A stretch of DNA of 64,000 bases, from positions 186,569 to 250,568 of the IMG/VR virus record IMGVR_UViG_3300026549_000001; one strand, given 5' to 3'. Both the position numbers and the translations under genes were made by a program. This stretch comes from a virus (taxonomy: Duplodnaviria; Heunggongvirae; Uroviricota; Caudoviricetes). Positions 1 to 64,000 of the stretch are shown piece after piece. Numbering within the stretch: position 1 is the first letter of the stretch; every line of letters starts with the position of its first letter. The notes below the pieces were generated by a model. That model worked only from the letters and a program-made list of their open reading frames with translations. It was not told the origin of the DNA and ran no database searches.

Positions 1-155
1 ATAGATTAACCATTCTTTAGTTGTAAGCATCCCAATATCATAAGGCTTATCACTATTCTCGGACTTCGCCCTTGTTACAAGCACTTTGTATGTTTCATCA
101 TAGGCTACATACGCTTTAATCATATCTGTAAATTTAAGCATTGTGATATTCCCCC

Positions 156-935
156 TTACTTATATTTAGGTATGAGTGTTGATATTCGACCACAAGAATC
201 GCAAACATTCAAATTAGTACCGTCATCATTTAGCAATATATTGGTTGCCCCACATTTAGTACAAATATAACTATCTAATTTATAGTCTTTTATCTTATTT
301 ACAAGGTAAGGCATATCTTCATATACTGCCGCGCTTTTTGCTATTATTTCCACACCAACTATAATAGAGTGGTTATAGCCCTCATCTGTATAGCATAGAA
401 TATACCAATCATCTGGGAAATCTGGGGGCAATTGAAGCACATCAACCCTTTCTCCTGTATCATTTGTATAATATACTTCCAACTTGCCATTTAAGATACG
501 ATAATATGCGGGTTGCGTGGCTAAAATGTTTCGGGTGTGTGCTTCTGGGGTAAATCCTTTCGCAAAAAAACCATATCCCACAATAACATCTTCAACCGTA
601 TATTCTACAACAGAATAGCTTGAATGAAACTCTCTTCCTAAAAAGATGGATTTAAAATCAATTATATTATTATCTACTACAAGAATACTTGTATTCTTCA
701 GTTCTGCAAGTTGCCTTATTGTCGGAGAAGGTAGAATATCATAAAGCCCATTTATAGGAGATAAATCTTCTTGTGAATAGTAAAGATGCTTATATTTTTT
801 TGATAGGGTTACATCTTCTTTATGTTCTTCAATGTATCTATTTATGGCATCTGCGCCTTTACCCACAACATCATCAGGAATGTTGATTACCCCTGTAACG
901 GGTATTTTACAAATTAAAGATGCGTGTAATAACAT
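156..935 (-). CDS. hypothetical protein with C-terminal CxxC...CxxC zinc ribbon
   Basis: 259-aa ORF; C-terminal CTKCG...CDSCG motif; preceded by a consensus promoter. Confidence 0.5.
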   Translation of the reverse strand: MLLHASLICKIPVTGVINIPDDVVGKGADAINRYIEEHKEDVTLSKKYKHLYYSQEDLSPINGLYDILPSPTIRQLAELKNTSILVVDNNIIDFKSIFLGREFHSSYSVVEYTVEDVIVGYGFFAKGFTPEAHTRNILATQPAYYRILNGKLEVYYTNDTGERVDVLQLPPDFPDDWYILCYTDEGYNHSIIVGVEIIAKSAAVYEDMPYLVNKIKDYKLDSYICTKCGATNILLNDDGTNLNVCDSCGRISTLIPKYK

Positions 936-964
936 AAAAAACCTCTTTCTTTTGTACTATTTTA

Positions 965-993
965 ATTATAGCATAAAAGAAAAAGGCTGTCAA
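965..993 (-). promoter_or_regulatory. sigma-A-type promoter (minus strand): -35 TTGACA 988-993, 17-nt spacer, -10 TATAAT 965-970
   Basis: read directly as revcomp of attata...tgtcaa. Confidence 0.5.
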
Positions 994-1020
994 TAATTTT
1001 TTGATATTTATTTTATATAT

Positions 1021-1377
1021 TTAGTAAGTGACTCTTGGATAGTTGGAAGAATATAACGCATTTACAAGTATGTTATCACCTATTTGTATAGTAGCAAACT
1101 GTTTTGCATCTGCTACAAGCACCCAAGCATAGGAGTCATCTGAAAAACGAACGGTTAATATGCCATAAGCTACACCATTATTTACACCAGTATTCCTATG
1201 ATATGTGGCTTCTTTAGTGCAAATAATCCCTGTTGCGTTTATTTCTCTATTATCTATAAGGGATTTTGCTATTGTTTGATTGTTCTTACTATTATCTACT
1301 TCAATATGCTTCGACTTACAGGAACAGATAAAGAACAACATAACAATACACAAAAACCAAACACATATCCTTTTCAT
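1021..1377 (-). CDS. putative lipoprotein/secreted protein
   Basis: N-terminal hydrophobic signal MKRICVWFLCIVMLFFICSC with lipobox-like Cys. Confidence 0.45.
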   Translation of the reverse strand: MKRICVWFLCIVMLFFICSCKSKHIEVDNSKNNQTIAKSLIDNREINATGIICTKEATYHRNTGVNNGVAYGILTVRFSDDSYAWVLVADAKQFATIQIGDNILVNALYSSNYPRVTY

Positions 1378-1401
1378 TAGTTTACTCCTATATTATCAAA
1401 A

Positions 1402-1734
1402 TCAATAACAGAAAGAGCCATTTATGCTCTCGTGGTGTTTTGGCTGTTCGGACGGATTGAGGTGTTCAAACTTCCATTTTAACAAAGCCTTGCATATTTC
1501 TTCATGATGTTCATATTCGTCTTTGGCATTATTAGAAGTAGTAAGAAAGCCCTTAATACCATAACTAACACTACAATTACTACAAATGCCCTTGCAAATA
1601 TCGCTCTCTTTAATGGTTTCATCTCCCCACAATCGTTTATCTATTGTATTCTGCCCCCATAACGCGCACTTATGATTGCACCATTCGAGAAAAGCCTTTC
1701 GCAAGGTTACATATTCTTTGGAAGTCATAAGCAT
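1402..1734 (-). CDS. hypothetical Cys-rich protein
   Basis: 110-aa ORF, multiple Cys/His. Confidence 0.4.
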   Translation of the reverse strand: MLMTSKEYVTLRKAFLEWCNHKCALWGQNTIDKRLWGDETIKESDICKGICSNCSVSYGIKGFLTTSNNAKDEYEHHEEICKALLKWKFEHLNPSEQPKHHESINGSFCY

Positions 1735-1752
1735 TACTCCTTTTGAAACAAG

Positions 1753-2052
1753 TTAGTCTATTGAAACAAAATAGTCTGAATAATATCTACGAGAACAACT
1801 GTTGCACGGAGCTTCGTTAAAATTTGATAATCTGTGCTGACATTTTAGACAACTATATGGACGATGAAGGGTGAAATTAGGTAAAGCTACTACCTTAATA
1901 TTTTCATCTTCCTTGACATTTATCCATATTACATTTGTGCCATCTTGTTTGATTATTCTATTCCCTGTGTGGTCAATAAGATGTTGCTTTGCTTCTTCAA
2001 AGGTATCAAACATCCTCATAATAATACCTTCGGGGGTTTGTATTTTGAACAT
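1753..2052 (-). CDS. hypothetical protein
   Basis: 99-aa ORF in minus-strand gene train. Confidence 0.4.
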   Translation of the reverse strand: MFKIQTPEGIIMRMFDTFEEAKQHLIDHTGNRIIKQDGTNVIWINVKEDENIKVVALPNFTLHRPYSCLKCQHRLSNFNEAPCNSCSRRYYSDYFVSID

Positions 2053-2066
2053 ATTATATTCTCCTG

Positions 2067-2459
2067 TTAGCTATCTAAATATGAGCGTATTTTTTGATAA
2101 TATATTGTAACGGGTAGTATTCTTTGTTCATATAGGTATGAAAACCAAGTGCGTATATAGTTGTTGATTTCACGATTAGGACACCCAGCCTCTATATAAG
2201 CCTCTAATAATTCATCTATTTGTGTTCCTACCCTGCGGATTTTTTCATTATTCTGTTTTACTTTATCACAGACTATACCAACCGAACATTTAACATAAAA
2301 ATTGTGCCAATAAAAACCTAATGTATGTGTTCTCCTTATAATGTTCAAATCTTCTCTTTTCAATAATGATAGTAGCTGATTCATTTGTTGCAGTATAGCC
2401 ACCTCATTAGGTATTTTACAAACCGCACACATTGGGTTCATCATATTCCACCTACTCAT
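2067..2459 (-). CDS. hypothetical protein
   Basis: 130-aa ORF. Confidence 0.4.
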   Translation of the reverse strand: MSRWNMMNPMCAVCKIPNEVAILQQMNQLLSLLKREDLNIIRRTHTLGFYWHNFYVKCSVGIVCDKVKQNNEKIRRVGTQIDELLEAYIEAGCPNREINNYIRTWFSYLYEQRILPVTIYYQKIRSYLDS

Positions 2460-2650
2460 ATTTCTATTACCTCTATGGGATAATCCATCGTTGTTTCTTT
2501 TGTGAACATATATGATGATATAATCTGCTTGTCCACAACATTATATGTTTTTGAAATATGAAATATATCGCCACATGATTGACATACAGCATATATTTCA
2601 TCAGAAGGGATTTCCCCTATGGTATGATTTTTCCCACATTTGCAAATCAT
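2456..2650 (-). CDS. small zinc-ribbon protein
   Basis: CKCG...CQSCG motifs. Confidence 0.35.
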   Translation of the reverse strand: MICKCGKNHTIGEIPSDEIYAVCQSCGDIFHISKTYNVVDKQIISSYMFTKETTMDYPIEVIEI

Positions 2651-2672
2651 ATTGTTACCACCTTTTTGACTG

Positions 2673-2939
2673 TTATATGCTGTCTATGCCTATCACATGA
2701 GCAGATGGAATGTATGTTACAATTGTATTATAATGGAACGATTCAATATTGCCTGTTTCCAAATTAACAGCCAATATATGAGCTACGGAATGTTCAATGT
2801 CCTTCGGTAAAAAATCAACTTTCCAATCAGACGGGGGTCTGATTTTCATATAACAGCGTTCTCCGCAATCTTTAAACACAGCACCGTAGTTTAGATTCAT
2901 AACAGCCTGATTTGTTGAATTTTTTAGGGCAGTAAACAT
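2673..2939 (-). CDS. hypothetical protein
   Basis: 88-aa ORF. Confidence 0.35.
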   Translation of the reverse strand: MFTALKNSTNQAVMNLNYGAVFKDCGERCYMKIRPPSDWKVDFLPKDIEHSVAHILAVNLETGNIESFHYNTIVTYIPSAHVIGIDSI

Positions 2940-2971
2940 TTTAACAACCTCCTTATATTTTAGTATAACAT

Positions 2972-3181
2972 TTATCCCGCAATAATCATAAGAGGATTAA
3001 TTGCTGAATTTAGTCCAGTTTGAATAAGTCCTATCACGCCGAGGACAGCAGATAGAAGCATCAGACCATATACTATTTTTTGAGTAGTGGAGAGTTCTTT
3101 CCACAACACACTGAAAATTATGATTACCGAAATAATGCAACCTATTCCCGCGATTATTCCAATCCAATGAAGCATATCCAT
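2972..3181 (-). CDS. small 2-TM membrane protein (holin-like)
   Basis: 69 aa, two hydrophobic helices; consensus promoter upstream (-35 3237-3242, -10 3213-3218). Confidence 0.4.
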   Translation of the reverse strand: MDMLHWIGIIAGIGCIISVIIIFSVLWKELSTTQKIVYGLMLLSAVLGVIGLIQTGLNSAINPLMIIAG

Positions 3182-3212
3182 TTTATTTAATCCTCCTGTA
3201 TTTTATGTGGTT

Positions 3213-3242
3213 ATTATACCATACATAATATTAGCTTGTCAA
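3213..3242 (-). promoter_or_regulatory. sigma-A-type promoter TTGACA-18-TATAAT (minus)
   Basis: tgtcaa 3237-3242; attata 3213-3218. Confidence 0.45.
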
Positions 3243-3321
3243 TACATTTTATAAATATATAAAAAGAAGGTAAGAAACATCTTACCTTCGAGCAATCAAT
3301 CTCTTACCTTCTTTGTTTCAA

Positions 3322-3654
3322 TTAATAGCCGCCAAGCCCCATAGCAATTCGAGAAGTAATAATCGCATCGGCAACATTGATTTCACCGTTACCGTCACAG
3401 TCTGCATTAAGGAAGCCCTGACTTGCGGGGTCAAGAGTGATAAGCCCCATACACGCCCTGAATACGATAATTACATCAGCAACATTTACCTCTCCATTGT
3501 CATCGGCATCACCACGAACGACATGGATGGGGTCTCCGATAACTTCATTCCTGACTTCAGGAGTCTTGCTTGCCCTACTTTCCGCAAGGGCGGGAACTGC
3601 GAGAGCCGTCATCATAACGGCAACCATAATAAGGCTAAAAATCTTTCTAATCAT
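3322..3654 (-). CDS. secreted dockerin-domain protein (signal peptide + type I dockerin)
   Basis: N-terminal signal MIRKIFSLIMVAVMMTALAVPALA; two Ca-binding dockerin repeats DADDNGEVNVADVI and DCDGNGEINVADAI. Confidence 0.7.
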   Translation of the reverse strand: MIRKIFSLIMVAVMMTALAVPALAESRASKTPEVRNEVIGDPIHVVRGDADDNGEVNVADVIIVFRACMGLITLDPASQGFLNADCDGNGEINVADAIITSRIAMGLGGY

Positions 3655-3717
3655 TGTTTTGTTTCTCCTTTTTTGAAAAGTATATTTTTTTGTTAGTAAT
3701 TCCTTACTACATGGCAG

Positions 3718-3746
3718 ATTATAACATCATATAATATACTTGTCAA
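3718..3746 (-). promoter_or_regulatory. sigma-A-type promoter TTGACA-17-TATAAT (minus) upstream of dockerin gene
   Basis: tgtcaa 3741-3746; attata 3718-3723. Confidence 0.5.
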
Positions 3747-3814
3747 TAGTTATATTGAATAATTTATAAATATATTTTAAAAGGAATACCGCTCTCTTTT
3801 AATATATTATTAGT

Positions 3815-4072
3815 TTACCACATTATAGTTTTTATATTGGAAGTAGGAATTCTACTGTAATCTCCAACATCAAGAGCTAAAACATTTCCTTCCTCATCAA
3901 TAACACAGCCTGTAATCCTATCCTCTACAACATAATTATTGCCAACAAAACAAATATTGATAGTTTGACTTAATTGAGAAGTAATACCATCTTCTCCTGT
4001 AACAAATAAATCCCCATTTGTATTTCTTGTAAAACGAATGGGATTAGTATAGAAAAAATAACTTTTATACAT
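3815..4072 (-). CDS. hypothetical protein
   Basis: 85-aa ORF. Confidence 0.35.
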   Translation of the reverse strand: MYKSYFFYTNPIRFTRNTNGDLFVTGEDGITSQLSQTINICFVGNNYVVEDRITGCVIDEEGNVLALDVGDYSRIPTSNIKTIMW

Positions 4073-4074
4073 AT

Positions 4075-4437
4075 TTATTCTCCTATTATAGATACATAGG
4101 GGGATATTGAAAGAGATGTACCATCGGACAATGTAATTGCTTTTTTCTCAAAAGAAATAGTGCTTTCTTCTCCCAAACAGCTTATTGGTTTAACTACAAA
4201 AGAAAGTATAACAATCTTTTTTATTATTTCCTCTACCTGTTGTTCTGAAAATAAATGGCTTTCTTCTATTTTTACTCTTATACTGTCAACATCATCTATA
4301 TTGTCCATCCAACAATCATAGTTAGTTCCTTCATTGGAAATAATCAATTCTAATGATGCTTTCCGACTAAAAACATTAAGAATTTTGTTTAGTGCCTTTG
4401 TGTAGGTTATTATGTCTATTATATTCATAATGTTCAT
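4075..4437 (-). CDS. hypothetical protein
   Basis: 120-aa ORF. Confidence 0.4.
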   Translation of the reverse strand: MNIMNIIDIITYTKALNKILNVFSRKASLELIISNEGTNYDCWMDNIDDVDSIRVKIEESHLFSEQQVEEIIKKIVILSFVVKPISCLGEESTISFEKKAITLSDGTSLSISPYVSIIGE

Positions 4438-4438
4438 A

Positions 4439-4768
4439 TTATCTTTTTCCTTTAGGAGCTTCTACAAAATAGGTGTCTGATATATACCACCCATTTTGTT
4501 CAAGTAAAGCATCTCTTAAATGACAATCGGTGTCACCAATAGCATCTTCACTATAACATTCTTTATAAGGTAATATATAAGAATCAGCAAAACCACTAAA
4601 TTGATTATCATATCTTTCTCTATCTCTTTCTGCTACACATAGAGAGATTGCTTCTTTTCTACTTATACGAGACCAATCCCCTGATGGTAGGGATTCACCC
4701 TCTTCTACATAACATAAATTATAGGTATTGTGATAGTTGTCAGTATATTTCACATAATAATTTCTCAT
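4439..4768 (-). CDS. hypothetical protein
   Basis: 109-aa ORF. Confidence 0.4.
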   Translation of the reverse strand: MRNYYVKYTDNYHNTYNLCYVEEGESLPSGDWSRISRKEAISLCVAERDRERYDNQFSGFADSYILPYKECYSEDAIGDTDCHLRDALLEQNGWYISDTYFVEAPKGKR

Positions 4769-4853
4769 ATTAGTTCACCTCAATATTATTGGATTCTATC
4801 CAACTTGAATATAGCTGTTTAAAATTTTTTGTAGTTTTCTTCTAAACATCGTT

Positions 4854-5174
4854 TTAAGATGGCTGTACTTTTATAGATATATAATCCTCATCAGGCGTAA
4901 TACTTATAATTTCAAATTGTTTTACATACTCATTATGCAACTCAAATGATATGGCGCGAGGAAAAACACCTGTTATACCATGTTTGTGCATAGTTTCACT
5001 ATTTTTATCTATGGACATAAATGTGCTTAAGTCTTTAAAAGATACTATATCAGCTATCTCATCTTGTTTGTATGGAAATAACTTACGCACATATTCTATA
5101 GCAGATGCAAAATCGTTTGTGTATAAAGATACGAGAGCTTCTTGTAAAAACGGCAATAATTCTTTAACTATCAT
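4854..5174 (-). CDS. hypothetical protein
   Basis: 106-aa ORF. Confidence 0.4.
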   Translation of the reverse strand: MIVKELLPFLQEALVSLYTNDFASAIEYVRKLFPYKQDEIADIVSFKDLSTFMSIDKNSETMHKHGITGVFPRAISFELHNEYVKQFEIISITPDEDYISIKVQPS

Positions 5175-5205
5175 ATTTTCACTCCTTACCCTGTAATAAA
5201 TCGAA

Positions 5206-5409
5206 TTATATCAAGTCAAATTTTAATATACCACAAAGTCTTGTAAGATTACATAATAAATTATAACCACTATAATTCATTTCACCTAAATAGCTTCCAG
5301 AATTATCATTAATAACTATATAACAATCATTATTTGGTTTATCAATTTTTAATTTATAAGTATCTTGAAAATTCTTTAATACTTCTTCAAATAACTCTAT
5401 ATCTGTCAT
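5206..5409 (-). CDS. hypothetical protein
   Basis: 67-aa ORF. Confidence 0.3.
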   Translation of the reverse strand: MTDIELFEEVLKNFQDTYKLKIDKPNNDCYIVINDNSGSYLGEMNYSGYNLLCNLTRLCGILKFDLI

Positions 5410-5421
5410 AAGAATTTCCCC

Positions 5422-5757
5422 TTAATAATCAGTCCAATGAACGACAACCGTATCATTAGTCCAATATGAAGAATCATCCCATGAGTTTTTAAGTGCATCA
5501 AAAAATCTATCGGCATCTATATACTCCAATGGGTTAGGTGCGCCCCGTAATTTACCATCTAAATCATCAAACAAGCTGATATACCAACCTTCGGATAATT
5601 CATAATCTACAAACTCATCCGTATTGTCAAAATAATAAATCGTAGCGGCATTTTCTATATCATGGTTTTGATATGCTATATCTTCAGCATCTTCGGGAAA
5701 ATCCTCTTTGAAATCATCAAAAGAATTGTATACTTTATAAGTAGACCAAATAGCCAT
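5422..5757 (-). CDS. hypothetical acidic protein
   Basis: 111-aa ORF, D/E/W-rich. Confidence 0.4.
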   Translation of the reverse strand: MAIWSTYKVYNSFDDFKEDFPEDAEDIAYQNHDIENAATIYYFDNTDEFVDYELSEGWYISLFDDLDGKLRGAPNPLEYIDADRFFDALKNSWDDSSYWTNDTVVVHWTDY

Positions 5758-5855
5758 AATTCTTCTCCTTTAATTTTTTAGTCATATAACAGTTTCAGTA
5801 AATTTGTTTCATATACGATTGTGTGTGTAATATTACCATATATGTTATCTTTATG

Positions 5856-6233
5856 TTATAAATGATTCAGGCGAAGGCTTAATGTTATTTCAATAGCCAC
5901 CGCTTCATCAGGAATAACATCATGTAATAGGTCAGTTTGAAAATATACAGTTATTCCAGTGTCGGAAGGGTGAGCGTACAAAACCCTAAATGGAGCTTGT
6001 TCTAATTTTCCCCTTCCATTTGGTGTCATTTCTTTATATGTGTTTAAGTTTGTTCTTATCCAGTATAATATCTCATCTGCGCGTAAATTCGCATCGAAAA
6101 CCTCACTAAATAACTGTTGGTTCACTGTGCATATTTTAAGTGTAGTGACATAGGAAGCAAAAAGGTCTATATCATTACAAAGTCTAACAAACTTGTTTTT
6201 CCAACTTGATATTTCCGACAATGTTCTATACAT
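5856..6233 (-). CDS. hypothetical protein
   Basis: 125-aa ORF. Confidence 0.4.
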   Translation of the reverse strand: MYRTLSEISSWKNKFVRLCNDIDLFASYVTTLKICTVNQQLFSEVFDANLRADEILYWIRTNLNTYKEMTPNGRGKLEQAPFRVLYAHPSDTGITVYFQTDLLHDVIPDEAVAIEITLSLRLNHL

Positions 6234-6282
6234 AATTTCTCCACTTTGTAAAATATTTTAAAAAGGCTAAATAGTGTTTAGC

Positions 6283-6780
6283 CTATTCTACTTCTTCCTT
6301 ACAACGGATGCTCACATATTCAAGCGTATCTTTACAATAATCCATTAACACCCAAATTCTATTGTCATCAAAGAAAAACGGCGCATTTTTAGGGAGAGTT
6401 GTAAAAGACAATTCAGAAAGAATAATATTGATTTCTGGTACAAGTCGAGTTACGATACATTCTTCAATATAATCGAATACTTCACTTGGAATATCATCTT
6501 CATCTTCGACACTATTAGATGCTACCTTTAACATAATACTATCATTGGTAATATTATATATATCAAAAGTAAACCACATTCGGATTTGATGATGAAGTCC
6601 ATAATGGAATCGGGACTGCAAATGTTCTAATACACACTTACGCCATGATTCATCAGAATCACCATTAAAATAAAAGTTAGGTAATTCGTGATTGAGCGGA
6701 ATGTGATATACAGTTTCAAACATTGTGGGTTTCCTCCTTGTAAATTTCCACTTTGGGGACACATTGTATAAGCTCGGCAT
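6283..6780 (-). CDS. hypothetical protein
   Basis: 165-aa ORF. Confidence 0.4.
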   Translation of the reverse strand: MPSLYNVSPKWKFTRRKPTMFETVYHIPLNHELPNFYFNGDSDESWRKCVLEHLQSRFHYGLHHQIRMWFTFDIYNITNDSIMLKVASNSVEDEDDIPSEVFDYIEECIVTRLVPEINIILSELSFTTLPKNAPFFFDDNRIWVLMDYCKDTLEYVSIRCKEEVE

Positions 6781-7282
6781 CTACTGTTGGGTATCTATTT
6801 CCTTCTGTTATTTTCCAAGCATCTTCAGCAACTTTAATTTGGTTAAAGGGAACTGTGGTAGTAGTAAACCGTGCTTCTGTTGGGAGAGCTGTAAAAAAAT
6901 TTGCCCTTTTTTCTAACAATTCATTAATTTCAGGAATGTCCATGTTTTCAATTCTACCAATAATAAACGGCATTGTGGTTTCATCTATATCACAAATTTC
7001 ATCTGAATTTACACTTGAAACCATTCCAGTTGCAAGAATATCTTCATCATCTGTACTTAAAGATAAAATAATCCCCGTTGTGAGAACAGCTTTAACATTT
7101 ACTACATATTTGAAAGTCTGTGTGGGGGAGTGTACGAACCCCAAAGTTGAGAAGTTTTCTGAAAGATATTCGCGCACAAAAGAACACCATTGGTTCTTAT
7201 CATCTTCACTACAGTTTAAAGCGTTTATCCTTATATTAAATGGGAGGTGAAATTGCAGTTTACACATATATAATCCTTTCAT
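6716..7282 (-). CDS. hypothetical protein
   Basis: 188-aa ORF; promoter upstream (tgtcaa 7323-7328, attata 7299-7304). Confidence 0.4.
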   Translation of the reverse strand: MKGLYMCKLQFHLPFNIRINALNCSEDDKNQWCSFVREYLSENFSTLGFVHSPTQTFKYVVNVKAVLTTGIILSLSTDDEDILATGMVSSVNSDEICDIDETTMPFIIGRIENMDIPEINELLEKRANFFTALPTEARFTTTTVPFNQIKVAEDAWKITEGNRYPTVDAELIQCVPKVEIYKEETHNV

Positions 7283-7347
7283 TCATTAAGATATTTACAT
7301 TATACTAAAGTTAGTTAGTATTGTCAATAGAAAAGCGTTATATATTT

Positions 7348-7770
7348 TTAATCATAACTTTGGGCAAGTTGTAAAGTTATTAAATTACCAACAGAACGAT
7401 TCTTCAACTGTATAAAGAGGCTACTCCCAATCATAGCACAGAAATTTTCAGTAGGCAGAACTGTAATGGGTATAGCTTCTAAACATTTATTATACACAGG
7501 AACAACTTCGTGAATTATAGAATCATATAGTAAATCTTCTATATCTTCTATGTTATCCTTGTCTGATGTAATTAATAAATTTGCAAAATCATCATATAGG
7601 TCTATATCTCTGCAAATAAATTGAACCCCATTTACCTGAAATATAATTGGGGGTTCTTTTTCTAACTCATCTTGAACTGTATCTAACCAAGATTCCATTT
7701 CACTAATACTTATAAATGGAATTTCCGATAAAGAATGGTTGTAGTTAATTTGTATTTTTCTTTCAAACAT
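7348..7770 (-). CDS. hypothetical protein
   Basis: 140-aa ORF. Confidence 0.4.
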   Translation of the reverse strand: MFERKIQINYNHSLSEIPFISISEMESWLDTVQDELEKEPPIIFQVNGVQFICRDIDLYDDFANLLITSDKDNIEDIEDLLYDSIIHEVVPVYNKCLEAIPITVLPTENFCAMIGSSLFIQLKNRSVGNLITLQLAQSYD

Positions 7771-8158
7771 AAACAGTAATCCCCGCTATTATTTCAATAT
7801 AATAGGTTTTTGGTCGTACACCAAACCTCCCCATATTTTCTTTAACATCAATAGGTTGAGAGCGGAAAATTATGTCAATTCCCTCATCTCCCGAAGAACA
7901 ATGATGCTTCGTAAAAGTTAGTCCCTGTTGAACCCACTCTATCAGGCTATCGGCTGTCTCTTGACTTCGTGCAGAATATTGTATAGCGTTTATAATAGAT
8001 TGAGTGGAAATTGTATCTTCCCACTCATTTCTTATTGCTAAAGTATTATGTTGTTGACACAATTCAATATTATATTCTATACGGGTATCTACTCCAATAT
8101 TTGTGAATTGTTTGCTAATGTTTTCAAGAGTATTGATTATATCATTTGAACTTAACAT
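7763..8158 (-). CDS. hypothetical protein
   Basis: 131-aa ORF. Confidence 0.4.
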   Translation of the reverse strand: MLSSNDIINTLENISKQFTNIGVDTRIEYNIELCQQHNTLAIRNEWEDTISTQSIINAIQYSARSQETADSLIEWVQQGLTFTKHHCSSGDEGIDIIFRSQPIDVKENMGRFGVRPKTYYIEIIAGITVYV

Positions 8159-8180
8159 TTATCCTCCATAGATTATAAAA

Positions 8181-9251
8181 TTAGTCATATAAATCAAATG
8201 CTATTTTTGATTTTAAGGATGTTGCGTTTATATGTTCCTCTGATAATAGCGCATAAAATGTCTTTTTAGATGGCTTATATATAAACGAACCGAAAGTATC
8301 ACCCTGTTTCAAAAAAGATGTAATCATTGCAGATGGAATATATTTACCATCGGGCTGTAGATAAAATCTTGATAGTAATGCTATTTCATAAAATCTACTC
8401 TGAACACCGATATATCCTATTTGGTCTATAATCTCATTGATTTTTGCTTTTACAGATGGATAGTCGGTTATCTCTTTCTTATCAATCTTTTGTTCAAGAG
8501 CAACATTTAGTTTTTCCGTAACACCCTTATTCATACTATCTAATGATGCTTGTGTGGCGTGTTCTGTTATCATTAGAGTAGAATATACTCCTATATATTT
8601 AGGTATAAAATATCTATCGTGTGCGCGTTTATATATTCCAGCACAAGTTTTACAAAACTTCCTATGTGTTCTACTATGTTTACAGGTAAGAAAACTTCTT
8701 ATATGTATGGTAGATAACCCTTCTACATTGGAAAGAAATTCCTCATAGGATTCTGTAAAATCATTTAGTTCCGTAATAAAATGATTCTTGACTTTATAAT
8801 TATAGGTAGTTTCATCAATAGGAAGTTCTAATTCCGAACCCTCCGCACCACAATCATCATAAGATAAATCTATAATCATATTATCACAAGACGAAATAAG
8901 TTTCTTATAGAAAAATCCACTTTCTGTAATATTAGTTACATTTGCCGCTATTACAGATTTCATAAACTTACTACTTTCTTCTTCGGTGTAATTTGCTCCC
9001 CTGCGCTGACAAGATGCAATAATATCTTTTGTATTCCCTGTAAAGGCTGTTATGTGTTCAATTTTTCGCATAGCTTCAAATGATTGTTCATTGGGTGTTC
9101 CAAAAGCATTAGCAAAATCTCCCACATTTGGGATGTAGCATTCGGAAAACATTTTACTACCTAAAGCGTTATATGCTTTTGTATAAGTAGCTCTATCAAC
9201 AGAATTTAATTTATCACAAGCGGTTTCATACTTCATTAATAAACCCTCCAC
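8181..9251 (-). CDS. multisubunit RNA polymerase beta' subunit, C-terminal piece (beta'C)
   Basis: SGFFYKKLISSCDNMII resembles beta' region F (SGYLTRRLVDVAQD); ITEHATQASLDSMNKG resembles trigger-loop motif IGEPGTQLTMRTFHIGG; downstream of beta'N on the same strand. Confidence 0.6.
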   Translation of the reverse strand: MEGLLMKYETACDKLNSVDRATYTKAYNALGSKMFSECYIPNVGDFANAFGTPNEQSFEAMRKIEHITAFTGNTKDIIASCQRRGANYTEEESSKFMKSVIAANVTNITESGFFYKKLISSCDNMIIDLSYDDCGAEGSELELPIDETTYNYKVKNHFITELNDFTESYEEFLSNVEGLSTIHIRSFLTCKHSRTHRKFCKTCAGIYKRAHDRYFIPKYIGVYSTLMITEHATQASLDSMNKGVTEKLNVALEQKIDKKEITDYPSVKAKINEIIDQIGYIGVQSRFYEIALLSRFYLQPDGKYIPSAMITSFLKQGDTFGSFIYKPSKKTFYALLSEEHINATSLKSKIAFDLYD

Positions 9252-9424
9252 GCCTCATTTGTAAAAAACTTATCAATATCAGATGTAGACCATAAAACAA
9301 TATAATTGAGCTTATTTTTAATGGCTATATCTCGCTTTTCAATATCATCAAGAGTCCATCTTTGGATAGCTCTATTATAGAAAGGAGTATTCTTTTTACG
9401 CCACTTTTCGACAATAAGATTATC
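9237..9424 (-). pseudogene. C-terminal fragment of a disrupted homing-endonuclease-like gene (paralog of 39428..40309)
   Basis: open frame with no start codon translating to ...FYNRAIQRWTLDDIEKRDIAIKNKLNYIVLWSTSDIDKFF, which aligns with the C-terminus of the 293-aa paralog (FYDKVIEVWTVADVNKYNIALQNNLNYKQIWDIKELEEY). Confidence 0.6.
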
Positions 9425-9453
9425 TTAAACATCGTTCATAAATTAATACATTA

Positions 9454-10896
9454 TTAAACAAAAACCAACCCTGCATTTTGTTTTAGTAATTTACATTTAC
9501 TATATAATGCTTTTACTCCATCTTCAAATATTAAATATTGTGGGTTTCCTTTATATATGCCTTGTGAGCCTTTTAGTGTTCTCACTTTATTATTTACAAA
9601 CCATTTACTGCCAGGTAATATTCTATCTATTCTCTTTTTTATTGGTAAATGGTCTTTTACCTTTAAATTGTCTGCTCTCCCACCTTGTAGTATATATTCA
9701 TCCAAACTCAAAGAATTTTGTTCAAAAGCCCTATGACGGTTGGTTGCTACTACTTTTCCATCTAAATAATATTTCCTATGACAATTTTCTTGATGCACTA
9801 CTTGTCTGTCGTGCCGCCTATATTGTTTTATCTTATATATCTTTTTTGGTAACACAACTTTATCAATATTTAATTGAGAGAAAGCAATACAATAAGCATC
9901 TATATAGTGGTCTTTTTCTATTCCATATTTTTTGCGAATTGAAGAAGTCATATATCCATCAGTTAAATGTAATCTATAATCCTTTTGAAGATGCTTTACA
10001 AGAAAAGGAATAATTTGATTTAGAACGCTTAATGCTCTAAATTTTTTATATCTACCCTGTACTATATTTTGTACTTTGTCTTTCCAAGATGGAGAAGTAT
10101 GGATTAAAGAATGATGATATTCACAAAGACCAACTATATTAGAAACTGTATCACTTCCCTGTTTATGCTTTGGGATTATATGGTGATGGTGTTCTATTTT
10201 CTCTTTGCAAAATATACACTTTCCTTCTTGTGTTTTGTAGACTCTATCTTCTAAACTGCCATATCCTTTTAACAGATTTTTTGAAGAAATAACATCAAGT
10301 TCATTAAACCAAAAGGAATTAAGTTCTAAAACAATATCTGTTATTGGTAAAAATTTCCTTATCTTATTTATTAAATTTTGATGTGTTAAAAGTAATTGAT
10401 TCACAGTAGGAGTGAGCCATCCATCTTTCCTTTTACGGTTGCTATATCTTGATTCTTTATTTTTTATATACTTCAATGTAATTGGTGTTTCACATTGAGG
10501 TAATTTCCTTTGAAACTGCTCTGATTTTATTGTTCCATTTGTTTTTGCCCTTCTCTGTTTCTTTTTGCGCCTTGTTGTTTGTCTGTGCTTGCTTCTAAAT
10601 ACTTTTCTTTGAAACATCAATTGGGGAATATCTTTATTTCTTGTTTCAACAGAAGCACTAAATACAGGAATTGCCTTTTCAGTAATAACAGAAATACCTA
10701 TATTAGTTCTACCAGAGTCTACTCCAAGATATAGTTTTTGTACTTTATTAAGTTTTTCTTCTAATAATTGAATAGTAAATGGATTAGTATTATATACTTT
10801 TGCTTTATTATTTTGTAGAAGCCATCTCACATGACCACATCTGTTTGTAGGCATTAATGGCTCTCCATCTTTATTTATTACATATACATATATCAT
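9454..10896 (-). CDS. iscB: IscB RNA-guided nuclease (OMEGA system; IS200/605-family cargo, Cas9 ancestor)
   Basis: N-terminal PLMP motif (GEPLMPTNRCGHVRWLL); RuvC-I LGVDSGRTNIGISV; Arg-rich bridge helix RKVFRSKHRQTTRRKKKQRRAK; RuvC-II ITDIVLELNSF; zinc-finger HNH CIFCKEKIEHHHHIIPKH...SNIVGLCEYHHSLIH; RuvC-III EKDHYIDAYCIAF; 480 aa; all catalytic residues present. Confidence 0.85.
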   Translation of the reverse strand: MIYVYVINKDGEPLMPTNRCGHVRWLLQNNKAKVYNTNPFTIQLLEEKLNKVQKLYLGVDSGRTNIGISVITEKAIPVFSASVETRNKDIPQLMFQRKVFRSKHRQTTRRKKKQRRAKTNGTIKSEQFQRKLPQCETPITLKYIKNKESRYSNRKRKDGWLTPTVNQLLLTHQNLINKIRKFLPITDIVLELNSFWFNELDVISSKNLLKGYGSLEDRVYKTQEGKCIFCKEKIEHHHHIIPKHKQGSDTVSNIVGLCEYHHSLIHTSPSWKDKVQNIVQGRYKKFRALSVLNQIIPFLVKHLQKDYRLHLTDGYMTSSIRKKYGIEKDHYIDAYCIAFSQLNIDKVVLPKKIYKIKQYRRHDRQVVHQENCHRKYYLDGKVVATNRHRAFEQNSLSLDEYILQGGRADNLKVKDHLPIKKRIDRILPGSKWFVNNKVRTLKGSQGIYKGNPQYLIFEDGVKALYSKCKLLKQNAGLVFV

Positions 10897-11170
10897 ATTA
10901 TTATAAGTCGCTTCATAGAAAATGAAGGTAAATGTCTCCCCTGACTGCTTATAGGCTTTGCAGAGTTATAAACTGGGAAAATTCATAAGTGCCATCTATT
11001 TTAAGAACGCCTATAAACGATGTCTGTAACCTACCCGCAGTAATATATCAAAAAGTTGTATGTACCGCAAGTAGGATTTTATTAGTAATAGCACGAGCGG
11101 CTTTTTGTTTATCAACAGTATCAGAAGAATGTGCCTTTTCTTGTGTAGAGGGAATAAGTAAAGTATATTC
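10897..11170 (-). ncRNA. putative omegaRNA scaffold upstream of iscB (extent uncertain)
   Basis: non-HEG-like GC-richer sequence immediately 5' of iscB; IscB omegaRNAs are known to lie 5' of the ORF; the 3' boundary (left end) is inferred from where homology of the flanking HEG fragment to its paralog ends. Confidence 0.3.
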
Positions 11171-11563
11171 TACTCCATATCTATCTAATGCAGTTTGTTT
11201 TCGACTTACTTTTTGTTGAGCAATTATTTCGGGGGTATGCGTTTTTTCTACCACATCTGCTCTTTGAAAAACATTAGTTACACCATACTTTTGTAAACAA
11301 GTTTGTTTTCGTTTTTCGGCAGTTCCAATAGACATACAGCTATTAGAACAATATGTATAATATCCTTCTGATAAAGAATTAAAGTTGGTAGGATTGCCAC
11401 ATACTTTACAATAACCCTTACCATAAAACTTCTCATAATACTTTTGTGCCGTTATGCTGTGGATTTGTCGTATATGTGAGGCTAATCCCATCAAATTGCT
11501 AAATGATTTACCACATATCTTACATGAGCAATCTATCAATTTCGTTTCCTTTACCTTCGTCAT
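11048..11563 (-). pseudogene. N-terminal fragment of the disrupted homing-endonuclease-like gene (C2H2-like Zn finger + YGV(x)N repeats); C-terminal ~40 aa probably read-through into inserted element
   Basis: aligns with residues 1-130 of the 293-aa paralog (CxxCGK...H...H; KYGVTNVFQ; RYGVEY); lacks the paralog's C-terminal nuclease-like domain. Confidence 0.55.
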
Positions 11564-12803
11564 AAAGTTTCTGCATAGTGTATTGTAAATCTTCGGGAAT
11601 ACAGTTTCTTATACTACCATTAGAACCCTCTATATAGTTTACACTTGGTAATAGAGATTTTGCTTCCATACAAGCGGCTTTTGTATACAATGCGATTGCC
11701 GCCAAGCAGTCGCCGTCATAATCTCCCCCTAATCCGCAGGTAATGATTGGGTTCAACTGCATAACATACTTATCTTCTTCCTTATCAGAAAAGACAGGTA
11801 TCATTCCTAAAATAGATAAAGCACCAATTGTAGGCTGTCTATTTATAAGAATATAATATTCATTATCTCTCAAATATTTATTAAGTGCAGTAATATCAGT
11901 AATACCGTTAGTATTAGTGAATTTGTCAAATAATTTGGGATAAAGAGTTTTAATGAAATATTTACCCAAAAGAGCAACATCTTCTGAAATATCAAAGTTA
12001 TTCGTAATTACAGCCCTTATACAGCCTGTAACTCCTTGCCCAATAATTTCACGGGCAAGAATAGATTTTTTGCCTTTCACAAGCATATCAAACAAGCCGT
12101 CATATACTTCGTGAATTTTAGCAAGGATAATTCTTTTGGCATCTAATTCATGAAATACATCTACAACAGTTTCTTGTGTATTTAAGATATTCTGAATAGC
12201 TTTCTTTTGTTTCAGAATATCCACAAAGATAGTGTTTAAATTCCCAAGAAAATATGAACCTCTTTGAATAGTAATCTTCCTTAACGATGTATGTGGGATG
12301 GATAATTTATCATGCACCTGTGCATTATACCATTCTTCTGTACCGCCTAAATAAAAGATAGCATCTTTACCAATAAGAACCTTATCTTTATCAAAGTCAG
12401 TTAAGTTAAGAGTAGTTAGATTAAATTCCACATATTCACCATCATAAAGAAATCCCCTATAATTTAGAATATCATCAACTAATTGATAGTCGGCAAAATC
12501 AGGTATATCTATTTGAAGATAGGGAATATCTAACATACCTTTAAAGGATATATAGAAATTCGGAACTCTGCGTTTATTTAATACTCTTGTTCCACAGTAT
12601 TGACAAATTCCTGGTTTAGTTCTCGCACCACAGGAACACTTACCGAACTTACCAAAAATCTTTGTAGAGAATATACCCTTATCATTAAATAAAAGATTAC
12701 CGTCTTTATCTTTAATTTTATGAGGTTGAAAAACAGAATGAGATGTAACTTCATTTATAGGTAGTTCTTTTATTTTCACTCTTTGTATAGTAACTTTGCT
12801 CAT
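11520..12803 (-). CDS. multisubunit RNA polymerase beta' subunit, N-terminal piece (beta'N)
   Basis: Zn-binding [26 protein letters not shown] matches beta' [46 protein letters not shown] matches NRQPTLHRLGIQAF; catalytic [13 protein letters not shown] matches NADFDGDQMAVH. Confidence 0.8.
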   Translation of the reverse strand: [427 protein letters not shown]

Positions 12804-15031
12804 AGAATACCCCCATTACTCTCTATGGAATTAAACCAAGTCATATCTTGTTCATCAAATTCAATATTAGATAGGTCTGATTTAGTTAATGATTTACCAT
12901 TAACTCTTATATCATATCCAATAGATTTCAAGACTGTTGCTAATTTTAATGATAATGAAGGATTATTAGGAAGTTCTCTTGTTTCTTCCATTTCAGCTAC
13001 CATTTTATTAGCCCCAATATGCTTGTGCATACTTCGTATTGATAACTCTTTAAGAATATTTATACTACCAGATGCTACAAGATTGAATTTTTCCATCTCA
13101 CCAAGTTTCAGCACTTTATCAAAAGCACCATCCGCTTTTGATTCAGAAATATGAATGCTTGCGTGATGATATACTCTCATCATTGTAATAATTCCAACAG
13201 GAATAATATTTGTTTCACCATTAAAAGTGATGACTGAATTATTAGCATACTCACGCATTTGGTCGCTATACTTTTCAATCATATTGGCAATAAAATCCTC
13301 ACCATCTTGATATTCAATACCGCTTGCATTAGCCCACGCTTCAAATATCTGTCCTAATGAACCTCTACGCATTGTAGAAAATCCTGAAATAATAACTTCA
13401 AGATGTCCTTCTTCCATATTGCCTACCTTTTTAGTAAGATAAGGCATTTCAGCATCAGGAACAATCTTTCCAACAGTACCTTTTGCTCCATGACGGTTTG
13501 TGATTTTATCTCCAAGTCTGAAAGGAATTTCCCAAGACAGGAATATTCTAACCCCATAATCTTCTACATAATCAAATCTATCTACTTTCACATTTTCATA
13601 ACTGCTCAAAATAGCTTCAGCCGTTGATGGATATATTTTTTGTAAAAGCTCAATAGAAATGTTATCTTTATTCTTCTCTAATTCAGCAACAACTTTATCT
13701 TTGGTTTCAAAATATAGTATATCTTTTGAATAGGTACGAAGTCTATTTGCAAAGGATTCTGAAATGATAATGCTATCACCATAGGTGAATCCTTTAATAT
13801 CTGTAAATCCTACACGAGCATTTATAAGATGAGTTAAAGGGTTAAGTTCTTCTTTAAGGGGAACACTTTGAGAGGTGAGTTTTGCGTTCATCATAATCCT
13901 TTTAGGCTTATCATTATTACCAAAAGGAGCAGATGATAGGCAAGAAAGGCGAACAGGTTGAGGCTCTATCATATACTCAAACATATTCTTTTCAACCCCA
14001 TTTTCCTCAATCCAAAGCATACCATCTTTGACGATTACATTATCAAGAAGTAGTCTTTGTCTACCCGCAGAAGAAGATGTAACGGTTTTGAAAGCATCAA
14101 AAAATCCTATAGTATCTGTATATGTAAAAGCGGGTTTATATTCCCCATTATATATATTAACAACTGTTCTGAAATTTTCCAAAGCATAAATAGGGCTTTC
14201 TGCTCTTATCAAACAGCCATCATTTCTTTCTCCTGTATAGAATACTTTATTTTGACTGGCAAACATTTGATTTATGCCTAATAGAATCTTCTTTGTTGGT
14301 TGAGCATAACGACCGCTCTTAAAGATTATATCTTCAAAATATTCTATACGCGCAAATTTATAATTGAATATAGAGTTGCTTTCAAAGGTGGGTAATAATC
14401 CTAATGCTTGCTTAAAGTTATCAATAGATAGCGGTTCATCTAATACACTTTGTAATAAGGCTCTTGACCTTTTAGAGAGTCTATTATTATATATTTCTTC
14501 TAATGTAGGCTCAAATGGATTTTGTTTTAGAACACAAGTAAACTTATCCTCAAATATATCATAAGTCCACCCCTCACCTTTAATGGTTTGGAAATCTACT
14601 TTACCGAGAAAGGTATAATAATCTCTTACAGCAGTAACCCTCGGAACATACTTTGTTCTGTTGATAATCCAAGTTAAATCTTGACAGGGGGTAGGAATTG
14701 CACAAATCTTAAATTCTTTATCAACATTAGTGCCTTTATATTCTACTGAATATACAGCAGAAACATCTATGCACATATTATAAAAATTAAGAGATAAGCG
14801 ATAGGAGTTCTTGAGTTTCCTATCAAAGTTTTTATCAAGAACTCCACTATTTATACCATTTGCGAGTTGACAAGGCTGTTCAACATTCCAATATTTCAAA
14901 CAGCATTCGTCAAGATGTTTTTGTATATCACTAAAAGGAATAGAATCATCTATTGGTTCTATTCCAAATAGTTTTATATTAGCCTTTTTCCAATAATTCT
15001 GTTCTCTATTGAAAAGTTGAATTTCTTTCAT
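12800..15031 (-). CDS. multisubunit RNA polymerase beta subunit (compact/C-terminal portion)
   Basis: GDKITNRHGAKGTVGKIV matches beta GDKMAGRHGNKGVISKI; PFGNNDKPKRIMMNAKLTSQSVPL matches the HND...NMQRQAVPL region; LGEMEKFNLVASGS matches GEMEVWALEAYGA. Confidence 0.75.
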   Translation of the reverse strand: MKEIQLFNREQNYWKKANIKLFGIEPIDDSIPFSDIQKHLDECCLKYWNVEQPCQLANGINSGVLDKNFDRKLKNSYRLSLNFYNMCIDVSAVYSVEYKGTNVDKEFKICAIPTPCQDLTWIINRTKYVPRVTAVRDYYTFLGKVDFQTIKGEGWTYDIFEDKFTCVLKQNPFEPTLEEIYNNRLSKRSRALLQSVLDEPLSIDNFKQALGLLPTFESNSIFNYKFARIEYFEDIIFKSGRYAQPTKKILLGINQMFASQNKVFYTGERNDGCLIRAESPIYALENFRTVVNIYNGEYKPAFTYTDTIGFFDAFKTVTSSSAGRQRLLLDNVIVKDGMLWIEENGVEKNMFEYMIEPQPVRLSCLSSAPFGNNDKPKRIMMNAKLTSQSVPLKEELNPLTHLINARVGFTDIKGFTYGDSIIISESFANRLRTYSKDILYFETKDKVVAELEKNKDNISIELLQKIYPSTAEAILSSYENVKVDRFDYVEDYGVRIFLSWEIPFRLGDKITNRHGAKGTVGKIVPDAEMPYLTKKVGNMEEGHLEVIISGFSTMRRGSLGQIFEAWANASGIEYQDGEDFIANMIEKYSDQMREYANNSVITFNGETNIIPVGIITMMRVYHHASIHISESKADGAFDKVLKLGEMEKFNLVASGSINILKELSIRSMHKHIGANKMVAEMEETRELPNNPSLSLKLATVLKSIGYDIRVNGKSLTKSDLSNIEFDEQDMTWFNSIESNGGIL

Positions 15032-15040
15032 TCTTGTCTT

Positions 15041-15598
15041 TTATCCTCTATTATTACGGTTATATTCTTCACGCCTTTGTGCGATTTGCTTCATTTGTTT
15101 GCTCACTAAAGTAACCAAATAGGCATTTACAAATGCTTCGGTTGTGATGAAAAACTTACGGCAATCATCCACAGTCATTGCGACTGTCAACTTCAGGTCA
15201 GGCTGTCCGTCAGGCTGAATAAGCCCTGTCTGATTTAGCTTTCCCTTGCCCATAGAAAGAGTAAGAAATACTTTTTCTCCCGACATTCCGAGAGAGATGA
15301 TTCTACTTTCAGGCATACCGTTGTAGTTCTTGCTATTTGCAGTTCCACCCATTGAAAGGGTTTTATTTTGCCCCGCAGATGCAAGTTCTTTAAACATTCT
15401 ACCAGATTTTACATCTTGCGAAATCAGCAGAAAATCATCGAAATCTAAATATGCTTGAACCATTTTACCAGTAGCATATTCCACCGCACGAATACTAACC
15501 TTTTCAATATTAAAGGAATCCATGTGTGTTTCTACTACCACTTTTGAAGTGCTTGCCTTTGCAATTCTGCTCATCTCAAAATCATTGTCTCTTTTCAT
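15041..15598 (-). CDS. hypothetical protein
   Basis: 185-aa ORF upstream of the RNAP genes. Confidence 0.4.
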   Translation of the reverse strand: MKRDNDFEMSRIAKASTSKVVVETHMDSFNIEKVSIRAVEYATGKMVQAYLDFDDFLLISQDVKSGRMFKELASAGQNKTLSMGGTANSKNYNGMPESRIISLGMSGEKVFLTLSMGKGKLNQTGLIQPDGQPDLKLTVAMTVDDCRKFFITTEAFVNAYLVTLVSKQMKQIAQRREEYNRNNRG

Positions 15599-15709
15599 AA
15601 AATGCTCCTATTGAAGTGTTACATACTAACCGTGGTGTTACGGTTATTTCCTATATGTTTCTATGTATATATAAATATTATAGCATATCCTTGAGCGTTT
15701 GTCAAGTAT

Positions 15710-16507
15710 TTATATGCCAAACTTCTTTTTAATTGAATCGAAGTTTATATCAGTAGACTTTTCCTCCTTTATCTGGGCTTTCGCAATTTCGGTAAGCATA
15801 TTCAGATATAAGGTGTCATTCTTTCCTTTTATCCATTCGTGTAATATTTGTCTTAATTCAGAAATATGAATAAGTTTTGTTTGAGAACTATACCATTCAT
15901 CATTTCTTATTATATTAGTTTCATTATCATTTACAATACACACATATCCTTCGACACTTTCAAAAGGAATACCCGCATTGTTTAATACTCTTTTCCATAT
16001 ATGCGTAGATGGGTGTACTTCTAATACTTCTTTTCCCTTATCATCTACAATTATTCCATCTTCTAACATCAATGGTTTTTCAGGTTTTGTTTTTATATTC
16101 TTGGCATCCACAACCATTAAATGCTGTCCATATACCAATAAAATATCGGTGTCTGGAATATAGTCCAAATCATTATTTTCTTGTTCATAAGAAAGACTTG
16201 CAAATACTACAAGCCCTCTTAATTCTGCATCGTGCTTTAACAGTCGAGCAAGATAATCACATATCTTTTTTTCCCCTTCTATACCCGCTTTTGTCTTTGC
16301 TATTTGCTCTTCCAAATTAGCATCTTTCATAGCCCAATCTGCGGGGTTAAAGACTTTGTTATCTCTTTCTTCTTCTAACTTGGCAAGAGTTAGCTTTAAT
16401 CCCAATCCAGGATTTCCAATAACAAATTGTCCGTTAGCAATATGATTTCTAACTCCAATAGCTAATGATTTGTCCTCTTCTCTTATCCCGTCTTTATTTA
16501 ATAACAT
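15710..16507 (-). CDS. putative PD-(D/E)xK (NERD-like) nuclease
   Basis: motif DTDILLVYGQHLMVVDAKN (D...D-x-K pattern). Confidence 0.35.
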   Translation of the reverse strand: MLLNKDGIREEDKSLAIGVRNHIANGQFVIGNPGLGLKLTLAKLEEERDNKVFNPADWAMKDANLEEQIAKTKAGIEGEKKICDYLARLLKHDAELRGLVVFASLSYEQENNDLDYIPDTDILLVYGQHLMVVDAKNIKTKPEKPLMLEDGIIVDDKGKEVLEVHPSTHIWKRVLNNAGIPFESVEGYVCIVNDNETNIIRNDEWYSSQTKLIHISELRQILHEWIKGKNDTLYLNMLTEIAKAQIKEEKSTDINFDSIKKKFGI

Positions 16508-16525
16508 ATTCCCCTCCCATATAAA

Positions 16526-16849
16526 TTAACTATCTCTAAATGTGAGTTTTCCATTACATCTATTACATTTAATGGTTGCAAGAATGCCAAATGGAGAGGG
16601 AGTAAAACTATAAGTATATATAGCATTACAATCCTTATGTGTTTCTAAAAATTTATCTATTTCGTGTTGTTCTGCCGTAGTAATAAGAAAACTTGAACGC
16701 AGTCTATTTTGATAACATTTTAAATCTGCTTCAAGTCTTTTTATTCTATTCCCAAAATATGTTCCTTCTATAAGCTGTTGTTTTTCTTTTTCTAATCTTT
16801 CTACTTTATCTGATAATTCTTTAATCAATCTTTGAGAATCACAACACAT
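16526..16849 (-). CDS. hypothetical protein (coiled-coil N-terminus, Cys-rich C-terminus)
   Basis: 107-aa ORF. Confidence 0.35.
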   Translation of the reverse strand: MCCDSQRLIKELSDKVERLEKEKQQLIEGTYFGNRIKRLEADLKCYQNRLRSSFLITTAEQHEIDKFLETHKDCNAIYTYSFTPSPFGILATIKCNRCNGKLTFRDS

Positions 16850-16861
16850 ATATTTTTCCCC

Positions 16862-17083
16862 TTATTCATCAATTTCACAAACTCTCACTTTTACTATTTC
16901 AAAATCACCACTTATGTCATACCATAAGTTTTTGCTATTACTATTTATAGAATCTTTAGTTCTATTGGCATACAATAATGAATGATATATGAGTGCCTTT
17001 CTTAATTGTATGTCTACTTTATTCATTCCGCAAAAGTAATGTCCTTGCGAGTTTTTCAGTACATATCCAAAATCTTCAGTCAT
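16862..17083 (-). CDS. hypothetical protein
   Basis: 73-aa ORF. Confidence 0.3.
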   Translation of the reverse strand: MTEDFGYVLKNSQGHYFCGMNKVDIQLRKALIYHSLLYANRTKDSINSNSKNLWYDISGDFEIVKVRVCEIDE

Positions 17084-18027
17084 AGTCGCACCTCACACTT
17101 CAAGAATTGTTCTTTGGTCATGTCGTTTATATCTTTGAGACCATTATATGAAGAATAATCAATCTCCATAATAAGTTTATTTTTAACACTCTTTCTTATA
17201 GCATTACGGGCTTTTCTTCCACCTTCATCATTATCGGTTGCAAGAATGAGTGTTCTACATGGTAAGTTGGACAGCATTTCCATTTGTGGGGCAGAACCTA
17301 CACCATTAAGAGCAACAGCATATTTACCCCAACACCATATAACAAGCGCATCCAAAATACTCTCACATATATATACTGCATCAACAGATGTACCGTTTTT
17401 GATTTCTCTTAATAATTCATATTCTCCATATAGCGGTTTCTTTGCTCCATAAGGATAAGAAAAGAATTTAGTATTAACACTTCTTCGGGCAATAAATAAA
17501 ATGCCCCCTTTTTTATCTTTTACAGGGAAAGTAAGACAATCTGTTTGACTATCATATCCTACATCAAATTTTTTAATAATAGGAACAGTTAGCTTTCTTT
17601 CTTTCATATATGGGTGTAAAAATCTGTACTTATCTAACTCCGATTCAGGTACATATTCAACTGATTGTTGTGTTGGTTTATTATTATCAAAAGATATATT
17701 TACTTTGCGTTCTTCTATATTAACAGAAGAAAAGTTTTGTAATAACCATTTCCATCCATCTTCATTTAGACAATGTGTAATAACATCGGGTAAAGTGTGA
17801 CTTTCTCGACAGGTAAAACACATAAACAATCCGTCTTTTTCTCTAATCTGTGCGGAAGGTCTACTCTCTTGTCCGTTTTTATGATATGGACAAGTTATCA
17901 TTATGTGGTCTTTTATGGGACGCACTTTTGATAATAAATTAATGCCCCTCTTGTTTAATTCAACTTGTAATCTTTGAAGTACCTCATCAAGAGAAGCATT
18001 AAATTCTACATTTCTTATTTTCAGCAT
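17080..18027 (-). CDS. DNA primase (DnaG-like; CHC2 zinc finger + TOPRIM)
   Basis: CPYHKNGQESRPSAQIREKDGLFMCFTC zinc finger; TOPRIM motif LILATDNDEGGRKA. Confidence 0.7.
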   Translation of the reverse strand: MLKIRNVEFNASLDEVLQRLQVELNKRGINLLSKVRPIKDHIMITCPYHKNGQESRPSAQIREKDGLFMCFTCRESHTLPDVITHCLNEDGWKWLLQNFSSVNIEERKVNISFDNNKPTQQSVEYVPESELDKYRFLHPYMKERKLTVPIIKKFDVGYDSQTDCLTFPVKDKKGGILFIARRSVNTKFFSYPYGAKKPLYGEYELLREIKNGTSVDAVYICESILDALVIWCWGKYAVALNGVGSAPQMEMLSNLPCRTLILATDNDEGGRKARNAIRKSVKNKLIMEIDYSSYNGLKDINDMTKEQFLKCEVRL

Positions 18028-18031
18028 TGTA

Positions 18032-18364
18032 TTAGCATTCTGTTACCATTGTATATATAGCATCTGCAACCGCTTCACTTGGCGCACTTATAAGAATTTC
18101 ACCTAATTTAAAATCTACGCAGATGTGAACAATAATGTTTCCTATTTCTCCTGAAATAATACATCTGTCCGCAATATAAAGCTCATCAGGTACAGTTATA
18201 TCATAACAATATAACCCATCATATAAGTTTACCTTATATAATTTGCTCATTAGAATAACAGCAGTATCTATATATTTCAATATATGGGTATCTCTCCTAT
18301 ATAGTGGAATATAGCCTTTAATTACTGTTCCATTTGGGTACTGTTTTATTAGTTTCCCTTCCAT
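18032..18364 (-). CDS. hypothetical protein
   Basis: 110-aa ORF. Confidence 0.4.
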   Translation of the reverse strand: MEGKLIKQYPNGTVIKGYIPLYRRDTHILKYIDTAVILMSKLYKVNLYDGLYCYDITVPDELYIADRCIISGEIGNIIVHICVDFKLGEILISAPSEAVADAIYTMVTEC

Positions 18365-18798
18365 ACTACCTCCAAGTCATCTGATAGTCTATGTTCCCAC
18401 TTTTCAAATTCGTCATAAGTGGTATAGTTATCGTTTCCCAATTTAACAAAGCTCTTACCGCCAAACAAAAAGCGCAACAACCTGTTTTCATCACTAAACA
18501 GGTCAGTTAAATCTAACGCATCAGCATGGTCTACATATCCAATATTGTCATCGGAATAACGCTCCCACGAAATATTGTGTTTATCTAAAAAATCAAAAAG
18601 TAATTGTTCCTTGCCTACATCTAAACACGCTTGGTATAGATAATCCATATTACACCAAACTTCCTCATCATTCCAACCAAAGTCGCCACCTCGAAGCACA
18701 ACATGGTAAGGAATAATCAAATGTTTGTCATTTGAGATACAAAGAGCGTGTACGGAACTACTGTTGGTTTCAAACGCGCCACTTCTTATATTAATCAT
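18349..18798 (-). CDS. hypothetical protein
   Basis: 149-aa ORF. Confidence 0.4.
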   Translation of the reverse strand: MINIRSGAFETNSSSVHALCISNDKHLIIPYHVVLRGGDFGWNDEEVWCNMDYLYQACLDVGKEQLLFDFLDKHNISWERYSDDNIGYVDHADALDLTDLFSDENRLLRFLFGGKSFVKLGNDNYTTYDEFEKWEHRLSDDLEVVWKGN

Positions 18799-18811
18799 TA
18801 TTCCCTCCTAT

Positions 18812-19210
18812 TTAATATCCCATACCATCATCATAACCATCATAAGAGGTATCTCTCGGCATATATTGAGCGTGAGATTCATCAGACCATCCTGAATTTC
18901 CTCTACCCACACATACTACTTCCTTTATATATGTTGGCTGTTCTTTTGTCTTTTTGGATATGGGCTTGGGATTTTTCTTTTTGGAAGTGCCTAATATTGT
19001 GCCGAGCATATCAGTTGTTTTAAGCTCAACCACGCCCAATTCACTCGCTATATCGAGAATATGTGCAACCTGTTTAAGTGCAAGCAATTCATATTCGTTT
19101 AGCGGCTTACCTGTTTCCATTCTGTCCCAAAAGTCCACCTCATCATTAATAGACAGCGGAATTATGGAATGAATAAGCTCGTATATTTTAGCGATTGTCC
19201 AATTATCCAT
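18812..19210 (-). CDS. hypothetical protein
   Basis: 132-aa ORF. Confidence 0.4.
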   Translation of the reverse strand: MDNWTIAKIYELIHSIIPLSINDEVDFWDRMETGKPLNEYELLALKQVAHILDIASELGVVELKTTDMLGTILGTSKKKNPKPISKKTKEQPTYIKEVVCVGRGNSGWSDESHAQYMPRDTSYDGYDDGMGY

Positions 19211-19237
19211 ATTGGTTTACCTTCCCTACAATATTAT

Positions 19238-19501
19238 TTATTCGCTAATTGCGTTATCTTTTTCCATCTTTTCAATCTTTCTTTTTAGTACCCATAAAAC
19301 AATGTGGTCTACTAAACCAAATGATACCATTGTAATAAGAAATACATACAAATAAGGAGTTATCTCTATTTTCATATAGGCAAGAACCGCAAAGCCTATA
19401 ATGAACAAACACATCACGATATAAAGAATAAAGTTTAAAGTATCTTTAACCTTAATATATTTTTCATTCATCAAGTAGACACACCTCCTTGTATGGCGCA
19501 C
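19238..19501 (-). CDS. small membrane protein
   Basis: two hydrophobic segments. Confidence 0.35.
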   Translation of the reverse strand: MRHTRRCVYLMNEKYIKVKDTLNFILYIVMCLFIIGFAVLAYMKIEITPYLYVFLITMVSFGLVDHIVLWVLKRKIEKMEKDNAISE

Positions 19502-19850
19502 TATTTATATAAATCTTTAGGGTATGTATTGGTGGGTTTTCAACGCCCCGCATGGCTTTTGTAATAGTGGTTATATTGGATTCCGCTATAGATGAAAGTG
19601 CTTCTGTCAATATAGAAACATCTACATCCGTACAGTTTTCCTTAACATAAGTCCTTTTAGCTACTTCAATCGAACTGCCATCAGCCATTATATATATTTT
19701 AAAAATGAACGCCCCGTTTTCTTTGCTACCACTTATAAACATTTCAAGCTGATGAAAGTTTGGAAAGTCAGGTGTATTTGTAACTTGTTTGATAATATTC
19801 GAGTTTATATCTTCTTCTGTATTTATAACTTTGTCTATATAGTTTTTCAT
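19464..19850 (-). CDS. hypothetical protein
   Basis: 128-aa ORF. Confidence 0.4.
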   Translation of the reverse strand: MKNYIDKVINTEEDINSNIIKQVTNTPDFPNFHQLEMFISGSKENGAFIFKIYIMADGSSIEVAKRTYVKENCTDVDVSILTEALSSIAESNITTITKAMRGVENPPIHTLKIYINSAPYKEVCLLDE

Positions 19851-19858
19851 AATATCCT

Positions 19859-20134
19859 CTATTCTATGGTGCGCTTATCATTTTCAAAAACTTCATCAAA
19901 CTCACAAGCGCACGATATATATTGTTCTCCACATATAGGACAACGCTCCATATCACAACCTTCATGATGATGTGAGCCTATTGGTGCGCCACAGTCAAAG
20001 CATCTGCCGTTTCCGTCTGCTTCTTCAGTATTAACAAGCAATCTCTTGATTTTCTGTTCATTATGCACAACAAACTTTGGAACACAACCGTCCCCTGTTA
20101 GCATTTCATTTTTACAACATAAACAAATCGCCAT
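19859..20134 (-). CDS. Cys/His-rich zinc-binding protein
   Basis: CxxC, CxxC, HHHEGC, CPICG, CAC motifs; promoter upstream (tgtcaa 20187-20192, atttta 20164-20169). Confidence 0.4.
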
Positions 20135-20235
20135 AAATAAAACCCCCTTGTTTTTATAGGTTTATTTTACCATATAAATAAAAGATTGTCAATAAGTGAA
20201 TTACAATATATATAGTAAACAACAATCTTGTTATA

Positions 20236-20502
20236 TTAGTCTTGTTCTTCTTCTATTGGCAACATATATAATAAATTAACTAAATATCCTAAACATTCCC
20301 ACGCCCGTTCAGTCATAGGGTATTTTTCTTTCTCTACATCATAACTAAAAATGGTTAGACTATATTTAATGGTATCATCTTCACTTATGGCAGATAGTTT
20401 CCATCTTTCAGTAGGAGTAATATGGGCGTTCCACAGTTTTTTCCAATAAAACCCAACTGTCATTCCATAAGCAATCTTATATAATAACTGTTCAATAGTC
20501 AT
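20236..20502 (-). CDS. hypothetical protein
   Basis: 88-aa ORF. Confidence 0.35.
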   Translation of the reverse strand: MTIEQLLYKIAYGMTVGFYWKKLWNAHITPTERWKLSAISEDDTIKYSLTIFSYDVEKEKYPMTERAWECLGYLVNLLYMLPIEEEQD

Positions 20503-20507
20503 ATTTT

Positions 20508-20744
20508 TTATTCATCAGATGGGGCTAATTCAACTAAATCATACTCTTTTAATTCATCTGTATTAAGTATGCCGTCTAAACAGATAAACAACCCAAGAGT
20601 TCCTTTTTGATTTTTACCCTCACGAGTTTCTAAAACATGAAGGTCTTTTGGTATACAACCTACGCCTAATCCGTGTAAAGTGAAATACCAATATCTTCGC
20701 TTTTCATAAGGTATTTCATCCGAATATCTTATAATTTTCTCCAT
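20508..20744 (-). CDS. hypothetical protein
   Basis: 78-aa ORF. Confidence 0.35.
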   Translation of the reverse strand: MEKIIRYSDEIPYEKRRYWYFTLHGLGVGCIPKDLHVLETREGKNQKGTLGLFICLDGILNTDELKEYDLVELAPSDE

Positions 20745-20762
20745 TTAAATAATCTCCATTAT

Positions 20763-21248
20763 TCAATTTTTCTCATATAGTAATACAGGACGATAACCAT
20801 GTCTTTCTACACAAGCACATAAAGTATTTGTGGTTCGAGTTTGGTATCTTTCGTCCGTATGAATATGCCCATAACAACTCATAAAGGGTAATTTGTCAGA
20901 TAACAGCAATGGTGCGTGACTCATTACATAAAAACCATCATAAATGATTGGAAAACGAGAGACCGTATGAAAACCACTTTCTTTATAAAAATTCTCTTTC
21001 CAATTATCATGGTTTCCCAATACAAGGATTTTCTTACCATTCAATCTTCCTATGATACTTCTTATATATTCCTTATTACCTAATCCAAAATCTCCTAAAT
21101 GAATAATAGTATCTTTGTTAGATACAGTTTCATTCCAATTTTTAATAATGGTTTCATCCATTTCTTCTACGGAATTAAAAGGTCTATTACAATATTGAAT
21201 AATGTTGGTGTGTCCGAAATGGGTATCAGCTATAACAAACACTTTCAT
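20763..21248 (-). CDS. calcineurin-like metallophosphoesterase
   Basis: MKVFVIADTHFGH...HLGDFG...VLGNHD motifs. Confidence 0.7.
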   Translation of the reverse strand: MKVFVIADTHFGHTNIIQYCNRPFNSVEEMDETIIKNWNETVSNKDTIIHLGDFGLGNKEYIRSIIGRLNGKKILVLGNHDNWKENFYKESGFHTVSRFPIIYDGFYVMSHAPLLLSDKLPFMSCYGHIHTDERYQTRTTNTLCACVERHGYRPVLLYEKN

Positions 21249-21278
21249 ATTATTTTACCTCCGTAACAATATTCACTA

Positions 21279-21953
21279 TCACACTTGTAGTCTTTGTTTT
21301 GCTATACTAAAATAATCCTTATCTATTTCAATTCCGATGAAGTTTCTATTAGTATTTATACACGCTACTCCTGTTGAGCCGCTACCCATTGTAAAATCTA
21401 AAATAGTATCACCTTCATTAGACCATAACTTTACAATTCGCTCCATAAGTTCAACAGGTTTTTGTGTAGGGTGTTTTACTCTCTCTTTCGACCACGGAAC
21501 TAATGGAGATATGTCATACCAAACATTTGTGAGTTTTCTATTTACTTCTCCATTCTTTGCACCCATACCTTTGGTCTTTTTTGGAACATTACTAACTTGT
21601 GGATTATATGTGTAATTATTTCCTTTTGAATACCAAAGTATATCTTCCCTTGTAGACACTAAATTATGTTTAGCACCTCTACCCTTTATTCTATCATAGA
21701 CTATCCAATTTCGGATAGTAAAATATTTATCTAATTCTGTTTTAGTAGAGCATACATTAGACCATCCTTGAAAGAGTATAAGATTTCCACCATCTTTCAA
21801 AACATTGAATAAAGATTGACAGTCTAATATAAAATCTTTATCCCACTCATTTTGCTCAAAGGAAATATTATATGGTATATCAGCTATAATACAGTCTACG
21901 GGAGGTAAGGTGGGTAAAATGTTATTATAATCATCGTTGTAAAGTTCTATCAT
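21279..21953 (-). CDS. DNA methyltransferase (beta-class N6A/N4C)
   Basis: motif IV ADIPYN precedes motif I LDFTMGSGSTGVAC. Confidence 0.65.
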   Translation of the reverse strand: MIELYNDDYNNILPTLPPVDCIIADIPYNISFEQNEWDKDFILDCQSLFNVLKDGGNLILFQGWSNVCSTKTELDKYFTIRNWIVYDRIKGRGAKHNLVSTREDILWYSKGNNYTYNPQVSNVPKKTKGMGAKNGEVNRKLTNVWYDISPLVPWSKERVKHPTQKPVELMERIVKLWSNEGDTILDFTMGSGSTGVACINTNRNFIGIEIDKDYFSIAKQRLQV

Positions 21954-22042
21954 TTTCTCTCTTTCTAATGGTCGAAGTTACCCCGTTTTTATAGGACAAA
22001 GAACGCCCTTGATAAAAGCATTATTGCGGTAATATTTCAAAT

Positions 22043-22076
22043 AAGAGAACGGTTATAATATCGCATCCGTTCTCTT
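22043..22076 (-). terminator. hairpin (10-bp stem AAGAGAACGG/CCGTTCTCTT) downstream of 22121..22429; weak T-run
   Basis: inverted repeat read directly. Confidence 0.3.
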
Positions 22077-22120
22077 AATTAAATCATTGTTGTTCAGTTG
22101 ATTTGCCCTCACATCAGCCA

Positions 22121-22429
22121 TCACACATACTTCCAAAAACCACCCACATTATATTCGGGTTTTGCCCAAAAACTATGGCAATCGTCATTATTCCGAAGCG
22201 TATGACTGTCTACAGTATATGGAGCAAAATCAAGTACAATCTTGAAATTTCTATCACCATTTTCTATCAAATCTGCGGCTCTTTGATATTGTTTAAGTTT
22301 TGCTTTATTAAAGTTGCAGACTAATCTATATCCTTCGTCATCAAAAATATTATAGTTCTCTACATTATATAAACACATACCGTTGCGCTTTATGTGGAAG
22401 TCGTGTCCATTATATGTCACTTTGCTCAT
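22121..22429 (-). CDS. hypothetical protein
   Basis: 102-aa ORF. Confidence 0.4.
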   Translation of the reverse strand: MSKVTYNGHDFHIKRNGMCLYNVENYNIFDDEGYRLVCNFNKAKLKQYQRAADLIENGDRNFKIVLDFAPYTVDSHTLRNNDDCHSFWAKPEYNVGGFWKYV

Positions 22430-22430
22430 T

Positions 22431-22844
22431 TTAGTCCTCCTCCAACCGCATTACAATTCGACCGTCACTCACAAATAACCCTTCAAGACTAAATTGAGCA
22501 ATTACATCTGCCCAAATCTGCTTAAACTTCTCATCAGAATATTCATAGTTAAGAGGAAATGCGTATGAATCTTCTGGCAAAGCAAGACGAGTTGTCCCTT
22601 TTATTATACCGCCCCAATCGTTCGTAGAGTAACTAATCTGACACCATGCCGTATTTTTGTAGAAGTCACCGCCCCTACCTATACGGTCATAGGCATCATC
22701 AGATTCAAGGAGGTTTAATATGGTTTCACAAAGCTCATCGACAGCTTTTTTATGCGCTGTCTGCTTTGCCCTCTCTTCCGCTTCGATGGCGGTTTGAGTT
22801 GCCCGATGCTTTTGGCGAATCCTCTCAATTCTTTCAGGGTTCAT
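22431..22844 (-). CDS. hypothetical protein
   Basis: 137-aa ORF. Confidence 0.4.
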   Translation of the reverse strand: MNPERIERIRQKHRATQTAIEAEERAKQTAHKKAVDELCETILNLLESDDAYDRIGRGGDFYKNTAWCQISYSTNDWGGIIKGTTRLALPEDSYAFPLNYEYSDEKFKQIWADVIAQFSLEGLFVSDGRIVMRLEED

Positions 22845-22996
22845 TTTTCTGCGCTCCTTTCGGCTTGTGCATAGTTTTTTGATATATGTATTATAACATA
22901 ATATTACGGGAAAGTAAATAGATGGTTGCTATGTTTTGTAAATATATTTTTAAAACAATAGCACAAGCACGGCAGTAATACAATCAAAGCGTGTAT

Positions 22997-23335
22997 TCAC
23001 ACAACAGTAATATTACTGCGAACTTTCAAAAACGCAATGTCATCAAAATCTAATACGATTTCTGCTATTCTTACATCAACCTCATTTTCCATATAGTAAT
23101 AAACACGCGACCTTTGTTTATTAACATATAAAAAATCTTTTATATTACTATCGCTTTCGATATAGCGTTTCACAGAAGGAGAGCTTTTTTCTAAAAGGAT
23201 ATTTTCATAAGTAGGAATATCCCTGTAAAACTCATAAAACACATCGGGGGTAGCCACAGCTTCTATAATTTCATCATCAGTTGCATTGTTATTCGCATCT
23301 ACAACTAATGTCATTGTGATAACTGCAGTAATCAT
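22997..23335 (-). CDS. hypothetical protein
   Basis: 112-aa ORF. Confidence 0.4.
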   Translation of the reverse strand: MITAVITMTLVVDANNNATDDEIIEAVATPDVFYEFYRDIPTYENILLEKSSPSVKRYIESDSNIKDFLYVNKQRSRVYYYMENEVDVRIAEIVLDFDDIAFLKVRSNITVV

Positions 23336-23350
23336 TTATCTACTACCTTA

Positions 23351-23758
23351 TCAATATAAAAAGACTTCTTTAACATAACTATTATCTCCTGTATAGTGTA
23401 TATTACGAATACCCAAAGCTCTTATAAATCCTTCACACGCGGGACAGGGCTTTGCTAATTTCAACATTCCATCCGCTTCTCTATACACATACAGGTCAAG
23501 TTTAGAAAAATCCACATCCAAATATTGAATTTTTGTTAGTGCCATTACCTCTGCATGAAGTTTATTAGGCAAAACTTCATTATCAAAATTTCTGCGGAAG
23601 TTTTTATTATATATGTATTGCGAGGTGTGTGTTTTATTACAGTTCCAACCTAATGCTAAAAGTTTAGAGCCATACATTATTGCACAACCTGTGTGGCACT
23701 TATAGTAGTCCGACATTTGGGATGCTTGTTTCGCATACAGAAAACCTTTTTTTCTCAT
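23351..23758 (-). CDS. dCMP/cytidine deaminase-family zinc enzyme
   Basis: HAEVMAL (H-A-E) and PCPACEGFI (PCxxC) zinc motifs. Confidence 0.7.
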   Translation of the reverse strand: MRKKGFLYAKQASQMSDYYKCHTGCAIMYGSKLLALGWNCNKTHTSQYIYNKNFRRNFDNEVLPNKLHAEVMALTKIQYLDVDFSKLDLYVYREADGMLKLAKPCPACEGFIRALGIRNIHYTGDNSYVKEVFLY

Positions 23759-24324
23759 TTAATCCGCTCCCAACAATTCTTCCCACCGCATCTTTTACAA
23801 CCATACTTTTCAGGGGTTTGAATAGAGGCACTCATACGAGAAGAATAATGCATCGCACCGCAGTTCTTACATCTGATTGCATACTTTTGGCTAATTAAGA
23901 CTTGCTCTTGCGACAATCCAAACTCATTCGCACTTTTAGTTCTTTGAATATTCAGATAAGGATATTTTCTATTTACTTTGTTGGCATAAATCTTCCACAT
24001 TCCCGTATGAGAGTGTCCATTCTTACAAGAGTGCAATATTTCATGCACCATTGTACTTAATACAGCATTATCGGGAACATCATCTCCCAAGATACGAGAA
24101 CTAATTTCAATAGTGGAATAACCGTTACGGGTAATACATCTACCCCATCTTTTCATGGCGCGAGTATTTATGACAATGGGCAAAACAATCTGTCCGAGAT
24201 TTTCTGCTCCTATGGAATCTATTACAATATCAAGAGCTTCATTGTATATTGCGTTAATATTCTTCATTAGAATAACCTCCGTTTTTACTATAATAATTAT
24301 ATCATAATAAAGAACGAAGGTCAA
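23755..24324 (-). CDS. SprT-like zinc metalloprotease with C-terminal zinc ribbon
   Basis: HEILH HExxH motif; CKNCG...CKRCGG. Confidence 0.6.
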   Translation of the reverse strand: MTFVLYYDIIIIVKTEVILMKNINAIYNEALDIVIDSIGAENLGQIVLPIVINTRAMKRWGRCITRNGYSTIEISSRILGDDVPDNAVLSTMVHEILHSCKNGHSHTGMWKIYANKVNRKYPYLNIQRTKSANEFGLSQEQVLISQKYAIRCKNCGAMHYSSRMSASIQTPEKYGCKRCGGKNCWERIK

Positions 24325-24344
24325 TAGTTTACTGCAATATATTT

Positions 24345-25628
24345 TTAGAAAACGCTATCTCTATCGGCGTATTGATTTTTAATATCTTCTTCTACGGCTT
24401 TATCACTCTCTAATCCAGATTTAGGATTAGGCAAATAAGTAAATTCACCTTTATTTACATTAGTAGAGTATAATAATTTATTTCCAACTGTACCATTTCT
24501 ATTCTTCTGTATACTCATTTCAAGCACACCATCTTTGAATCTAATAGATATGACTTTACTTGCATTGTGAGAGATACCATCTGAATTACGAATAGTCTCT
24601 AATGTAGGGGCTTCTGTCTTATCTTCTCCCGCCGCTTCTCGATTCGCCTGTACGATAGCCAATATGGGGATTTTCAACTCTACGGATAAAGTCATTAAAT
24701 CTTCAGCTATATTAGTAAGCGATGTTGTTGTGTTATCTCCACGCTTACCCCTTTCATCGTGCATATAGGATAATCCATCAATAACTACCATTTGTAGATT
24801 GTTGGCTTTTATCCAATTACCAATACGACTTACAGTAGGGGTTCTATCAAAATCTGACGGAGTAGTTACTAAAAACTTATTATTATATTTGGATAAAGAT
24901 TCTATATAGGATTTATAACCTCTTTCTATGCCATCTTTACCACGCATAAGCCCCATATTATTGAAATTTTTGAATAGGGTATCAAATCTATAACCAACCG
25001 AAGATGGTGTCATTTCGGGACTGAAAAAACCAACATTGTTTCCTTGTTCCCATACAGATATGGCTATTTTTTCAGCCACATAGCTTTTCAAGTTTGAAGT
25101 TCTTGCGAACAGAACAACTAAATCTTCTCCCCTTTGTAATCCCCCAATAATAAAATCTAATTCTTTGAAACCTGTGGAAAAGAAATATCTATTAGGATTA
25201 TTAACCCTGTCCTCTAATTCATCATATCTTATTTGTGCTTGCGATATTATATCTATACCACTACCACCTAAATTCATCATTAGTGGTTGTAACTGTGATA
25301 TGATATGTGATACTGCTTGGCGAGAATCTACATTAAAGCGATTTGCTCCTTCTTGAATAATTGGAACAGCTAATGTATAGATTCTATTTTCACGCAACTT
25401 ATCAATTAGATAGTCCCAACCCTCATTAACGGAAATGAATTCAAAATCCATAAATTCCTTAATAAAGGTTTCTCTATCGGGAACATTTTTATATTTATCA
25501 AAATGGCGTTTAATGAAATTAAAATGCTTTTCATACCCACCAAAATAAGACTTATCAATATTAGCACTAATAACAGGTGATATATCTTTAGTTTGCAGAA
25601 TTTTATTTATTACTTGAAGCTCTATCAT
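24345..25628 (-). CDS. DnaB-like replicative helicase (atypical Walker A)
   Basis: DnaB C-terminal RecA-like domain: FSPEM, MVVIDGLSYM, ILAIVQANRE; P-loop position reads ARTSNLKS rather than GxxxxGKT. Confidence 0.6.
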   Translation of the reverse strand: MIELQVINKILQTKDISPVISANIDKSYFGGYEKHFNFIKRHFDKYKNVPDRETFIKEFMDFEFISVNEGWDYLIDKLRENRIYTLAVPIIQEGANRFNVDSRQAVSHIISQLQPLMMNLGGSGIDIISQAQIRYDELEDRVNNPNRYFFSTGFKELDFIIGGLQRGEDLVVLFARTSNLKSYVAEKIAISVWEQGNNVGFFSPEMTPSSVGYRFDTLFKNFNNMGLMRGKDGIERGYKSYIESLSKYNNKFLVTTPSDFDRTPTVSRIGNWIKANNLQMVVIDGLSYMHDERGKRGDNTTTSLTNIAEDLMTLSVELKIPILAIVQANREAAGEDKTEAPTLETIRNSDGISHNASKVISIRFKDGVLEMSIQKNRNGTVGNKLLYSTNVNKGEFTYLPNPKSGLESDKAVEEDIKNQYADRDSVF

Positions 25629-26275
25629 GATTTCCCTCTACAATCCTTACTGTTGAATTTTAACACAATAGAACTATTATATATTCTACTTGCTAAAACA
25701 TTTCCAACATACTGTGATAATATATCTTTTGATTCTCTATTACTTGTATAAATATTGGCTCTACCATTAGATAGACGATTATCTATCAACATAAGAAGTT
25801 TAGAATACTCATATTCTGTTAATTTAGTTAAGGCTATATCATCCCATATAACTAAATCACAATTTATGATTTCATCTAAATCTACCTTATGGTCAAAATC
25901 TTTTAATTCGTGTAATAGTGTTGGAACATGAATAAAAATACCGCGAGTGCGTAAACCATTACCGCACCATATCGAATCAAAATACTTCAACAGTAATTTG
26001 ACTGCCCAACTGGTTTTTGATGTCCCAGTCTGTTCACTTGCAAGATATAATGATTTTCCTTTTTCTACAAATTCAACTATTCTCTCTTTTATTTTAGACA
26101 GTCTATCAAACACTTTTTTATCTTCCTCTGTGGCGGGGAATAACTCTCTTGGTGTTTGCAATAATTTTGGCAATTTTGAATGAGCAATAAGATAGCTCAT
26201 TTCTCTAAACCTTACACAATCAGGAGTACAAGAATTAGTACATACTTTTTTATACCAACACTCATTGTTTTTCAT
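25625..26275 (-). CDS. DnaC/IstB-like AAA+ helicase loader
   Basis: Walker A EQTGTSKTS; Walker B LVIWDDIA. Confidence 0.6.
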   Translation of the reverse strand: MKNNECWYKKVCTNSCTPDCVRFREMSYLIAHSKLPKLLQTPRELFPATEEDKKVFDRLSKIKERIVEFVEKGKSLYLASEQTGTSKTSWAVKLLLKYFDSIWCGNGLRTRGIFIHVPTLLHELKDFDHKVDLDEIINCDLVIWDDIALTKLTEYEYSKLLMLIDNRLSNGRANIYTSNRESKDILSQYVGNVLASRIYNSSIVLKFNSKDCRGKS

Positions 26276-26982
26276 CAGTATACATCTCCCTGTTGTCGTC
26301 TCAACCGTTCAATCTCGGCAATTTCTTCCTCTGTATATGAATTGCTCTTTACTCCATTAAAGGGTGTTGTTGCGGTATCAACAAATTTTAGCCATTGATT
26401 AGCAATAGCATTTCTAACTATTTCTACCTTATTACCCTTCATTGTATCTAACTGATATAGCATTTGCTTCATTTGATTTTTGTGAATAGAGTTTTGCTCA
26501 AAATCACAATAACGGCTTTCTTTGGGAGGGTGTAGTCGTATTGTGAAATAATCAATTAGAGCCTGTTGTAAATCTATATCTGTTGTATAGAGCTTTACCA
26601 TATCAATCATTTGAGTAAACAGGTTCTTTTTCTCTGGTTTTCTATTAGATACATTTTCGGAAATATCATCTTTTGGTTTAGCCGATTCTCTCTGCTTGGG
26701 AACAACTAATGTTTTGAAATCATCTTTATTTTTAACAATATAGCCATGCTTCCATAACTCATTAAGAGATTGGCGAACGGTTTGTTCATTATCGGAAGTT
26801 AAAGCTATTATATCATCTATATCGAATTTCTTTCTACCAAAAGAATGTAAAAGAATGTATAATCCTTTTGCAGATAAACTCAACGATATATCATCATTAG
26901 CGTATCTTGGAGAGGTAATATATGTTATTTTATTCTCATTAGAAAACATATCAATTATTCCACTCCTGTAAATTTTGAACAA
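26275..26982 (-). CDS. putative replisome organizer / replication initiation protein (N-terminal winged-helix)
   Basis: position immediately upstream of DnaC/DnaB-like genes; N-terminal wH-like segment. Confidence 0.35.
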   Translation of the reverse strand: MFKIYRSGIIDMFSNENKITYITSPRYANDDISLSLSAKGLYILLHSFGRKKFDIDDIIALTSDNEQTVRQSLNELWKHGYIVKNKDDFKTLVVPKQRESAKPKDDISENVSNRKPEKKNLFTQMIDMVKLYTTDIDLQQALIDYFTIRLHPPKESRYCDFEQNSIHKNQMKQMLYQLDTMKGNKVEIVRNAIANQWLKFVDTATTPFNGVKSNSYTEEEIAEIERLRRQQGDVY

Positions 26983-27289
26983 ATTTAGTAGTTTTAGAAG
27001 GAGATATGCTTTGCTCCTTCAGTTTCTTTATTACATTTCGACTGGTAGAAACTCGGAATGTTTCATCTTGGTCGATTCTATATCCTTTAAGGTAATTCTT
27101 ATAAAACAAAATGAAATTATTGTTTCGGTCTGGGTTAAATTTTAATGCGGCTTTGTAAAAAATTAAAAACCGCTCATGAATGTCGGCAACATCTTTATAT
27201 CCTACACTTTTTATCTTTTCCCAAACAGCCGTATAATTCTTTTGTTTTAACAATTCAATAATTTCAACTTGGTCGTTTGGTTGTTTCAT
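26951..27289 (-). CDS. hypothetical protein
   Basis: 112-aa ORF. Confidence 0.4.
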   Translation of the reverse strand: MKQPNDQVEIIELLKQKNYTAVWEKIKSVGYKDVADIHERFLIFYKAALKFNPDRNNNFILFYKNYLKGYRIDQDETFRVSTSRNVIKKLKEQSISPSKTTKFVQNLQEWNN

Positions 27290-27344
27290 TAAATATAATA
27301 CCCCATTTGATAAGCAAAAATGTTTTATTAAAGGTAATACAATT

Positions 27345-27420
27345 TGGCAGGGGAGAAGGGACTCGAACCCTTATCTGTCCGATTTGGAGTCGGAAATCTT
27401 ACCAATTACACCACTCCCCT
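27345..27420 (-). tRNA. tRNA-Trp (anticodon CCA), CCA encoded
   Basis: manual fold: acceptor AGGGGAG/CTCCCCT, anticodon arm TCCGA-CTCCAAA-TCGGA, T-arm AAGGG-TTCGAGT-CCCTT. Confidence 0.8.
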
Positions 27421-27483
27421 ATAAGGGATATATTTGATTATATCCCTATTATATCATATTATTACTCATTTGTAAAGAGATAT

Positions 27484-28434
27484 TTAAGAATATATTGCTA
27501 CCATATTGTCATTTGCAGAAAATACTAAATACCAAGCATTTCCATTACCATATCTATATAAAGAACGATTTGGAAGTTGATACCACATTTCCATATCATT
27601 TCTTTTTACTGATATAACATCCTGTAATGGCTCATCTGTTTCAACAAATAATGTTTCATCTTTAGTATAATATTCAACATCTGCACCATTAAAATTAATA
27701 ATGTCGTATATTTCTAATCCAATTATCCTAAAAAGTTGCATCCAAAATTGAGGGCTTGTTGGTACTTCTATAAGTTTGAAAAAAAGAAAAGCATCCTCAA
27801 TTACAATCTTGGAAGATGAAAAAAATGGAAGATAAGCGTTTCTTGGAACTCTAAATCTTTGTCCTCCTATATTAATGAAAGCGTGAGGGCATCTAATTGC
27901 GCCTATTGCTGTATAGTAGGTCTTTTGAGTTTTCCCATCTTTCATCCAAGTATATGGAATCTCTAATGTAAAACAATTAAAGTTTTGTATAAACGAACTT
28001 CTAACGGGGATTGATGTGTAGAAAATATCTGATGCAACTTCATTCTCTTTCATATAACTATCAGCATTTCCACCGCATACTGAATATACCAATCCAAGTT
28101 GTCCGTATGTTCGTATTCTTTCACCTGTTGTTTCTTTTAACGCTATTTTTCGATTAACCATTAAAGCAAAATACAACTCTCTTGCTGTTTTCCAATCAAT
28201 ATCGAAAACGACAGCTTTTGTTCTATTTGCCTGTTCAGAAAGTTCGTCACATAATGTTAAAACAAACACACAGTTCTTATATGTATTGTCATCTATTTCA
28301 TCGAAGAATATAATTTGCTCTAAACAATCGGAAGATACTGTAGCATATCTTTGTAAAAGTTCTGCTTTATATTCCTCGGCTTTTTCATAAAAATTTAGAT
28401 TATTATAAGCTCCGCATCTTAACTTACACGCCAT
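27484..28434 (-). CDS. hypothetical protein
   Basis: 316-aa ORF. Confidence 0.45.
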   Translation of the reverse strand: MACKLRCGAYNNLNFYEKAEEYKAELLQRYATVSSDCLEQIIFFDEIDDNTYKNCVFVLTLCDELSEQANRTKAVVFDIDWKTARELYFALMVNRKIALKETTGERIRTYGQLGLVYSVCGGNADSYMKENEVASDIFYTSIPVRSSFIQNFNCFTLEIPYTWMKDGKTQKTYYTAIGAIRCPHAFINIGGQRFRVPRNAYLPFFSSSKIVIEDAFLFFKLIEVPTSPQFWMQLFRIIGLEIYDIINFNGADVEYYTKDETLFVETDEPLQDVISVKRNDMEMWYQLPNRSLYRYGNGNAWYLVFSANDNMVAIYS

Positions 28435-28606
28435 AGCAGTCTACGCTACCTTTTAGTAATTTTCTTGTTTCATTTAGCGCATCCATCTCATCTTGTGTTA
28501 ATTCACCCTCAACCATTCGTTGAGTGAAATCCGAAGCCTTTTTATCTCTATCTGCAAGATAATTTTCTTCTATAAGTTTATTCATTTCCATCACAATCAC
28601 CACCAT
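28424..28606 (-). CDS. hypothetical protein
   Basis: 60-aa ORF. Confidence 0.3.
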   Translation of the reverse strand: MVVIVMEMNKLIEENYLADRDKKASDFTQRMVEGELTQDEMDALNETRKLLKGSVDCYGV

Positions 28607-29193
28607 TAAAATTCTGCTATTATATTATCTAATATATCAATTTTTAATCCCGAATCATCTTTATCTTTGGTAATAGTATATTCAGGAGCATTAGCAGAAT
28701 AAATATCTACTCCCAAACTCACCTTTATATTCTTATCAAAGATAGTACCTCTTGATGAGGTTTTATTAAAAATAGTAATACAACTATCAGGGAGGGTGTT
28801 ATTAGTATAGTCAGGATTTATCCAAACTATTCTTTGATTAAAATTTTCAGGCAAATATAGAGCTTTTGTTTCTTTACTATCAGATAATATTCGTTGTTTT
28901 AATGCCCCTTTTGGAATAGTCAGGTGTTCGGCATTAAAACCATCAATACAAATAATATTATAAGTGACACCTTTACTTTTATCTCCTATAATATATAAAT
29001 GTACTAATTTATCTACTACCATAAGAAAGCGAGGTCTTTTAAAGTAGTCCATATAGAATAATTCTAAATGGGGAATACTTTGCCAATTACGGTCTGTCTT
29101 ATTGATTATATGACATAATTCAAAACATTCCCGTACTATAGGATTACCGCCAGAAGCATAAAGTATTCCCTCTACAATAGATTTAGTCAGCAA
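28606..29193 (-). CDS. hypothetical protein
   Basis: 195-aa ORF. Confidence 0.45.
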   Translation of the reverse strand: MLTKSIVEGILYASGGNPIVRECFELCHIINKTDRNWQSIPHLELFYMDYFKRPRFLMVVDKLVHLYIIGDKSKGVTYNIICIDGFNAEHLTIPKGALKQRILSDSKETKALYLPENFNQRIVWINPDYTNNTLPDSCITIFNKTSSRGTIFDKNIKVSLGVDIYSANAPEYTITKDKDDSGLKIDILDNIIAEF

Positions 29194-29911
29194 GAACTAT
29201 CTCCTTGAAATAAGGTAGAGTTTCTATGAACTTACAAAAATCTCGCCATTCTTTCAGTTTGTGATTCTTCCTTGATTTATAAATGTTTGCCAATACTTCA
29301 TAGTTCAAGGTAATCGTTCTTTTTTGATTATAACTGGAGGGTAGTAATTGAATTAAATTATACCAATATTTTTTATCATTGGTCTTGAGATATGCCTCTC
29401 TAAATTCATTAAGATTTTCTATAAGGGTTAGAAGAATATCTATTCCCGCAACCCCACAGAACATATCATCGTCCTTTGTTAAATGGTCGTAACTAAAATC
29501 TTCAACGCACAATTCTTTATCCATTATTTTATGCATCGTGGAGGTTGAATTTGCTACGGTTGCTACTTTATATGTGTCCCATTCTTTTAAGAAATAAAGC
29601 GGAGCAGTTAAATCAAAACTTACCATAATTTGTCGTAAAAACTTTCTATGGTCTGTTCCCGCTTTAACTAATCTATTACAAAGGGCAATATCGTTCTCTC
29701 CCAATACAAACTTTTCCACCATAGGAGTCTTTGAAATATTACATTGGGGGGTATTATTTTCACATATAAAGAAAGGACAAGTTTTACATTTATTATCTGC
29801 TAACTTGACACATTCTTTACTGTCAGAATTTCCCCAAGAATTTTTAGGATTTCTCATTCCCCTTATGGCGTGTTTAAATCCCCATACTTGGGGAGATTCT
29901 ATTTTAATCAT
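29183..29911 (-). CDS. hypothetical Cys-rich protein (very weak ThyX-like resemblance, not claimed)
   Basis: 242-aa ORF. Confidence 0.4.
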   Translation of the reverse strand: MIKIESPQVWGFKHAIRGMRNPKNSWGNSDSKECVKLADNKCKTCPFFICENNTPQCNISKTPMVEKFVLGENDIALCNRLVKAGTDHRKFLRQIMVSFDLTAPLYFLKEWDTYKVATVANSTSTMHKIMDKELCVEDFSYDHLTKDDDMFCGVAGIDILLTLIENLNEFREAYLKTNDKKYWYNLIQLLPSSYNQKRTITLNYEVLANIYKSRKNHKLKEWRDFCKFIETLPYFKEIVLAD

Positions 29912-30212
29912 GTCCTATCATATCCTTCATACTAAAAGATACCATAAGGCTCATACCATCATTGGTAATATCGGGAGTGGTTTCCATATCAACAATAACT
30001 CCGTGCTTATCTGCATTCTCAAAATATACCCAAGTTTTATTCTTCATCAACCACTTATAGAGTTCACAAAGTTCCGCATCACCATTAACGGTAGCTATAG
30101 TATCAAGGGTTTCTTCGTCAAGGAAATTATAATTAAAAGTCATCTTCTTCATCCTCACCATTAGTGATACAATTCTCACAATCGCAATCACAGCACTCAC
30201 CATTACAGTCAC
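29904..30212 (-). CDS. hypothetical protein
   Basis: 102-aa ORF. Confidence 0.35.
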   Translation of the reverse strand: MTVMVSAVIAIVRIVSLMVRMKKMTFNYNFLDEETLDTIATVNGDAELCELYKWLMKNKTWVYFENADKHGVIVDMETTPDITNDGMSLMVSFSMKDMIGHD

Positions 30213-30423
30213 AATTTTTCAGCACCCAAACACGGAGAGTGTGGAATCCATCTTCTTCGGGAACAACATCCATACAAAGAATATCATAAGATTCTTCGTC
30301 AAAAACTACAGGAATATCGTCCTTCATAAACTCATAATAAGCCCTATAATTGTTCATATCTCCTGCAAAAGTAGCAAGAGTTTCGCCATCTTCGTAATTG
30401 TAAAACGATACTAACATTTCCAT
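30133..30423 (-). CDS. hypothetical acidic Cys-rich protein
   Basis: 96-aa ORF, CDCNGECCDCDCENC. Confidence 0.35.
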   Translation of the reverse strand: MEMLVSFYNYEDGETLATFAGDMNNYRAYYEFMKDDIPVVFDEESYDILCMDVVPEEDGFHTLRVWVLKNCDCNGECCDCDCENCITNGEDEEDDF

Positions 30424-30425
30424 AA

Positions 30426-30710
30426 TTAAAAGGTCTCCTTTTTTATTGTATATGTTGCCCCACCAAACTCGGCAAGAGAATCCGCATCAAAGGGCATATC
30501 TTCAAATCCACCATCATCAGATAATTTAGCAATAAAACAATCAACTGCATTGTAAGGGTTATATGATATTTCTCCCACCTTTTCATCACCTAAAAAGATA
30601 GCATCATATATATCTTTACCACGGCTCTTGATTGCATCTAAATATTCAGAACACTTATTTAAAAGTTCTTCTGTATCTGTTGCAAATAGATTCAATGTCC
30701 TTTTAGCCAT
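30426..30710 (-). CDS. hypothetical protein
   Basis: 94-aa ORF. Confidence 0.35.
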   Translation of the reverse strand: MAKRTLNLFATDTEELLNKCSEYLDAIKSRGKDIYDAIFLGDEKVGEISYNPYNAVDCFIAKLSDDGGFEDMPFDADSLAEFGGATYTIKKETF

Positions 30711-31068
30711 CTTGTGCCTCCTTCAGTAGCTCTAAAAATATATTAAATGTTTGTAAGGGAAGAATTGCATAATTTTCGCCATTAGGTTCAAAATTAAATA
30801 TTAATGTTGAAAATTCTTTGCCCATAAAACGAGCCTCTTCTTTTAACTTATCCAACCACTCTTTTTTGATTGATATAGAGGATGATGGGCTTGTTTTTGT
30901 CTTACATTCTATAAGAAATTGCTCGTGAACAATATCTCCCTTTTGGAATGGAGTAGCCCCAGAGTTGGCAGTTGTTTTACCGCCAATCTCTTTTGCTACA
31001 TACTTTTCTTGTTTAGAGGAATAAAACCTTGTAGGTTTATTCTCGGTATTTTTATGCAACCTTGTCAT
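30703..31068 (-). CDS. putative PD-(D/E)xK nuclease (resolvase-like)
   Basis: GDIVHEQFLIECKTK (D...E-x-K); adjacent to recombinase gene. Confidence 0.35.
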   Translation of the reverse strand: MTRLHKNTENKPTRFYSSKQEKYVAKEIGGKTTANSGATPFQKGDIVHEQFLIECKTKTSPSSSISIKKEWLDKLKEEARFMGKEFSTLIFNFEPNGENYAILPLQTFNIFLELLKEAQDG

Positions 31069-32204
31069 GCAATCGAATTTTCTTCATTAAGAATTCTTGC
31101 TAATTCTGCTTCATCAAGTAGATTAGCGGTTCTTCCGCTTTTGTTAATAAAGTCAGACAGCATATTTACATAGTCCTGTGTGAACTGTGGATTATCATTT
31201 AAAAAGCTAAACAGCGAATTTTTTCCCCTAAACTCGCAAAGTTTACCATTTCCACCATCTAAAACCTCACCTGTTTCGGGGTTTATCAATCTATAAGTTT
31301 GAAGATTAGGTCTATCAATAAAACCAAATGCGATAGCGGCTTCTACAGTATCGAATACCTTATCAATACCGTCTTTATAGCGGAATGTCATATATCCACC
31401 GCCCCTATCAGTTTTCCCTTGCCTTGATTTAGTGATGGTAAATACCAACCTAAATCCGTCTATATCTGCACTTGCTTTACTTGCGGAAATGTCTGTTTTA
31501 TCTCCACAAGTATATGTACGCTTTCCGAAGCGAACCTTAACTGCGGGGAAATATCTAATTCCTCTGCCACCAGGCTCAACATATTGAATTGCACCTGTGG
31601 GAAGGGGCTTTTCACTAACTTGATTGATAATGATTAAGCTGTTCTGCTTTTTAGGCAACTCATTCACCATTTGCCTAAAAAACTTAATGGTTGTGTTCGC
31701 AATGTTGCCACGCATACCGTTATCTTTGGTGAAGTCGTTATCCAAGTCTGCACGGGGAATAAGGGATGCTACACTATCCAATACGATTAGCCCGATATTG
31801 TCCGATTGTTGTAGAGCCAATATATCCTCATATACTTCATCGGCACTTTTTCCTATAGTATCATATACATATAGTTGCTTCAAATTCAATCCTGTCATTT
31901 TGACAAAGAAATCTCTTTGAGATACAAGGGTATGTTCGGCATCAACATACAAACACATCTTGTGCGGGAATTTCTTTTGATAGCACGAGATGGCAAGCGC
32001 AGATGCTAATGATTTTCCAGAGTGTTCTACTCCCGAAAATGAAATAATCATACCTAATGGGAGACCACCATACAGGGGGTAATCCGCTCCCAAAGAGCCT
32101 GTTGAAAACATTTCGCAATCTGCAATGTTATCTCCTGTATAGAGAGTTGTATATTCCTCGCCCCATTTCTTATTGATTTTCTTTACTACATCTTCAAATC
32201 TCAT
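31065..32204 (-). CDS. RecA/UvsX-family recombinase
   Basis: Walker A GVEHSGKSLAS; Walker B LIVLDSVASL; RecA-like N-terminal LGADYPLYGGLPLGMII. Confidence 0.7.
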   Translation of the reverse strand: MRFEDVVKKINKKWGEEYTTLYTGDNIADCEMFSTGSLGADYPLYGGLPLGMIISFSGVEHSGKSLASALAISCYQKKFPHKMCLYVDAEHTLVSQRDFFVKMTGLNLKQLYVYDTIGKSADEVYEDILALQQSDNIGLIVLDSVASLIPRADLDNDFTKDNGMRGNIANTTIKFFRQMVNELPKKQNSLIIINQVSEKPLPTGAIQYVEPGGRGIRYFPAVKVRFGKRTYTCGDKTDISASKASADIDGFRLVFTITKSRQGKTDRGGGYMTFRYKDGIDKVFDTVEAAIAFGFIDRPNLQTYRLINPETGEVLDGGNGKLCEFRGKNSLFSFLNDNPQFTQDYVNMLSDFINKSGRTANLLDEAELARILNEENSIA

Positions 32205-32695
32205 TCTGTGTCATTTCCTTTACAATCTGTTGTATTTTTAGCTTCTGTAGCCCTTGTAATGATAATATCCTTTAAGATAGCATCAATACGATGGCACTCG
32301 TCCAACCGTGATTTCATTTGACCGACTACACACGCCTGAACAAACTTGGCGTATTTATGTTCGTTTGTATGTGAATTAGAAACGGCTTCTCGGTCTTTAA
32401 GAGTCCCCTGTGTTATAGCAAACATTTCATAAAAGGCATCGTCCATTCTTGCTTTCGCTACATTTTCTGAAAGAGCGGCATGGTCTTTCCTTATAGCAAA
32501 ATAAAATGCTTCTACTCCTAATTGCATTCTAATATCCAACAGTTCACTTGTTGGTATTGTTTCTATTGGACGAGAATGCAATTTATTTATTATCGCATCA
32601 ATGTTCGCACATACTTGTTTTATTTGTATGTCTGCGTGTTGTCGAAGCATTTTTGACAACGCACTATTATCTTTAATAATATCATCAAGTGCCAA
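32201..32695 (-). CDS. hypothetical protein
   Basis: 164-aa ORF. Confidence 0.4.
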   Translation of the reverse strand: MALDDIIKDNSALSKMLRQHADIQIKQVCANIDAIINKLHSRPIETIPTSELLDIRMQLGVEAFYFAIRKDHAALSENVAKARMDDAFYEMFAITQGTLKDREAVSNSHTNEHKYAKFVQACVVGQMKSRLDECHRIDAILKDIIITRATEAKNTTDCKGNDTE

Positions 32696-32742
32696 TATTC
32701 CATCCCTTCTTTCCTTATTATTAAATAGACTAATTTTTTCTA

Positions 32743-33546
32743 TTAGTTATGTGTTTCTTCATATATGCTTTTATAAAGAATGTCATATATGAGATTATCT
32801 AACCACTTTTCAAGTTCTATATTTGGTTCTTTTTTATTGTTTTCTATTTCAGAAGCCGCAAGAGCATTAATATTGGTTATAGTGAATTCTGCTATCTGTT
32901 TTGCATAGCGTTCCTTATATCGTCCTTCTTTAACTGAAACAAGCAGGCTCGGATTTTCAACCCACAAACAAGATTGGTAGCTATTTCCCGATATATAATC
33001 TCTTAAAAAATCATACAGTCTCATAAGATGATGTAATTGCTTCGGGTCATAACCAAACTTCTCTAATATTTCCAGTTTTGAGGGAAAAGGTTTACACAGG
33101 GCGTGATATTTCTCTAAAGCTACACCCTTAATTGCTTTAATATGTTTTGCTCTATCTAAACGAGCGATAGTTTCTCTTTGAGAAGTTAAATGCGACCACT
33201 CATTAGTGTACTTGGAGTTCTGATAAAAACAAACACTCCAAAGCAATTCCAAAAATTGAATATTCTGTTTCTTCAACAACTCAAACCAATGACGAATGTC
33301 CATAAAATTGATGTGTTCATCATTCTCCATTATATGAGTAAATGAAACAGGTTTAGAATTGCGAATTATATCAGACAAAGAAGGTATGATAATACAAACA
33401 CTATCAAAATCGCTCCCCTTATAATCAAGCCCATAATTACCACTTCCTTGATAATACAGACCGAATATATTATAATTGAATTTTTTAGCTTCTTCTAAAT
33501 GGCGTTGTAGTTGAGCATCAAACCATTCTTCTGTATGATAATTCAT
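32743..33546 (-). CDS. Pol-beta-superfamily nucleotidyltransferase
   Basis: GS-x10-DxD motif GSGNYGLDYKGSDFDSV. Confidence 0.5.
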   Translation of the reverse strand: MNYHTEEWFDAQLQRHLEEAKKFNYNIFGLYYQGSGNYGLDYKGSDFDSVCIIIPSLSDIIRNSKPVSFTHIMENDEHINFMDIRHWFELLKKQNIQFLELLWSVCFYQNSKYTNEWSHLTSQRETIARLDRAKHIKAIKGVALEKYHALCKPFPSKLEILEKFGYDPKQLHHLMRLYDFLRDYISGNSYQSCLWVENPSLLVSVKEGRYKERYAKQIAEFTITNINALAASEIENNKKEPNIELEKWLDNLIYDILYKSIYEETHN

Positions 33547-33739
33547 TTAGTATCTCCTGTGAAAAGATGTATATTTGTTATGTTACTATCATTATAACAC
33601 ACTTAACCAAATAAATCAAGAGGATTATAGGGTTGTCTAATAATATATTCTAAAGATATATAGGAGTGAAAGATTAATTCTCTCACTCCTTTTTTAATAA
33701 GTTTGTTTTGTCGCAAAGATTATATAAAATTTGCGACAA

Positions 33740-34087
33740 TTATATATCCTCATCGAATACCCAAGAATTGTTTTTATAATAAGCAATTAGCACGGGGGTA
33801 ATGTCTAAATCTTTAATATCACAGCGTAATGAGCATTTGTATTCTCCTGTATTCAAATCCCCCATAATTTCAATGAAGGGATTGCCGAGCCATTTTATCC
33901 AAAAAGGCTTTTCTATTTTTGAAGAGCGAATACACACATATCCTTCGGTAGCCCATGCAGATAACATAAATCCAAGAGAAGGCAATTCAAACATTTCTCT
34001 TAACTTATCGTACACGGGGGTTAAATCTATATTATTAGTATTGTTCATATATAAATCTTCTCCATTTATTTCTCCATTTATATTCAA
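33740..34087 (-). CDS. hypothetical protein
   Basis: 115-aa ORF. Confidence 0.4.
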   Translation of the reverse strand: MNINGEINGEDLYMNNTNNIDLTPVYDKLREMFELPSLGFMLSAWATEGYVCIRSSKIEKPFWIKWLGNPFIEIMGDLNTGEYKCSLRCDIKDLDITPVLIAYYKNNSWVFDEDI

Positions 34088-34383
34088 TATACACCATCAT
34101 CAAATAGTTTATCTATATGGGGCATTATAGGATTACCGTCCGCATCAAATACAATAAGGTGAAAGCGTGTTTTTCGTGATATGCGGACAGAATACTCACC
34201 ATTTAACAGTTTTTCATATATGTTTTTACGCATATACCCCCAAATAGAGCATTCTGTCCAATCATCAGATTCATATCCGAATTCTATACACACAGCATCA
34301 AACCCACCAAGTTCGGGAGAAAGGGTTTCATATCTCAAAACTGTCCAATCTTTAACATCATAGTATATTGAAAGACAACTCAT
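34084..34383 (-). CDS. hypothetical protein
   Basis: 99-aa ORF. Confidence 0.4.
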   Translation of the reverse strand: MSCLSIYYDVKDWTVLRYETLSPELGGFDAVCIEFGYESDDWTECSIWGYMRKNIYEKLLNGEYSVRISRKTRFHLIVFDADGNPIMPHIDKLFDDGVY

Positions 34384-34399
34384 ACAAATATACCTCCTG

Positions 34400-36421
34400 T
34401 TATTTAGATTTTAGCTTTATGCCTTGTGCGGTTCTACTACTACTTTCTTTATATTGAGCAGTATCAATAGGCTCTTGATATTTCTCCAACTCAATTACCT
34501 TATCTTGCGGTATTGCTCTCATATATTCTACAGGGGAGTTAGTATTAAATCCCTTTGTAAAACACAACTTATTTGATTCTGTTATATAAGCAGATAACTT
34601 AAACTTAACTAATTTATGATTATCAAACAGAATGACTAATAGATGGTCGGGGATAAGAGGGCAACTATACAGTATTGTTTCACCAACCTCTAACTTCTTT
34701 GCAATCTGCTTTATATCACTAATCTTTTGATTAGCTCCTTCGGGGATTTTCGCAATTGGGTATTTGAAAGTTTTTCCAAGAGAAGTGAATATCAATAACT
34801 CTCCCTTATTCTCAACTTCCCACTTAACAAAACCATTAGGCGTTTTGGCAGAAGATGTTGTAGATACTCTTTTAACAGTCTCATTATTGCAAAAGATAAT
34901 ACTATTTCCATCAGTATTTACTTCGGGCTTTGCGTTCTTTCTAAATGTAGGAAGCTCCTCATAATCTGTAATAATTTTACTCTTTCTCGGAATCCCATAT
35001 TTGGATTTAATACGCTGTAAGTCATCAATTATCTTATTATCTATCCCGCAAGCAATAGTTTCTTGTAATGTGGTTATATCAGATTTTAGCCCATTTATTT
35101 CTTTGGTCTTATTTAGAATATAATCTTCGTTAAAGTTCCTTAACTTGATTTCTGCAACAAATTCTGCTTGCACATCATCAAGACCAAATGCCTTTTTAAG
35201 TCCTTGAATTACCTCGGCATCATCTTTTGACTGTCGTACAATACTTACAGCTTTTTCTATATCAAGAAGAACTTTTTCAAGTCCTTCCAATAAATGTAGT
35301 TGATTTTGCTTCTCGTTAAGGTCGTAAGATAATTCGGTTTCAATCCACTCTCTTCTATGAGCAACCCAATTTTTTAATATATCAATAACACCCATAGATT
35401 GAGGGGTATTTTGATATACAAGATTCATATTGACATTAAAATTGTCCTGAAGGGGTGTAAGAGCAAGAAGTTTCTTTTTAAGTGCTTCTACATCTGTACC
35501 TCTTTTATAATCTATTGCTATTTTAAGACCGTTTTTATCCGTTTCATCCCTTACTCCTGTAATTTCGGGAATACGGTTTTCCTTATATGCTTTTATAATA
35601 GCATCTATAATATTTTCAAGAGAAGTAGAATAAGGAATTTCATCAACTTCTAAAATTCGTTCTTTTTCATTATTTGTAAAGACAGAACGGATTGTAATAG
35701 CACCTTGTCCACTCTCATATATGGATTTCATTTGCTCTTTATTAATAAGAATTTCGCCACCCGTTGTAAAATCAGCAGTAGGCATACTTTTCATTATAAG
35801 AGAAAGCAATTTACTGTTATCCATATTATAATTCTTTACTATTTCGATGGCGGCATCACACAATTCAATTAAATTAAATGAAGGAAAATTACAAGCAAAA
35901 CCAACCGCTATGCCCATATTTGGATTAGCTAATATATTAGGAAATGGTGCAGATACATACCTCGGCTCTTTCATTGTACCATCAAAATTATCAATCATAT
36001 TTGACGGATTCTTTTTTAAGCTGTCAAATAGCTCGTGACAAATTGGAGCTAATTGCATCTCGGTATACCTTGCCGCTGAAGGTTGGGTATCTGTGGAATA
36101 ATGTTTCCCAAACGAACCTTTCCCATGTATCATCGGACAAAGTATTGACTCTGCCTCTTTCGTTAGTCTGACCCCTGTAAGATATGAATCTGCGTGAGGG
36201 TTTATTTTCATAACCTGTCCACTTATATTAGCGGACTTTGCTCTTTGGTTATGTAATTTCATTGTGTGCATTGTATATAAGAACTTCCTTTGTGATGGCT
36301 TAAATCCATCTACTAATTCAGGCAATGCACGGGAAATGAGTACCGAAAGAGAATACGGCATCATCTTTTCTTTTATGACTTGCGATACTTCCTGTTGTTT
36401 AATATTTTCTGACATTTTCAA
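34400..36421 (-). CDS. type II DNA topoisomerase, GyrA-like subunit (T4 gp52-like)
   Basis: KPSQRKFLYTM and active-site region SAARYTEMQL. Confidence 0.7.
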   Translation of the reverse strand: MKMSENIKQQEVSQVIKEKMMPYSLSVLISRALPELVDGFKPSQRKFLYTMHTMKLHNQRAKSANISGQVMKINPHADSYLTGVRLTKEAESILCPMIHGKGSFGKHYSTDTQPSAARYTEMQLAPICHELFDSLKKNPSNMIDNFDGTMKEPRYVSAPFPNILANPNMGIAVGFACNFPSFNLIELCDAAIEIVKNYNMDNSKLLSLIMKSMPTADFTTGGEILINKEQMKSIYESGQGAITIRSVFTNNEKERILEVDEIPYSTSLENIIDAIIKAYKENRIPEITGVRDETDKNGLKIAIDYKRGTDVEALKKKLLALTPLQDNFNVNMNLVYQNTPQSMGVIDILKNWVAHRREWIETELSYDLNEKQNQLHLLEGLEKVLLDIEKAVSIVRQSKDDAEVIQGLKKAFGLDDVQAEFVAEIKLRNFNEDYILNKTKEINGLKSDITTLQETIACGIDNKIIDDLQRIKSKYGIPRKSKIITDYEELPTFRKNAKPEVNTDGNSIIFCNNETVKRVSTTSSAKTPNGFVKWEVENKGELLIFTSLGKTFKYPIAKIPEGANQKISDIKQIAKKLEVGETILYSCPLIPDHLLVILFDNHKLVKFKLSAYITESNKLCFTKGFNTNSPVEYMRAIPQDKVIELEKYQEPIDTAQYKESSSRTAQGIKLKSK

Positions 36422-36546
36422 TTTCCCTTCTTGTTTTGATTATCTCCATCCCAAACTATTTTCCAAATACTTTCTCATTTCTTTATATTCTGCGTATGGA
36501 TGTTCATCACATACGGATATTAAATATTCTACACTCATTTAGACTA

Positions 36547-36990
36547 TCACTTCTTATTCCTATTAAATCTTTTCAAAATATGTAAACTTGTTGATAGTAA
36601 GTTGTCTGGATATAATGATTCAAACTCATAGTCCAAATGCTCATCTGCTGTAAGCCCCAATTTAACTAATTCATCAAATTTACTCTTTCTTATATTGTAT
36701 ATAGTTTCATAATGTGCATCTAAACTGTTGAACATATCCTTCACGATTTCATCATTTGTTAATTCTAAATATGAAGTCGGAAAGATTAATTTATGGGGAG
36801 TCATTGGATAATGCTTTGCAACCATAACATCATACTCATCCTCTGATTTGAATACATAGCATATTACGCATTCTCTATCATCAAACTCTTGTACTTTTTC
36901 TATTGAATATTTTGATACATAAGGCATTTGATAATCTACGAGAAATCTTACTACCCTATATATTTTACCCGTTGTTTTATCTATTATCAT
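36547..36990 (-). CDS. hypothetical protein
   Basis: 147-aa ORF between topoisomerase subunit genes. Confidence 0.4.
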   Translation of the reverse strand: MIIDKTTGKIYRVVRFLVDYQMPYVSKYSIEKVQEFDDRECVICYVFKSEDEYDVMVAKHYPMTPHKLIFPTSYLELTNDEIVKDMFNSLDAHYETIYNIRKSKFDELVKLGLTADEHLDYEFESLYPDNLLSTSLHILKRFNRNKK

Positions 36991-37013
36991 TTTTTACCAT
37001 TTTTATTTCTTGT

Positions 37014-39428
37014 TTACTCTAAATCCAAGTCAGTATATTCTTTCCCGTGTAATGTAATATATTCTTTTCTATCAGCAGAGTCGTTACCCATAAACAGTTC
37101 AAGATATTTCTCTGCTTCTTTAGCATCTTCCATTGTGACTCTTGTGAGATGTCTCGTTTCAGGAGACATGAAGATTGCCATAGTTTGATAATCCACCTCA
37201 CCCAGACCCTTGTTTCTCGATAATTTACATTTAATCCCATCTGTCATATCTTTCATTTCTTGGTCGGTAAAGGCATAGAGCATTTTTCCCTTATCTTTTC
37301 CCTCTAATATTTGAATTTCATATAAGGGCGTGTCCAAGAAATAAACATATCCTTGTTTTATAAGTTCAGGGGTTAGTCGATAGAATAGGGTAAGACAAAG
37401 TGCAATTATGTGGCAATTATGTACTATAATTCCTTCCAAATTGTCATCATCTACACAAACCATAAAGTTTTCATATCCTGGAACAGTCAAGTCATATACC
37501 TTAATAGGCACATCACAAACAATATGTTGCATAGACTTTATTCTATGATTATATATTTTTGAATGTCTGAAATAAATAGAGCTTATAGAATCATTTGGTG
37601 TTAGGCTTTGCGCTTCTTTATATGTACCATCATTTAGTAATATTCTATGGTCTGGGGTACATCTTACCACAAATCCATTTTCAAAGGTTAGCTCTACTAA
37701 TTCAGTTGTTTCCTTTGTTACACGCGGATTAACTGCTCTTGCGGGAACAACTTCTCCATTTTCATCTTTTGAGTATACCCACAACTCGGTAATGTTATTA
37801 TTGACTAACTCTTCAAAAGTATATGTATTCCCATCTAACGACTTAATTTTAGTGTCTCCAGTAAAGCACCCATCGGTGTCCTGGTCTGTAGCAAGAATTA
37901 TTTTATCGAATCTTCTGTTATTGATGTCAAAATTGCCAAGATTGTTTTTACCTTTGCCCCCATGCATTTCAACACCTGTACCAACTAATTTCATAATATC
38001 CATAATCAATTCATTTTTAAAGATACTACTATAATCAGCTTTTAGAGTATTTAATATTTTACCTCTTATAGCAAGAAGGGCTTGTGTTTCTCCATTTCTT
38101 GCTTGTTTCAAAGAACCCATTGCGGATAAACCTTCCGCAATAAAAAGTTCTCTATCTTCGGGGTTTTTATTTCGACAATCAACAAAATTCTTGATTCTAT
38201 CATCTAACTTCATTTTGTTAGATAGTTTTTGTTTAGTTGCTAATTTCTGTGCGGTTGCGCTCTTTCGAGATTGCACATTAATTGATACCTGATTGGTTAC
38301 TTTTTCAAGCTCTAATGGGTTTTCTTTTGCCCAATCCCTCAAAAACTTTGTTATCTGTTGAGCTAAAAATTCCTCAATGAATTTATTATTTATAGCCCTC
38401 TTGGTTTGGTTTTCGTATGAAGTTTCTGTACTAAAGGTATTTGACAGGAAAATCATTGAGTCCTGTATGTCCTCAAATTCAAGTTCCTTTGCTCTGTTGC
38501 TATCTGTCTTTTTTAATTCTGTTTTAAAGAACTCTAAAAGTGCTTTTTCTTTTGCTCGTCTGGGAGAGCCACCATATAGTAAAGGGGAGGAGTTGTGGAA
38601 ATATAGAGAATTTGGACTTTTATTACCAAATAAAATAACTACTTCTCCTTTTACCTTATAATTAGGCTTATCGGCTCTATCTTTCCCCGCACCTTCAAAT
38701 GTAAAATTAATGGCATCAGTTAGTGTTTCATTTCCCGCAAGTTCTTTTGCAAATCCTAAAATACCATTAGGATAAACTATTGTTTCTTTAGTTCCATCTC
38801 TTTTATCTATAAAATTAAAGGTTAATCCAGCATTTACAATTGCTTGTTCTTTTAACATTTGTAAATACCATTCTTTGTCAATATTGATGTCGGTAAATAC
38901 TTCTATGTCAGGCTTAAATATTTGCTTCGTTCCTGTTTTCTGTGGTTTGGCAGTATCTTTCTCTTTAATTAAGTTTCCGACAGGTTCGCCCTTTTCAAAT
39001 GACATTTTAAAGATTTTTCCATCTCTTCTTGATTCCACCTTAAACCACTCGGACGATGCTTGAGCCGCAAATGTTCCCAACCCATTAATTCCTAAACTAA
39101 AATCATAAGAATCATTGGAATATTTTGAACCAGAGTACATCTCGCAGAAAATAAGCTCCCAATTATATCTGTCTTCTGCCTTATTATAGTCCATAGGAAC
39201 TCCCCTACCAAAGTCTTCTACTTCAATAGAGTTATCATTGCCTATAGTTATATTTATGGTGTCGCCATAACCGCTTCGAGCCTCATCAATAGAGTTAGAA
39301 ATAATTTCAAAAACGGCGTGTTGTGTTCCCTGAATATCATTAGAGCCAAGCATTACCCCTACTCTTTTTCGTATTCTATCTGCCCCTTTAAGTGAACTTA
39401 TACTGCTATCATCATATTTTTTTGCCAT
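37014..39428 (-). CDS. type II DNA topoisomerase, GyrB-like ATPase/TOPRIM subunit (T4 gp39-like), containing a mini-intein
   Basis: ATPase EIISNSIDEA; TOPRIM EGLSAMGS and IILATDQDTDG; extein resumes CHIIALCLTLFYRL...PLYEI, matching GyrB SHIRTLLLTFFYR...PLYKV. Confidence 0.8.
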   Translation of the reverse strand: MAKKYDDSSISSLKGADRIRKRVGVMLGSNDIQGTQHAVFEIISNSIDEARSGYGDTINITIGNDNSIEVEDFGRGVPMDYNKAEDRYNWELIFCEMYSGSKYSNDSYDFSLGINGLGTFAAQASSEWFKVESRRDGKIFKMSFEKGEPVGNLIKEKDTAKPQKTGTKQIFKPDIEVFTDINIDKEWYLQMLKEQAIVNAGLTFNFIDKRDGTKETIVYPNGILGFAKELAGNETLTDAINFTFEGAGKDRADKPNYKVKGEVVILFGNKSPNSLYFHNSSPLLYGGSPRRAKEKALLEFFKTELKKTDSNRAKELEFEDIQDSMIFLSNTFSTETSYENQTKRAINNKFIEEFLAQQITKFLRDWAKENPLELEKVTNQVSINVQSRKSATAQKLATKQKLSNKMKLDDRIKNFVDCRNKNPEDRELFIAEGLSAMGSLKQARNGETQALLAIRGKILNTLKADYSSIFKNELIMDIMKLVGTGVEMHGGKGKNNLGNFDINNRRFDKIILATDQDTDGCFTGDTKIKSLDGNTYTFEELVNNNITELWVYSKDENGEVVPARAVNPRVTKETTELVELTFENGFVVRCTPDHRILLNDGTYKEAQSLTPNDSISSIYFRHSKIYNHRIKSMQHIVCDVPIKVYDLTVPGYENFMVCVDDDNLEGIIVHNCHIIALCLTLFYRLTPELIKQGYVYFLDTPLYEIQILEGKDKGKMLYAFTDQEMKDMTDGIKCKLSRNKGLGEVDYQTMAIFMSPETRHLTRVTMEDAKEAEKYLELFMGNDSADRKEYITLHGKEYTDLDLE
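37416..37868 (-). other. mini-intein (151 aa) inserted in the TOPRIM domain of the GyrB-like gene
   Basis: begins CFTGDTKI (block A), TPDHRIL (block B), ends VYDLTV...ENFMV...GIIVHN followed by +1 Cys; host protein motifs are contiguous when the segment is removed. Confidence 0.75.
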
Positions 39429-40309
39429 TACTTCCCATACCTCTCTATTAATTCTTGCATATACTCTTCTAATTCTTTAATATCCCATATTTGTTTGTAA
39501 TTGAGATTATTTTGAAGTGCTATATTATATTTGTTTACATCTGCCACCGTCCACACTTCTATAACCTTATCATAAAATTTACTCTGTTTTGATTTAAATT
39601 CATTTAATTGTCTGATGTCATTAGGGTTACTTTTATTAAAGTTATGATGATTGTGTGTGGGATGTAAATTTAACTCAATAAATAAATCTAATGGTTTTAT
39701 ATAAAAATCACAATGAAACGGATACCTTTCATCCGCATTATACTCTCTTTTTATATCTTCTCTCTTAAAAATTGTTAAAAGAAACCTATTAAAGTCTTCT
39801 TCGGCTTTAGAAGTGTTAAATGTTCCATTATTTCTTTTAGTAGCCAATCTCTTTCTATTTGCTTCTTTTGTATGTCCATTTATTTTAGTTTTTTCCAAGT
39901 GTGTTGGGTTTTCGACCCCGTACCTTTTTAAATTGGTTTGTTTTATTTTTTCTTTAATTTCTTCGCTTTGAAAAACATTATCTACGCCGTATAATTTCCT
40001 TATACTTTCACGGTATCTTTTACTTCCAAATCTAAATGGATTTACTTCCCCATAATTCTTAATCCAAGTAGCGTCCTTTAACCGTTTTACACTTTCACTA
40101 TTATTAGAACACTTAAGACTGCAAAATTTTGTATATCCTACAAATACTCCTATAAATCTTTTCTTTTTACCACAAACAGAACAACGGCTGTCGTTTTCAG
40201 CACCTATATAAGTTTGATAATACTCTTCAGCAGATATATTATGCGCCTTTAGGTGTACCCCAAATTGTTTTTTATTTAACAGTTTTCCACATAATTCACA
40301 TTTTTCCAT
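39428..40309 (-). CDS. free-standing homing-endonuclease-like protein (N-terminal C2H2-type Zn finger, tandem YGV(x)N repeats, C-terminal nuclease-like domain)
   Basis: CELCGK...H...H; LYGVDNVFQ / RYGVENPT repeats; paralog of the split gene at 9237..11563; sits immediately upstream of the topoisomerase gene. Confidence 0.5.
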   Translation of the reverse strand: MEKCELCGKLLNKKQFGVHLKAHNISAEEYYQTYIGAENDSRCSVCGKKKRFIGVFVGYTKFCSLKCSNNSESVKRLKDATWIKNYGEVNPFRFGSKRYRESIRKLYGVDNVFQSEEIKEKIKQTNLKRYGVENPTHLEKTKINGHTKEANRKRLATKRNNGTFNTSKAEEDFNRFLLTIFKREDIKREYNADERYPFHCDFYIKPLDLFIELNLHPTHNHHNFNKSNPNDIRQLNEFKSKQSKFYDKVIEVWTVADVNKYNIALQNNLNYKQIWDIKELEEYMQELIERYGK

Positions 40310-40468
40310 ATAATTTATCCTTTCCGTAATAAGAATAATTTAATTGTGGCTTAATTGTTACGGCAATTATTCTCTCATTGACTCGCGACTTTCAATGCTA
40401 CCCACAACTAAATATAATTTAGCCACCAATTTACCTCCACAACTATATATAATTATTTGTTATCTCTA

Positions 40469-40951
40469 CTATTTGCTATACCTGTTGGCAATACCACTTG
40501 CTGTCGAACTATATGGTTTAATATTGCAAGTATATCCCATACTTTGCACCCACCCAACTATTTCAGGAATAAGTTGGTTAGTATTGCCATTATGTCCTAT
40601 GTCACAATGTATTGCAAAAGTAATATTGTAGTTTTCTAATTTATCAATCTTTTCTATCTCTGTTAAGAGCTTATCGGACAGTTCTAAACTGCGATTAGTT
40701 TCTTCGTGTATCTTTGTACGCAAATCCGAAATGCGAGATACAAATTCAGAACAGTAAAAATATATACCACCACTACCAATACGATGGACAGAAATTACTT
40801 CTACTATTTTTGTCCTGTCGTGGTTTTGGCTGTCTGTTCCAACCGTTATTGAGTAATCTTTATAAGGTTGAGCCTGTATAAAACTAATAATTTTTTCTGC
40901 AACTTGGGAAAGAGTTACTATATCGCCATTCGGTCTTTTAAAATGTTTCAT
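40469..40951 (-). CDS. RNase H-like fold protein (DUF458/YkuK-like)
   Basis: ITVGTDSQ...VISVHRIGSGG motif. Confidence 0.35.
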   Translation of the reverse strand: MKHFKRPNGDIVTLSQVAEKIISFIQAQPYKDYSITVGTDSQNHDRTKIVEVISVHRIGSGGIYFYCSEFVSRISDLRTKIHEETNRSLELSDKLLTEIEKIDKLENYNITFAIHCDIGHNGNTNQLIPEIVGWVQSMGYTCNIKPYSSTASGIANRYSK

Positions 40952-41084
40952 ATTATTTCCCCTTTAAGTTGTATGTGCAACGCATAACCTTAAATGCTTC
41001 GCAATCGCATTATAGCACACGAAGCAAAGATTGTCAATAGATAGAAAACAATCTTCTTTCTCTCATTATTAAATAATCTCTTTT

Positions 41085-42407
41085 TTAGTACACGATTACA
41101 GGTAGCCCTTTGTAAATATTATTAAAGATTTTTTCTGCATTAGCAAAAGGAGTATTTATACACCCATGAGAACCATTAGTTTTATAGATATTACCGCCAA
41201 AATAATATCTCCAAGTAGCATCGTGGATAGCAATTCCTGTCCAAGTAAGGCGCATAAAATATGAACAATCTGATGTACCATAAGAACCTTTCATTGTGTA
41301 ATCTTTTGACATCTGAAGGATTTGAAATAGTCCTTTTGGGGTGTTCATATTTGCCGAAACATTTCCTGTAACAATTGGAGTGTCTACTATACACTTGCCG
41401 TTTTTATATAACCACATCCTTTGGTTATCTATACTAATTTCAATATAAGAATTTCCTATGTCGGATTTACCAAAAGAGAATCCTTTGGATATAAACGGAA
41501 CTTCAATTACACCGCTTTCCGCATTATGAATATGCTTATAAATCTTTTCAGACAATGCATCTATGTCTATTTCCCATCCGAAAATAGTATTATCAAATGG
41601 TTTGACTTTTATCTCTGTATTATAAGAAGTCTTAAAAGTTCTTGTAGTTCCTTTAGTGTTATATTGTTTAAGAGTTTCTATATATTCTTGTATAGAAGTA
41701 AAATCAATTCCATCTAATGTATATGTTCTCAATATAATCTCTTGTGGTATAGTTATAATATATTCTTCGGAAAACTGTAAATTAATGGTCGTATCTAACT
41801 GATGATTTATCTTTTCAACTTTATCAATTAAGTTGCCTGTTGTAATTTGCGGCAGAATATAACAGTCTGTAATGTCCATATTATAACAGGATTGTTGTAA
41901 ATTATCTAATACAGATAATTTGAATTTATGTTTATCTATCTGTGTACCATACTTTTCTGCTATTACAACATATTTTCCATCTACGAAATCAATATAAGCA
42001 TCTTCTGAAACAACATTCGTATTCAGTTGATTATACACATTTTCAATAAACGAATTAAAAGAATTGTGGTCTAATTCAAGGTGAGGTATTCTAACAATAT
42101 GTTGAGGAATGAGAAAGTAGTTAAACCAATAGTAAGGATTATATTCTTCTATTTGGTTATCCATAGAATCATATAGTCCACACTCTTTAAAAGATTTAGT
42201 TATTCCATTAATGGTTATAGCTCTATGTGCTGTTTCATTTTCAAAATCGGCAATAACTTCTTGTGGGGTTAGATTAGTTACTTTCCTATCATTAATATAA
42301 AAATTAGGGGGATATACTTTTGTATATTTTTGTACCATAATAAAATATAAAGCTATACAAAGAGTTACAATACTTATTAAGATTATTACTACTTTTTTCA
42401 TTCTCAT
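41085..42407 (-). CDS. membrane-anchored L,D-transpeptidase (YkuD) domain protein
   Basis: N-terminal TM; C-terminal H...GSHGCINTP catalytic motif. Confidence 0.6.
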   Translation of the reverse strand: MRMKKVVIILISIVTLCIALYFIMVQKYTKVYPPNFYINDRKVTNLTPQEVIADFENETAHRAITINGITKSFKECGLYDSMDNQIEEYNPYYWFNYFLIPQHIVRIPHLELDHNSFNSFIENVYNQLNTNVVSEDAYIDFVDGKYVVIAEKYGTQIDKHKFKLSVLDNLQQSCYNMDITDCYILPQITTGNLIDKVEKINHQLDTTINLQFSEEYIITIPQEIILRTYTLDGIDFTSIQEYIETLKQYNTKGTTRTFKTSYNTEIKVKPFDNTIFGWEIDIDALSEKIYKHIHNAESGVIEVPFISKGFSFGKSDIGNSYIEISIDNQRMWLYKNGKCIVDTPIVTGNVSANMNTPKGLFQILQMSKDYTMKGSYGTSDCSYFMRLTWTGIAIHDATWRYYFGGNIYKTNGSHGCINTPFANAEKIFNNIYKGLPVIVY

Positions 42408-42428
42408 TCCCTCTAATATAATTTATTG

Positions 42429-43382
42429 TTATCTATATACAATCATTTCACTAATTTGAATATATCTTTCTGATACGGTATGTCCTACATTTAAGTAATG
42501 TTCTACTCGTTCTCCATTCCTTGTCATATATAAGGAATCAAATATGAATATATCATTATTAGAGATGCTTCTATTTTTATCAACAGCAACCCAATGATGT
42601 GGATTAGGTCTATATGGTGTTCTCACATGGAGTAATAAAGAATATCCATCATTTAGATATTGTATAATCTCATTTCGTATATTACTGTGAGTATAATTAT
42701 CAGCTAAATTATCATTATTTATAGTTGCCGTTTCCCCAATTATATTGAACTGTGGTCTACCAATATATTCCAAATTATCAAATACATTAGCGGCTCTTGA
42801 AAAATAAATACTACCATTAGAAGATAACCCAGATGGAGAGAGGTTGCGTAGTCGCTCAACCATTACAGGAGGAGTAAAGTTTTGAGCATCTATTAAATGT
42901 TTTTGTATACATATTTTACCCCAAGAGATAATAGCACAACCATAATTGGCAAAAGTATTACCCCCTCCTAATTCTATTTCTCCCCAATTATAATTAGTAG
43001 TGCTTGACTGCGCCCAACTTTGCCAAGATGTATCTTCATAAGTTTCGGGTACTACTATAGTGATATATTGAGCAGATACATACCCAATAGTATTATTATA
43101 CTTAATTTGATACCACCCATTTTGTGTACCAACTAAAACATCTACCAATGTGCCGTAAGTTAAAACATCTATAATGGGATAATCTGTTGAAGCTCCAGTT
43201 CTAAAATTTAGTCGAGCAACATTTACTGTTCCTTGTAGTGGTGTTACAATTCTCTTTACAGGAGAATCTTTTGGAGCGGCTAATGCTGTTCCTGTTATAC
43301 ACATACAAATCAATATAGTCGTTATAATAAGTAATAATTTCTTTTTCATTCTGTAATTCCTTCTTGTATGGAAATAGACCAC
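42429..43382 (-). CDS. secreted SH3b-domain protein with C-terminal Cys/His peptidase-like domain
   Basis: signal peptide; SH3b LNFRTGASTDYPIIDVLTYGTLVDVL...NGWYQIKYNNTIGYVSAQYI; NYGCAIISWG...HHWVAV. Confidence 0.5.
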   Translation of the reverse strand: MVYFHTRRNYRMKKKLLLIITTILICMCITGTALAAPKDSPVKRIVTPLQGTVNVARLNFRTGASTDYPIIDVLTYGTLVDVLVGTQNGWYQIKYNNTIGYVSAQYITIVVPETYEDTSWQSWAQSSTTNYNWGEIELGGGNTFANYGCAIISWGKICIQKHLIDAQNFTPPVMVERLRNLSPSGLSSNGSIYFSRAANVFDNLEYIGRPQFNIIGETATINNDNLADNYTHSNIRNEIIQYLNDGYSLLLHVRTPYRPNPHHWVAVDKNRSISNNDIFIFDSLYMTRNGERVEHYLNVGHTVSERYIQISEMIVYR

Positions 43383-43405
43383 AAGATGCAGTCTATTCCT
43401 AAAAA

Positions 43406-44785
43406 TTATTTATTTTTTATAATATTATCGGCAACATATAACCCACTTGCGGATGCGTGAGCAAGCGAATGAGTTACCCCACTTCCGTCACCAATAAAGT
43501 ATAATCCCTTAATACAGCTTTCCAAATTGTTGTCTAATTGAACCGTTGTATCATACAGCTTTTCTTCTACTCCATATAAAAGCGTATCATCATTAGCTGT
43601 GCCTGGGGCAACATTATTTAACGCATAAATCATTTCAATAATATCATCAAGTATTCTTTTTGGTAATACTAATGATAAATCTCCCGCAGTTGCTTGTAGT
43701 GTGGGAATAACTGTATTTTGATTCAGACGATGTTCATTTGTTCTTCGCCCACGGATTAAATCACCAAATCTTTGAACGATTACGCCGTTACCTAACATAT
43801 TAGACAGCTTAATTATAGACTGTCCATATTCAATAGAATTATTAAACGGTTCAGTCAGCTTCATTGATACCAATAAAGCAAAATTAGTATTATTTGTTTT
43901 CCTCTTGTCATCATGATAAGAATGCCCATTAACCGTAATAAGCCCATTAGTATTTTCTGTAACAACTTCTCCACGCGGATTCATACAGAATGTACGGACT
44001 AAATCTTCATAGGTTTTAGTTCTATATACAATTTTACCCTCATATAGTTCATCTGTAATGTGGGCAAAAACTTCATACGGCAGTTCAACCCTTACCCCAA
44101 TATTTATCTTGTTGGAAGTTGTAGGAATATTTCTTCTTTTACACAGTTCCTTTACCCAATGACTTCCACTTCTCCCTGCGGCTACTATTACAAAATCACT
44201 ATGATAGGTTTGTTTATCAGTAGTTACAGCAAAATTGCCTTTTTCACCAACAACATCAATAACGGTTTCATTACAGAAAATATCCACACCGTTATTTATA
44301 AGAGTGGTTCTCATTTCTTGCAAAAGCACAGCATTAAGGTCTGTACCGAAATGCCTTATGTTTGCCGAAAGTAGGCGCATATTATTTTGCTTACATACTG
44401 TAGAAAAGGTGTTCCCTGATGTCGTATATTCCTTTACATCTCTATTCACTAATCCCATATTGATTTTATCAACAACATCCATTAAATCAAGAGCGGTTGA
44501 ATTTCCAACATATTCATAGAGAGTTCCACCATAATCATTTGTTTTAATAAACTTCCCATCAGAGAAAGCCCCTGCACCGCCAAACCCACTCATAATAGAG
44601 CAATTTGGACGGCACTTTACACAATGCTTTTTTTCATCACTACCAATAGGGCAATATCTACTATCTAAATCCTTGCCCTTTTCCACAATTGCAATTTTGA
44701 AATTTTTACAAAGGGTAGAAAGTCGATAAGCGGCATAAAGCCCACCAGGACCCCCACCAACAATAAGCACATCGTATTTATTCAT
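43406..44785 (-). CDS. FAD-dependent oxidoreductase (COG2509-like)
   Basis: Rossmann YDVLIVGGGPGGLYAA; SGFGGAGAFSDGKF. Confidence 0.6.
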   Translation of the reverse strand: MNKYDVLIVGGGPGGLYAAYRLSTLCKNFKIAIVEKGKDLDSRYCPIGSDEKKHCVKCRPNCSIMSGFGGAGAFSDGKFIKTNDYGGTLYEYVGNSTALDLMDVVDKINMGLVNRDVKEYTTSGNTFSTVCKQNNMRLLSANIRHFGTDLNAVLLQEMRTTLINNGVDIFCNETVIDVVGEKGNFAVTTDKQTYHSDFVIVAAGRSGSHWVKELCKRRNIPTTSNKINIGVRVELPYEVFAHITDELYEGKIVYRTKTYEDLVRTFCMNPRGEVVTENTNGLITVNGHSYHDDKRKTNNTNFALLVSMKLTEPFNNSIEYGQSIIKLSNMLGNGVIVQRFGDLIRGRRTNEHRLNQNTVIPTLQATAGDLSLVLPKRILDDIIEMIYALNNVAPGTANDDTLLYGVEEKLYDTTVQLDNNLESCIKGLYFIGDGSGVTHSLAHASASGLYVADNIIKNK

Positions 44786-44826
44786 AATTTCCTCACATTA
44801 GCTTTCTATATATATTTAGGGGTAGT

Positions 44827-45201
44827 TTAGAACTCCCATCTATATCGTTTTTGATGTTTCCTATGATATACACCCTGTTTAATTTCTACTTCTTGACATT
44901 TATACTCATGAATAACTGTTCCCCACCATGTCCACATATCATCATCGGTCATAGTCTGCAAATCCTTATCAGTAATAGATACTTGTGTTCTATAAATATA
45001 ATAGTGGTCTTTTCCATCAAACTCCAATCTATTCATTCCTATATCAGACATAAGTTTTCTTAAAGAACTCTTATCCATATTACGAATAGTGTCAAAGGAA
45101 TACTCTTGTCTATGAAATCCAACATATATACTCTCGAAATCTCTACAAATTTCTGCTAACATATTATTATCTTCCCGTATATTTGTTTTGTGGAACATCA
45201 T
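44827..45201 (-). CDS. hypothetical protein
   Basis: 124-aa ORF. Confidence 0.4.
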   Translation of the reverse strand: MMFHKTNIREDNNMLAEICRDFESIYVGFHRQEYSFDTIRNMDKSSLRKLMSDIGMNRLEFDGKDHYYIYRTQVSITDKDLQTMTDDDMWTWWGTVIHEYKCQEVEIKQGVYHRKHQKRYRWEF

Positions 45202-45523
45202 ATAGAATATATCCTATATAAATTTTATTATTTTCCCAATCTATAATTCTATATTCGTGTGGCGAAACAATTATTTCCATTTCAAGTCTATCAAAGAATA
45301 GACAATGCTCATTAAAACAATCAACCATCTGTTGTGGGGATATATTATCGAAATTATTCTCCTCCCAATCTTCTGCGGGAGTATATCTTTTCAACAACTC
45401 ATATACATTGTGCGCTAACTGTTTTTGAGCATCTTCTATTGCCTTGTATTCAAAGGAATTATGAAGTGCTTTATTATTCCAATAATCAATAGAGTATACT
45501 ACAAGTTTCATTTCACACCTCAA
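45167..45523 (-). CDS. hypothetical protein
   Basis: 118-aa ORF. Confidence 0.4.
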   Translation of the reverse strand: MRCEMKLVVYSIDYWNNKALHNSFEYKAIEDAQKQLAHNVYELLKRYTPAEDWEENNFDNISPQQMVDCFNEHCLFFDRLEMEIIVSPHEYRIIDWENNKIYIGYILYDVPQNKYTGR

Positions 45524-45648
45524 AAGCTAATAACAAAAGTTGTAACCAAACTATATATTTTATAACCCCACCAACAAAGAAGGGCTGTGGCTACTATGCC
45601 CATAAGAATTGCAATGATGGTTACTGTTTTAATAAAAAACATTCTCAT
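45520..45648 (-). CDS. small hydrophobic peptide (~42 aa; not in ORF track)
   Basis: MRMFFIKTVTIIAILMGIVATALLCWWGYKIY...; GAGGGG RBS; consensus promoter at 45668-45696. Confidence 0.3.
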   Translation of the reverse strand: MRMFFIKTVTIIAILMGIVATALLCWWGYKIYSLVTTFVISF

Positions 45649-45667
45649 TTTATTTTCCCCTCTATCA

Positions 45668-45696
45668 ATTATATCATAAAATGATTTATCTGTCAA
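45668..45696 (-). promoter_or_regulatory. sigma-A-type promoter TTGACA-17-TATAAT (minus)
   Basis: tgtcaa 45691-45696; attata 45668-45673. Confidence 0.5.
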
Positions 45697-45742
45697 TATA
45701 AAAGGAGTGGAGAATAACCACTCCTTGATAATATATTATGTT

Positions 45743-46612
45743 TTATTCCCCGTAAAGGATTTTTGCAATTACGCTATCCTTGTTTAATAGAATAGTTGTG
45801 TCATCATTCATTGCTGAAACAAACATATCAAGGGAACGCAAGAATTCATAGAAATCTGCTTCTTCTTCGGTATTGTATGCCTCTGCGAGAATCTTCATGT
45901 ATTCTGCTTCGGCAGTTGCCAGTTTAATTGCGCTTTCCTTTTCAGCATCAGCGATAAGAATTTTTACTTCCTTATTAGTTTCATTCTTAATCTTTTGAGC
46001 TTCCGCATTTCCCTCTGCGGTATATGCGGCGGCAATATTGTTTCTCTCTGAAATCATACGCGCATACATAGCATCTTTATTATCTTCGGGTAGGTCAAGA
46101 GATTTTATTTCAGCAGTAAGAACAACAATTCCGTATTCACCAATGTCACTATTTGCGGCTTCGGTAAGCATTGATGTAAGTCGTTCACCACGAGCTTCAA
46201 TAACTTCTTCTTGTGTCATTGAAGATATAACGGTCTTTAGTCCATTATATACTGCGGCTTCAATGCGTTCTTCCGCACGAGGCACAGCGGCATCCAATGT
46301 TCTAATGAACTTGGTAGGGTCTGTAACCTTCCAAAGCACATAGTTATCGGCAATCATACTCTTCTTATCGGAAGTTATAACATCCGAAAGGGGAACATCG
46401 TATAGGTGTGTCTTCATCGAGATTTTTTGAACATTCTGAATAAAGGGCTTTCTGAAGTGTAGTCCTGTTTCAGCTTCAACACTTACAATCTTTCCGAATT
46501 CCCTTACAACCGCATACTCATTAAGATTAACGGTATATATAGAGGTAAGCGCGGTAATAAGTCCTATAACAAAAAGTACGCTTATTGAAACAATTATGAT
46601 TATCTTTTTCAT
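45743..46612 (-). CDS. SPFH/band-7 protein (HflC-like)
   Basis: N-terminal TM + SPFH domain YAVVREFGKIVSVEAETGLHFRKPFIQ. Confidence 0.65.
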   Translation of the reverse strand: MKKIIIIVSISVLFVIGLITALTSIYTVNLNEYAVVREFGKIVSVEAETGLHFRKPFIQNVQKISMKTHLYDVPLSDVITSDKKSMIADNYVLWKVTDPTKFIRTLDAAVPRAEERIEAAVYNGLKTVISSMTQEEVIEARGERLTSMLTEAANSDIGEYGIVVLTAEIKSLDLPEDNKDAMYARMISERNNIAAAYTAEGNAEAQKIKNETNKEVKILIADAEKESAIKLATAEAEYMKILAEAYNTEEEADFYEFLRSLDMFVSAMNDDTTILLNKDSVIAKILYGE

Positions 46613-47643
46613 TATTCAATACCTCCGTTACCGTTAATATTTACAAACTGTTCAATAGGATATACACTTTGAGTGTTTCCATCTGTTATAATGATTTTTA
46701 CCCCTTTTGCCATAGCCTTTTCAATGGCTTCATACAGTAGCCTGTTTTTTGTGGTGAGGGGGTTATTCTTATACTCTGCAAACATTTCAAGAAATCTTGC
46801 TACCTGTCCTTCTGCTTCAGCAATTCGCGCCTGTGCATTTGCTTCTGCTTCTTGTAGAATTGCATCGGCACGAGCCTGTGCATTGGGTAGCTGTTCGTTT
46901 TGGTATCTCTTGGCTTCATTGATGGCGGTTTCCTTACCTTGCTTTGCAGATTCAACCGCCTTGAACGCTACCTTAATAGCATCAGTAGGGGGTTCAGCAT
47001 CCTGCACCATAATATTTACAAGATGTAAACCTACATCCTTATTAGCTAATTCGGTTTGAATTTTTTCCTTTACTTCGGCTTGTATGCTTGACTTTGCTGT
47101 AGTCATAGCTTCATCAACAGTATAATCAATAACTGTGGAGCGAATAGCCGCAAGTGCTATATTTTTAAGGGTTATTTCAGGACTATCATACGCAATAAAC
47201 GCCAAAGGATTAGACACTCGATATTCCATATAGAAATCAATGTCGATTAAGTTGTAGTCCTTTGTTATCATAATGCCCTCGGTATCAACAGTAAAGGTTT
47301 GTCCATCATTAGTAACAACATACCCTATGCCTGTACCGTGAACAGTTGTATCAATTTTCTTGACTTTCTGAATAAACGGAATTTTGAAATACATACCCGC
47401 AGTATCGGTACGCACATATTTACCCATTTGAGTAACAATTGCGGTTTGCTGTTCTCCTACTCGGTAGAACGAACCAAAAACAACTGTGAGTACAATAAAG
47501 GCTATCATTCCATAAAAACAGATACGCCTTGCAATTGGGTATTCTTCTCCCCAATAACTTTCGGTAATCTTGGTGGCTATCAATCCGATAAGTCCACCGA
47601 TGGCAATTACAAGACAAATAATACTTAATGCGTTCATTTTCAA
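46612..47643 (-). CDS. SPFH/band-7 protein (HflK-like)
   Basis: TM + SPFH AIVTQMGKYVRTDTAGMYFKIPFIQKV; coiled-coil tail. Confidence 0.65.
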   Translation of the reverse strand: MKMNALSIICLVIAIGGLIGLIATKITESYWGEEYPIARRICFYGMIAFIVLTVVFGSFYRVGEQQTAIVTQMGKYVRTDTAGMYFKIPFIQKVKKIDTTVHGTGIGYVVTNDGQTFTVDTEGIMITKDYNLIDIDFYMEYRVSNPLAFIAYDSPEITLKNIALAAIRSTVIDYTVDEAMTTAKSSIQAEVKEKIQTELANKDVGLHLVNIMVQDAEPPTDAIKVAFKAVESAKQGKETAINEAKRYQNEQLPNAQARADAILQEAEANAQARIAEAEGQVARFLEMFAEYKNNPLTTKNRLLYEAIEKAMAKGVKIIITDGNTQSVYPIEQFVNINGNGGIE

Positions 47644-47649
47644 ACTCCT

Positions 47650-47925
47650 TTATTCTTCTATTGTGAGTTCCCACCAATTTGTTTTTGGTGTTTCTTTTTC
47701 TTCTATATTAATATGTGACATATTATCAAGCACCCATTGATAGTAGGAAATCATTACTCCCGCGCAAATTCCTACAGGAATAAGAATTGCAAGGGAAATA
47801 ATTGTAGCGGTCAAAGTTATTGCTTCGGCTTCGGAGAGCTTTACGGTCAAATAGCCGCCAATCATGCTTATTGCGGCAAGCCACCAAGCAATAGACTTTT
47901 TCGTAGAAATAATCTTGCGATTCAT
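47650..47925 (-). CDS. small membrane protein
   Basis: 91 aa, 2-3 TM; promoter TTGACA-16-TATAAT at 47959-47986. Confidence 0.4.
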   Translation of the reverse strand: MNRKIISTKKSIAWWLAAISMIGGYLTVKLSEAEAITLTATIISLAILIPVGICAGVMISYYQWVLDNMSHINIEEKETPKTNWWELTIEE

Positions 47926-48013
47926 AGTTTGAATTCCTTTCTATTATTTAATATGCTTATTATATCAAATAAACTGAACTTGTCAATAGTTTTAAACTAT
48001 ATATTTTTACTAA

Positions 48014-49273
48014 CTATTCATCAATTACCGCTCCAAGCGGAGAGTGACTAAATCTAAAAGTTTTGTAATTTATCTTTTCTTTATTCCACTCAATCCATCT
48101 TGAATACTCAATAGGAACATATTGAGTAGTTTCAGTTTCATCCACAATAACAATGTAATACTTTTCTTTTCTTATTCCTTGTTTATAATCTCCCAATTTA
48201 GGATTTGAATTTGTAACAGGAATGGTTGTTTCTTTCCAATATGGGTTTCTATCTGCCCCCTCTGTATCAAGAGAGCTTACAACTTTCCATCTGTCTATAT
48301 AGTAATAATACTTTGTTTTATAAACAGGCTCTTGTCTATAAACAGGCTCTTGGTAGGTCTCTGTTCTCGTTTCAGTTCTATATCTCGGCACTTGTACCAT
48401 TTGAGCAGTGCCATTACCGTTATCTTTATATTGAGTATCATATCCATCAAATACTCGTTCTGTATAAGTTCGAGTTTTAGTTTCATAATGGTCTAATACC
48501 GATTCGTAATGATGTATTTCCTTTGCTGAATGATGTAATCTTGCATCTGATGGCAAATACCAACCATCCTCATAGAATTCAGTATATTGTTCTACATCAA
48601 TACTTCTGTTCCAACTATATCCTGTAACAGTTGCGGTTCTTGTAATAGGAGTAAATAACCACACTAATCCCAAGATAACAACAATAGCCGCAAGTCCTAA
48701 ACCAATCGCCTTTATATTATTAGAAAAGAAATTCCTAACAGTTTTCTTAAAGGTCGATTCTTTTTTAGGAACATTGACAGGAGTTGATGGATTTATTTCA
48801 TTTGTGCCTGATATTGTGGGGGGGGGTGTATAAGATGTTATTTCCTCACAAAACCTTGATGTGCCACAATTCGGACAAACATCATCAGAATAATCTACAA
48901 CAGTATTACAGAAAGAACATTCCCAACCCTCTGTCTTTTTGGAAAAGTAATCCTTTTTTCCTCTCCCTGCGCCGCAACCAACACAGTTTATATCTTCATA
49001 TCTATTTTGATAGCCACAATAAGCGCATTCCCAATTAGGGTTGCCCTTACTTTGTACTTTAGCTATATCCGATATAATACCTTTCTCGTCAATGTGTCCA
49101 TTCTCCACATTGATTGTTCCGTTGGCAATAGCTTTTTGCACAATAGGATTATCGGGCATAAGATATTTAACTCCATTGGGAATACGACTTCCACAAGAGC
49201 AGATTCTTACATCTCCCCGATTTATCTTATTACAAGATGAACATTTCCAATAAGAATAAACTGTTGTACTCAT
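48014..49273 (-). CDS. membrane protein with N-terminal multiple zinc ribbons and extracytoplasmic C-terminal domain
   Basis: four CxxC...CxxC pairs, TM segment AIGLGLAAIVVILGLVWLF. Confidence 0.45.
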   Translation of the reverse strand: MSTTVYSYWKCSSCNKINRGDVRICSCGSRIPNGVKYLMPDNPIVQKAIANGTINVENGHIDEKGIISDIAKVQSKGNPNWECAYCGYQNRYEDINCVGCGAGRGKKDYFSKKTEGWECSFCNTVVDYSDDVCPNCGTSRFCEEITSYTPPPTISGTNEINPSTPVNVPKKESTFKKTVRNFFSNNIKAIGLGLAAIVVILGLVWLFTPITRTATVTGYSWNRSIDVEQYTEFYEDGWYLPSDARLHHSAKEIHHYESVLDHYETKTRTYTERVFDGYDTQYKDNGNGTAQMVQVPRYRTETRTETYQEPVYRQEPVYKTKYYYYIDRWKVVSSLDTEGADRNPYWKETTIPVTNSNPKLGDYKQGIRKEKYYIVIVDETETTQYVPIEYSRWIEWNKEKINYKTFRFSHSPLGAVIDE

Positions 49274-49395
49274 AGCTTGTCCTTTTCAAGATTACTTCTA
49301 TACAGAACAGATGTTACATCCTGTATATGTAAAATAATATAACACACAAAACAGATAATGTCAAGTATTTGGTACTATATATTTATTTTATAGAA

Positions 49396-49456
49396 AATAA
49401 AAAAAGAGGGCGTACAGAACTAAAATAATCAAATGTGGGTAGGGTTCTGCGCCCTC
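49396..49456 (-). terminator. rho-independent terminator (minus strand)
   Basis: 13-bp GC-rich stem GAGGGCGtaCAGAAC/GTTCTGCGCCCTC followed on minus strand by TTTTTTTATTTT. Confidence 0.6.
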
Positions 49457-49573
49457 TATATGTAAAGAGAATGAATCTCTATTATACCTACCCCCACAAG
49501 GAAGAGAATAACGCGAAGGATTTGCTACTCTCCAACCGCTATCCGTAGCAACACTTCCCGTGGGGTCAAAATT

Positions 49574-49662
49574 TGCCGTTTGATGGGACTCGAACCCACA
49601 TCGCATCAGGAGGTATTTCACCATAAAACTACTGGTGCATTTTGCCATTAAACTACAAACGA
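49574..49662 (-). ncRNA. tRNA-like element (canonical T-arm and acceptor, aberrant 9-nt anticodon loop and long variable region)
   Basis: GTGGG-TTCGAGT-CCCAT T-arm; acceptor TCGTTTG/CAAACGG; anticodon region CACCA-GTAGTTTTA-TGGTG; lies in its own promoter-to-terminator unit. Confidence 0.35.
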
Positions 49663-49767
49663 CACATTATGAGGACGGTTTTTAAGGTTTACGATTGTTG
49701 TCAACAGTTCCACGGCGAAAGTGCGGTAAGAAGAACCGTCCGAGAAAACTTCTCACCTGATGTTTAT

Positions 49768-49796
49768 ATTATAACAAAGCTGAACTTATTTGTCAA
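49768..49796 (-). promoter_or_regulatory. sigma-A-type promoter TTGACA-17-TATAAT (minus) driving the tRNA-like ncRNA
   Basis: tgtcaa 49791-49796; attata 49768-49773. Confidence 0.5.
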
Positions 49797-49816
49797 TACT
49801 TTTAGAAAATATATTA

Positions 49817-51913
49817 TTATGAGAACCTTAACCATTGTATAAAGGTAAAGTTATTAAGGTCTGAACTATTAACATATCCAACATTAGAAGTATTGTTTCC
49901 AATTTGAACATAATAATATTTGCCTATCTTTCCATATATAATAAGGAAAGAATTTTTTGGAATGGTTCTTATTATATTTCCATAATGAGTAGGTTTATTA
50001 TACATTTTTGCATTAACTTTTGTATATGCCATACCTGTCCAACCTATACCAATTGCTGAACCAACAGATAATAAATCTCCTCTAATATAACCAACATATT
50101 GATTATACTTACAATGTAACCATCCATCTTTTTCCCCAATGACTTCTACTCTTTCTCCATATCTTACAGATGTGATATGAATAGAATTTGTAGTTGCATC
50201 TGCTCTCATTCTTGCAGAACTAACCGTAATTGTTCCCTCTGCCGTAGAATTTGGAGGATTAAATGTTGGAGATGGGGTATTTGTTATAATAGGAGTTGGA
50301 GTAGGCGTGTTTGTTGGTTTTGGTGTAGGTGTTGGAGTATTTGTCGGTCTTGGCGTGACAGTCGGAGTAGCAGTCGGAATTGGTGTAGGACTGTTTGTAG
50401 GTCTTGGCGTGGCGGTTGGTCTTGGGGTATTTGTAGGTTTGGGAGTTGCCGTAGGATTAGGCGTATTGGTAGGGGTAGGAGTTGGAATAGGTGCTGTTGT
50501 GAAATTAGGTTTACTCTCTGTAATATTAGTAATATCTAACTTATCATAATAGAAAGCCAAAATATCTGTATAAGAAGCTCCACCTTTAGCCCTCTGTTCT
50601 GCTCCATATTGGCTCATACCTAAACCATGTCCCCATCTACAATAAAGAACCTCATAACCATTATCTATTTCTCTACCCCAATAGATTTTAAATGGTTTTG
50701 TAAATATACCAACATCTTTTAATTTACTTGCTTTTATATCAACTACATATTCCGTATCGGTATCAGTTAATACAGTAAGTCGAAGCAAGGATAAATCTCT
50801 AACACTACCATTATGGTTTGGTGTGTGCATTTCTGCATTTATTATTGTAGCAATATTTATTTCTGATAGATTATAAATATTCTTTATATCATCTTCAATA
50901 AGGGTTTTAAATTGTTTATTTTCTATTGGAACATTATATTCAATAGGTAATGTTTCTATATAGCGTTCAGGGTAATACATTAAATCAATATCATCTAATT
51001 TAGTAGAAAAAAGATGGTCTTGATATGTAGAACCCCATACCCAAGAAGGAATGGCGGTTTCTCCACCATTAGTAGCGGCGTAATAAGATAATACAGTATT
51101 ACCATTATAAGTCAGAACTTTACCACAAACATTCAAACAAGCATTTAAGCATTTGGAATAGTTAGGTAAATATCCCCTATACCCTTGATAATTCATTGAA
51201 TCCGTAATTTGATATTCTGTAGTATTAGAGGGGAAGGAGAAAGCATAAGTTTTTGCCGCAATAGCCTGTGCCATTAATGCTTGGATATTACAACTCTCAC
51301 TCATTTCATAAGGAACTACACCATATAAATAAAAAGCTGTTGGAAGGTGATTTATTAATCTAACCTTATTATCCTTGTTATCTATTTTAATATCGCCCAA
51401 ATAGTATCTACCATCATTAAATTCAAAATCAGTAGTATTTAATTTAACTATTTGACTTGTTGCTTGATATGCAATATTTTTAAGGGTACAAGATTTATTA
51501 GCAAATACAGTAGCGTTATTATGAACTATTTTTATGCCATTGTTCATTATGCTGATATTCAATAGCTGTGGATTTGATAATGAACCCTGTATTACATAAT
51601 TATTCTCTTCTATGTAATAAGTACCTAAACAAGTTAAGGTTAGAGAAGAAACATCTCCAACAGTTAATAGTACATCTATATTGCTATAGTCTGATATTAG
51701 TTTTGTTGTTCCCTTTGTTAATGGTCTTTCTGAATTTTGTGATTTTGCAAAATTATCTTTGGCTGTGACTGTTTCATTAGTTGGAAGTTGGATAAATTCA
51801 TATTTGGGAATTTTATATTCGTCCACTTGCGTTCTATTTACAGTCGCAATAGTTGAAGTAGAAGTAAGCCCTAATATGCCTACCATAAAAAGTGAAATTA
51901 ATTTGTTAATCAT
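49817..51913 (-). CDS. secreted SpoIID/LytB-domain protein with Pro/Thr-rich linker and two C-terminal SH3b domains
   Basis: signal peptide; SpoIID motif [13 protein letters not shown]; PT repeats ([17 protein letters not shown]...); SH3b-like [19 protein letters not shown]. Confidence 0.7.
50270..50480. repeat. low-complexity coding repeat (Pro/Thr linker) within the SpoIID-like gene
   Basis: imperfect ggtgt/ggagt repeats on the plus strand. Confidence 0.6.
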
Positions 51914-52165
51914 TTATCTACCTTTCGTTTATTTATTAAGCAAGGGTGAAGCACTCTCGCTTTTTAATGGTTAGAAAAAACTCTTGTAAAAATGATATAT
52001 GTTTTCCATTATTATATCAAATGTTTCCACTAAAGTCAATATGGAAAATACAGCTTTGGATATATTTATATGTTTCATCAAAAAATATCAGTTCACCAAA
52101 ACGGTGAAACTATGTAAAACCATGAAACCACACACATATTTGTAAATATATTCTTATAAATATAG

Positions 52166-52194
52166 TTGACAAAGAAACAATATTACTGTATAAT
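52166..52194 (+). promoter_or_regulatory. perfect sigma-A consensus promoter TTGACA-17-TATAAT (plus)
   Basis: TTGACA 52166-52171; TATAAT 52189-52194. Confidence 0.6.
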
Positions 52195-52237
52195 AAAGCT
52201 TATCAAAATAACTATATTATGAACAGGAGTATTATAA

Positions 52238-52537
52238 ATGAAAATAATAGGAAAAATAAATCTGCAAAAAGTGAATATAGTTGACTATGACACCGTTTTT
52301 GCATATTCAGAAGTTGGGCAGTCCCCTCAACTATATATGAGAGTAGACTTGCAAGACGAGTTTTTTAAAGCCCTCAAGCCGCTTATCGCTCCAGAAGGAG
52401 AGATGATACCTTCTTCTGTCGTTGTTTTTAATCTTCAAAATGGTAGACTTAAGATAATCCCTAAAACCACGATGGTTATGACTTATCCAACGGCTACTAT
52501 AAATTTAACAGAAGATAATTGTCCTGATAACAGCTAA
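52238..52537 (+). CDS. hypothetical protein (only convincing plus-strand gene)
   Basis: 99-aa ORF with RBS CAGGAG; own promoter and terminator. Confidence 0.55.
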   Translation: MKIIGKINLQKVNIVDYDTVFAYSEVGQSPQLYMRVDLQDEFFKALKPLIAPEGEMIPSSVVVFNLQNGRLKIIPKTTMVMTYPTATINLTEDNCPDNS

Positions 52538-52545
52538 AATATTAC

Positions 52546-52610
52546 GAATTATATACATCTTAACAAAACCCACAAACCTTATGCTTTTGGTTTGTGGGTT
52601 GTAGTTTTAG
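52546..52610. terminator. bidirectional rho-independent terminator between convergent genes
   Basis: 12-bp stem AACCCACAAACC/GGTTTGTGGGTT, T-rich flanks on both strands. Confidence 0.55.
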
Positions 52611-52614
52611 GCTA

Positions 52615-52929
52615 TTATATAAATATACAGATTATTCCGTTATTACCAGAATCAATCCTTTTAACTTCAAACTCCAAGTATTTGGATATATGTATAGGAT
52701 TAATTATCAATGTTGGGTTTGGAATGCACCTAAATTTACCAACAGAAGTTTCGACCATTTCCATATATGGTTTAACTTCAGTAAGCAGCTCTTTCCAAGA
52801 TTTACAACTGTTAATGGCTGTGCTATGTTGCGGTAATTCATTTATTAATAGTTGTTTTACTATCGTTAAGTCTTCTATGAAAATAGTATATTCGTGAGAT
52901 ATTATCTTTATAAGTTCTCTTGCAGTCAT
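52615..52929 (-). CDS. hypothetical protein, tandem paralog A
   Basis: 104 aa; ~45% identical to 52988..53302 (MT.(R/G)ELIKII...CNSWEEL...GDNGI.CI.I). Confidence 0.5.
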   Translation of the reverse strand: MTARELIKIISHEYTIFIEDLTIVKQLLINELPQHSTAINSCKSWKELLTEVKPYMEMVETSVGKFRCIPNPTLIINPIHISKYLEFEVKRIDSGNNGIICIFI

Positions 52930-52987
52930 ATTTTATCCTTTAAGTCTGACAATTTAATGTTTCTTATGAGCTATATTTTTTAGAGTA

Positions 52988-53302
52988 TTATATAACTATG
53001 CAGAGTATTCCGTTATCACCAGCGTAAATCTTTTTAACCTCAACATCCCAGTATTTAGCAAAATGTATAGGATGAATCCCCCATTTTGGGTGACTCTGCT
53101 CATAATATCTCCCAACATAAATTTCCACATCTTCCCTATATGACTCAATTTCGTTAGATAGCTCCTCCCAAGAATTGCATCTATGAAGGGCTATTTTATG
53201 TTCAGGAAAGGTATCTATTAGTAAATGTTTGACAATATTGAAGTCTTCTACAATAATGCAAAATTTGTACTCTATTATTTTTATAAGTTCTCCGACCGTC
53301 AT
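52988..53302 (-). CDS. hypothetical protein, tandem paralog B
   Basis: 104 aa; paralog of 52615..52929. Confidence 0.5.
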   Translation of the reverse strand: MTVGELIKIIEYKFCIIVEDFNIVKHLLIDTFPEHKIALHRCNSWEELSNEIESYREDVEIYVGRYYEQSHPKWGIHPIHFAKYWDVEVKKIYAGDNGILCIVI

Positions 53303-53490
53303 ACTTTCTCCTTTAAGTGATTATTGTCACAATCAATATATGCTTTTCCTATACCACAAATATAACAATCTGCTGATTCAGGATAATAAGTTTTTTGCCA
53401 AAATTTTAAATTCTTTATATATTTTCTTCTAAAGAAAAAGATAACAACCGTTAAAAGAATTAAACAAACCGCAATAAAATCAATCCTCAT
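53299..53490 (-). CDS. small membrane protein
   Basis: 63 aa with N-terminal TM. Confidence 0.35.
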   Translation of the reverse strand: MRIDFIAVCLILLTVVIFFFRRKYIKNLKFWQKTYYPESADCYICGIGKAYIDCDNNHLKEKV

Positions 53491-53996
53491 TTATAAAAAA
53501 TCCTTTGTGATAATTCTGTTTGTGTGTTATATTTTTGTATGACATCCAGTCCAATTGAATTTAACTCATTTTTATCCAAATATGGTTTGTGTTCTACAAG
53601 CCATCGTAATACATTCTCTGTTTTTGCAGTTTGATACCATCGGTTTATTATATATCCGAGAGAGCCTAATAATTCCATCCACTCCACATCAGAATATCCA
53701 TTATGAGAAGTAATAATACATTCTTTCAAACAATTCAAAACATATTGTCCAACCTTTGAAAAACATATATGTTCCACTTGTGGCTGTGGTGTGGTTATCA
53801 ATACTTGTTGAAGATTTTGCGAATATGCCCCGTGCTTATACCAACCAAAGGAAAAGCCATCGTTACAAAATATACCACCTTCTTGCATAAGAAATACAGC
53901 ATTATGTATCATTATTCGGTGGCTATGATTTCTAAAATCTGCCGAATATCCAAACAACTCACGGAATATAGAGTGTATTATATCTGAAATTGACAT
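53487..53996 (-). CDS. hypothetical protein
   Basis: 169-aa ORF. Confidence 0.4.
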   Translation of the reverse strand: MSISDIIHSIFRELFGYSADFRNHSHRIMIHNAVFLMQEGGIFCNDGFSFGWYKHGAYSQNLQQVLITTPQPQVEHICFSKVGQYVLNCLKECIITSHNGYSDVEWMELLGSLGYIINRWYQTAKTENVLRWLVEHKPYLDKNELNSIGLDVIQKYNTQTELSQRIFYK

Positions 53997-53997
53997 T

Positions 53998-54786
53998 TTA
54001 CATTTCCTCTTTCATAGGCACACTTACTTCTTCAACAACATAGTTTTCCAAAAATATCATTTGTAAATATTTAAGCAATAGAGTTTTCTTAAATTGATTA
54101 TTTACATACATATTTACAGATGTATGGTCGTATTTATATCGCCACCCATCTTCAGTAATAATCGGCAATTCTGCGTGTATTATATCTCCAACTTTTGCCT
54201 TTATTTTTTGTGTGGGCTTTTTAACAGCAACCACTTTGTATTTAGGAGATGCAAGCGAAAATGACGGGGAAATTTCATGCAATAATGCACGGGCATCTTT
54301 ACCCTTTTGATAATTTTTATCTCTATTGGTGGTATTCTTTTCTTCTGCTCTCCGAAACTCTTCATAAGTAGTGAAACACTTTATTTTCCTGTTGGGAAAG
54401 TAGGATGTTTCCGCTCTCTCGTCACAGAACAAATGACCAACAGGATATAACACTATCATATTTTTATCACGATGAGGATAAGCAAATGTAAGAATATCGT
54501 CGGCACAATAATTTCTGATAATAAGTGCTACAGAATAAGTATTTTCTACATCTATAAATGCGCTTCTATCTGCACGAGGTAGATAGACTTGAGAATTCGA
54601 TGGAATTAATGGGTATAAACAATGTTCCTTGAGTCTATTAAATTCATTCTTGCTAATATAGTAGATATATTCATAATAACCATTGATAATTCGTTCGCGT
54701 GAAACATCTATATCATTACTATTGATAATATACTCTTCGGGTATGTCGTGCGTTATAATGCCTAATTTATCAATATGATAATACAT
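53998..54786 (-). CDS. hypothetical protein
   Basis: 262-aa ORF. Confidence 0.45.
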   Translation of the reverse strand: MYYHIDKLGIITHDIPEEYIINSNDIDVSRERIINGYYEYIYYISKNEFNRLKEHCLYPLIPSNSQVYLPRADRSAFIDVENTYSVALIIRNYCADDILTFAYPHRDKNMIVLYPVGHLFCDERAETSYFPNRKIKCFTTYEEFRRAEEKNTTNRDKNYQKGKDARALLHEISPSFSLASPKYKVVAVKKPTQKIKAKVGDIIHAELPIITEDGWRYKYDHTSVNMYVNNQFKKTLLLKYLQMIFLENYVVEEVSVPMKEEM

Positions 54787-54855
54787 TTTATCCTCCTTAA
54801 TCGGCAGATGGTGGAACTCGAAACCACAAAATATATTGATTATAAATCAAGCGCA

Positions 54856-55047
54856 TTATGCGTTAAGAATGGCTGTAAATGTTGGTGTGGCTATCTTATC
54901 ATATAGCCAAGTTAGTAGCTCGGACACTAAATCCAATGCTTCATCTTCCGAAAAAGACTTAATATAAGTTACATCAGATTCCCGAATGGTTAAATCATAT
55001 ATATTTTTACCATCTTCTTCTCGCCGTGTAAAAGATACCTTACGCAT
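54856..55047 (-). CDS. hypothetical protein
   Basis: 63-aa ORF. Confidence 0.3.
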   Translation of the reverse strand: MRKVSFTRREEDGKNIYDLTIRESDVTYIKSFSEDEALDLVSELLTWLYDKIATPTFTAILNA

Positions 55048-55075
55048 ATTCTACCTTCCTATTAGTTTTTCAAAA

Positions 55076-55163
55076 TGGTGGGGAGTGATGGAGTCGAACC
55101 ATCCGAGTCATAATGACAACAGATTTACAGTCTGCCCCGCTTCCATCTACGGTATAACTCCCC
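55076..55163 (-). tRNA. tRNA-Tyr (GTA), class II long variable arm
   Basis: manual fold: GGGGAGT acceptor, anticodon arm GCAGA-CTGTAAA-TCTGT, variable stem GTCAT/ATGAC, T-arm GGTTCGACTCC, CCA. Confidence 0.75.
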
Positions 55164-55209
55164 ATAAAATTACTTGTATTTTCACGAAGGACTATTACCA
55201 ATAGGTAAT

Positions 55210-55509
55210 TTAATTATTCATAAAATCCACCCAACACTCTTTTCCCTTCATATCAGCAAGCATTTCCATATACCTTTTCGTGTCGGCTAATTCTTCTTTT
55301 GAAAGACGAACAAGGTCGTGGTGTTCTTCCCAACTTCCTCTTCCATCATTATAGGTTTCACGAGTGTATACGGAACGCTTTCCAAGTTTTGCCCGTGGAT
55401 TGTTTATCAATGTGTTAATTGCTTTAACAACTTTGTCAGTAGAAAAACATTTGGCAAGATAAATAATAATGTCGGAATTAGGAACTTGTATTTTGACATT
55501 CATCTTCAT
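55210..55509 (-). CDS. hypothetical protein
   Basis: 99-aa ORF. Confidence 0.35.
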   Translation of the reverse strand: MKMNVKIQVPNSDIIIYLAKCFSTDKVVKAINTLINNPRAKLGKRSVYTRETYNDGRGSWEEHHDLVRLSKEELADTKRYMEMLADMKGKECWVDFMNN

Positions 55510-55646
55510 ACTATTCTCTCCTGTTTTTTAATTCCTTTACATTATACATCTTTTAATTCTATTTGTCAATCTCTTTTTAACAAAATATTAAAAAATTGTG
55601 CTAATGGGTGGACTCTAACCATCTGAAATACATTAGCACAAAATTA

Positions 55647-55721
55647 TGGTTGCAGGGGAGGGATTTGAACCCTCATATTACAGGTTATGAGCCTGTTGAG
55701 TTACCATTACTCTACCCTGCC
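55647..55721 (-). tRNA. tRNA with CAT anticodon (Met or Ile2; G1-A72 mismatch)
   Basis: anticodon arm ACAGG-CTCATAA-CCTGT; T-arm GAGGG-TTCAAAT-CCCTC; CCA. Confidence 0.7.
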
Positions 55722-55933
55722 ATTTTCAAATGTGTGGGGATATTGCGAACTTGCCTCCCCACAAGGCGGCTCATTTAATTTCTCCTACTTATAAAAGTGG
55801 ATTCGGCTCGATGACATAACCGAGCAGTTAATTGATAATATAGACAGTGTTATTGTTTACGGACTGATTGAAGTTAAAAATGCAAACGCTTACGGAGGTG
55901 ATGCCTATACTATCTACTATTTAATTAGCAATA

Positions 55934-56203
55934 TTATCTTTTTCCTTGATTTTTTCTCAAGCTGAAACATTCATCACATAAAACAATATATTTTGGATGT
56001 GCCAATGAACCTTTCGTGTGTCGAGGATTAACTACTTTATGAAAGTTGGCTGTCTTAAACGCATCTCTTAATGTCCTAATAGATAAGTCATTAGTATAGG
56101 CATAATTACCACTTTCACATGAGCCAGTATGAAATACTTCTTCTTTTTCACACTCATCACACTCAAGTACATATTCGGTTAATGTATTAATACTATAAGG
56201 CAT
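55934..56203 (-). CDS. small zinc-ribbon protein
   Basis: CDECEKEE...CESGNYAY...CDEC. Confidence 0.35.
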   Translation of the reverse strand: MPYSINTLTEYVLECDECEKEEVFHTGSCESGNYAYTNDLSIRTLRDAFKTANFHKVVNPRHTKGSLAHPKYIVLCDECFSLRKNQGKR

Positions 56204-56254
56204 AATTCTTAACTTCCCATATCATCACAAAAATCATTTTCCTTTTTAATAATA

Positions 56255-56653
56255 CTATTCGCTTGTTTCTTCAAGGAAATCTAAACTTGACATATAGTTA
56301 TTATATTCTTTAATAACCCAATTAAGAATATTAAAATTTGCGGATAGCTTTCCTTTACATTGTTCACATCTAACATTATGAAAAGGAGTGTATGGTTGTA
56401 AAAAAGCATCATCTATAACCATAATAAAATCGCAGTCATTCCACTCATTTAGATTAAATGGAATGCCAATTTCAATGTTGAATCTATTACTATTTTTACT
56501 GATATTATAGGATAAATAATATTCAGCGTTTGAATTCAACCAACTGCCACCCTCTTTGAAGCCATATTGTATTATTTCTTCTATTGTAATGGTTGGCTTC
56601 ATTCTAAATCTTTTTATATATGGAGCTATTTCTTCAATTTTAGATGACACCAT
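56255..56653 (-). CDS. hypothetical protein
   Basis: 132-aa ORF. Confidence 0.4.
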   Translation of the reverse strand: MVSSKIEEIAPYIKRFRMKPTITIEEIIQYGFKEGGSWLNSNAEYYLSYNISKNSNRFNIEIGIPFNLNEWNDCDFIMVIDDAFLQPYTPFHNVRCEQCKGKLSANFNILNWVIKEYNNYMSSLDFLEETSE

Positions 56654-56728
56654 TTCTATCCATTCTCCTTTTGAAGAATTATGTAAACATTGGGGGGAAA
56701 TATAGTTTTATATATCTCCCCCATACTA

Positions 56729-56804
56729 TTGGTGCTAATGATTGGACTTGAACCAATGACGATTCGCTTATCAGACGAAACTTCTACCAACTGAATTACA
56801 TTAG
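56729..56804 (-). tRNA. tRNA-Ile (GAT)
   Basis: acceptor GCTAATG/CATTAGC; anticodon arm TTCGT-CTGATAA-GCGAA; T-arm ATTGG-TTCAAGT-CCAAT; CCA. Confidence 0.75.
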
Positions 56805-56805
56805 C

Positions 56806-56882
56806 ATGGTGCTGATGATAGGACTTGAACCCACAACCCACGGATTACAAAACCGTTGCTCTACCAATTGAGCTACATCAGC
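56806..56882 (-). tRNA. tRNA-Thr (TGT)
   Basis: acceptor GCTGATG/CATCAGC; anticodon loop TTTGTAA; CCA. Confidence 0.7.
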
Positions 56883-56894
56883 ATTGATTTACAA

Positions 56895-57461
56895 CTACGC
56901 ATACATAACCATATTATCTTTACCAAAGCATTTAGCTTGAATAAAAGCACTTAAGTAGAAAGCAAAGAAAAAAGTAAGAGCAATAGTAACCACACATACT
57001 ACAAAATATGTAGCCCAATCCATTGTATATCTTTTTTCAGCGTTAATATTTACTATTCCTGTATTATTGTGATACACAAATTCATCTGTTTCTATTTCTC
57101 TATATATAGGCGTTTCATCATAGGGATTTTCAGTTATAACAAGCCTATATTTTACATTTCCATTGATATAAGGAACAGTAAACTTATCAACAACTCTTGC
57201 TGTATTTTCCACATCAGAACTCATTACTGCATAATTAACAATATATTCTGATGAATTGTGAATAGCGGGATAGAGAAATATACTTGTCAAAATCCCACCT
57301 ATTGCAATAACGATTGCTATGATAATAGGAAAAAAGTATGTGATTTTTTCAGTTATCTTCTTCATAATATTACTCTCCTTATCTATATGGTTTATACCAA
57401 AACGAGACTTTTTATAATGGAGTCCTCGCTCCGATTTGAACGGAGAATCCACGGGTTGCAA
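56895..57461 (-). CDS. membrane protein
   Basis: 188 aa with 2 TM segments. Confidence 0.4.
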   Translation of the reverse strand: MQPVDSPFKSERGLHYKKSRFGINHIDKESNIMKKITEKITYFFPIIIAIVIAIGGILTSIFLYPAIHNSSEYIVNYAVMSSDVENTARVVDKFTVPYINGNVKYRLVITENPYDETPIYREIETDEFVYHNNTGIVNINAEKRYTMDWATYFVVCVVTIALTFFFAFYLSAFIQAKCFGKDNMVMYA

Positions 57462-57493
57462 CCGTGCGCCTTACCTGATTTGGCTACGAGGAC
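57418..57493 (-). tRNA. tRNA-Cys (GCA)
   Basis: acceptor GTCCTCG/CGAGGAC; anticodon arm CACGG-TTGCAAC-CCGTG; CCA. Confidence 0.75.
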
Positions 57494-57693
57494 ATAATAG
57501 CGGGGTGGGCTAAAATTATAAAAAATATAATCGGAGCGGAGGCTTAATTATGAACAAACAAGCATATATTAATAAAATCAATGGTAGGCTTAAATATCTC
57601 AAAAAACCTTTGGAAGTATTGGGGTTTTTCACGATGCAAGGAGATATACTAATGAAAGTGCATCCTTTTACTTTATCACTCCCACCCCGCTAA

Positions 57694-57769
57694 TGGTGGG
57701 GCAGACTCGCATCGAACGAGTATCTTCGGATTTTCAGTCCGACACATTTACCAATTATGTTACCGCCCC
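57694..57769 (-). tRNA. tRNA-Phe (GAA)
   Basis: acceptor GGGGCGG; D-arm ACAT-AATTGGTAA-ATGT; anticodon arm TCGGA-CTGAAAA-TCCGA; CCA. Confidence 0.8.
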
Positions 57770-58008
57770 AAAAGGTGTTAGAGTTTTTCAAAAATCTTAA
57801 AGTATAAATATAATATTTGCGCTATATTACATAAATTAAAAAGTATACAGGTATACTTGCCTTATAAGTTCTTTTTGAAAATACAATGTTTTATTTGATT
57901 GGAAAAGAGTTTTAATTATGCAAGAAATTATAATACTGTTAAATAAAACATCGTCATTCTTTGTACTGCCTCTAACAACAGCACATCAGTTAGGAGCTAC
58001 CTAACAAT

Positions 58009-58048
58009 TGGTGAGTCTGGTGGGATTTGAACCCACGATGCCTTGATT
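58009..58048 (-). other. 3' half of a split tRNA gene (anticodon-stem 3' strand TCAAG, T-arm GTGGG-TTCAAAT-CCCAC, acceptor CAGACTC, A, CCA)
   Basis: matches the 5' half at 58533..58569 (acceptor GAGTCTG); the two halves are separated by ~490 bp. Confidence 0.55.
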
Positions 58049-58071
58049 TTTTCGTCCTTCAGAAATGACAA

Positions 58072-58497
58072 TTACAAAGTTTGAATTACATCCATCAACT
58101 TAAAATCTTTTGCAAATAGTCCGTTTTTAGGTTGTCCATCTAACGGCTCAATCAGTCTTAATCTTTGCGCTCTTTTTCCACATACCCCTAATGGGATTAA
58201 ATAACATTGATTATTATGTATGGTTGCAAAAAAGTCAACATCATTTTGTGAATAAGAAAGATTTAAAGTTCCTTTGGTGTTTGTATGGCTTGTGCTTGTG
58301 GGAAAATCAAAATACTTACCGTTTTCTCTTTCTCTACAAGTCTTTACTTGAATCTTATACAGATGATTATTTATATCTGCAATAAAATCGTATCGTGAAC
58401 TTTGTACTAATGGCTTTGAAAGTAAAACTCCTAATTTTAAAAACTCCAAAGCTACTTCTTGTTCTGTTATTTCTCCAATAAAATGACTACTTAACAT
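58072..58497 (-). CDS. small PD-(D/E)xK-like protein encoded inside the split tRNA gene (candidate intron/homing endonuclease)
   Basis: 141 aa; YDFIADINNHLYKIQVKT (D...D/E-x-K-like); ORF flanked by 10-bp inverted repeat TGACAATTAC/GTAATTGTCA. Confidence 0.45.
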   Translation of the reverse strand: MLSSHFIGEITEQEVALEFLKLGVLLSKPLVQSSRYDFIADINNHLYKIQVKTCRERENGKYFDFPTSTSHTNTKGTLNLSYSQNDVDFFATIHNNQCYLIPLGVCGKRAQRLRLIEPLDGQPKNGLFAKDFKLMDVIQTL

Positions 58498-58532
58498 TTA
58501 ACCTTTCAAGTAATTGTCAATCTACTTGAGTC

Positions 58533-58569
58533 GAAAAAGTCAAGTGCCTTACCGCTTGGCTACAGACTC
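58533..58569 (-). other. 5' half of the split tRNA gene (acceptor GAGTCTG, D-arm GCC-AAGCGGTAA-GGC, anticodon-stem CTTGA + CTTTT...)
   Basis: Gln/Lys-type D-arm; candidate anticodon loop CUUUUAA (Lys UUU) if halves are joined; identity uncertain. Confidence 0.5.
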
Positions 58570-58597
58570 ACACACTATATTTTGAACACCTTTGAAA

Positions 58598-59200
58598 TTA
58601 TACATCATATTCAGATAAGGCAATATATTTTTTGCCCGAATTATCTTCGAGAATAATAACCTCCAAAGGTGCATCATTAGAAACATTTAGCTCTTTCATC
58701 AAATACGGAGATATTGATATTGAAACACCACCGTTATCGGAAACTCTGCGAACTATCCCTGTTCGTTTGATATTTGTGATATTTATGGGTTTCCAATACT
58801 TTCCCTCTTTATCCGTATGAGCAATCGCACAATTATTAACAGGGTTAATCCGCTCATCAACCAACCCACAAAACCCATTATTTTTGTGATAGTATTCACA
58901 TGAGGTAGTGGGCTTCGGACAACGATAGCGCATACCATTAGGTTCTATTTGTTTCTTTGTTGTATTCCGTTCCTTTTCAATGAGTGCAATTTGTTTCCAA
59001 AAGTCAGCATAAACATCATCTATTTCATATTCGGAATCAAGAAACAAATTTATGCAAGAACCACAGTCATGACACATAGGAGGACGGTTATAATGCGTTG
59101 GACAAGTATATCCGAAACAATATACGAAATCCTCTACTTGATGTCTTGTCAATCCCGCAAACTTCTTATAATTTTTGCAAAGATATTCAAGATTAGTCAT
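58598..59200 (-). CDS. Cys-rich protein with C-terminal AbrB/MazE-like (SpoVT_AbrB) DNA-binding domain
   Basis: C-terminal GIVRRVSDNGGVSISISPYLMKELNVSNDAPLEVIILEDN resembles the AbrB N-domain. Confidence 0.45.
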   Translation of the reverse strand: MTNLEYLCKNYKKFAGLTRHQVEDFVYCFGYTCPTHYNRPPMCHDCGSCINLFLDSEYEIDDVYADFWKQIALIEKERNTTKKQIEPNGMRYRCPKPTTSCEYYHKNNGFCGLVDERINPVNNCAIAHTDKEGKYWKPINITNIKRTGIVRRVSDNGGVSISISPYLMKELNVSNDAPLEVIILEDNSGKKYIALSEYDV

Positions 59201-59231
59201 TGTTAGCTCCTCCTGTCTATTTTATGAAAGA

Positions 59232-59307
59232 TGGCGGCACGGACGGGACTTGAACCCGTATCTCACAGATTGACAATCTGTTGCTCTACCAATTAAGCTA
59301 CCGTGTC
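59232..59307 (-). tRNA. tRNA-Asp (GTC), A2-C71 mismatch
   Basis: anticodon arm ACAGA-TTGTCAA-TCTGT; T-arm ACGGG-TTCAAGT-CCCGT; CCA. Confidence 0.7.
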
Positions 59308-59313
59308 ATTTGT

Positions 59314-59388
59314 TGGTGGACAAATAGGGACTTGAACCCTAAACTCTTGCTTGCAAGGCAAGTATTTTACCTGTTAAATTATTCGCCC
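59314..59388 (-). tRNA. tRNA-Ala (TGC)
   Basis: anticodon arm CTTGC-CTTGCAA-GCAAG; T-arm TAGGG-TTCAAGT-CCCTA; CCA. Confidence 0.75.
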
Positions 59389-59390
59389 AT

Positions 59391-59502
59391 TGGCGGAGGC
59401 GGGAGGATTTGAACCTCCGTTGAACTATGACGAGTAGTCCCTTTGCCGTTCGCATACTCACAATGTTGTCATCATTGCCCCTTTGCGTACAATTACGCCC
59501 CC
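59391..59502 (-). ncRNA. aberrant 112-nt tRNA-like element (canonical T-arm/acceptor/CCA; possible anticodon arm CAATG-ATGACAA-CATTG = GAC; ~40-nt extra segment with internal duplication)
   Basis: GGAGG-TTCAAAT-CCTCC, acceptor GGGGGCG/CGCCTCC; does not fit a standard cloverleaf. Confidence 0.3.
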
Positions 59503-59626
59503 ATAGTGAATGATAGTGTCAGCTTTTTCTCGCCCTTAACGACTCACTATCGCGCCGACTACCATACTCGTAGCTTTACTACTTCTAAACCTTGTTCCCA
59601 CCAACGAGTAGCGATTGATGGGGGTA

Positions 59627-59702
59627 TGGTGCGCCCACGAGGACTCGAACCTCGAACTGGTCGGTTATGAGCCGACTGCTCTAACCATTGAACTATGGGC
59701 GC
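59627..59702 (-). tRNA. tRNA with CAT anticodon, second copy (Met/Ile2)
   Basis: acceptor GCGCCCA/TGGGCGC; anticodon arm GTCGG-CTCATAA-CCGAC; CCA. Confidence 0.75.
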
Positions 59703-59928
59703 ATTTGTATTTTAATCAAGGCACTTTTTTCTTTTTGGACTTTAACACTAAAAAATTCAAAACCTTGTATATTTGCTGTATGTGCCTTATTAAATTAAAT
59801 ATATTGCTGAATTCCATCTTCAGCCGTTTCAGCAGACGGTCACGGTATATCGCAAACCGTGATTGACGGGCGAATATCACGCCTGTATCGGATTTTTCCG
59901 AGTTTAGTACCCCTCAATGGGAATACTT

Positions 59929-60004
59929 TGGCGGGGAAGGTAGGACTCGAACCTACACGATACGGATTAACAGTCCGCTGTTCTACCGATTGGACTACAT
60001 CCCC
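59929..60004 (-). tRNA. tRNA-Asn (GTT)
   Basis: anticodon arm GCGGA-CTGTTAA-TCCGT; T-arm GTAGG-TTCGAGT-CCTAC; CCA. Confidence 0.75.
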
Positions 60005-60359
60005 ATTGTTCAATTCCCTTTGGCTCGTCCTTCCAACAAGGAATTGAAACGCTTTTCTCTTATTAATCGGAATCAGTTCTAAAAACTGATTTCCCTTTTC
60101 ACCTGTTTTGCCATTCCCATAGGGAATTGAAACCCCATAGGAATACCCAAGTTTAACCACATAAAAAGGTTGTCACCCTTTGATTATGCCAACAATCACA
60201 ATTGACGAGATTGATTCATGTTGTCCAACTCCGACAGTCTACTAAAAGGTTCAAGCCTTTTACTACTCCGTTCGGCTATCTTGAAGGGTTATCCTTTTCA
60301 ATGCTGAACATTCGGCTTCTGTCGCCAAAAGTCCACAATCGGGCAGGGATAAAACCCAC

Positions 60360-60436
60360 TGGTCAGCGTGACAGGACTCGAACCTGCGACCTGATGAACC
60401 CAAATCACCCGCGCTACCAAACTGCGCCACACGCTG
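60360..60436 (-). tRNA. tRNA-Pro (TGG)
   Basis: anticodon arm GGTGA-TTTGGGT-TCATC; T-arm GCAGG-TTCGAGT-CCTGT; CCA. Confidence 0.7.
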
Positions 60437-60546
60437 AAGATGATTTAGGGGGATATTTGTCAAAGGTTCTACCATAACATATATCCCCGTTCATCATTGA
60501 ACAATGAACATCTGCAACTCATTCTATGAGCGCAGAAAGGAAAAAA

Positions 60547-60625
60547 TGGAGCGGGTAAAGGGATTTGAACCCTCACCTTCGGTTTGGAAGACCGATATGC
60601 TAAACCAATTGAACACTATACCCGC
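60547..60625 (-). tRNA. tRNA-Gly (TCC)
   Basis: acceptor GCGGGTA/TACCCGC; anticodon arm TCGGT-CTTCCAA-ACCGA; CCA; large D-loop. Confidence 0.7.
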
Positions 60626-60628
60626 ATT

Positions 60629-60712
60629 TGGTACAGATGGTGGGACTTGAACCCACAAGGATTTCTCCAAAGGTTTTTGAGACCTCCGCGTTTGCCATTT
60701 CGCCACATCTGC
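60629..60712 (-). tRNA. tRNA-Leu (CAA), class II
   Basis: anticodon arm GAGGT-CTCAAAA-ACCTT; long variable arm; T-arm GTGGG-TTCAAGT-CCCAC; CCA. Confidence 0.75.
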
Positions 60713-60823
60713 ATATATAGCAACCATAGCTAAAGAATGATTGCTATAGGTTAAATTGTTTAAGCACATTGCTTGGCGTAAGAACTGATTATACCTCGTT
60801 AATAACTCAAACAATTTGTTGGG

Positions 60824-60901
60824 CGGCTCGGATGGGAATCGAACCCATATTACAAGCGTGATATGCTTGTGTATTTTCCAACCATTTTATACTACCGAGT
60901 C
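60824..60901 (-). tRNA. atypical tRNA-like gene (anticodon loop AUAUCAC, i.e. AUC; 14-nt D-loop; no encoded CCA; A2-C71) - possible pseudogene
   Basis: T-arm ATGGG-TTCGATT-CCCAT; acceptor GACTCGG/CCGAGCC. Confidence 0.35.
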
Positions 60902-60971
60902 GTAAAATATTATCAAGACACTTTATTACAAAAACCCAATTGTATTTTAAAATTGCTGTATGTGTCTTATA

Positions 60972-61352
60972 TGGTAGGGGCGGTGGGACTCGAACCCACA
61001 CGGTTAATAACCAACGGATTTTCTTACCACTATAGTTTTCACTACCACTTGAAGTGTTTGTGGTCTGGACTTAATCTTTACCCACTTATTTCAGTTGGGG
61101 TAGGGTATGTAAAGTCTCTACACACTTATTTTTCAATAATTGGCACGGTATTCCCATTGGGAAAGGGTTCACCGTTTAGTACCCATTCAGCATAAGTATT
61201 CCTACTTATCTGCTCCTGTCTACCAAACAAAATTATTTGGCTCTAATGGTATGCCCAATTTCACTTCCATTAGAATTCAAGGATATGTTGCATAACATTC
61301 CTCTCTTTAGATAATCTTGAAGTCCGCTGCGTCTGCCATTACGCCACGCCCC
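60972..61352 (-). tRNA. tRNA-Leu (UAA) interrupted by a 296-nt group-I-type intron (exons 61319..61352 and 60972..61022; intron 61023..61318)
   Basis: 5' exon GGGGGCG-TG-GCG-TAATGGCAGA-CGC-A-GCGGA-CUU ends in U; 3' exon AAAA-TCCGT-(long variable arm)-GTGGG-TTCGAGT-CCCAC-CGCCCCT-A-CCA; intron ends in G; insertion between nt 34/35 of the anticodon, as in known tRNA-Leu(UAA) group I introns. Confidence 0.7.
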
Positions 61353-61403
61353 CATATTTTTTACCTTCAATATTTATTTGTCAAAGAGCGTTATCGTGGT
61401 ATT

Positions 61404-61432
61404 ATTATACCAAATGATTTTTTGTTTGTCAA
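61404..61432 (-). promoter_or_regulatory. perfect sigma-A consensus promoter TTGACA-17-TATAAT (minus) ~50 nt upstream of tRNA-Leu(UAA)
   Basis: tgtcaa 61427-61432; attata 61404-61409. Confidence 0.6.
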
Positions 61433-61487
61433 CACTTTTTATGGATTATTTTTAATATATTTTTAAGGAAGCTCAATTAGATGTTAT

Positions 61488-61586
61488 TTACCATCTAATA
61501 CCATCTATTACTAATGCAATAAGCACAGCTATTGTGGCTACACTTATGGCGATACATACGCCATCAAACCATGTTATTTCCATCAT
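61488..61586 (-). CDS. small hydrophobic peptide (32 aa; not in ORF track)
   Basis: MMEITWFDGVCIAISVATIAVLIALVIDGIRW with strong RBS AAGGAG. Confidence 0.3.
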   Translation of the reverse strand: MMEITWFDGVCIAISVATIAVLIALVIDGIRW

Positions 61587-61600
61587 AGTAGCTCCTTAAT

Positions 61601-62056
61601 TTAGGTAAGAGTTGATTTACAATTATTCTTTTTCAAAAGCGGCATTGCTTTTCCACACGAAAGAACAAGCTCTATATCTTTTAGAATAGACTCTTTCGTG
61701 GAGTTAAAAAACAAGTCACACCCACAATAAGTCATCAAAGAAGTATCTTCGTTATTGATTTGGAACACCCAAATAGCTTTCTTATTTGCAAAAGCGTAAC
61801 CCTGTTCCCAGTTTGTTCCCGCAGTTGATTTTCTACCATTAGAAATAGAAATCATCAGGTCACAAGCATCAATAGCTTCTACATCTTTATCAAATACTTT
61901 CTTTGCCCATTCTTCTTGTGACATATCCCAAGCATTAGGAATTTTTAATTCAAAGGGGCAATAACAATCAATATTAAAGCTCCTAATGATTTGAGCAATA
62001 GAGGTCATAAGTGTTCTATTATCGGAACTACAAGAACCCGCAAGATATACTTTCAT
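61601..62056 (-). CDS. nucleoside 2-deoxyribosyltransferase-like protein
   Basis: KVYLAGSCSS...EAIDACDLMISISNGRKSTAGTNWEQGYAFANKKAIWVF matches the NDT-family pattern (YLAG...D.D...G...G...E.G.A). Confidence 0.5.
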   Translation of the reverse strand: MKVYLAGSCSSDNRTLMTSIAQIIRSFNIDCYCPFELKIPNAWDMSQEEWAKKVFDKDVEAIDACDLMISISNGRKSTAGTNWEQGYAFANKKAIWVFQINNEDTSLMTYCGCDLFFNSTKESILKDIELVLSCGKAMPLLKKNNCKSTLT

Positions 62057-62092
62057 TTCTATTACTCCTTCATTATTAAATAGGTTAATTTT

Positions 62093-62169
62093 TGGAGTGA
62101 GTAGCGGGATTTGAACCCGTACTTTAGGTTTGGGAAACCTATGTGCTAACCGTTAAACACTATACCCAC
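62093..62169 (-). tRNA. tRNA-Gly (CCC)
   Basis: acceptor GTGGGTA/TACTCAC; anticodon arm TAGGT-TTCCCAA-ACCTA; CCA. Confidence 0.65.
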
Positions 62170-62185
62170 ATATTATAAAAAAGAA

Positions 62186-62259
62186 TGGTCGAGCGGTTAG
62201 GATTTACACCTAAATTACTCCCACCACAGGGAGCGTGTTGTTTTTTACACCACCGCTCG
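62186..62259 (-). ncRNA. degenerate tRNA-like element (TGG anticodon with G33, no GG in D-loop, T-loop TGTAAAT)
   Basis: acceptor CGAGCGG/CCGCTCG with CCA; noncanonical conserved positions. Confidence 0.3.
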
Positions 62260-62353
62260 ATGAATAGAAAGACTATATCATAGTAACTCCTACTGTACTT
62301 CTATATTGAAGTAAGTTTTACAGGCGGTTTATTTAGCCTACTTTCTATTCTAT

Positions 62354-62430
62354 TGGCACACCCGTTGGGACTTGAACCCAAAACCCTCGGATTAGAAGTC
62401 CGATGCGCTATCCGATTGCGCTACGAGTGC
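62354..62430 (-). tRNA. tRNA-Arg (TCT)
   Basis: anticodon arm TCGGA-CTTCTAA-TCCGA; D-arm GCGC-AATCGGATA-GCGC; CCA. Confidence 0.75.
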
Positions 62431-62546
62431 ATAAAGAAAAGGGAGTGTTTTTTTTATAATTAGGAAAGTCTTTATCTATATTAGGAAGTCGATAGTCGAA
62501 TGTATATATAAATGTAGGCACACTCCCTTTTAAAGCCTACATATAA

Positions 62547-62690
62547 CCCGTGTGATATAAATGTGATTGTCGATGAATGAAGTAATGTGAATGATGCCTA
62601 TATATTCTTATGTGTCGTATGCCCCCCACACATAAGCGATTGTCAAAAATCACACGGGATATTTAATTTTCAAGATATTTAATTTTCAAG
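62547..62690. repeat. noncoding region with 10-bp inverted repeats (CCCGTGTGAT 62547-62556 / ATCACACGGG 62649-62658) and a tandem 16-bp direct repeat ATATTTAATTTTCAAG x2 (62659-62690)
   Basis: read directly. Confidence 0.5.
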
Positions 62691-62783
62691 GTTAGATTGA
62701 ATCTTTCCACCGTTTTACACACAGGAAGAAGATGATTCTATGTTTTGTGCAACTTATCTATTTATCAGATAAGATTTTCTCTA

Positions 62784-62866
62784 TGGTGGGAGTAGAGAGA
62801 TTTGAACTCTCACGCCGAAGCACAAGAACCTAAATCTTGCGTGTCTGCCAATTCCACCATACTCCC
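62784..62866 (-). tRNA. tRNA-Leu (TAG), class II
   Basis: acceptor GGGAGTA/TACTCCC; anticodon arm CAAGA-TTTAGGT-TCTTG; long variable arm; CCA. Confidence 0.75.
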
Positions 62867-62981
62867 AAGTCAAGACTCGTTTATTAATACATTCCTGGCG
62901 TATCTTGTTAAAGTTGCTGTACGAGTCTTATTATATTGGTTGGGGATAATCGAAATTCTTCCCCACCATTTTATTTTTATT

Positions 62982-63056
62982 TGGCAGAGGTAGTAGGATT
63001 TGAACCTACGACTGCGAGAGTCAAATTCTCGTGCCTTACCGCTTGGCTATACCTCT
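62982..63056 (-). tRNA. tRNA-Gln (TTG)
   Basis: D-arm GCC-AAGCGGTAA-GGC; anticodon arm CGAGA-ATTTGAC-TCTCG; CCA. Confidence 0.75.
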
Positions 63057-63082
63057 ACAATAATGTCTGACTATCTGTGGAG

Positions 63083-63412
63083 TTAATAAATATCTTCGGA
63101 ATAATATTTAATCCTATTATTATTTTCATCCACAATTACAAAACCGAAAACATTGTCCGCTTCAATAATGTGATAAAGTTTCATAAATATATTATTATAC
63201 AGCTTTGAGCGAATTTTTACAACTTTATCGGTTGAGTGTATTTTCACAAAAACGAAGGAGGGCGCATTATTGTCGAACCCAACACCAATGTATTCATATT
63301 CAATAGTATTCATCCTGCAACGCTCCTTTATCTGTTTTGTGGATTTTATAGGGTAGATTGTTTGACAATAGTTTCCGTTGGGTGGCTTTTTATCACAGAA
63401 AGGAGGTGTCAA
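63083..63412 (-). CDS. hypothetical protein
   Basis: 109-aa ORF. Confidence 0.4.
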   Translation of the reverse strand: MTPPFCDKKPPNGNYCQTIYPIKSTKQIKERCRMNTIEYEYIGVGFDNNAPSFVFVKIHSTDKVVKIRSKLYNNIFMKLYHIIEADNVFGFVIVDENNNRIKYYSEDIY

Positions 63413-63568
63413 ACAATACTATACGGAGGAGTCAGCGAGAGAGCCACCCTCAACTCTCTTCGGGGGTTGTCCTTCCCCCTACCGACAAATAGATTATAAC
63501 ATATCCTTTTTGGATTGTCAACACTTTTCTGAATTAAAAAATAATATATTGTTCTCTTTTTAGATTGA

Positions 63569-63967
63569 TTAAATCGTTCCCCAAGAATTGATGAACTTTT
63601 TAGCTTTTAGAAACAGAATGTAGTCATACCAATATGTTGCATTTTTAAGCAAGAACAGATACATCTTAAAATCAAAGTTCATCTTCTTTGCATGATAAAG
63701 ATACAACATAGAAGCAATCAACGAAAACCATCTATACCTTATACCATACGGGCAACTATTGTTGATAGTATTCATTACTTTATCAGCTACTTCTACTTCG
63801 GTATTATAATCACATATAGCCCTTATTTCTCCGTTCCATTGAACATACATATCTATATCTTCAGGAAGGAGCTTCAACAGATAGAGAATACTTATCTTTG
63901 TATCTCTATGAATCTTATCGCCAAAAGGTAGTTTTCCCAATGTCCGCTTCATAGCTCTTTTCCTCAC
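63569..63967 (-). CDS. hypothetical protein
   Basis: 132-aa ORF. Confidence 0.4.
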   Translation of the reverse strand: MRKRAMKRTLGKLPFGDKIHRDTKISILYLLKLLPEDIDMYVQWNGEIRAICDYNTEVEVADKVMNTINNSCPYGIRYRWFSLIASMLYLYHAKKMNFDFKMYLFLLKNATYWYDYILFLKAKKFINSWGTI

Positions 63968-64000
63968 TTTCTCTTATTATTAAATAGACTAATTTTTTTT

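Follow-up and report, generated by a model that had tools for sequence, protein, structure and literature searches.

Among the described systems closest to the locus reported here is OgeuIscB-omegaRNA from a human-gut metagenome (PDB 7XHT, 7UTN, 8CSZ), whose protein is about 50% identical in sequence and matches ours in its catalytic residues and in the order of its domains. Its omegaRNA is also composed of a guide-adaptor hairpin, nexus and central stems, a nexus pseudoknot hairpin, a CCC:GGG pseudoknot and a terminal hairpin (PMC9640706). IscB genes are classically borne by ISC/IS605-type elements (PMC4810608, PMC10055086); the non-autonomous ISC/IS200-IS605 transposons (Kapitonov 2016; Meers 2023), like our locus, consist of a lone iscB with a structured RNA on its 5′ side, have flanking DNA as their guide and lack a transposase of their own. 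An OMEGA nuclease is likewise kept without a transposase in TnpA-less IStrons and in the IS605-TnpB plasmid gene drive, for which the proposed spread is by TnpA-independent 'non-restorative homing', with cutting of the element-free allele and copying of the element by recombination (PMC10690162, PMC11870625, PMC13565253). TnpA-independent homing of OMEGA elements has been shown into plasmids and proposed into phages (PMC11870625 via PMC13565253), and a 2026 review treats OMEGA homing between phages without a transposase as still theoretical. Finally, the free-standing homing endonucleases of phages (T4 Seg/Mob, 'intronless homing') resemble our locus in their intergenic position between conserved essential genes, their variable occupancy and the overlap of their stop codon with the start of the downstream gene.

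An omegaRNA gene and the iscB that follows it form a minimal OMEGA module at this locus, without a transposase or a distal transposon end. The locus lies in a 64-kb stretch of DNA, analysed as a whole and referred to below as the window, from a giant, AT-rich gut phage (source contig 250 kb) that encodes a multisubunit RNA polymerase (RNAP). A previous sequence-only reading had pointed to it as a natural example of a phage with an RNA-guided nuclease; this is not unusual, as 270 IMG/VR contigs encode this IscB clade. The locus is thus a further member of a common phage IscB family, and is unusual mainly in its location.

The RNAP beta′ junction

The module is located between two RNAP genes, as the sequence-only reading had stated. 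Upstream, beta′N (11520..12803, minus strand, 427 aa) matched Pfam RNA_pol_Rpb1_2 (1.3e-6), beta′ chains in the PDB (3e-7), beta′N of the AR9 nvRNAP (7s00_d) and phrog_2986, and its translation contains the catalytic Mg-binding motif DxDGD in the form GGDYDGD. Downstream lies beta′C (8181..9236, minus strand, 351 aa), whose start is most likely the ATG at 9236 and not the GTG at 9251, as judged from the gene call and the Shine-Dalgarno (SD) sequence GGAGGG. The similarity of this protein to beta′ is weak (a TIGR02386 match over beta′ positions 821-909); its identity is supported by its conserved position and by the gene that succeeds beta′N in the relative L082, to which it is 65% identical.

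In L082, beta′N and beta′C are separate genes 12 nt apart, and in phage relatives the junction between them is either empty or filled with other genes, indicating that the occupancy of this site turns over. The split of beta′ is therefore ancestral, and the junction is an insertion hotspot. A 'three-layer nesting' of mobile elements, as claimed previously, is accordingly an overstatement: the homing-endonuclease-like gene (HEG) that harbours the module lies in an intergenic hotspot and not within a gene. Searches of the INPHARED phages by blastn with the locus and by tblastn with beta′N gave no matches, which places the phage lineage outside that collection. An IMG/VR search with beta′N for related loci returned no relative.

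The IscB protein and its omegaRNA

The ORF at 9454..10896 (minus strand, 480 aa, intact) is a full-length IscB, and the sequence evidence for this identification is solid. It scored 186.4 bits against the NCBIfam model NF040563 'RNA-guided endonuclease IscB', above the curated whole-protein family cutoff of 175 bits, and matched Pfam RRXRR (3e-40) and HNH. Residues 2-478 align with the solved OgeuIscB chains 7xht, 7utn and 8csz (E ~1e-141) at ~50% identity from end to end. With residue roles taken from OgeuIscB (PMC9640706), the PLMP motif occupies residues 13-16, the catalytic residue of RuvC-I is D60 (OgeuIscB D61), the arginine-rich bridge helix spans residues ~97-117, the catalytic residue of RuvC-II is E191 (E193), the HNH domain contains C227, C230, C258, H238 (H247), N253 and H262, and RuvC-III contributes H330 and D333 (H340 and D343). 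The catalytic residues and zinc ligands are invariant across 22 homologs, and the window copy keeps every invariant position. Alignment to OgeuIscB and to these homologs thus bears out the canonical order of IscB hallmarks read from the sequence previously, and the retention of D60, E191, H238, H330, D333 and all zinc ligands predicts a catalytically complete nuclease. Three residues that contact the TAM in OgeuIscB, E460, R462 and W479, are replaced here by Q, I and L, respectively (alignment against PMC9640706). A single metagenome scan with the IscB query yielded one weak fragment and nothing more.

Directly upstream of iscB lies the omegaRNA (~10900..11092, minus strand), with its scaffold at 10900..11076. 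An Rfam E-value scan of positions 8000..13000 and of eight homolog loci gave no omegaRNA or HEARO match, none of the Rfam models detecting the omegaRNA of this IscB clade in these regions; we therefore built our own covariance model. This model (R1), constructed from 23 homolog omegaRNAs with the window sequence left out, matched 10903..11032 on the minus strand with 78.7 bits (E 3.8e-16), its sole match in the 64 kb. Because RNAalifold on raw MAFFT alignments recovered the pseudoknot-loop helix alone, the OgeuIscB architecture served as the template for mapping the structure manually. In alignment A7, 84.6% of cells are paired, as compared with ~39% when the pairing is slid; compensatory double changes occur in 25 of the 50 pairs, and none of 500 shuffles reached the observed covariation values. 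The guide-adaptor hairpin is formed by pairing of 11075-11063 with 11042-11030 and is accompanied by a nexus stem, a 10-bp central stem, a short SL2, a nexus pseudoknot hairpin, a UCCC:GGGG pseudoknot and one terminal hairpin. The scaffold is ~177 nt long as against 206 nt in OgeuIscB; the window copy has no stem-loop 3, nor does it have the 3′ tail with its SD.

Following the OgeuIscB architecture (PMC9640706), we placed the guide directly 5′ of the guide-adaptor hairpin. The predicted guide, GCUAUUACUAAUAAAA (11077..11092, minus strand), is 16 nt long, give or take 1 nt. It consists of HEG coding sequence (A-I-T-N-K) from just upstream of the deleted HEG core. Within the window the guide matches its own site only, where the match is followed by the scaffold, and no other target was found there; an exact scan of IMG/VR for the 22-nt guide flank gave no match.

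The window copy of iscB lacks the GGAGG SD sequence that precedes the gene in every homolog, and its translation may therefore be weak; in a simple pattern scan, 40 of the 63 window genes had an SD. Scanning for promoters and terminators gave no more sites than in shuffled sequence. The GC3 of iscB (0.18) is close to that of the adjoining RNAP genes (0.21-0.24), which suggests long residence in the phage. The sequence-only reading had overlooked both the omegaRNA and the missing SD.

The interrupted HEG and the cassette boundaries

The DNA on both sides of the cassette derives from a paralog of the intact, free-standing HEG-like gene at 39428..40309 (minus strand, 293 aa), which has a PD-(D/E)xK-like core and whose stop codon overlaps the ATG of an intein-containing GyrB-like gene. 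By tblastn, this paralog matched the window at 11524..11093 (residues 4-158, E 8e-14) and at 9412..9266 (residues 235-283, E 3e-8), in one shared reading frame, as expected from the earlier proposal that the flanks are its N- and C-terminal parts. The N-terminal remnant (11077..11563, minus strand), identified by tblastn, Pfam and phrog matches, contains a C2H2 zinc finger and 'KYGV' repeats (Pfam DUF7487 and zf-C2H2; family alignment A3) and matches phrog_3339 'homing endonuclease' (9e-12), a family (DUF7487/phrog_3339) for which homing activity is known by annotation only. Its ORF continues into the omegaRNA, where a stop codon ends it at 11048. The N-terminal part proposed earlier thus stands except for 11075..11048, the last nine codons and stop of a 171-aa ORF, which belong to the omegaRNA scaffold; the C-terminal part reaches further than had been proposed. 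This second remnant (9236..9442, minus strand), identified by tblastn with the paralog, contains an in-frame TAA at 9427..9425, past which homology extends to at least 9436, the position from which three family members (P0243, P0244 and P0246) align; its terminal stop is at 9238..9236.

The conserved core 'YPFxCDFY..DL.IE.NG.W.H' is present in the paralog and lies, in every intact family member, between the two parts kept here, but is absent from the interrupted copy, which we accordingly regard as a dead remnant. An intron-like arrangement, suggested by the common frame of the two remnants, was rejected on the basis of the missing core and the in-frame TAA. Our searches found no HEG allele with an intact core at the beta′N/beta′C site and no intact ortholog of the interrupted gene, the best relatives being 28-39% identical; other contigs carrying the HEG remnant have the same gene neighbours as the window.

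The cassette of ~1.63 kb stands in place of ~50-55 HEG codons that include the PD-(D/E)xK core. It had been interpreted as a simple insertion of a non-autonomous IS200/IS605 (ISC) element into the HEG, for which a Y1 TnpA would have acted in trans, and both its size, which is typical of such elements, and the classical association of iscB with them are in keeping with that model. An element of this kind is recognised by a Y1 (HUH) TnpA in the element itself or available in cis and by subterminal imperfect hairpins at both ends, neither of which was found within the window. It is also recognised by precise insertion next to a target motif of 4-5 nt, with the target neither shortened nor duplicated; insertion here was not precise in this sense, since the target gene has lost ~50-55 codons. 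As had been noted before, there is no tnpA: Pfam searches gave no match to Y1 TnpA (PF01797) among the ORFs scanned, all of them on the minus strand (60 aa or longer in 1-32 kb, 90-300 aa in 32-64 kb). The proximal hairpin of the cassette is the guide-adaptor hairpin of the omegaRNA. Distally, HEG-derived DNA resumes within just 11-17 nt of the iscB stop; the junction (9443..9453, minus strand) is too short for a transposon end, and no hairpin, repeat or inverted copy was found there. Peel-and-paste insertion does not remove target DNA, yet ~150 bp of the target have been lost. Moreover, many related phage IscB elements have terminal inverted repeats and 8-9-bp flanking direct repeats, unlike the ends of ISC/IS605 elements, which have neither (Kapitonov 2016, PMC4810608). 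For these reasons we consider IS200/IS605 transposition a highly improbable origin. The sequence identifies the cassette as a replacement of the HEG core and not as a classical transposon, and any mobility would have to come from homologous recombination.

Comparison with other phage IscB loci places the missing distal end in context. The OgeuIscB-like IMG/VR locus L003, in contrast to the window copy, is delimited by a 14-bp inverted repeat together with an 8-bp direct repeat that has AAAGGA after it. The distal inverted repeat is missing as well from the loci of four of the IscBs most closely related to this one (L086, L089, L091 and L092); the L086 cassette interrupts a gene for an EcoRI-type methylase, at a junction that Pfam coordinates locate only coarsely. 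The sequence GTATCAAAGAC is conserved after iscB in these four loci and is not conserved in the window. Reading the window sequence by eye, we saw no NWRRNA match right after the cassette.

These comparisons also bear on whether the cassette is a stranded relic, which arrived once, lost its distal end along with the HEG core by deletion, and by now neither moves nor is well expressed, being kept only since its removal would disturb expression of the essential downstream beta′C. The absence of an SD before iscB, unlike all homologs, the absence of a distal end and of TnpA in the window scan, and the in-frame stop in the HEG remnant would all fit such a history. In addition, the C-terminal remnant carries the SD of beta′C, and its stop overlaps the beta′C start (TAATG), so that constraints unrelated to the cassette act on this DNA. 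Against this, 480 codons have stayed open at 29% GC with every position invariant in the 22 homologs retained, including catalytic residues and zinc ligands, and the omegaRNA helices have been maintained by compensatory changes. The distal end is also missing in the four relatives, which makes its loss a trait of the lineage and not a local accident. We therefore regard a stranded relic as unlikely.

A candidate role in RNA-guided homing

Because the 16 nt of the guide derive from HEG coding sequence, the cassette most likely serves in RNA-guided homing, directed in co-infecting phages at HEG alleles that lack it, a reading towards which we lean on balance and which is based on sequence evidence from one genome. 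The omegaRNA would be produced by read-through of the RNAP operon and bound by IscB, and the complex would cut HEG alleles with the core still in place, where the guide match would be followed by native HEG sequence (a TAM) and not by scaffold. The carrier genome would be immune, because its own guide match is followed by scaffold. Repair of the break by recombination with the carrier genome, with the HEG remnants and beta′ genes as homology arms and possibly with the phage-encoded RecA (31065..32204 in the window), would copy the cassette in and remove the HEG core. A protein-guided homing nuclease would in this way have ceded its niche to an RNA-guided one. Specificity would reside in a 16-nt RNA guide and a TAM, and not in a protein DNA-binding domain as in T4 Seg/Mob, with self and non-self distinguished by the presence or absence of the cassette. 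The proposed route of spread is that of the IStrons and the TnpB gene drive, from which the locus differs in that the nuclease is IscB and not TnpB, there is no intron, the setting is a phage of lytic type and the allele to be targeted would be a selfish element too, the HEG.

The same structural evidence would also fit a weapon of exclusion, in which the ribonucleoprotein destroys competing phages that bear the HEG, or else other targets, in co-infected cells, to the benefit of the carrier and without spread of the cassette; both homing and the killing of competitors are known modes of action of homing endonucleases (PMC13565253). The predicted break site is, however, flanked by HEG remnants and conserved beta′ genes, and with homology arms on both sides gene conversion is to be expected after a break. 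No further target of the guide was found in the window either. Exclusion without spread thus appears improbable.

If the cassette is active, the locus would represent a natural OMEGA nuclease that homes from one phage genome to another with no transposase involved, and a case in which RNA-guided and protein-guided selfish nucleases compete for one genomic niche. A broader proposal, which we put forward tentatively and with some doubt, is that a gut-phage IscB-omegaRNA lineage has given up transposition and lives as true RNA-guided HEGs, without a distal end or a stop codon of their own and in some cases inside genes; the window copy would have overwritten the core of a protein-only HEG and would use the sequence of that HEG as its guide, as a drive against a selfish element in a transcription operon. 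In practical terms, the locus offers a compact, AT-adapted relative of OgeuIscB of 480 aa with a scaffold that is naturally ~177 nt long and free of stem-loop 3.

The HEG core motif YLPxxDxFIEINGYW resembles the RuvC-II region of IscB, FLPITDIVLELNSFW. As all IscBs share the motif of the latter, this resemblance was treated as chance.

The IscB module and its omegaRNA

The locus is an intact IscB module within a dead homing-endonuclease-like gene (HEG) at the junction of the genes for the split RNA polymerase beta' subunit, beta'N and beta'C. All long ORFs of the window (18 tRNA genes; overall G+C content 33.5%) lie on the - strand. In the order of that strand, the locus comprises a beta-like RNA polymerase subunit (12800..15031), beta'N (11520..12803), a 171-aa ORF (11048..11563), a gap of 151 nt, the 480-aa iscB ORF (9454..10896), ~215 nt without a called gene, and beta'C (8181..9236). 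This order agrees with the sequence-only reading, which had placed an IscB gene in a HEG between beta'N and beta'C. Elsewhere in the window, a PDDEXK_5 endonuclease gene (58072-58497) lies inside the tRNA-rich region.

With 186.4 bits, the 480-aa protein scores above the curated cutoff (175) of the NCBIfam IscB model, and it matches Pfam RRXRR (3e-40) and HNH, consistent with the predicted IscB and HNH assignment. An identical protein is encoded on a metagenomic contig of 250,591 bp. The chains of the solved OgeuIscB structures align with it end to end at E ~1e-141. Aligned with 21 homologs (49-56% identical), the window protein keeps all invariant positions, among them RuvC-I D60, RuvC-II E191 and RuvC-III H330/D333, together with HNH residues H238/H239 and N253 and the zinc cysteines C227/C230/C258. 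Residues D60, E191, H238, H330 and D333 are the counterparts of the OgeuIscB catalytic residues D61, E193, H247, H340 and D343 (Kato et al. 2022, PMC9640706). The IscB motifs listed from the sequence were thus correctly read, and the protein is an IscB. Three of the OgeuIscB TAM-contact residues differ in the alignment. The RuvC-II segment FLPITDIVLELNSFW (10309-10353) also resembles the HEG-family core motif YLPxxDxFIEINGYW (tblastn E 0.006, 2.4-kb database), a likeness judged to be a chance similarity of two acidic nuclease motifs.

In every aligned homolog the start codon is preceded, at 6-12 nt, by GGAGG or AAAGGAG. The window iscB has no GGAGG, and a Shine-Dalgarno sequence, present in 40 of the 63 window genes, is absent from its upstream region (10897-10912; GCGACTTATAATAATATG); an alignment gap of ~15 nt falls exactly where the homologs carry theirs. 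The GC3 of iscB is 0.18 versus 0.21-0.24 for the neighbouring RNA polymerase genes, which indicates a long stay in an AT-rich genome.

Upstream of iscB lies an omegaRNA gene, which the sequence-only reading did not list. Rfam yielded no match at this locus or in the homolog loci. The stretch of 244 nt preceding the ATG can be aligned with the corresponding upstream DNA of phage-borne homologs, with which it has the motifs TTTCCCAG...CTGC.AAGC...CAGyCArGGGArACA...hairpin...GACTTAT in common. When 23 homolog cores, not including the window, were used to build a covariance model, the model had exactly one match in the window (10903..11032, -; 78.7 bits, E 3.8e-16). In a seven-sequence alignment 84.6% of cells pair, versus ~39% after a shift of the partners by 1-3 columns; both sides are changed in 25 of 50 pairs, and none of 500 shuffles reached the observed pairing values. 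Mapping the OgeuIscB architecture (PMC9640706) onto the window sequence places a predicted guide at 11092..11077 (-), followed by a 13-bp guide-adaptor hairpin (11075-11063 with 11042-11030, -), a GAC:GUC nexus stem, a 10-bp central stem, a 3-bp SL2, an 11-bp nexus pseudoknot hairpin, a UCCC:GGGG pseudoknot and a 6-bp terminal hairpin. Unlike the OgeuIscB omegaRNA, the window scaffold has no stem-loop 3.

The 171-aa ORF ends inside the guide-adaptor hairpin, which takes in its last nine codons and its stop; this ORF is therefore HEG sequence fused to the scaffold. The predicted guide, GCUAUUACUAAUAAAA, is HEG coding sequence. Its sole match in the window and all loci compared is itself (including two copies of the same contig, L001 and L093), where it is followed by the scaffold and not by a TAM. 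The guide has no match in the intact HEG paralog at 39428..40309.

Replacement of the HEG core

Both the 171-aa ORF and the intact 293-aa gene at 39428..40309 match DUF7487 and phrog_3339 'homing endonuclease'; one member of the family is annotated at source as 'csr/mutH/archaeal HJR family nuclease'. Paralog residues 4-158 align to 11524..11093 (tblastn, E 8e-14) and residues 235-283 to 9412..9266 (E 3e-8), which supports the proposal that both flanks of iscB are parts of a paralog of this gene. With more distant family members the C-terminal homology reaches 9436, crossing an in-frame TAA. Between the two parts, every one of the eight intact family members in the alignment has a conserved block, YPFxCDFY.P..DL.IE.NG.W.H, which is missing from the interrupted copy. 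The cassette is therefore a replacement of about 50-55 HEG codons rather than the simple insertion between adjacent bases that had been proposed; it extends over ~1.63 kb, from 11076 to about 9443-9454.

The HEG remnant ends with a stop that overlaps the start codon of beta'C (TAATG), and it contains the beta'C Shine-Dalgarno sequence. Similarly, the stop of the intact paralog overlaps by one base the ATG of a GyrB/topoisomerase-like ORF (37014-39428, 804 aa), immediately upstream of which it lies and which contains an intein-like insert (CFTGDTKIK...IVHNC). A gene for an RNaseH_like (PF04308) protein (40469-40951) also adjoins the paralog.

Ends of the cassette and of its relatives

The cassette had been taken for an IS200/605-like element devoid of tnpA. 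The latter point agrees with Pfam scans of concatenated - strand ORFs, from 60 aa upward in the first 32 kb and of 90-300 aa in 32-64 kb, in which no Y1 transposase was detected within the window. Only 11-17 nt separate the iscB stop from HEG-derived DNA, and no copy of the hairpin start, inverted or direct, is found downstream of iscB; the cassette thus has no distal transposon end. The distal repeat is also missing from four of the closest IscB relatives found (L086, L089, L091 and L092; 51-56% identity), whose ORFs run past the conserved GLVFV end without an immediate stop and into a conserved GTATCAAAGAC. The absent distal end is a lineage trait. In the closest of these relatives (L086, 5242-7865; 56% identity), an EcoRI-type adenine methylase gene is interrupted by the cassette, leaving fragments of 191 aa (Pfam positions 3-195) and 145 aa (212-345), and the guide is methylase coding sequence. 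This locus, near which lie an intact 332-aa methylase paralog and GIY-YIG and HNH genes, is a second case of this cassette type inside a gene.

Elsewhere in the OgeuIscB clade, many phage IscB elements are bounded by GG-initiated terminal inverted repeats of 14-22 bp, the distal repeat being the reverse complement of the first 14-22 nt of the scaffold. These elements (IMG/VR and Logan contigs L003, L008, L018, L023, L025, L042, L043, L046, L048, L051, L052, L060, L066, L067, L072 and L087) have their ends ~200-230 nt before the iscB ATG and 30-55 nt past the stop. Locus-specific direct repeats of 8-9 bp abut both ends, the right copy mostly being followed by an NWRR-like motif (e.g. AAAGGA, CAAAAA, AAAAGA), as in the L003 layout ATATTAGG / element / ATATTAGG AAAGGA. 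The empty site reconstructed from the direct repeats would provide a full protospacer and TAM for the element's own guide. Because ISC/IS605 elements have neither terminal inverted repeats nor target duplications (Kapitonov et al. 2016, PMC4810608), these ends suggest a different mechanism of mobilization. Given the lack of TnpA and of a distal end, and the inverted and direct repeats of the relatives, the IS200/IS605 label is unsupported for the window copy and doubtful for its clade as well.

From the iscB stop codon on, TAATAATG (9446-9453) resembles the last eight guide nucleotides, TAATAAAA (11077-11084), at six of eight positions. The likeness may reflect a decayed equivalent of the relatives' direct repeats or chance in AT-rich DNA.

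The beta'N/beta'C junction and a possible homing route

Relatives of beta'N are many and lie on contigs of 0.2-0.5 Mb. Three of the closest (65-66% identical) have three different junction states: L082 is empty (beta'N TAA-GGAGGCATCTAT-ATG beta'C), L085 (7289-7462) has a 57-aa cysteine-rich ORF, and L083 (7293-10237) holds ~3 kb of unrelated genes encoding an HTH protein, a 483-aa protein without Pfam matches and a GT2 glycosyltransferase. HEG and IscB are absent from all three, and the HEG-IscB arrangement is limited to the window phage among the phages compared. Since these junctions are empty or hold other cargo, the split of beta' is ancestral and the junction a recurrent insertion hotspot. 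Of the three-layer nesting of mobile elements that had been described, the two inner layers, IscB in a dead HEG, are retained; the third gives way to an ancestral split with an intergenic hotspot.

The layout of guide and scaffold is in keeping with the OMEGA logic described by Meers et al. 2023 (PMC10055086). By this logic the carrier genome would be immune, its guide match running into the scaffold, while cleavage would fall on an HEG allele with native sequence after the match. Homology arms could be provided by the HEG remnants and the conserved beta' genes, and the phage's own RecA homolog (31065-32204; Pfam RecA, 1.5e-26) would be available for recombination; repair would then copy the cassette into the cut allele and delete its HEG core. 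Neither a search of HEG relatives nor an exact guide-flank scan in IMG/VR found a target allele. TnpA-independent spread of the same kind has been shown for TnpB in plasmids (PMC11870625); for phages, such OMEGA spread was called theoretical by a 2026 review (PMC13565253). The value of the locus lies in its being a candidate for naturally occurring RNA-guided homing between phages.

Carriage of an IscB by a phage, of which the sequence-only reading saw a natural example here, is unremarkable in itself: 270 viral contigs in IMG/VR encode relatives of this clade, as judged by a profile-guided scan, and INPHARED contains eight more distant matches, including one in Clostridium phage c-st.

What the first reader, a model, noticed from the sequence alone, without database searches (positions are those of the whole stretch)
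10897..11170. Candidate omegaRNA scaffold immediately 5' of iscB
IscB omegaRNAs are encoded directly upstream of the ORF, with the guide at the 5' end adjacent to the IS left end. The 150-270 nt upstream of the iscB ATG (minus strand) are GC-richer than the surroundings and contain stem-forming segments (for example CTGCGGGTAGG...; CAGTCAGGGGAGAC). They lie exactly where homology of the disrupted HEG to its paralog stops, near 11170. The last ~40 codons of the 11048..11563 ORF do not align to the paralog and may be omegaRNA sequence read as protein.
Basis: inference. Interest (0 to 1): 0.6.

Follow-up and report, generated by a model that had tools for sequence, protein, structure and literature searches.

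The report
Guide RNA gene upstream of IscB

Summary
I built a covariance model only from the upstream regions of 24 related iscB genes, one of them the OgeuIscB locus, with no window sequence. It hits the window once at significance: 10895-11027 (minus strand), 88 bits, E=1.8e-20, over the full model. Just 5' of that lies a 48-nt hairpin (11077-11030). It sits where every relative has its guide-adaptor hairpin. All the helices I derived from covariation are present and canonical in the window, and they map one-to-one onto the cryo-EM architecture of the OgeuIscB omegaRNA. These are the nexus stem, central stem, nexus pseudoknot hairpin, pseudoknot stem and terminal hairpin. The scaffold is therefore 10897-11077, not 10897-11170. 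The predicted 16-nt guide is 11093-11078, which is homing-endonuclease (HEG) coding sequence. Similarity of the HEG to its family continues to about 11129-11093. Only about 9 codons of ORF 11048-11563 are omegaRNA read as protein, not about 40. Rfam HEARO stays far below threshold (19 bits), but OgeuIscB's own omegaRNA scores lower still (13 bits). The IscB ORF is intact with its catalytic residues. Expression, TAM and target are inferred. Verdict: a new member of a known kind. In passing, many relatives, the OgeuIscB locus among them, carry terminal inverted repeats and 7-8-bp target-site duplications. Empty alleles confirmed the duplication at two other loci. IS200/IS605 elements are described as having neither.

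The parts
11078..11093 (-). Predicted 16-nt guide (5'-UGCUAUUACUAAUAAA-3'). It is native HEG coding sequence immediately 5' of the scaffold. The boundary is uncertain by about 2 nt.
   Evidence: In multi-copy relatives, conservation begins exactly at the first base of the first hairpin and the 5' flank differs between copies. In OgeuIscB the guide abuts scaffold nt G1 and about 16 nt suffice (PMC9640706). For the window this is inferred.
11030..11077 (-). Guide-adaptor hairpin (stem loop 1, called P1 in this report). The stem is CCUACUUGCGGUA / UACUGCGGGUAGG and contains 3 G-U pairs.
   Evidence: Hairpin 11075-11030 folds at -18 kcal/mol, z=-5.26, against -10.9 kcal/mol for the opposite strand. 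A hairpin at this position occurs in nearly all relatives. Its 9 basal pairs are 91% paired against 78% in shuffles and 24-44% when slid, and 7 of the 9 show compensatory changes.
11022..11027 (-). ACAGAC motif. GAC (11024-11022) is the 5' strand of the nexus stem and pairs with GUC at 10945-10943.
   Evidence: 100% of cells are paired across 54 distinct sequences, with GGC/GCC, GCC/GGY, GAC/GUC and GGA/UCC variants. The pairs are canonical in the window.
11009..11017 (-). Central stem, 5' strand (UUUAUAGGC). It pairs with 10956-10948 (GCCUAUAAG).
   Evidence: The window's unconstrained minimum-energy fold forms this stem. Arms differ between relatives yet stay complementary. A sequence's own arms reach 7 or more contiguous pairs in 64% of cases, against 17% for mismatched partners.
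10960..10992 (-). Nexus pseudoknot hairpin: closing pairs GCA/UGC, a 7-bp stem UUAUGAA/UUUAUAA, and the loop UUUUCCCAG (10981-10973).
   Evidence: This is the best-conserved part. 94-97% of cells are paired and 6 of the 7 stem pairs show compensatory changes. It is also the part matched by Rfam HEARO positions 86-183.
10935..10947 (-). CAGUCAGGGGAGA. It holds the 3' strand of the nexus stem (10945-10943) and the 3' strand of the pseudoknot stem (10940-10935), which pairs with loop bases 10975-10980.
   Evidence: RNAalifold found the loop-to-GGGAA pairing on its own. 98.7% of cells are paired, with U-A to G-C or C-G swaps in some relatives.
10948..10956 (-). Central stem, 3' strand (GCCUAUAAG).
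10911..10927 (-). Terminal hairpin, CUUCAU-UUUCU-AUGAAG.
   Evidence: It forms in the window's minimum-energy fold. The homologous helix is 89% paired with 4 covarying pairs. The window row sits one column out of register in the model alignment.
10897..10910 (-). 3' tail CGACUUAUAAUAAU, running up to the iscB start codon. It is homologous to the GUCUUACAGAAA(GGAG) tail of relatives, but here there is no GGAG.
   Evidence: The OgeuIscB 206-nt scaffold likewise ends at the start codon (PMC9640706).
9454..10896 (-). iscB, 480 aa, intact.
   Evidence: Pfam RRXRR at 3e-40 plus HNH. The PLMP motif is visible in the translation. E=2e-141 to OgeuIscB chains over residues 2-478. D60, E191, H238/H239, H262, H266, H330 and D333 fall in invariant columns of 39 homologs.
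11048..11563 (-). N-terminal fragment of a C2H2 zinc-finger / DUF7487 homing-endonuclease-like gene. Its last ~9 codons are omegaRNA sequence.
9239..9424 (-). C-terminal fragment of the same HEG. It resumes at paralog residue ~235, so paralog residues 159-234 have no counterpart here.

Best explanation
Window 10897-11077 (minus strand) is the scaffold of an IscB omegaRNA of the OgeuIscB type. The roughly 16 nt just upstream (about 11093-11078) are HEG coding sequence and serve as its guide. Shown here: the scaffold is homologous in sequence and structure to the RNA encoded upstream of related iscB genes, including OgeuIscB. It has a guide-adaptor hairpin, nexus stem, central stem, nexus pseudoknot hairpin, pseudoknot stem and one terminal hairpin. 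The adjacent iscB ORF is intact and keeps its catalytic residues. Inferred: the RNA is transcribed from the minus strand through the HEG fragment and binds IscB. The complex would then cut DNA that carries the 16-nt match followed by a TAM. The expected target is an uninterrupted allele of this HEG in a co-infecting genome. Repair from the IscB-bearing genome would copy the module across, which is homing. The window's own copy is protected because the scaffold, not a TAM, follows the guide sequence.
For: The window's own evidence is as follows.
- Model R1 (142 positions, 18 pairs) was built from 24 homolog upstream regions without the window. It hits 10895-11027(-) at 88 bits, E=1.8e-20, over the full model. 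The only other hit in 64 kb has E=0.41.
- The window's score lies inside the family range of 54-129 bits. In every locus searched the hit ends about 10 nt before iscB, on its strand.
- Covariation on homologs alone gives 90.6% of cells paired, against 77% in shuffles (0 of 500 reach it) and 30-51% when partners are slid; 16 of 24 pairs show compensatory changes. With the window and more loci the figure is 95.4% against 80.7%.
- The basal pairs of hairpin P1 covary.
- The window's unconstrained fold reproduces every helix, at -44.6 kcal/mol and z=-3.42. The opposite strand gives z=-0.91.

The link to a characterised system:
- The IscB of locus L199 scores 1140 bits (E reported as 0) over residues 1-491 against OgeuIscB chains 7XHT/7UTN. 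Its upstream RNA was in the training set.
- The helices match the architecture described for OgeuIscB in PMC9640706.
- The window IscB matches OgeuIscB at E=2e-141.

Other support:
- Similarity between copies begins exactly at hairpin P1.
- At two polymorphic sites in relatives, the occupied allele's guide sequence sits next to a purine-rich motif in the empty allele. At the first site this is CAAGGA, which fits NWRRNA. At the second, AAAGGA fits only if the duplication is read as 7 bp (TAM from PMC12660989).
Against: There is no transcript or binding evidence. The sigma-70 scan is uninformative (5 sites against 3.6 expected). Rfam HEARO is far below its gathering score (19.1 against 83 bits). 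The window RNA lacks stem loop 3, has only a 3-bp stand-in for stem loop 2, and has one terminal hairpin where OgeuIscB has two. It is about 181 nt long against 206. There is no Shine-Dalgarno motif before iscB, unlike the relatives. No uninterrupted HEG allele was found, so the TAM and target are unknown. No right-end repeat was found downstream of iscB.
Confidence: 0.9

Rival explanations
1. The region is only the tail of the disrupted HEG reading frame plus an ordinary 5' untranslated leader of iscB, with no RNA function of its own.
For: ORF 11048-11563 reads through to 11051.
Against: A model built without the window matches at E=1.8e-20. The helices covary across the family. The fold is specific to one strand. 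HEG similarity ends before 11077.
Confidence: 0.02
2. It is a decayed relic. The sequence descends from an omegaRNA, but the module in this phage is no longer active as an RNA-guided nuclease; it may be stranded or domesticated.
For: No right-end inverted repeat was found. Seventy-six codons of the HEG have no counterpart relative to the paralog. There is no Shine-Dalgarno motif before iscB. Stem loops 2 and 3 are reduced or absent. The window's score (88 bits) is in the lower part of the family range.
Against: The iscB ORF is full length with catalytic residues in invariant columns. Every core helix is canonical in the window. The nearest relatives (L161, L164, L170, L081) also lack a right-end repeat, and other close relatives lack the optional stem loops (L164, L170 and L161 lack stem loop 3; L164 and L170 also lack stem loop 2). 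These features are therefore traits of the subgroup, not decay.
Confidence: 0.06
3. The hairpin at 11077-11030 works mainly as DNA, as a transposon end recognised by a transposase, rather than as part of an RNA.
For: In many relatives the 5' arm of this hairpin is the left terminal inverted repeat of the element.
Against: The two roles do not exclude each other. The window has no matching right end. The stem has 3 G-U pairs and is much weaker on the other strand. In OgeuIscB this hairpin is resolved as part of the RNA (PMC9640706).
Confidence: 0.02

Closest known systems
OgeuIscB omegaRNA (cryo-EM structures 7XHT, 7UTN, 8CSZ; PMC9640706)
   Same: Both lie directly 5' of iscB and end at the start codon. 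They share the same order of elements: guide, guide-adaptor hairpin, ACAGRC/nexus stem, central stem, nexus pseudoknot hairpin with a ...CCCAG loop, a pseudoknot stem to GGGRA, a linker and a terminal hairpin. The two are homologous by covariance model. The proteins match at E=2e-141 over their full length, and the window protein is about 45-56% identical to its family.
   Different: The window RNA is about 181 nt against 206. It has no stem loop 3, only a 3-bp remnant of stem loop 2, and one terminal hairpin rather than two. It is AT-rich (35% GC against 52%). It has no GGAG before the ATG. Its TAM is unknown. The OgeuIscB locus has a 22-bp terminal inverted repeat and an 8-bp flanking repeat; the window has neither.
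Rfam HEARO RNA (RF02033)
   Same: It is the described RNA family for IscB omegaRNAs. The window's nexus pseudoknot hairpin and flanks (GCAC...CCCAG...CUCUGC, UAAGCAG) align to model positions 86-183, on the right strand and in the right place.
   Different: The score is 19.1 bits against a gathering score of 83. A classical member, L038 from Tissierella, scores 107.6 bits. The OgeuIscB-type RNAs as a group fall below the model; OgeuIscB's own RNA gets 13.1 bits.
Cas9 crRNA:tracrRNA
   Same: Both have a 5' guide followed by a scaffold with a nexus-like element, and both serve a RuvC/HNH nuclease. This follows from established knowledge of IscB as the ancestor of Cas9.
   Different: The omegaRNA is a single transcript with no CRISPR array. 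Its scaffold is much larger and pseudoknotted, and it stands in for the REC lobe (PMC9640706).
TnpB reRNA/omegaRNA of IS200/IS605
   Same: Both are transposon-encoded guide RNAs whose guide is the sequence flanking the element.
   Different: The TnpB RNA overlaps the 3' end of tnpB and the right end of the element, with the guide at its 3' end. Here the RNA lies 5' of the gene with the guide at its 5' end.

Membership tests
IscB omegaRNA, OgeuIscB type | Encoded directly 5' of iscB on the same strand, ending at the start codon | tested here: met
   The model match is 10895-11027(-) and the ATG is at 10896. The arrangement is the same in 55 other loci.
IscB omegaRNA, OgeuIscB type | Sequence and structure homology to omegaRNAs of related IscBs, including an experimentally characterised one | tested here: met
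   Model R1 was built without the window and gives 88 bits, E=1.8e-20. Training locus L199 encodes a protein that scores 1140 bits over residues 1-491 against OgeuIscB.
IscB omegaRNA, OgeuIscB type | Core helices of the solved architecture: guide-adaptor hairpin, nexus stem, central stem, nexus pseudoknot hairpin, pseudoknot stem | tested here: met
   All are present and canonical in the window and covary in the family. They map onto the description in PMC9640706. The peripheral stem loops 2 and 3 and the second terminal hairpin are reduced or absent.
IscB omegaRNA, OgeuIscB type | A cognate IscB with a PLMP motif, split RuvC, arginine-rich helix and HNH, and intact catalytic residues | tested here: met
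IscB omegaRNA, OgeuIscB type | A variable guide taken from the flank immediately 5' of the scaffold | tested here: inconclusive
   This is shown for multi-copy relatives and at two polymorphic sites. For the single window copy it is inferred by position only.
IscB omegaRNA, OgeuIscB type | The RNA is expressed, binds IscB and directs TAM-dependent DNA cleavage | not testable with these tools
   This needs RNA sequencing and biochemistry.
Rfam HEARO (RF02033) | A score at or above the curated gathering score (83 bits) | tested here: not met
   There was no hit at the gathering score and none at E<=10 in a 2.5-kb search. A 251-nt search gave 19.1 bits, E=0.042. The OgeuIscB locus RNA also fails, at 13.1 bits, so this failure reflects the reach of the model.
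IS200/IS605-type ISC transposon | Subterminal hairpins at both ends | tested here: inconclusive
   A left-end hairpin is present. No right-end structure or repeat was found within about 350 nt after iscB.
IS200/IS605-type ISC transposon | No terminal inverted repeats and no target-site duplication (PMC4810608, PMC13565253) | tested here: not met
   This applies to relatives, not to the window. 104 of 146 loci have a ~20-24-bp terminal inverted repeat. 29 of 66 unique flank pairs have an 8-nt direct repeat, against 1.5% in a shuffled-pair control. Empty alleles carry a single copy of the repeat. The window's own right side is uninformative.
IS200/IS605-type ISC transposon | A Y1 transposase (TnpA/IscA) in the element or elsewhere in the genome | not tested
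   None lies between the HEG fragments. The rest of the window was not screened.

The most novel reading that the evidence does not exclude
The omegaRNA's first hairpin may do two jobs. In the OgeuIscB-type family its 5' arm is the left terminal inverted repeat of a ~1.7-1.8-kb element, and that element inserts with a 7-8-bp target-site duplication lying directly next to a TAM-like motif. This would mean these IscB/omegaRNA modules are moved by a transposase of the cut-and-paste or copy-in (DDE-like) kind, or by some undescribed route, and not by the IS200/IS605 or IS607 machinery they are usually assigned to. The duplicated 8 nt are also the seed of the guide. The window copy and its nearest subgroup would then be derivatives without a right end that can spread only by IscB-guided homing.
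Probability: 0.35. Interest if true: 0.7.

Novelty: new member of a known kind. Interest (0 to 1): 0.4.

Why it matters
For the window, this result annotates a non-coding gene that protein-based and Rfam-based pipelines miss. Rfam's HEARO model fails on the whole OgeuIscB-type group. It also fixes the left boundary of the IscB module and gives a testable guide sequence.

The result shows a nested set of selfish elements in a jumbo-phage-like genome. An RNA-guided nuclease module sits inside a homing-endonuclease gene, which itself lies between the two halves of a split RNA-polymerase beta' gene. The compact ~181-nt scaffold, which lacks stem loop 3 and a second terminal hairpin, is a natural minimised relative of an RNA that genome-editing groups have been shortening by hand.

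The side observation may matter more. If terminal repeats and target-site duplications are general for this family, which includes the OgeuIscB locus itself (inverted repeat and 8-nt flanking repeat seen, but no empty allele checked there), then the accepted account of how these IscB elements move is incomplete.

Tried and rejected
- Megablast of 8000-13000 against deposited phage genomes found nothing.
- An IMG/VR scan with the single IscB protein found nothing. The protein alignment was needed to reach relatives.
- MAFFT alignments of the full-length upstream regions put the first hairpin and the ACAGGC motif in two different registers. RNAalifold on a MAFFT alignment of the 3' core recovered only the pseudoknot pairing. 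I therefore derived helices from votes of single-sequence folds and gave the structure to the model explicitly.
- The central stem could not be put into the model because its 5' arm is not in register. I tested it separately instead.
- The second model hit, at 47774-47852(+), E=0.41, was rejected. It lies antisense inside a 91-aa membrane-protein ORF, has no iscB nearby, and lacks 78 model positions.
- A search for intact homologs of the HEG returned only the query's own 171-aa ORF. A search for related phages through the RNA-polymerase beta' N-terminal part found none. No empty allele is therefore available, and the window's TAM is unknown.
- The sigma-70 promoter and terminator scan was at chance level.
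- The predicted guide has no other near-match in the window beyond chance.
- No right-end inverted repeat and no flank duplication were found downstream of the window's iscB.
- I at first read that absence as a deletion of the right end. I withdrew this because the nearest relatives also lack a right-end repeat.
- The resemblance of one subfamily's repeat (GGGTAT-TTGCAAA) to the IS6/IS26 consensus (GGTTCTGTTGCAAA, 8-bp duplication; PMC6807381) is only a lead. No transposase gene was linked to it.

Full report
**Setting.** On the minus strand the window reads as follows:
- an RNA-polymerase beta'-like N-terminal gene (11520-12803; Pfam RNA_pol_Rpb1_2);
- the N-terminal fragment of a C2H2 zinc-finger/DUF7487 homing-endonuclease-like gene (11048-11563);
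- a 480-aa iscB gene (9454-10896; Pfam RRXRR at 3e-40 plus HNH, with a PLMP motif);
- a C-terminal fragment of the same HEG (about 9424-9239);
- an ORF (8181-9251, no Pfam match) that I take, from position alone, to be the beta' C-terminal part.

The identical IscB protein is on record on a 250,591-bp contig. The window also holds 20 tRNA genes. I read it as part of a jumbo-phage-like genome, but no deposited phage matches it.

- GC content is only marginally raised: 0.35-0.37, against 0.20-0.37 in iscB and 0.29-0.36 in the HEG fragment.
- HEG similarity does not stop at 11170. The DUF7487 match runs to residue 145, which is nt 11129. tblastn with the paralog at 39428-40309(-) extends, weakly, to residue 157, which is nt 11093. 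Position 11170 is where the well-conserved RYGVE motif ends.

**Related sequences.** The IscB protein has hundreds of relatives at 45-56% identity. I fetched loci from genomes, IMG/VR and metagenomes and from contigs encoding the closest proteins. The last ~280 nt before the ATG of these genes align with the window and share conserved blocks: ACAGRC, GCAC, a hairpin with loop UUUUCCCAG, CUCUGC, AGCCAGGGGAAAC, a hairpin, and GUCUUAC. The stems between those blocks differ in sequence yet stay complementary.

**Formal test of homology.** I aligned 24 homolog regions running from ACAGRC to just before the ATG, with no window sequence included. I derived helices from votes of single-sequence folds and built covariance model R1, with 142 positions and 18 pairs.
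- On the homologs alone the structure plus pseudoknot is 90.6% paired. Shuffles give 77.0% (0 of 500 reach the observed value) and slid partners give 30-51%. Sixteen of 24 pairs show compensatory changes.
- Searched over all 64 kb on both strands, R1 hits 10895-11027(-) at 88 bits, E=1.8e-20, over the full model. The nexus-stem, closing and hairpin pairs are all canonical there.
- The only other hit (47774-47852, E=0.41) is antisense inside a small membrane-protein ORF and lacks the middle of the model. I reject it.
- Across 64 sources the window's score sits within the family range of 54-129 bits. Every hit ends about 10 nt before iscB on its strand.
- With the window and more loci included, pairing is 95.4% against 80.7% in shuffles and 23-52% when slid. 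That alignment is fitted to the model, so it leans towards the structure.

**The 5' hairpin and the left boundary.**
- Nearly every relative has a 40-65-nt hairpin ending right before ACAGRC.
- In the window this is 11077-11030. The 11075-11030 core folds at -18 kcal/mol with z=-5.26. It contains three G-U pairs and folds at only -10.9 kcal/mol on the other strand.
- In the window's subgroup the nine basal pairs are 91% paired, against 78% in shuffles and 24-44% when slid. Seven of the nine show compensatory changes.
- In multi-copy families, copies are alike from the first base of this hairpin onward and unrelated upstream of it. The element's left boundary is therefore the start of the hairpin, and the flank is the guide.
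- For the window this puts the scaffold at 10897-11077 and a 16-nt guide at about 11093-11078 (UGCUAUUACUAAUAAA), give or take 2 nt.
- The whole scaffold folds at -44.6 kcal/mol, z=-3.42 (0 of 200 shuffles as good). The opposite strand gives z=-0.91. The unconstrained fold reproduces every helix.

**Link to a solved system.** The IscB of locus L199 scores 1140 bits (E reported as 0) over residues 1-491 against OgeuIscB chains 7XHT and 7UTN. The window protein matches the same chains at E=2e-141 over residues 2-478. L199's upstream 206 nt fit the published 206-nt scaffold. The published helices are the ones I had derived independently (PMC9640706):
- stem loop 1, the guide-adaptor hairpin;
- the nexus stem (A45-U49 with A148-A153);
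- the central stem;
- the nexus pseudoknot hairpin;
- the pseudoknot stem (C93-C96 with G155-G158);
- the terminal hairpins.

The window has all of the core. It lacks stem loop 3, keeps only a 3-bp stand-in for stem loop 2, and has one terminal hairpin. The central stem is UUUAUAGGC/GCCUAUAAG in the window. Across the family, a sequence's own arms reach 7 or more contiguous pairs in 64% of cases, against 17% for mismatched partners.

**Rfam.** HEARO (RF02033) finds nothing in the window at its gathering score or at E<=10 in a 2.5-kb search. In a 251-nt search it matches 10895-10999(-) at 19.1 bits, E=0.042, aligning the nexus pseudoknot hairpin and its flanks. A classical member, L038, scores 107.6 bits. 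Relative L170 scores 24.5, and the OgeuIscB locus RNA scores only 13.1. Failing HEARO membership therefore reflects the model's reach. It does not count against the RNA.

**How it most likely works.**
- Shown: homology, conserved pseudoknotted structure, position, strand, and an intact nuclease gene. D60, E191, H238/H239, H262, H266, H330 and D333 all fall in invariant columns.
- Inferred: the RNA is transcribed and binds IscB, a ~16-nt guide is used, a TAM is required, and the target is an uninterrupted allele of this HEG. Cutting that allele would lead to copying of the module by repair, that is, homing.
- Support from relatives: at two polymorphic sites the occupied allele's guide sequence is followed, in the empty allele, by a purine-rich motif. 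At the first site this is CAAGGA, which fits the published OgeuIscB TAM NWRRNA (PMC12660989). At the second, AAAGGA fits only if the duplication is read as 7 bp; read as 8 bp, the motif is AAGGAG, which fails at the last position.
- Still open for the window: no intact HEG allele or related phage could be found, so its TAM is unknown. The guide has no other target in the window. The promoter scan is at chance level.

**The right side of the window's element.** No inverted copy of the left end and no flank duplication follow iscB. The HEG resumes about 30 nt after the stop codon, and paralog residues 159-234 have no counterpart. I first read this as a deletion. However, the nearest relatives (L161, L164, L170, L081) also go straight from the stop codon into the next gene. 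I therefore leave open whether a right end was lost or never existed in this subgroup.

**Side observation in the relatives.**
- In 104 of 146 loci the first ~20-24 bases of the scaffold recur as an inverted copy 30-53 nt after the iscB stop.
- Of 66 unique flank pairs, 29 carry an 8-nt direct repeat (at least 7 of 8 matching) abutting both repeats. A shuffled-pair control gives 1.5%.
- The OgeuIscB locus itself shows this: repeat AATCAAGT, followed by TAGGAA.
- Two predicted empty sites exist in other contigs, each with a single copy of the repeat. One site appears in seven contigs and the other in one.
- The papers I could read describe ISC, IS605 and IS607 elements as having neither terminal inverted repeats nor target-site duplications (PMC4810608, PMC13565253). 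They also note that IscB is rarely linked to a transposase (PMC10691335).
- I found no paper describing this, but the searchable library is incomplete.
- Solo copies of the hairpin without an omegaRNA also occur. I did not resolve what moves these elements.

**Verdict.** The finding is a correct call of an expected component. It is a new, compact, AT-rich member of the OgeuIscB-type omegaRNA family, sitting in an unusual nested context.

Noticed in passing
Related loci L001-L250, for example L199 1284-3030 (the OgeuIscB locus), L104 2783-4592 and L087 2795-4527: Many OgeuIscB-type elements have ~20-24-bp terminal inverted repeats, with the left one forming the 5' arm of the omegaRNA's first hairpin, and a 7-8-bp duplication of the flank. 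104 of 146 loci have the repeat. 29 of 66 unique flank pairs have the duplication, against 1.5% in a control. The literature I read says ISC/IS605/IS607 elements have neither (PMC4810608, PMC13565253).
   Followed up: partly
L104 against L251-L257; L087 against L292: These are polymorphic insertions. Empty alleles carry a single copy of the duplicated bases (AAATCCAA; CCGCCTG(A)). In them the occupied allele's guide sequence is followed by CAAGGA, which fits the OgeuIscB TAM NWRRNA, or by AAAGGA, which fits only under a 7-bp reading of the duplication.
   Followed up: yes
L261 424-, L268 1326-, L272 5065- (minus strand), L284 327-, L287 1066- (minus strand): Exact copies of the left terminal repeat or first hairpin occur with no omegaRNA core and no iscB next to them. 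They may be solo ends or miniature derivatives. In L287 the hairpin alone (55 nt) is bounded by its own two arms.
   Followed up: partly
window 8181-12803 (minus strand): Selfish elements are nested here. The iscB module sits inside a DUF7487/C2H2 homing-endonuclease-like gene. That gene lies between an RNA-polymerase beta'-like N-terminal gene and an ORF (8181-9251, no Pfam match) that I take to be the C-terminal part.
   Followed up: partly
window 9425-9453 and 39428-40309: Relative to its intact paralog (293 aa), the disrupted HEG has no counterpart for residues 159-234. Only about 29 nt of unassigned sequence separate the iscB stop from the HEG C-terminal fragment.
   Followed up: partly
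window 10897-10910: There is no GGAG-type ribosome-binding motif before the window's iscB. Almost all relatives have AAAGGAG about 8 nt upstream of the ATG.
   Followed up: no
window 37014-39428 (minus strand): The 804-aa ORF just downstream of the HEG paralog reads like a type II topoisomerase/gyrase B-type protein. It is interrupted after ...DQDTDG by a stretch of roughly 130 aa that begins CFTGDTKI and ends ...IIVHN|C, which looks like a mini-intein. This was seen only in the translation.
   Followed up: no
L161 1742-4365: One of the IscB modules closest to the window's splits an EcoRI-methylase-like gene. The N-terminal part is 1742-2317. The C-terminal ORF starts at 3928, which is 57 nt before the iscB stop.
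   Followed up: no
window 49575-63056 (minus strand): This stretch holds 19 of the window's 20 tRNA genes, all on the minus strand. The other one is at 27348-27420.
   Followed up: no
window 47774-47852 (+): This is a weak match of the omegaRNA model (11.7 bits, E=0.41) with ACAGG, CAAGGGAAA and CUUUAC-like strings. It lies antisense within a 91-aa ORF and I judged it to be chance.
   Followed up: yes

Follow-up and report, generated by a model that had tools for sequence, protein, structure and literature searches.

A ribozyme-less homing-endonuclease insert in the tRNA-Lys(UUU) gene of a jumbo phage

Introduction

What becomes of a tRNA gene when an endonuclease gene is lodged in its anticodon loop with no ribozyme to remove it? 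Textbooks describe the tRNA introns of bacteria and phages as group I ribozymes, and tRNA splicing by enzymes is regarded as a hallmark of archaea and eukaryotes. The question is raised by a 64-kb stretch of jumbo phage DNA (hereafter the window), in which a tRNA-Lys(UUU) gene is interrupted by a 486-nt insert. The insert can be described as an "intron" that lacks a ribozyme, or as a mobile cassette for a homing endonuclease. No published description of ribozyme-less inserts of the PF11645 endonuclease family in tRNA genes was found in the full-text literature searched.

The interrupted tRNA-Lys(UUU) gene

In intron mode, ARAGORN calls a single tRNA at c[58009,58569] with an intron of ~484 nt. 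The 5′ exon (58535..58569; like all parts of the split gene, on the minus strand) comprises 35 nt, tRNA positions 1-36, and reads in canonical numbering GAGUCUG-UA-GCC..GGC-A-CUUGA-CUUUU, ending in the anticodon UUU (58535..58537). The 3′ exon (58009..58048) covers positions 37-76 with an encoded CCA and discriminator A73, and has the sequence AA-UCAAG-GCAUC-GUGGG-UUCAAAU-CCCAC-CAGACUC-A-CCA. Between positions 36 and 37 lies the 486-nt insert (58049..58534). The exon boundaries follow from the ARAGORN call, virtual splicing and uninterrupted homologues (L147-L154), and the insert was delimited by the agreement of the joined sequence with intact homologues and by the site rule of the class described below.

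Joined at 36|37, the halves are called as tRNA-Lys(UUU) at default ARAGORN thresholds, with the canonical cloverleaf, loop CUUUUAA and A73 expected of such a gene. The identical 34-nt joined core, GCCAAGCGGTAAGGCACTTGACTTTTAATCAAGG, is found in the uninterrupted tRNA-Lys genes of 8 other phage or metagenome contigs (L147-L154). Because intact tRNA-Lys genes contain this core, the two exons belong together and chance is excluded. An earlier reading made from the letters alone (the sequence-only reading) had proposed a tRNA gene split by an insert, with halves that join into a Lys-type loop CUUUUAA; the intron call, the tRNA-Lys(ttt) call for the joined product and its identity with uninterrupted phage genes confirm both points, and the 8 contigs establish that the halves are related. 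The insert length of 486 nt was also correct, while the 5′ half, drawn to 58533, extended 2 nt beyond its true end at 58535.

A homing endonuclease of the I-Ssp6803I family

Most of the insert is taken up by a 141-aa ORF (58072..58497, minus strand), assigned on the basis of Pfam, phrog_5018, PDB 2OST, a protein alignment (A2) and its substitution pattern. It matches Pfam PF11645 (PDDEXK_5) with an E value of 4e-22 and 79.1 bits (cutoff 26.1) over profile positions 3-137 of 138, and PDB 2OST (I-Ssp6803I) with an E value of 1.8e-8. Residues E12, D37, Q50 and K52 are invariant across the 13 diverse members of A2, and their region aligns with YD...QVK of 2OST; these four positions are assigned as catalytic by analogy with I-Ssp6803I. 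Judged by sequence, the ORF is an I-Ssp6803I-family homing endonuclease with apparently intact catalytic residues. I-Ssp6803I cleaves DNA to leave a 3-nt 3′ overhang. The sequence-only reading had described a PD-(D/E)xK-like ORF and likened the arrangement to I-Ssp6803I as an endonuclease gene in an anticodon loop. Both suggestions proved apt, since profile searches place the protein in that same family and the gene that it splits is a tRNA-Lys. Its position inside the anticodon loop sets the ORF apart from free-standing homing endonuclease genes, which lie between genes.

Absence of a group I ribozyme

The type member of this protein family resides in a group I intron (PMC1995217), which favors a ribozyme here as well, either a group I core overlapping the ORF or a novel tiny self-cleaving or self-splicing RNA formed from the non-coding nucleotides. 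The U at the end of the window's 5′ exon and the conserved internal loop of Lys-type inserts point the same way. However, Rfam searches returned no group I match in 57990..58590 even at E<=10 and no small-ribozyme match in the insert, and a group I core is likewise absent from 23 (20+3) related compact loci. The same search gives 24 bits for group I to the neighboring tRNA-Leu intron in the window, and in bacterial introns with PF11645 ORFs it detects a core of this type every time, at 38-65 bits. Those bacterial introns measure 634-660 nt (PMC13011429), whereas the phage insert has 486 nt, of which only 37 + 23, about 60, are non-coding. The sequence-only reading had rightly considered this too little for a ribozyme; group I introns call for ~200 nt or more of structurally constrained RNA.

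Its further suggestion that the core might overlap the ORF does not hold. Relatives of the ORF are 0.43-0.63 identical at third codon positions versus 0.67-0.97 at positions 1+2, along the whole length, and because third positions vary freely, i.e., by plain coding evolution, the ORF is not hiding a catalytic core. The splice-site nucleotides are also wrong. The last nucleotide of the window insert is A (58049), not G; across the class, 5′ exons terminate with U, C (Glu) or G (Pro), and the final insert nucleotide may be A, C or G, violations of the U/omega-G boundary rules that argue against a group I intron. Thr-type members are reduced to a plain helix with about 30 non-coding nt. A group I intron, as the sequence-only reading had entertained, is rejected on these grounds, and a ribozyme of any kind in the insert appears very improbable.

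Two short motifs are likewise reinterpreted. GAAAGG (58502..58507, minus strand), which had been paired with the exon-terminal CUUUU as a group I P1 guide, is instead the ribosome-binding site of the ORF, located 4 nt upstream of the ATG and conserved as a Shine-Dalgarno sequence in aligned relatives (AAGAGG, AGGAG, AAGGAG). A second UCAAG copy after the 5′ half, also pointed out in that reading, reads UCAUG in relatives and is part of the conserved internal loop. It is rejected as a target-site duplication; the comparison of Enterococcus phage EFP01 with iF6 reveals no duplication at all.

A covarying RNA rod on the anticodon stem

The non-coding ends of the insert form a rod that continues the anticodon stem (all coordinates on the minus strand). 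In helix A, the 5′ strand (58529..58538), made up of U33, anticodon U34-U36 and insert nucleotides +1 to +6 (UCGACU), pairs with a 3′ strand (58048..58057) made up of insert nucleotides −9 to −1 (GGACGAAAA) and A37, as covariation and folding indicate. In the window tRNA-Lys, the pairing partners of the anticodon are the three terminal insert nucleotides, AAA. Beyond helix A lies an internal loop. Its 5′ strand (CAAGUAGAU, 58520..58528) carries an AGUA element and is near-identical in four relatives (L004, L005, L008 and L010), and its 3′ strand (UUUCUGAA, 58058..58065) is conserved in the alignment with relatives. The AGUA element with GAA opposite fits a bulged-G (loop E-like) module, an assignment read by eye from the sequence and not the output of a tool. 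Helix B, whose 5′ arm (UGACAAUUAC, 58510..58519) pairs with a 3′ arm (GUAAUUGUCA, 58066..58075) overlapping the ORF stop codon (58072..58074), closes the loop that holds the ORF. Its arms read UGGCAAUUAC/GUAAUUGCCA in L005, UGAUAGUUAC/GUAACUAUUA in L010 and AUUACAUC/GAUGUAAU in L008. The 10-bp inverted repeat that the sequence-only reading had noticed around the ORF is a real helix, because the pairing persists in relatives whose arms differ in sequence. The order of the rod is helix A, structured internal loop, helix B and the ORF in the terminal loop.

The pairing of the anticodon and the first ~6 insert nucleotides with the last ~9 extends the anticodon stem by ~10 bp, and it is a property of the whole class. 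Across 40 inserts, 84.6% of helix A cells are paired versus 51% in shuffles, with 0/500 shuffles as high, and the covariation is specific to the register, collapsing when the strands are slid. Pairs 34:-1, 35:-2 and 36:-3 are each formed in 39/40 inserts with 3-6 pair types, and +1:-4 in all 40. From 33:37 to +1:-4, pairs are formed in 97-100% of the inserts, and the helix is continuous through both exon-insert junctions, which lie on opposite strands, 3 bp apart, bracketing the anticodon. Conservation of pairing is highest right at these two junctions. Among Lys-type relatives the compensatory pairs include UCG/CGA, UAG/CUA and UCA/UGA, and G.U pairs are also used, as in Pro (CUG opposite UGG). 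Because G.U pairs are used, helix A represents pairing at the RNA level and not a DNA repeat. A mini-precursor from which the ORF has been deleted folds as a cloverleaf plus rod (z = -5.7; 0/200 shuffles fold as well).

A DNA-level origin of the terminal complementarity is rejected; filling in a staggered cut would duplicate the anticodon as a direct repeat and would not create its complement, and the G.U pairs place the pairing at the RNA level. Precise excision from DNA via sticky ends is rejected on paper, as the overhangs would be non-complementary. The covarying extension of the anticodon stem, which we regard as the decisive feature, had been absent from the sequence-only reading, as had membership in a large mobile class.

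A mobile class of inserts in phages

In 43 of 80 IMG/VR loci the ORF is enclosed by tRNA halves according to ARAGORN, and about 4 more were recognized by eye. Thus, at least 43 phage contigs and the cultured Enterococcus phage EFP01 share the architecture, in about 14 tRNA species. Contigs with compact inserts include IMGVR_UViG_3300031555_003801 and 3300045988_165556. An exact pattern of the window's 3′ half had no match in IMG/VR, so the window's own contig is absent from the collection searched. The site is always 36|37, and virtual splicing there yields standard tRNAs of 14 anticodon types in 40 of 40 cases (ARAGORN). In EFP01, the insert sits exactly at 36|37 of a tRNA-Asn gene without duplication or deletion, and 29 related Enterococcus phages carry the uninterrupted version of this gene; iF6 and EFDG1 are phages without the insert. 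Inserts can also be far younger than their surroundings. For instance, those of L048 and L049 differ at 1/463 positions while the exons differ at 4/76, and those of L038 and L039 differ at 3/707 positions while the flanks differ by 25-37%; L064 and L065 form a further such case. Inserts that are all but identical thus lie between diverged flanks, and 29 relatives of EFP01 are uninterrupted; hence, the element is actively mobile. An exon-like duplicate within the insert was considered as a general mark of origin and rejected, being significant only in EFP01, with nothing in 39 other inserts.

Inserts of the compact, ribozyme-less kind turned up in phage-type contigs alone and in no bona fide bacterial chromosome, where a PF11645 ORF is always accompanied by a ribozyme. 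PF11645 relatives also occur in cultured phages as free-standing genes between tRNA genes. Two class members are unusual. L042 has an Asn-like body with a GCU anticodon and an aberrant T-loop and has kept the helix, and L059 has a Thr AGU anticodon with a compensatory 34:-1 change. Both suggest that the helix can persist without decoding function.

Relation to known elements

One close counterpart is the I-Ssp6803I group I intron of Synechocystis tRNA-fMet, together with related introns in bacterial tRNA-Arg and tRNA-fMet, which shares the PF11645 endonuclease, the anticodon-loop target and homing mobility. Introns of this type sit at 33/34 in bacterial chromosomes and form P1/P10, whereas the phage insert sits at 36/37 in phage tRNA arrays, and its ends base-pair both mutually and with the anticodon. 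Another point of comparison is found in archaea, where introns spliced at bulge-helix-bulge (BHB) motifs can carry homing-endonuclease genes, e.g., LAGLIDADG genes in rRNA introns. With archaeal BHB introns (PMC4090602; PMC6125680) the phage insert shares minimal RNA, an exon-intron helix extending the host stem, an ORF in the loop, the lack of a ribozyme, pairing of the anticodon region with the 3′ part of the intron, and junctions on opposite strands in a 3′-stagger topology. However, the archaeal introns lie at 37/38, carry LAGLIDADG genes and reside in hosts with EndA, in contrast to position 36/37, a PD-(D/E)XK enzyme and bacterial hosts, which are not known to have EndA. A BHB motif itself is rejected, because the helix is continuous through both junctions in 40 inserts, with 3 bp between them, in place of two 3-nt bulges and a 4-bp central helix.

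The tRNA clusters of phages also harbor free-standing homing endonuclease genes, such as T4 SegB and the T5 F-Tfl enzymes, in the same genomic niche of phage tRNA arrays. PF11645 homologues of phages My1, phi-pp2, River4, BCP12, SM5 and HSTV-4 share both family and niche, and presumably target the same tRNA genes. Such genes leave the neighboring tRNA genes intact, whereas the phage insert splits the anticodon loop and comes with a structured RNA stem. The intervening sequences (IVS) of bacterial 23S rRNA, which sometimes bear ORFs, are excised by RNase III without religation. As in the phage insert, their ends pair into a long stem that prolongs a helix of the host RNA. An rRNA in fragments still works, whereas a tRNA cut within the anticodon loop is non-functional. 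Finally, phage RNA repair ligates an anticodon-loop nick, classically in tRNA-Lys(UUU). Break-and-repair systems (PrrC on tRNA-Lys, T4 Pnkp/Rnl1, RtcB, RlaP) would supply the sealing step that a splicing model needs, with the difference that repair of this kind mends damage and the present case concerns removal of an insert.

Homing and possible routes of removal

The homing cycle is well supported. In co-infecting phages, the predicted PD-(D/E)XK nuclease would cut uninterrupted tRNA genes in the DNA of the anticodon arm, repair would copy the element into the cut gene, and the carrier, with its target site split, would be immune to its own nuclease. The fate of the transcript allows several readings. 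If the insert is removed from RNA at all, this must be done by proteins and not by self-splicing, and we tentatively favor cut-and-ligate removal from the pre-tRNA, at a little under even chance. An endonuclease, for which the insert's own nuclease is one candidate, would cut both strands of the helix at the exon-insert junctions, the cloverleaf would keep the cut halves together, and a phage or host RNA ligase of the RNA-repair set would seal them into tRNA-Lys. Such a scheme would resemble the archaeal endonuclease-gene-bearing intron and not the group I intron of I-Ssp6803I. Trans-splicing by the neighboring tRNA-Leu group I intron is rejected, as its guide cannot match the many anticodons of the class.

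The splicing endonuclease EndA is not known from bacteria. Among 40 ORFs scanned in the window, which is only part of the jumbo genome, there is no RNA ligase, RtcB, RNase III, EndA or candidate splicing nuclease. The window does encode an RlaP RNA-repair nucleotidyltransferase (32743..33546; PF10127, E 1.8e-7). In jumbo phages, the distribution of RlaP is reported to mirror that of RNA ligases, sealers of broken tRNAs (PMC7824862), and its presence in the window makes ligation capacity plausible. In a more specific version, which we consider improbable, the element would be a self-contained protein-catalyzed phage intron: its own PD-(D/E)XK enzyme would also cut the pre-tRNA helix at both junctions, leaving 5′-phosphate and 3′-OH ends for a phage Rnl-type ligase to seal. 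A 3-bp 3′ stagger, as seen here on either side of the anticodon, is also the geometry of I-Ssp6803I on DNA, and the DNA half-site is identical in sequence to the tRNA-side half of the helix. It would be unusual for a DNA-sequence-specific nuclease to cut A-form RNA.

The insert may instead never be spliced, the main rival, rated between unlikely and quite possible. At the RNA level, the gene may also be a disrupted pseudogene, an alternative that the sequence-only reading had named. The endonuclease gene would permanently inactivate a dispensable phage tRNA gene, and the tRNA scaffold and stem would serve endonuclease expression: RNase P and RNase Z would release a chimeric RNA in which the helix and intact cloverleaf make a stable, end-protected endonuclease mRNA, a natural "tRNA scaffold", and the exons would double as homology arms for homing. 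The confinement of the compact form to phage tRNA arrays, where tRNA genes are dispensable, is as expected if this form does not splice. Inserts are so young relative to their flanks that the exons could be intact without any selection on decoding; in L042 and L059 the helix is kept or even improved despite odd anticodons; the free-standing ORF relatives between phage tRNA genes indicate a family independent of splicing; and the scan of the window yielded no ligase or nuclease partner. Recent invasion and a homology-arm role could likewise explain intact exons. Set against this reading are the peak of pairing conservation at both junctions, with all three anticodon bases paired in 39/40 inserts, and the perfect tRNAs formed by 40/40 exon pairs of about 14 species. 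A nearby duplicate backs up the split tRNA in 1/36 cases versus a baseline of 10/190, and in the sampled arrays no other tRNA has the anticodon of the split one. Loss of Lys-UUU, Thr-UGU or Asn-GUU tRNAs costs the phage, which should favor spliced variants.

Excision without ligation, as for an rRNA IVS, seems doubtful: host RNase III would cut the long-range stem and free the ORF RNA, leaving the tRNA in two non-functional pieces. Continuous and duplex-like over ~17-25 bp, with a loop that holds the ORF, the rod is reminiscent of IVS elements and of the stems at which rRNA is processed, and RNase III, the universal double-strand RNase, is present in essentially all bacterial hosts. However, RNase III leaves 2-nt overhangs, which the 3-bp stagger of the junctions does not fit, and it is rejected as a precise splicing nuclease for this reason; the best conservation of pairs at the exact junctions would also go unexplained.

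Implications

In bacteria this endonuclease family travels with a group I intron; in dozens of phage lineages and about 14 tRNA species it occupies a ribozyme-free insert, in which the sole RNA feature is a covarying helix between the anticodon and the end of the insert. Standard tRNA finders miss such split genes, so that phage tRNA repertoires are under-counted. The cultured phage EFP01 and its 29 insert-free relatives make the question experimentally tractable. If the insert is not spliced, it would represent a new strategy in which a homing endonuclease employs one tRNA as its target, as its homology arms and as an RNA scaffold, and its spread would knock out phage tRNAs. If it is spliced, phages would possess an enzymatic tRNA-splicing pathway, and the class would provide a direct, testable model for a long-standing idea, the descent of enzyme-spliced introns from group I introns after loss of the ribozyme. 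Should the element's own enzyme prove to make the cuts, it would be a living intermediate between ribozyme- and enzyme-spliced tRNA introns and the first case of enzymatic tRNA splicing in the bacterial world.

A tRNA gene split by a homing endonuclease gene

The tRNA-Lys gene on the minus strand consists of a 5′ exon (58569..58535), the first 35 nt of the tRNA with acceptor GAGUCUG, D-arm, anticodon stem CUUGA and then CUUUU, and a 3′ exon (58048..58009) with AA-UCAAG, the variable loop, the T-arm and CAGACUC-A-CCA. A 486-nt insert (58534..58049, minus strand) separates them between positions 36 and 37 in canonical tRNA numbering. ARAGORN does not detect the split gene at default settings, and in intron mode calls a single tRNA with a ~484-nt intron at c[58009,58569]. 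As proposed in the sequence-only reading, the joined exons form a Lys-type tRNA, tRNA-Lys(UUU), whose loop is CUUUUAA and whose discriminator is A73; it is recognised at default settings. Eight further contigs from phages or metagenomes (L147-L154) have uninterrupted tRNA-Lys genes with an identical joined core, GCCAAGCGGTAAGGCACTTGACTTTTAATCAAGG. This comparison, on which the relatedness of the halves had been made to depend, shows that they belong to one real gene and that the predicted junction is right.

The insert carries a 141-aa ORF (58497..58072, minus strand), for which a PD-(D/E)xK-type nuclease fold had been suggested. Its product covers the whole Pfam profile PF11645 (PDDEXK_5, E 4e-22), matches phrog_5018 and resembles the solved structure of I-Ssp6803I, 2OST (E 1.8e-8), and residues E12, D37, Q50 and K52 do not vary across 13 diverse relatives. 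These similarities place the element in the I-Ssp6803I endonuclease family. In a comparison of six Lys-type relatives, identity is 0.67-0.97 at codon positions 1+2 versus only 0.43-0.63 at position 3, with higher third-position identity (0.70-0.79) limited to the first ~10-15 codons; the ORF is a normal protein-coding gene that evolves under purifying selection and has no conserved RNA hidden within it.

Distribution and mobility of the inserts

Protein-guided searches of IMG/VR yielded 18 and later 80 loci. In 43 of these 80, ARAGORN placed a tRNA half on either side of the ORF, and about four more such loci were recognised by eye. Inserts are mostly 439-522 nt long, with a few of 659-848 nt, and lie between positions 36 and 37 in every resolved case. 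Virtual splicing of 40 inserts gave standard tRNAs in 40/40, of types Lys UUU, Thr UGU/GGU/AGU, Asn GUU, Ser GCU, Ile GAU, Met CAU, Arg UCU and ACG, Glu UUC, Pro UGG, Gly UCC and Gln UUG. In cultured phages, members of the PF11645 family mostly stand alone between tRNA genes (My1, phi-pp2, River4, BCP12, SM5, HSTV-4), unlike the window ORF.

In the cultured Enterococcus phage EFP01, tRNA-Asn(GUU) is interrupted by a 463-bp insert lying precisely at 36|37. The gene is uninterrupted in 29 related genomes with flanks 91-98% identical, and the insertion involved neither duplication nor loss. Inserts of contigs L048 and L049 differ at 1/463 positions and their exons at 4/76; those of L038 and L039 differ at 3/707 positions within flanks that are 25-37% divergent. 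By these comparisons the element is mobile now. The AGC that terminates Asn-type inserts is perfectly complementary to the Ser anticodon GCU, suggesting that the element moved from tRNA-Ser(GCU) into tRNA-Asn(GUU); the loops of these two tRNAs are identical but for one base. At the DNA level it is well supported that the endonuclease would drive homing and that disruption of its target would confer immunity on the carrier.

The EFP01 insert (KY549443; L003/L053) also holds, at positions 428-452 of 463, last ORF codons and 3′ UTR that resemble the tRNA's own 5′ exon (22/28 nt by eye count; alignment score 28, reached in 0/100 shuffles). The stretch is absent from 39/39 other inserts and may have been left behind by a free-standing ancestor overlapping a tRNA 5′ half, as in phi-pp2. 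Elsewhere in this record (L142 19710..22050 and 24172..27324), recA is annotated in two pieces and DNA polymerase in three with ORFs between, which suggests further introns or inteins.

A conserved helix joins the anticodon to the insert

In all members the last three insert nucleotides pair with the anticodon, and those just before them with the first insert nucleotides, so that the anticodon stem is prolonged by about 10 bp. In the window, this helix A (58529..58538 with 58048..58057) leads into a conserved internal loop that contains AGUA opposite GAA (58520..58528 / 58058..58065), and then into helix B (58510..58519 / 58066..58075), all on the minus strand. Helix B, which covaries in relatives, is the inverted repeat that had been noticed around the ORF. 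A mini-precursor without the ORF is predicted to form a cloverleaf with a rod (z = -5.7).

A gap-free alignment of 40 inserts has 84.6% of cells paired, versus 51% in shuffles (0/500 as high) and 31-46% in slid registers. Pairs 34:-1, 35:-2 and 36:-3, given as tRNA position and position from the insert end, are each formed in 39/40 with 3-6 pair types; +1:-4 is paired in 40/40, and pairing decays further out. Because G.U pairs are freely used (in Pro, CUG opposite UGG), the complementarity is selected in RNA. Target-site duplication was rejected as its source, on account of these G.U pairs and because a duplication would be a direct repeat.

The insert is not a group I intron

The insert fails on each of the group I hallmarks tested. 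Rfam gave no group I match in 57990..58590 even at E<=10, nor was a core detected in the few 659-848-nt inserts, whereas with the same search clear matches (38-65 bits) lie beside every PF11645 ORF in 634-660-nt introns of bacterial genomes (Bacteroidota, Omnitrophota, Parcubacteria, cyanobacteria). The type I-Ssp6803I intron has 655 nt for a 150-codon ORF (PMC1995217); the non-coding part of the window insert is only 37 + 23 nt. The insert's last nucleotide is A, not G, and across the class the range of spliced tRNA identities entails 5′ exons ending in U, C or G and inserts ending in A, C or G, which is incompatible with group I rules. The sequence-only reading had suggested that GAAAGG could pair as in P1, but it is the Shine-Dalgarno sequence of the ORF; a core hidden in the ORF is contradicted by the variable third codon positions.

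Other unusual RNAs and mobile elements

Another window tRNA, tRNA-Leu(UAA) (60972..61353, minus strand), is split at 34/35 by an ORF-less 297-nt intron with a sub-threshold Rfam group I match (24 bits, E 4e-4 in local search), and is presumably the first split tRNA of the earlier account. A 112-nt element (59391..59502, minus strand) with acceptor GGGGGCG/CGCCUCC, a G3:U70 pair, T-arm and GCCA scores 27.5 bits as tmRNA, below threshold, and could be a tRNA-like or tmRNA-like RNA in miniature. A Class II-type tRNA (49574..49663, minus strand) with the 9-nt anticodon loop GUAGUUUUA is called by ARAGORN, depending on mode, as Asn(gtt), Lys(ttt) with a 2-nt intron, or Gly.

ORF-less hairpin inserts occur in the anticodon loops of other phage tRNAs (Trp CCA, Leu UAA, Pro UGG) at 32/33, 33/34 or 36/37: L013 1979..2126, L060 1151..1299, L076 2157..2280, L073 987..1122 and L016 2901..3036 (=L036 840..975, L047 401..536). 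They measure about 30-72 nt by ARAGORN, though for some, L076 included (about 40 nt), reading the junctions by hand gives a different result. Their exons are intact, they have no ribozyme match, their length is well below that of group I introns and they depart from the 36|37 pairing rule; they may be further enzyme-dependent or dead inserts.

At ~1425..1985 of contig L042, an insert-bearing tRNA with an Asn-like body has anticodon GCU, pairing perfectly with insert end AGC, and an aberrant T-loop; it is not called by ARAGORN and resembles an exon pair that is decaying or has been re-purposed but still keeps the helix. In-frame TAG codons are present in the endonuclease ORFs of L016/L047 (one; in L016, Gln in relatives) and L042 (three), and several arrays have suppressor tRNA(CTA) genes; TAG is probably translated as an amino acid in these phages. 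ROOL RNA genes (up to 267 bits) adjoin insert-bearing arrays, EFP01 included (L053 2433..3019, L063 2922..3435, L024 1..121, L105 1..362); L105 also has drum RNA and L062 a full tmRNA. A sub-threshold twister-P1 ribozyme match (L074 1057..1107, 41 bits, E 1.4e-5) lies ~330 nt upstream of an insert-bearing tRNA-Ser, not inside it.

The window phage, with split multisubunit RNA polymerase, gyrase, RecA and SpoIID genes, is a Firmicutes-type jumbo phage. Its polymerase fragments are separate ORFs (Rpb1 domain 2, 11520..15031; Rpb2 domain 6, 9454..10896; minus strand) adjoined by an RRXRR-family protein, an arrangement typical of non-phiKZ jumbo phages of Firmicutes, and SpoIID and YkuD domains elsewhere in the window point to a Gram-positive host. 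A GyrB homologue (37014..39428, minus strand), followed by GyrA (34400..36421), contains an intein (Intein_splicing / PT-HINT, residues ~535-671), another mobile element in this genome.

Fate of the interrupted transcript

Protein-mediated splicing of the pre-tRNA is a plausible outcome to which we assign slightly less than an even chance. The best-conserved pairs bracket the junctions, all exon pairs give perfect tRNAs, and in sampled arrays the split gene is alone for its anticodon (a duplicate in 1/36 versus 10/190 for unsplit neighbours). However, the intact exons are also explicable by their need as homology arms, and the inserts are so recent that no functional explanation is required; the helix, moreover, is kept in L042 and L059 despite anomalous anticodons. 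The window encodes RlaP (32743..33546, minus strand), an RNA-repair nucleotidyltransferase and marker of phage RNA-repair systems; across jumbo phages this family is reported to be distributed in parallel with the RNA ligases that seal broken tRNAs (PMC7824862; PMC12776372). Against this, neither an RNA ligase nor a nuclease partner was found among 40 ORFs scanned in the window, and RNase III geometry is unsuited. Compact inserts occur only in phage arrays, in which tRNAs are dispensable; in bacterial chromosomes the ribozyme is always retained.

These objections lend weight to non-spliced fates, which together are a serious contender though probably not the answer; a tRNA-scaffolded endonuclease mRNA is rather unlikely taken singly, and IVS-like excision is improbable. 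Removal by any ribozyme is very hard to credit. Were the pre-tRNA spliced by proteins, the cuts might conceivably be made by the insert's own nuclease, a doubtful idea based on geometry. The two exon-insert junctions lie on opposite strands of the helix, 3 bp apart, with 3′-overhang topology, and this stagger around the anticodon matches that of I-Ssp6803I, which cuts DNA with a 3-bp 3′ stagger.

The architecture parallels archaeal introns bearing endonuclease genes, a further point in favour of enzymatic splicing. The insert does not have the bulge-helix-bulge that defines them. Given its family membership, the failure of both group I and bulge-helix-bulge definitions, its position within a tRNA rather than free-standing, and the lack of any description of such ribozyme-less inserts in the full-text papers searched, including searches aimed at them, the element is classed as a new form of homing-endonuclease insertion in a tRNA gene. 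If enzymatic splicing in phages were demonstrated, it could prove categorically new.
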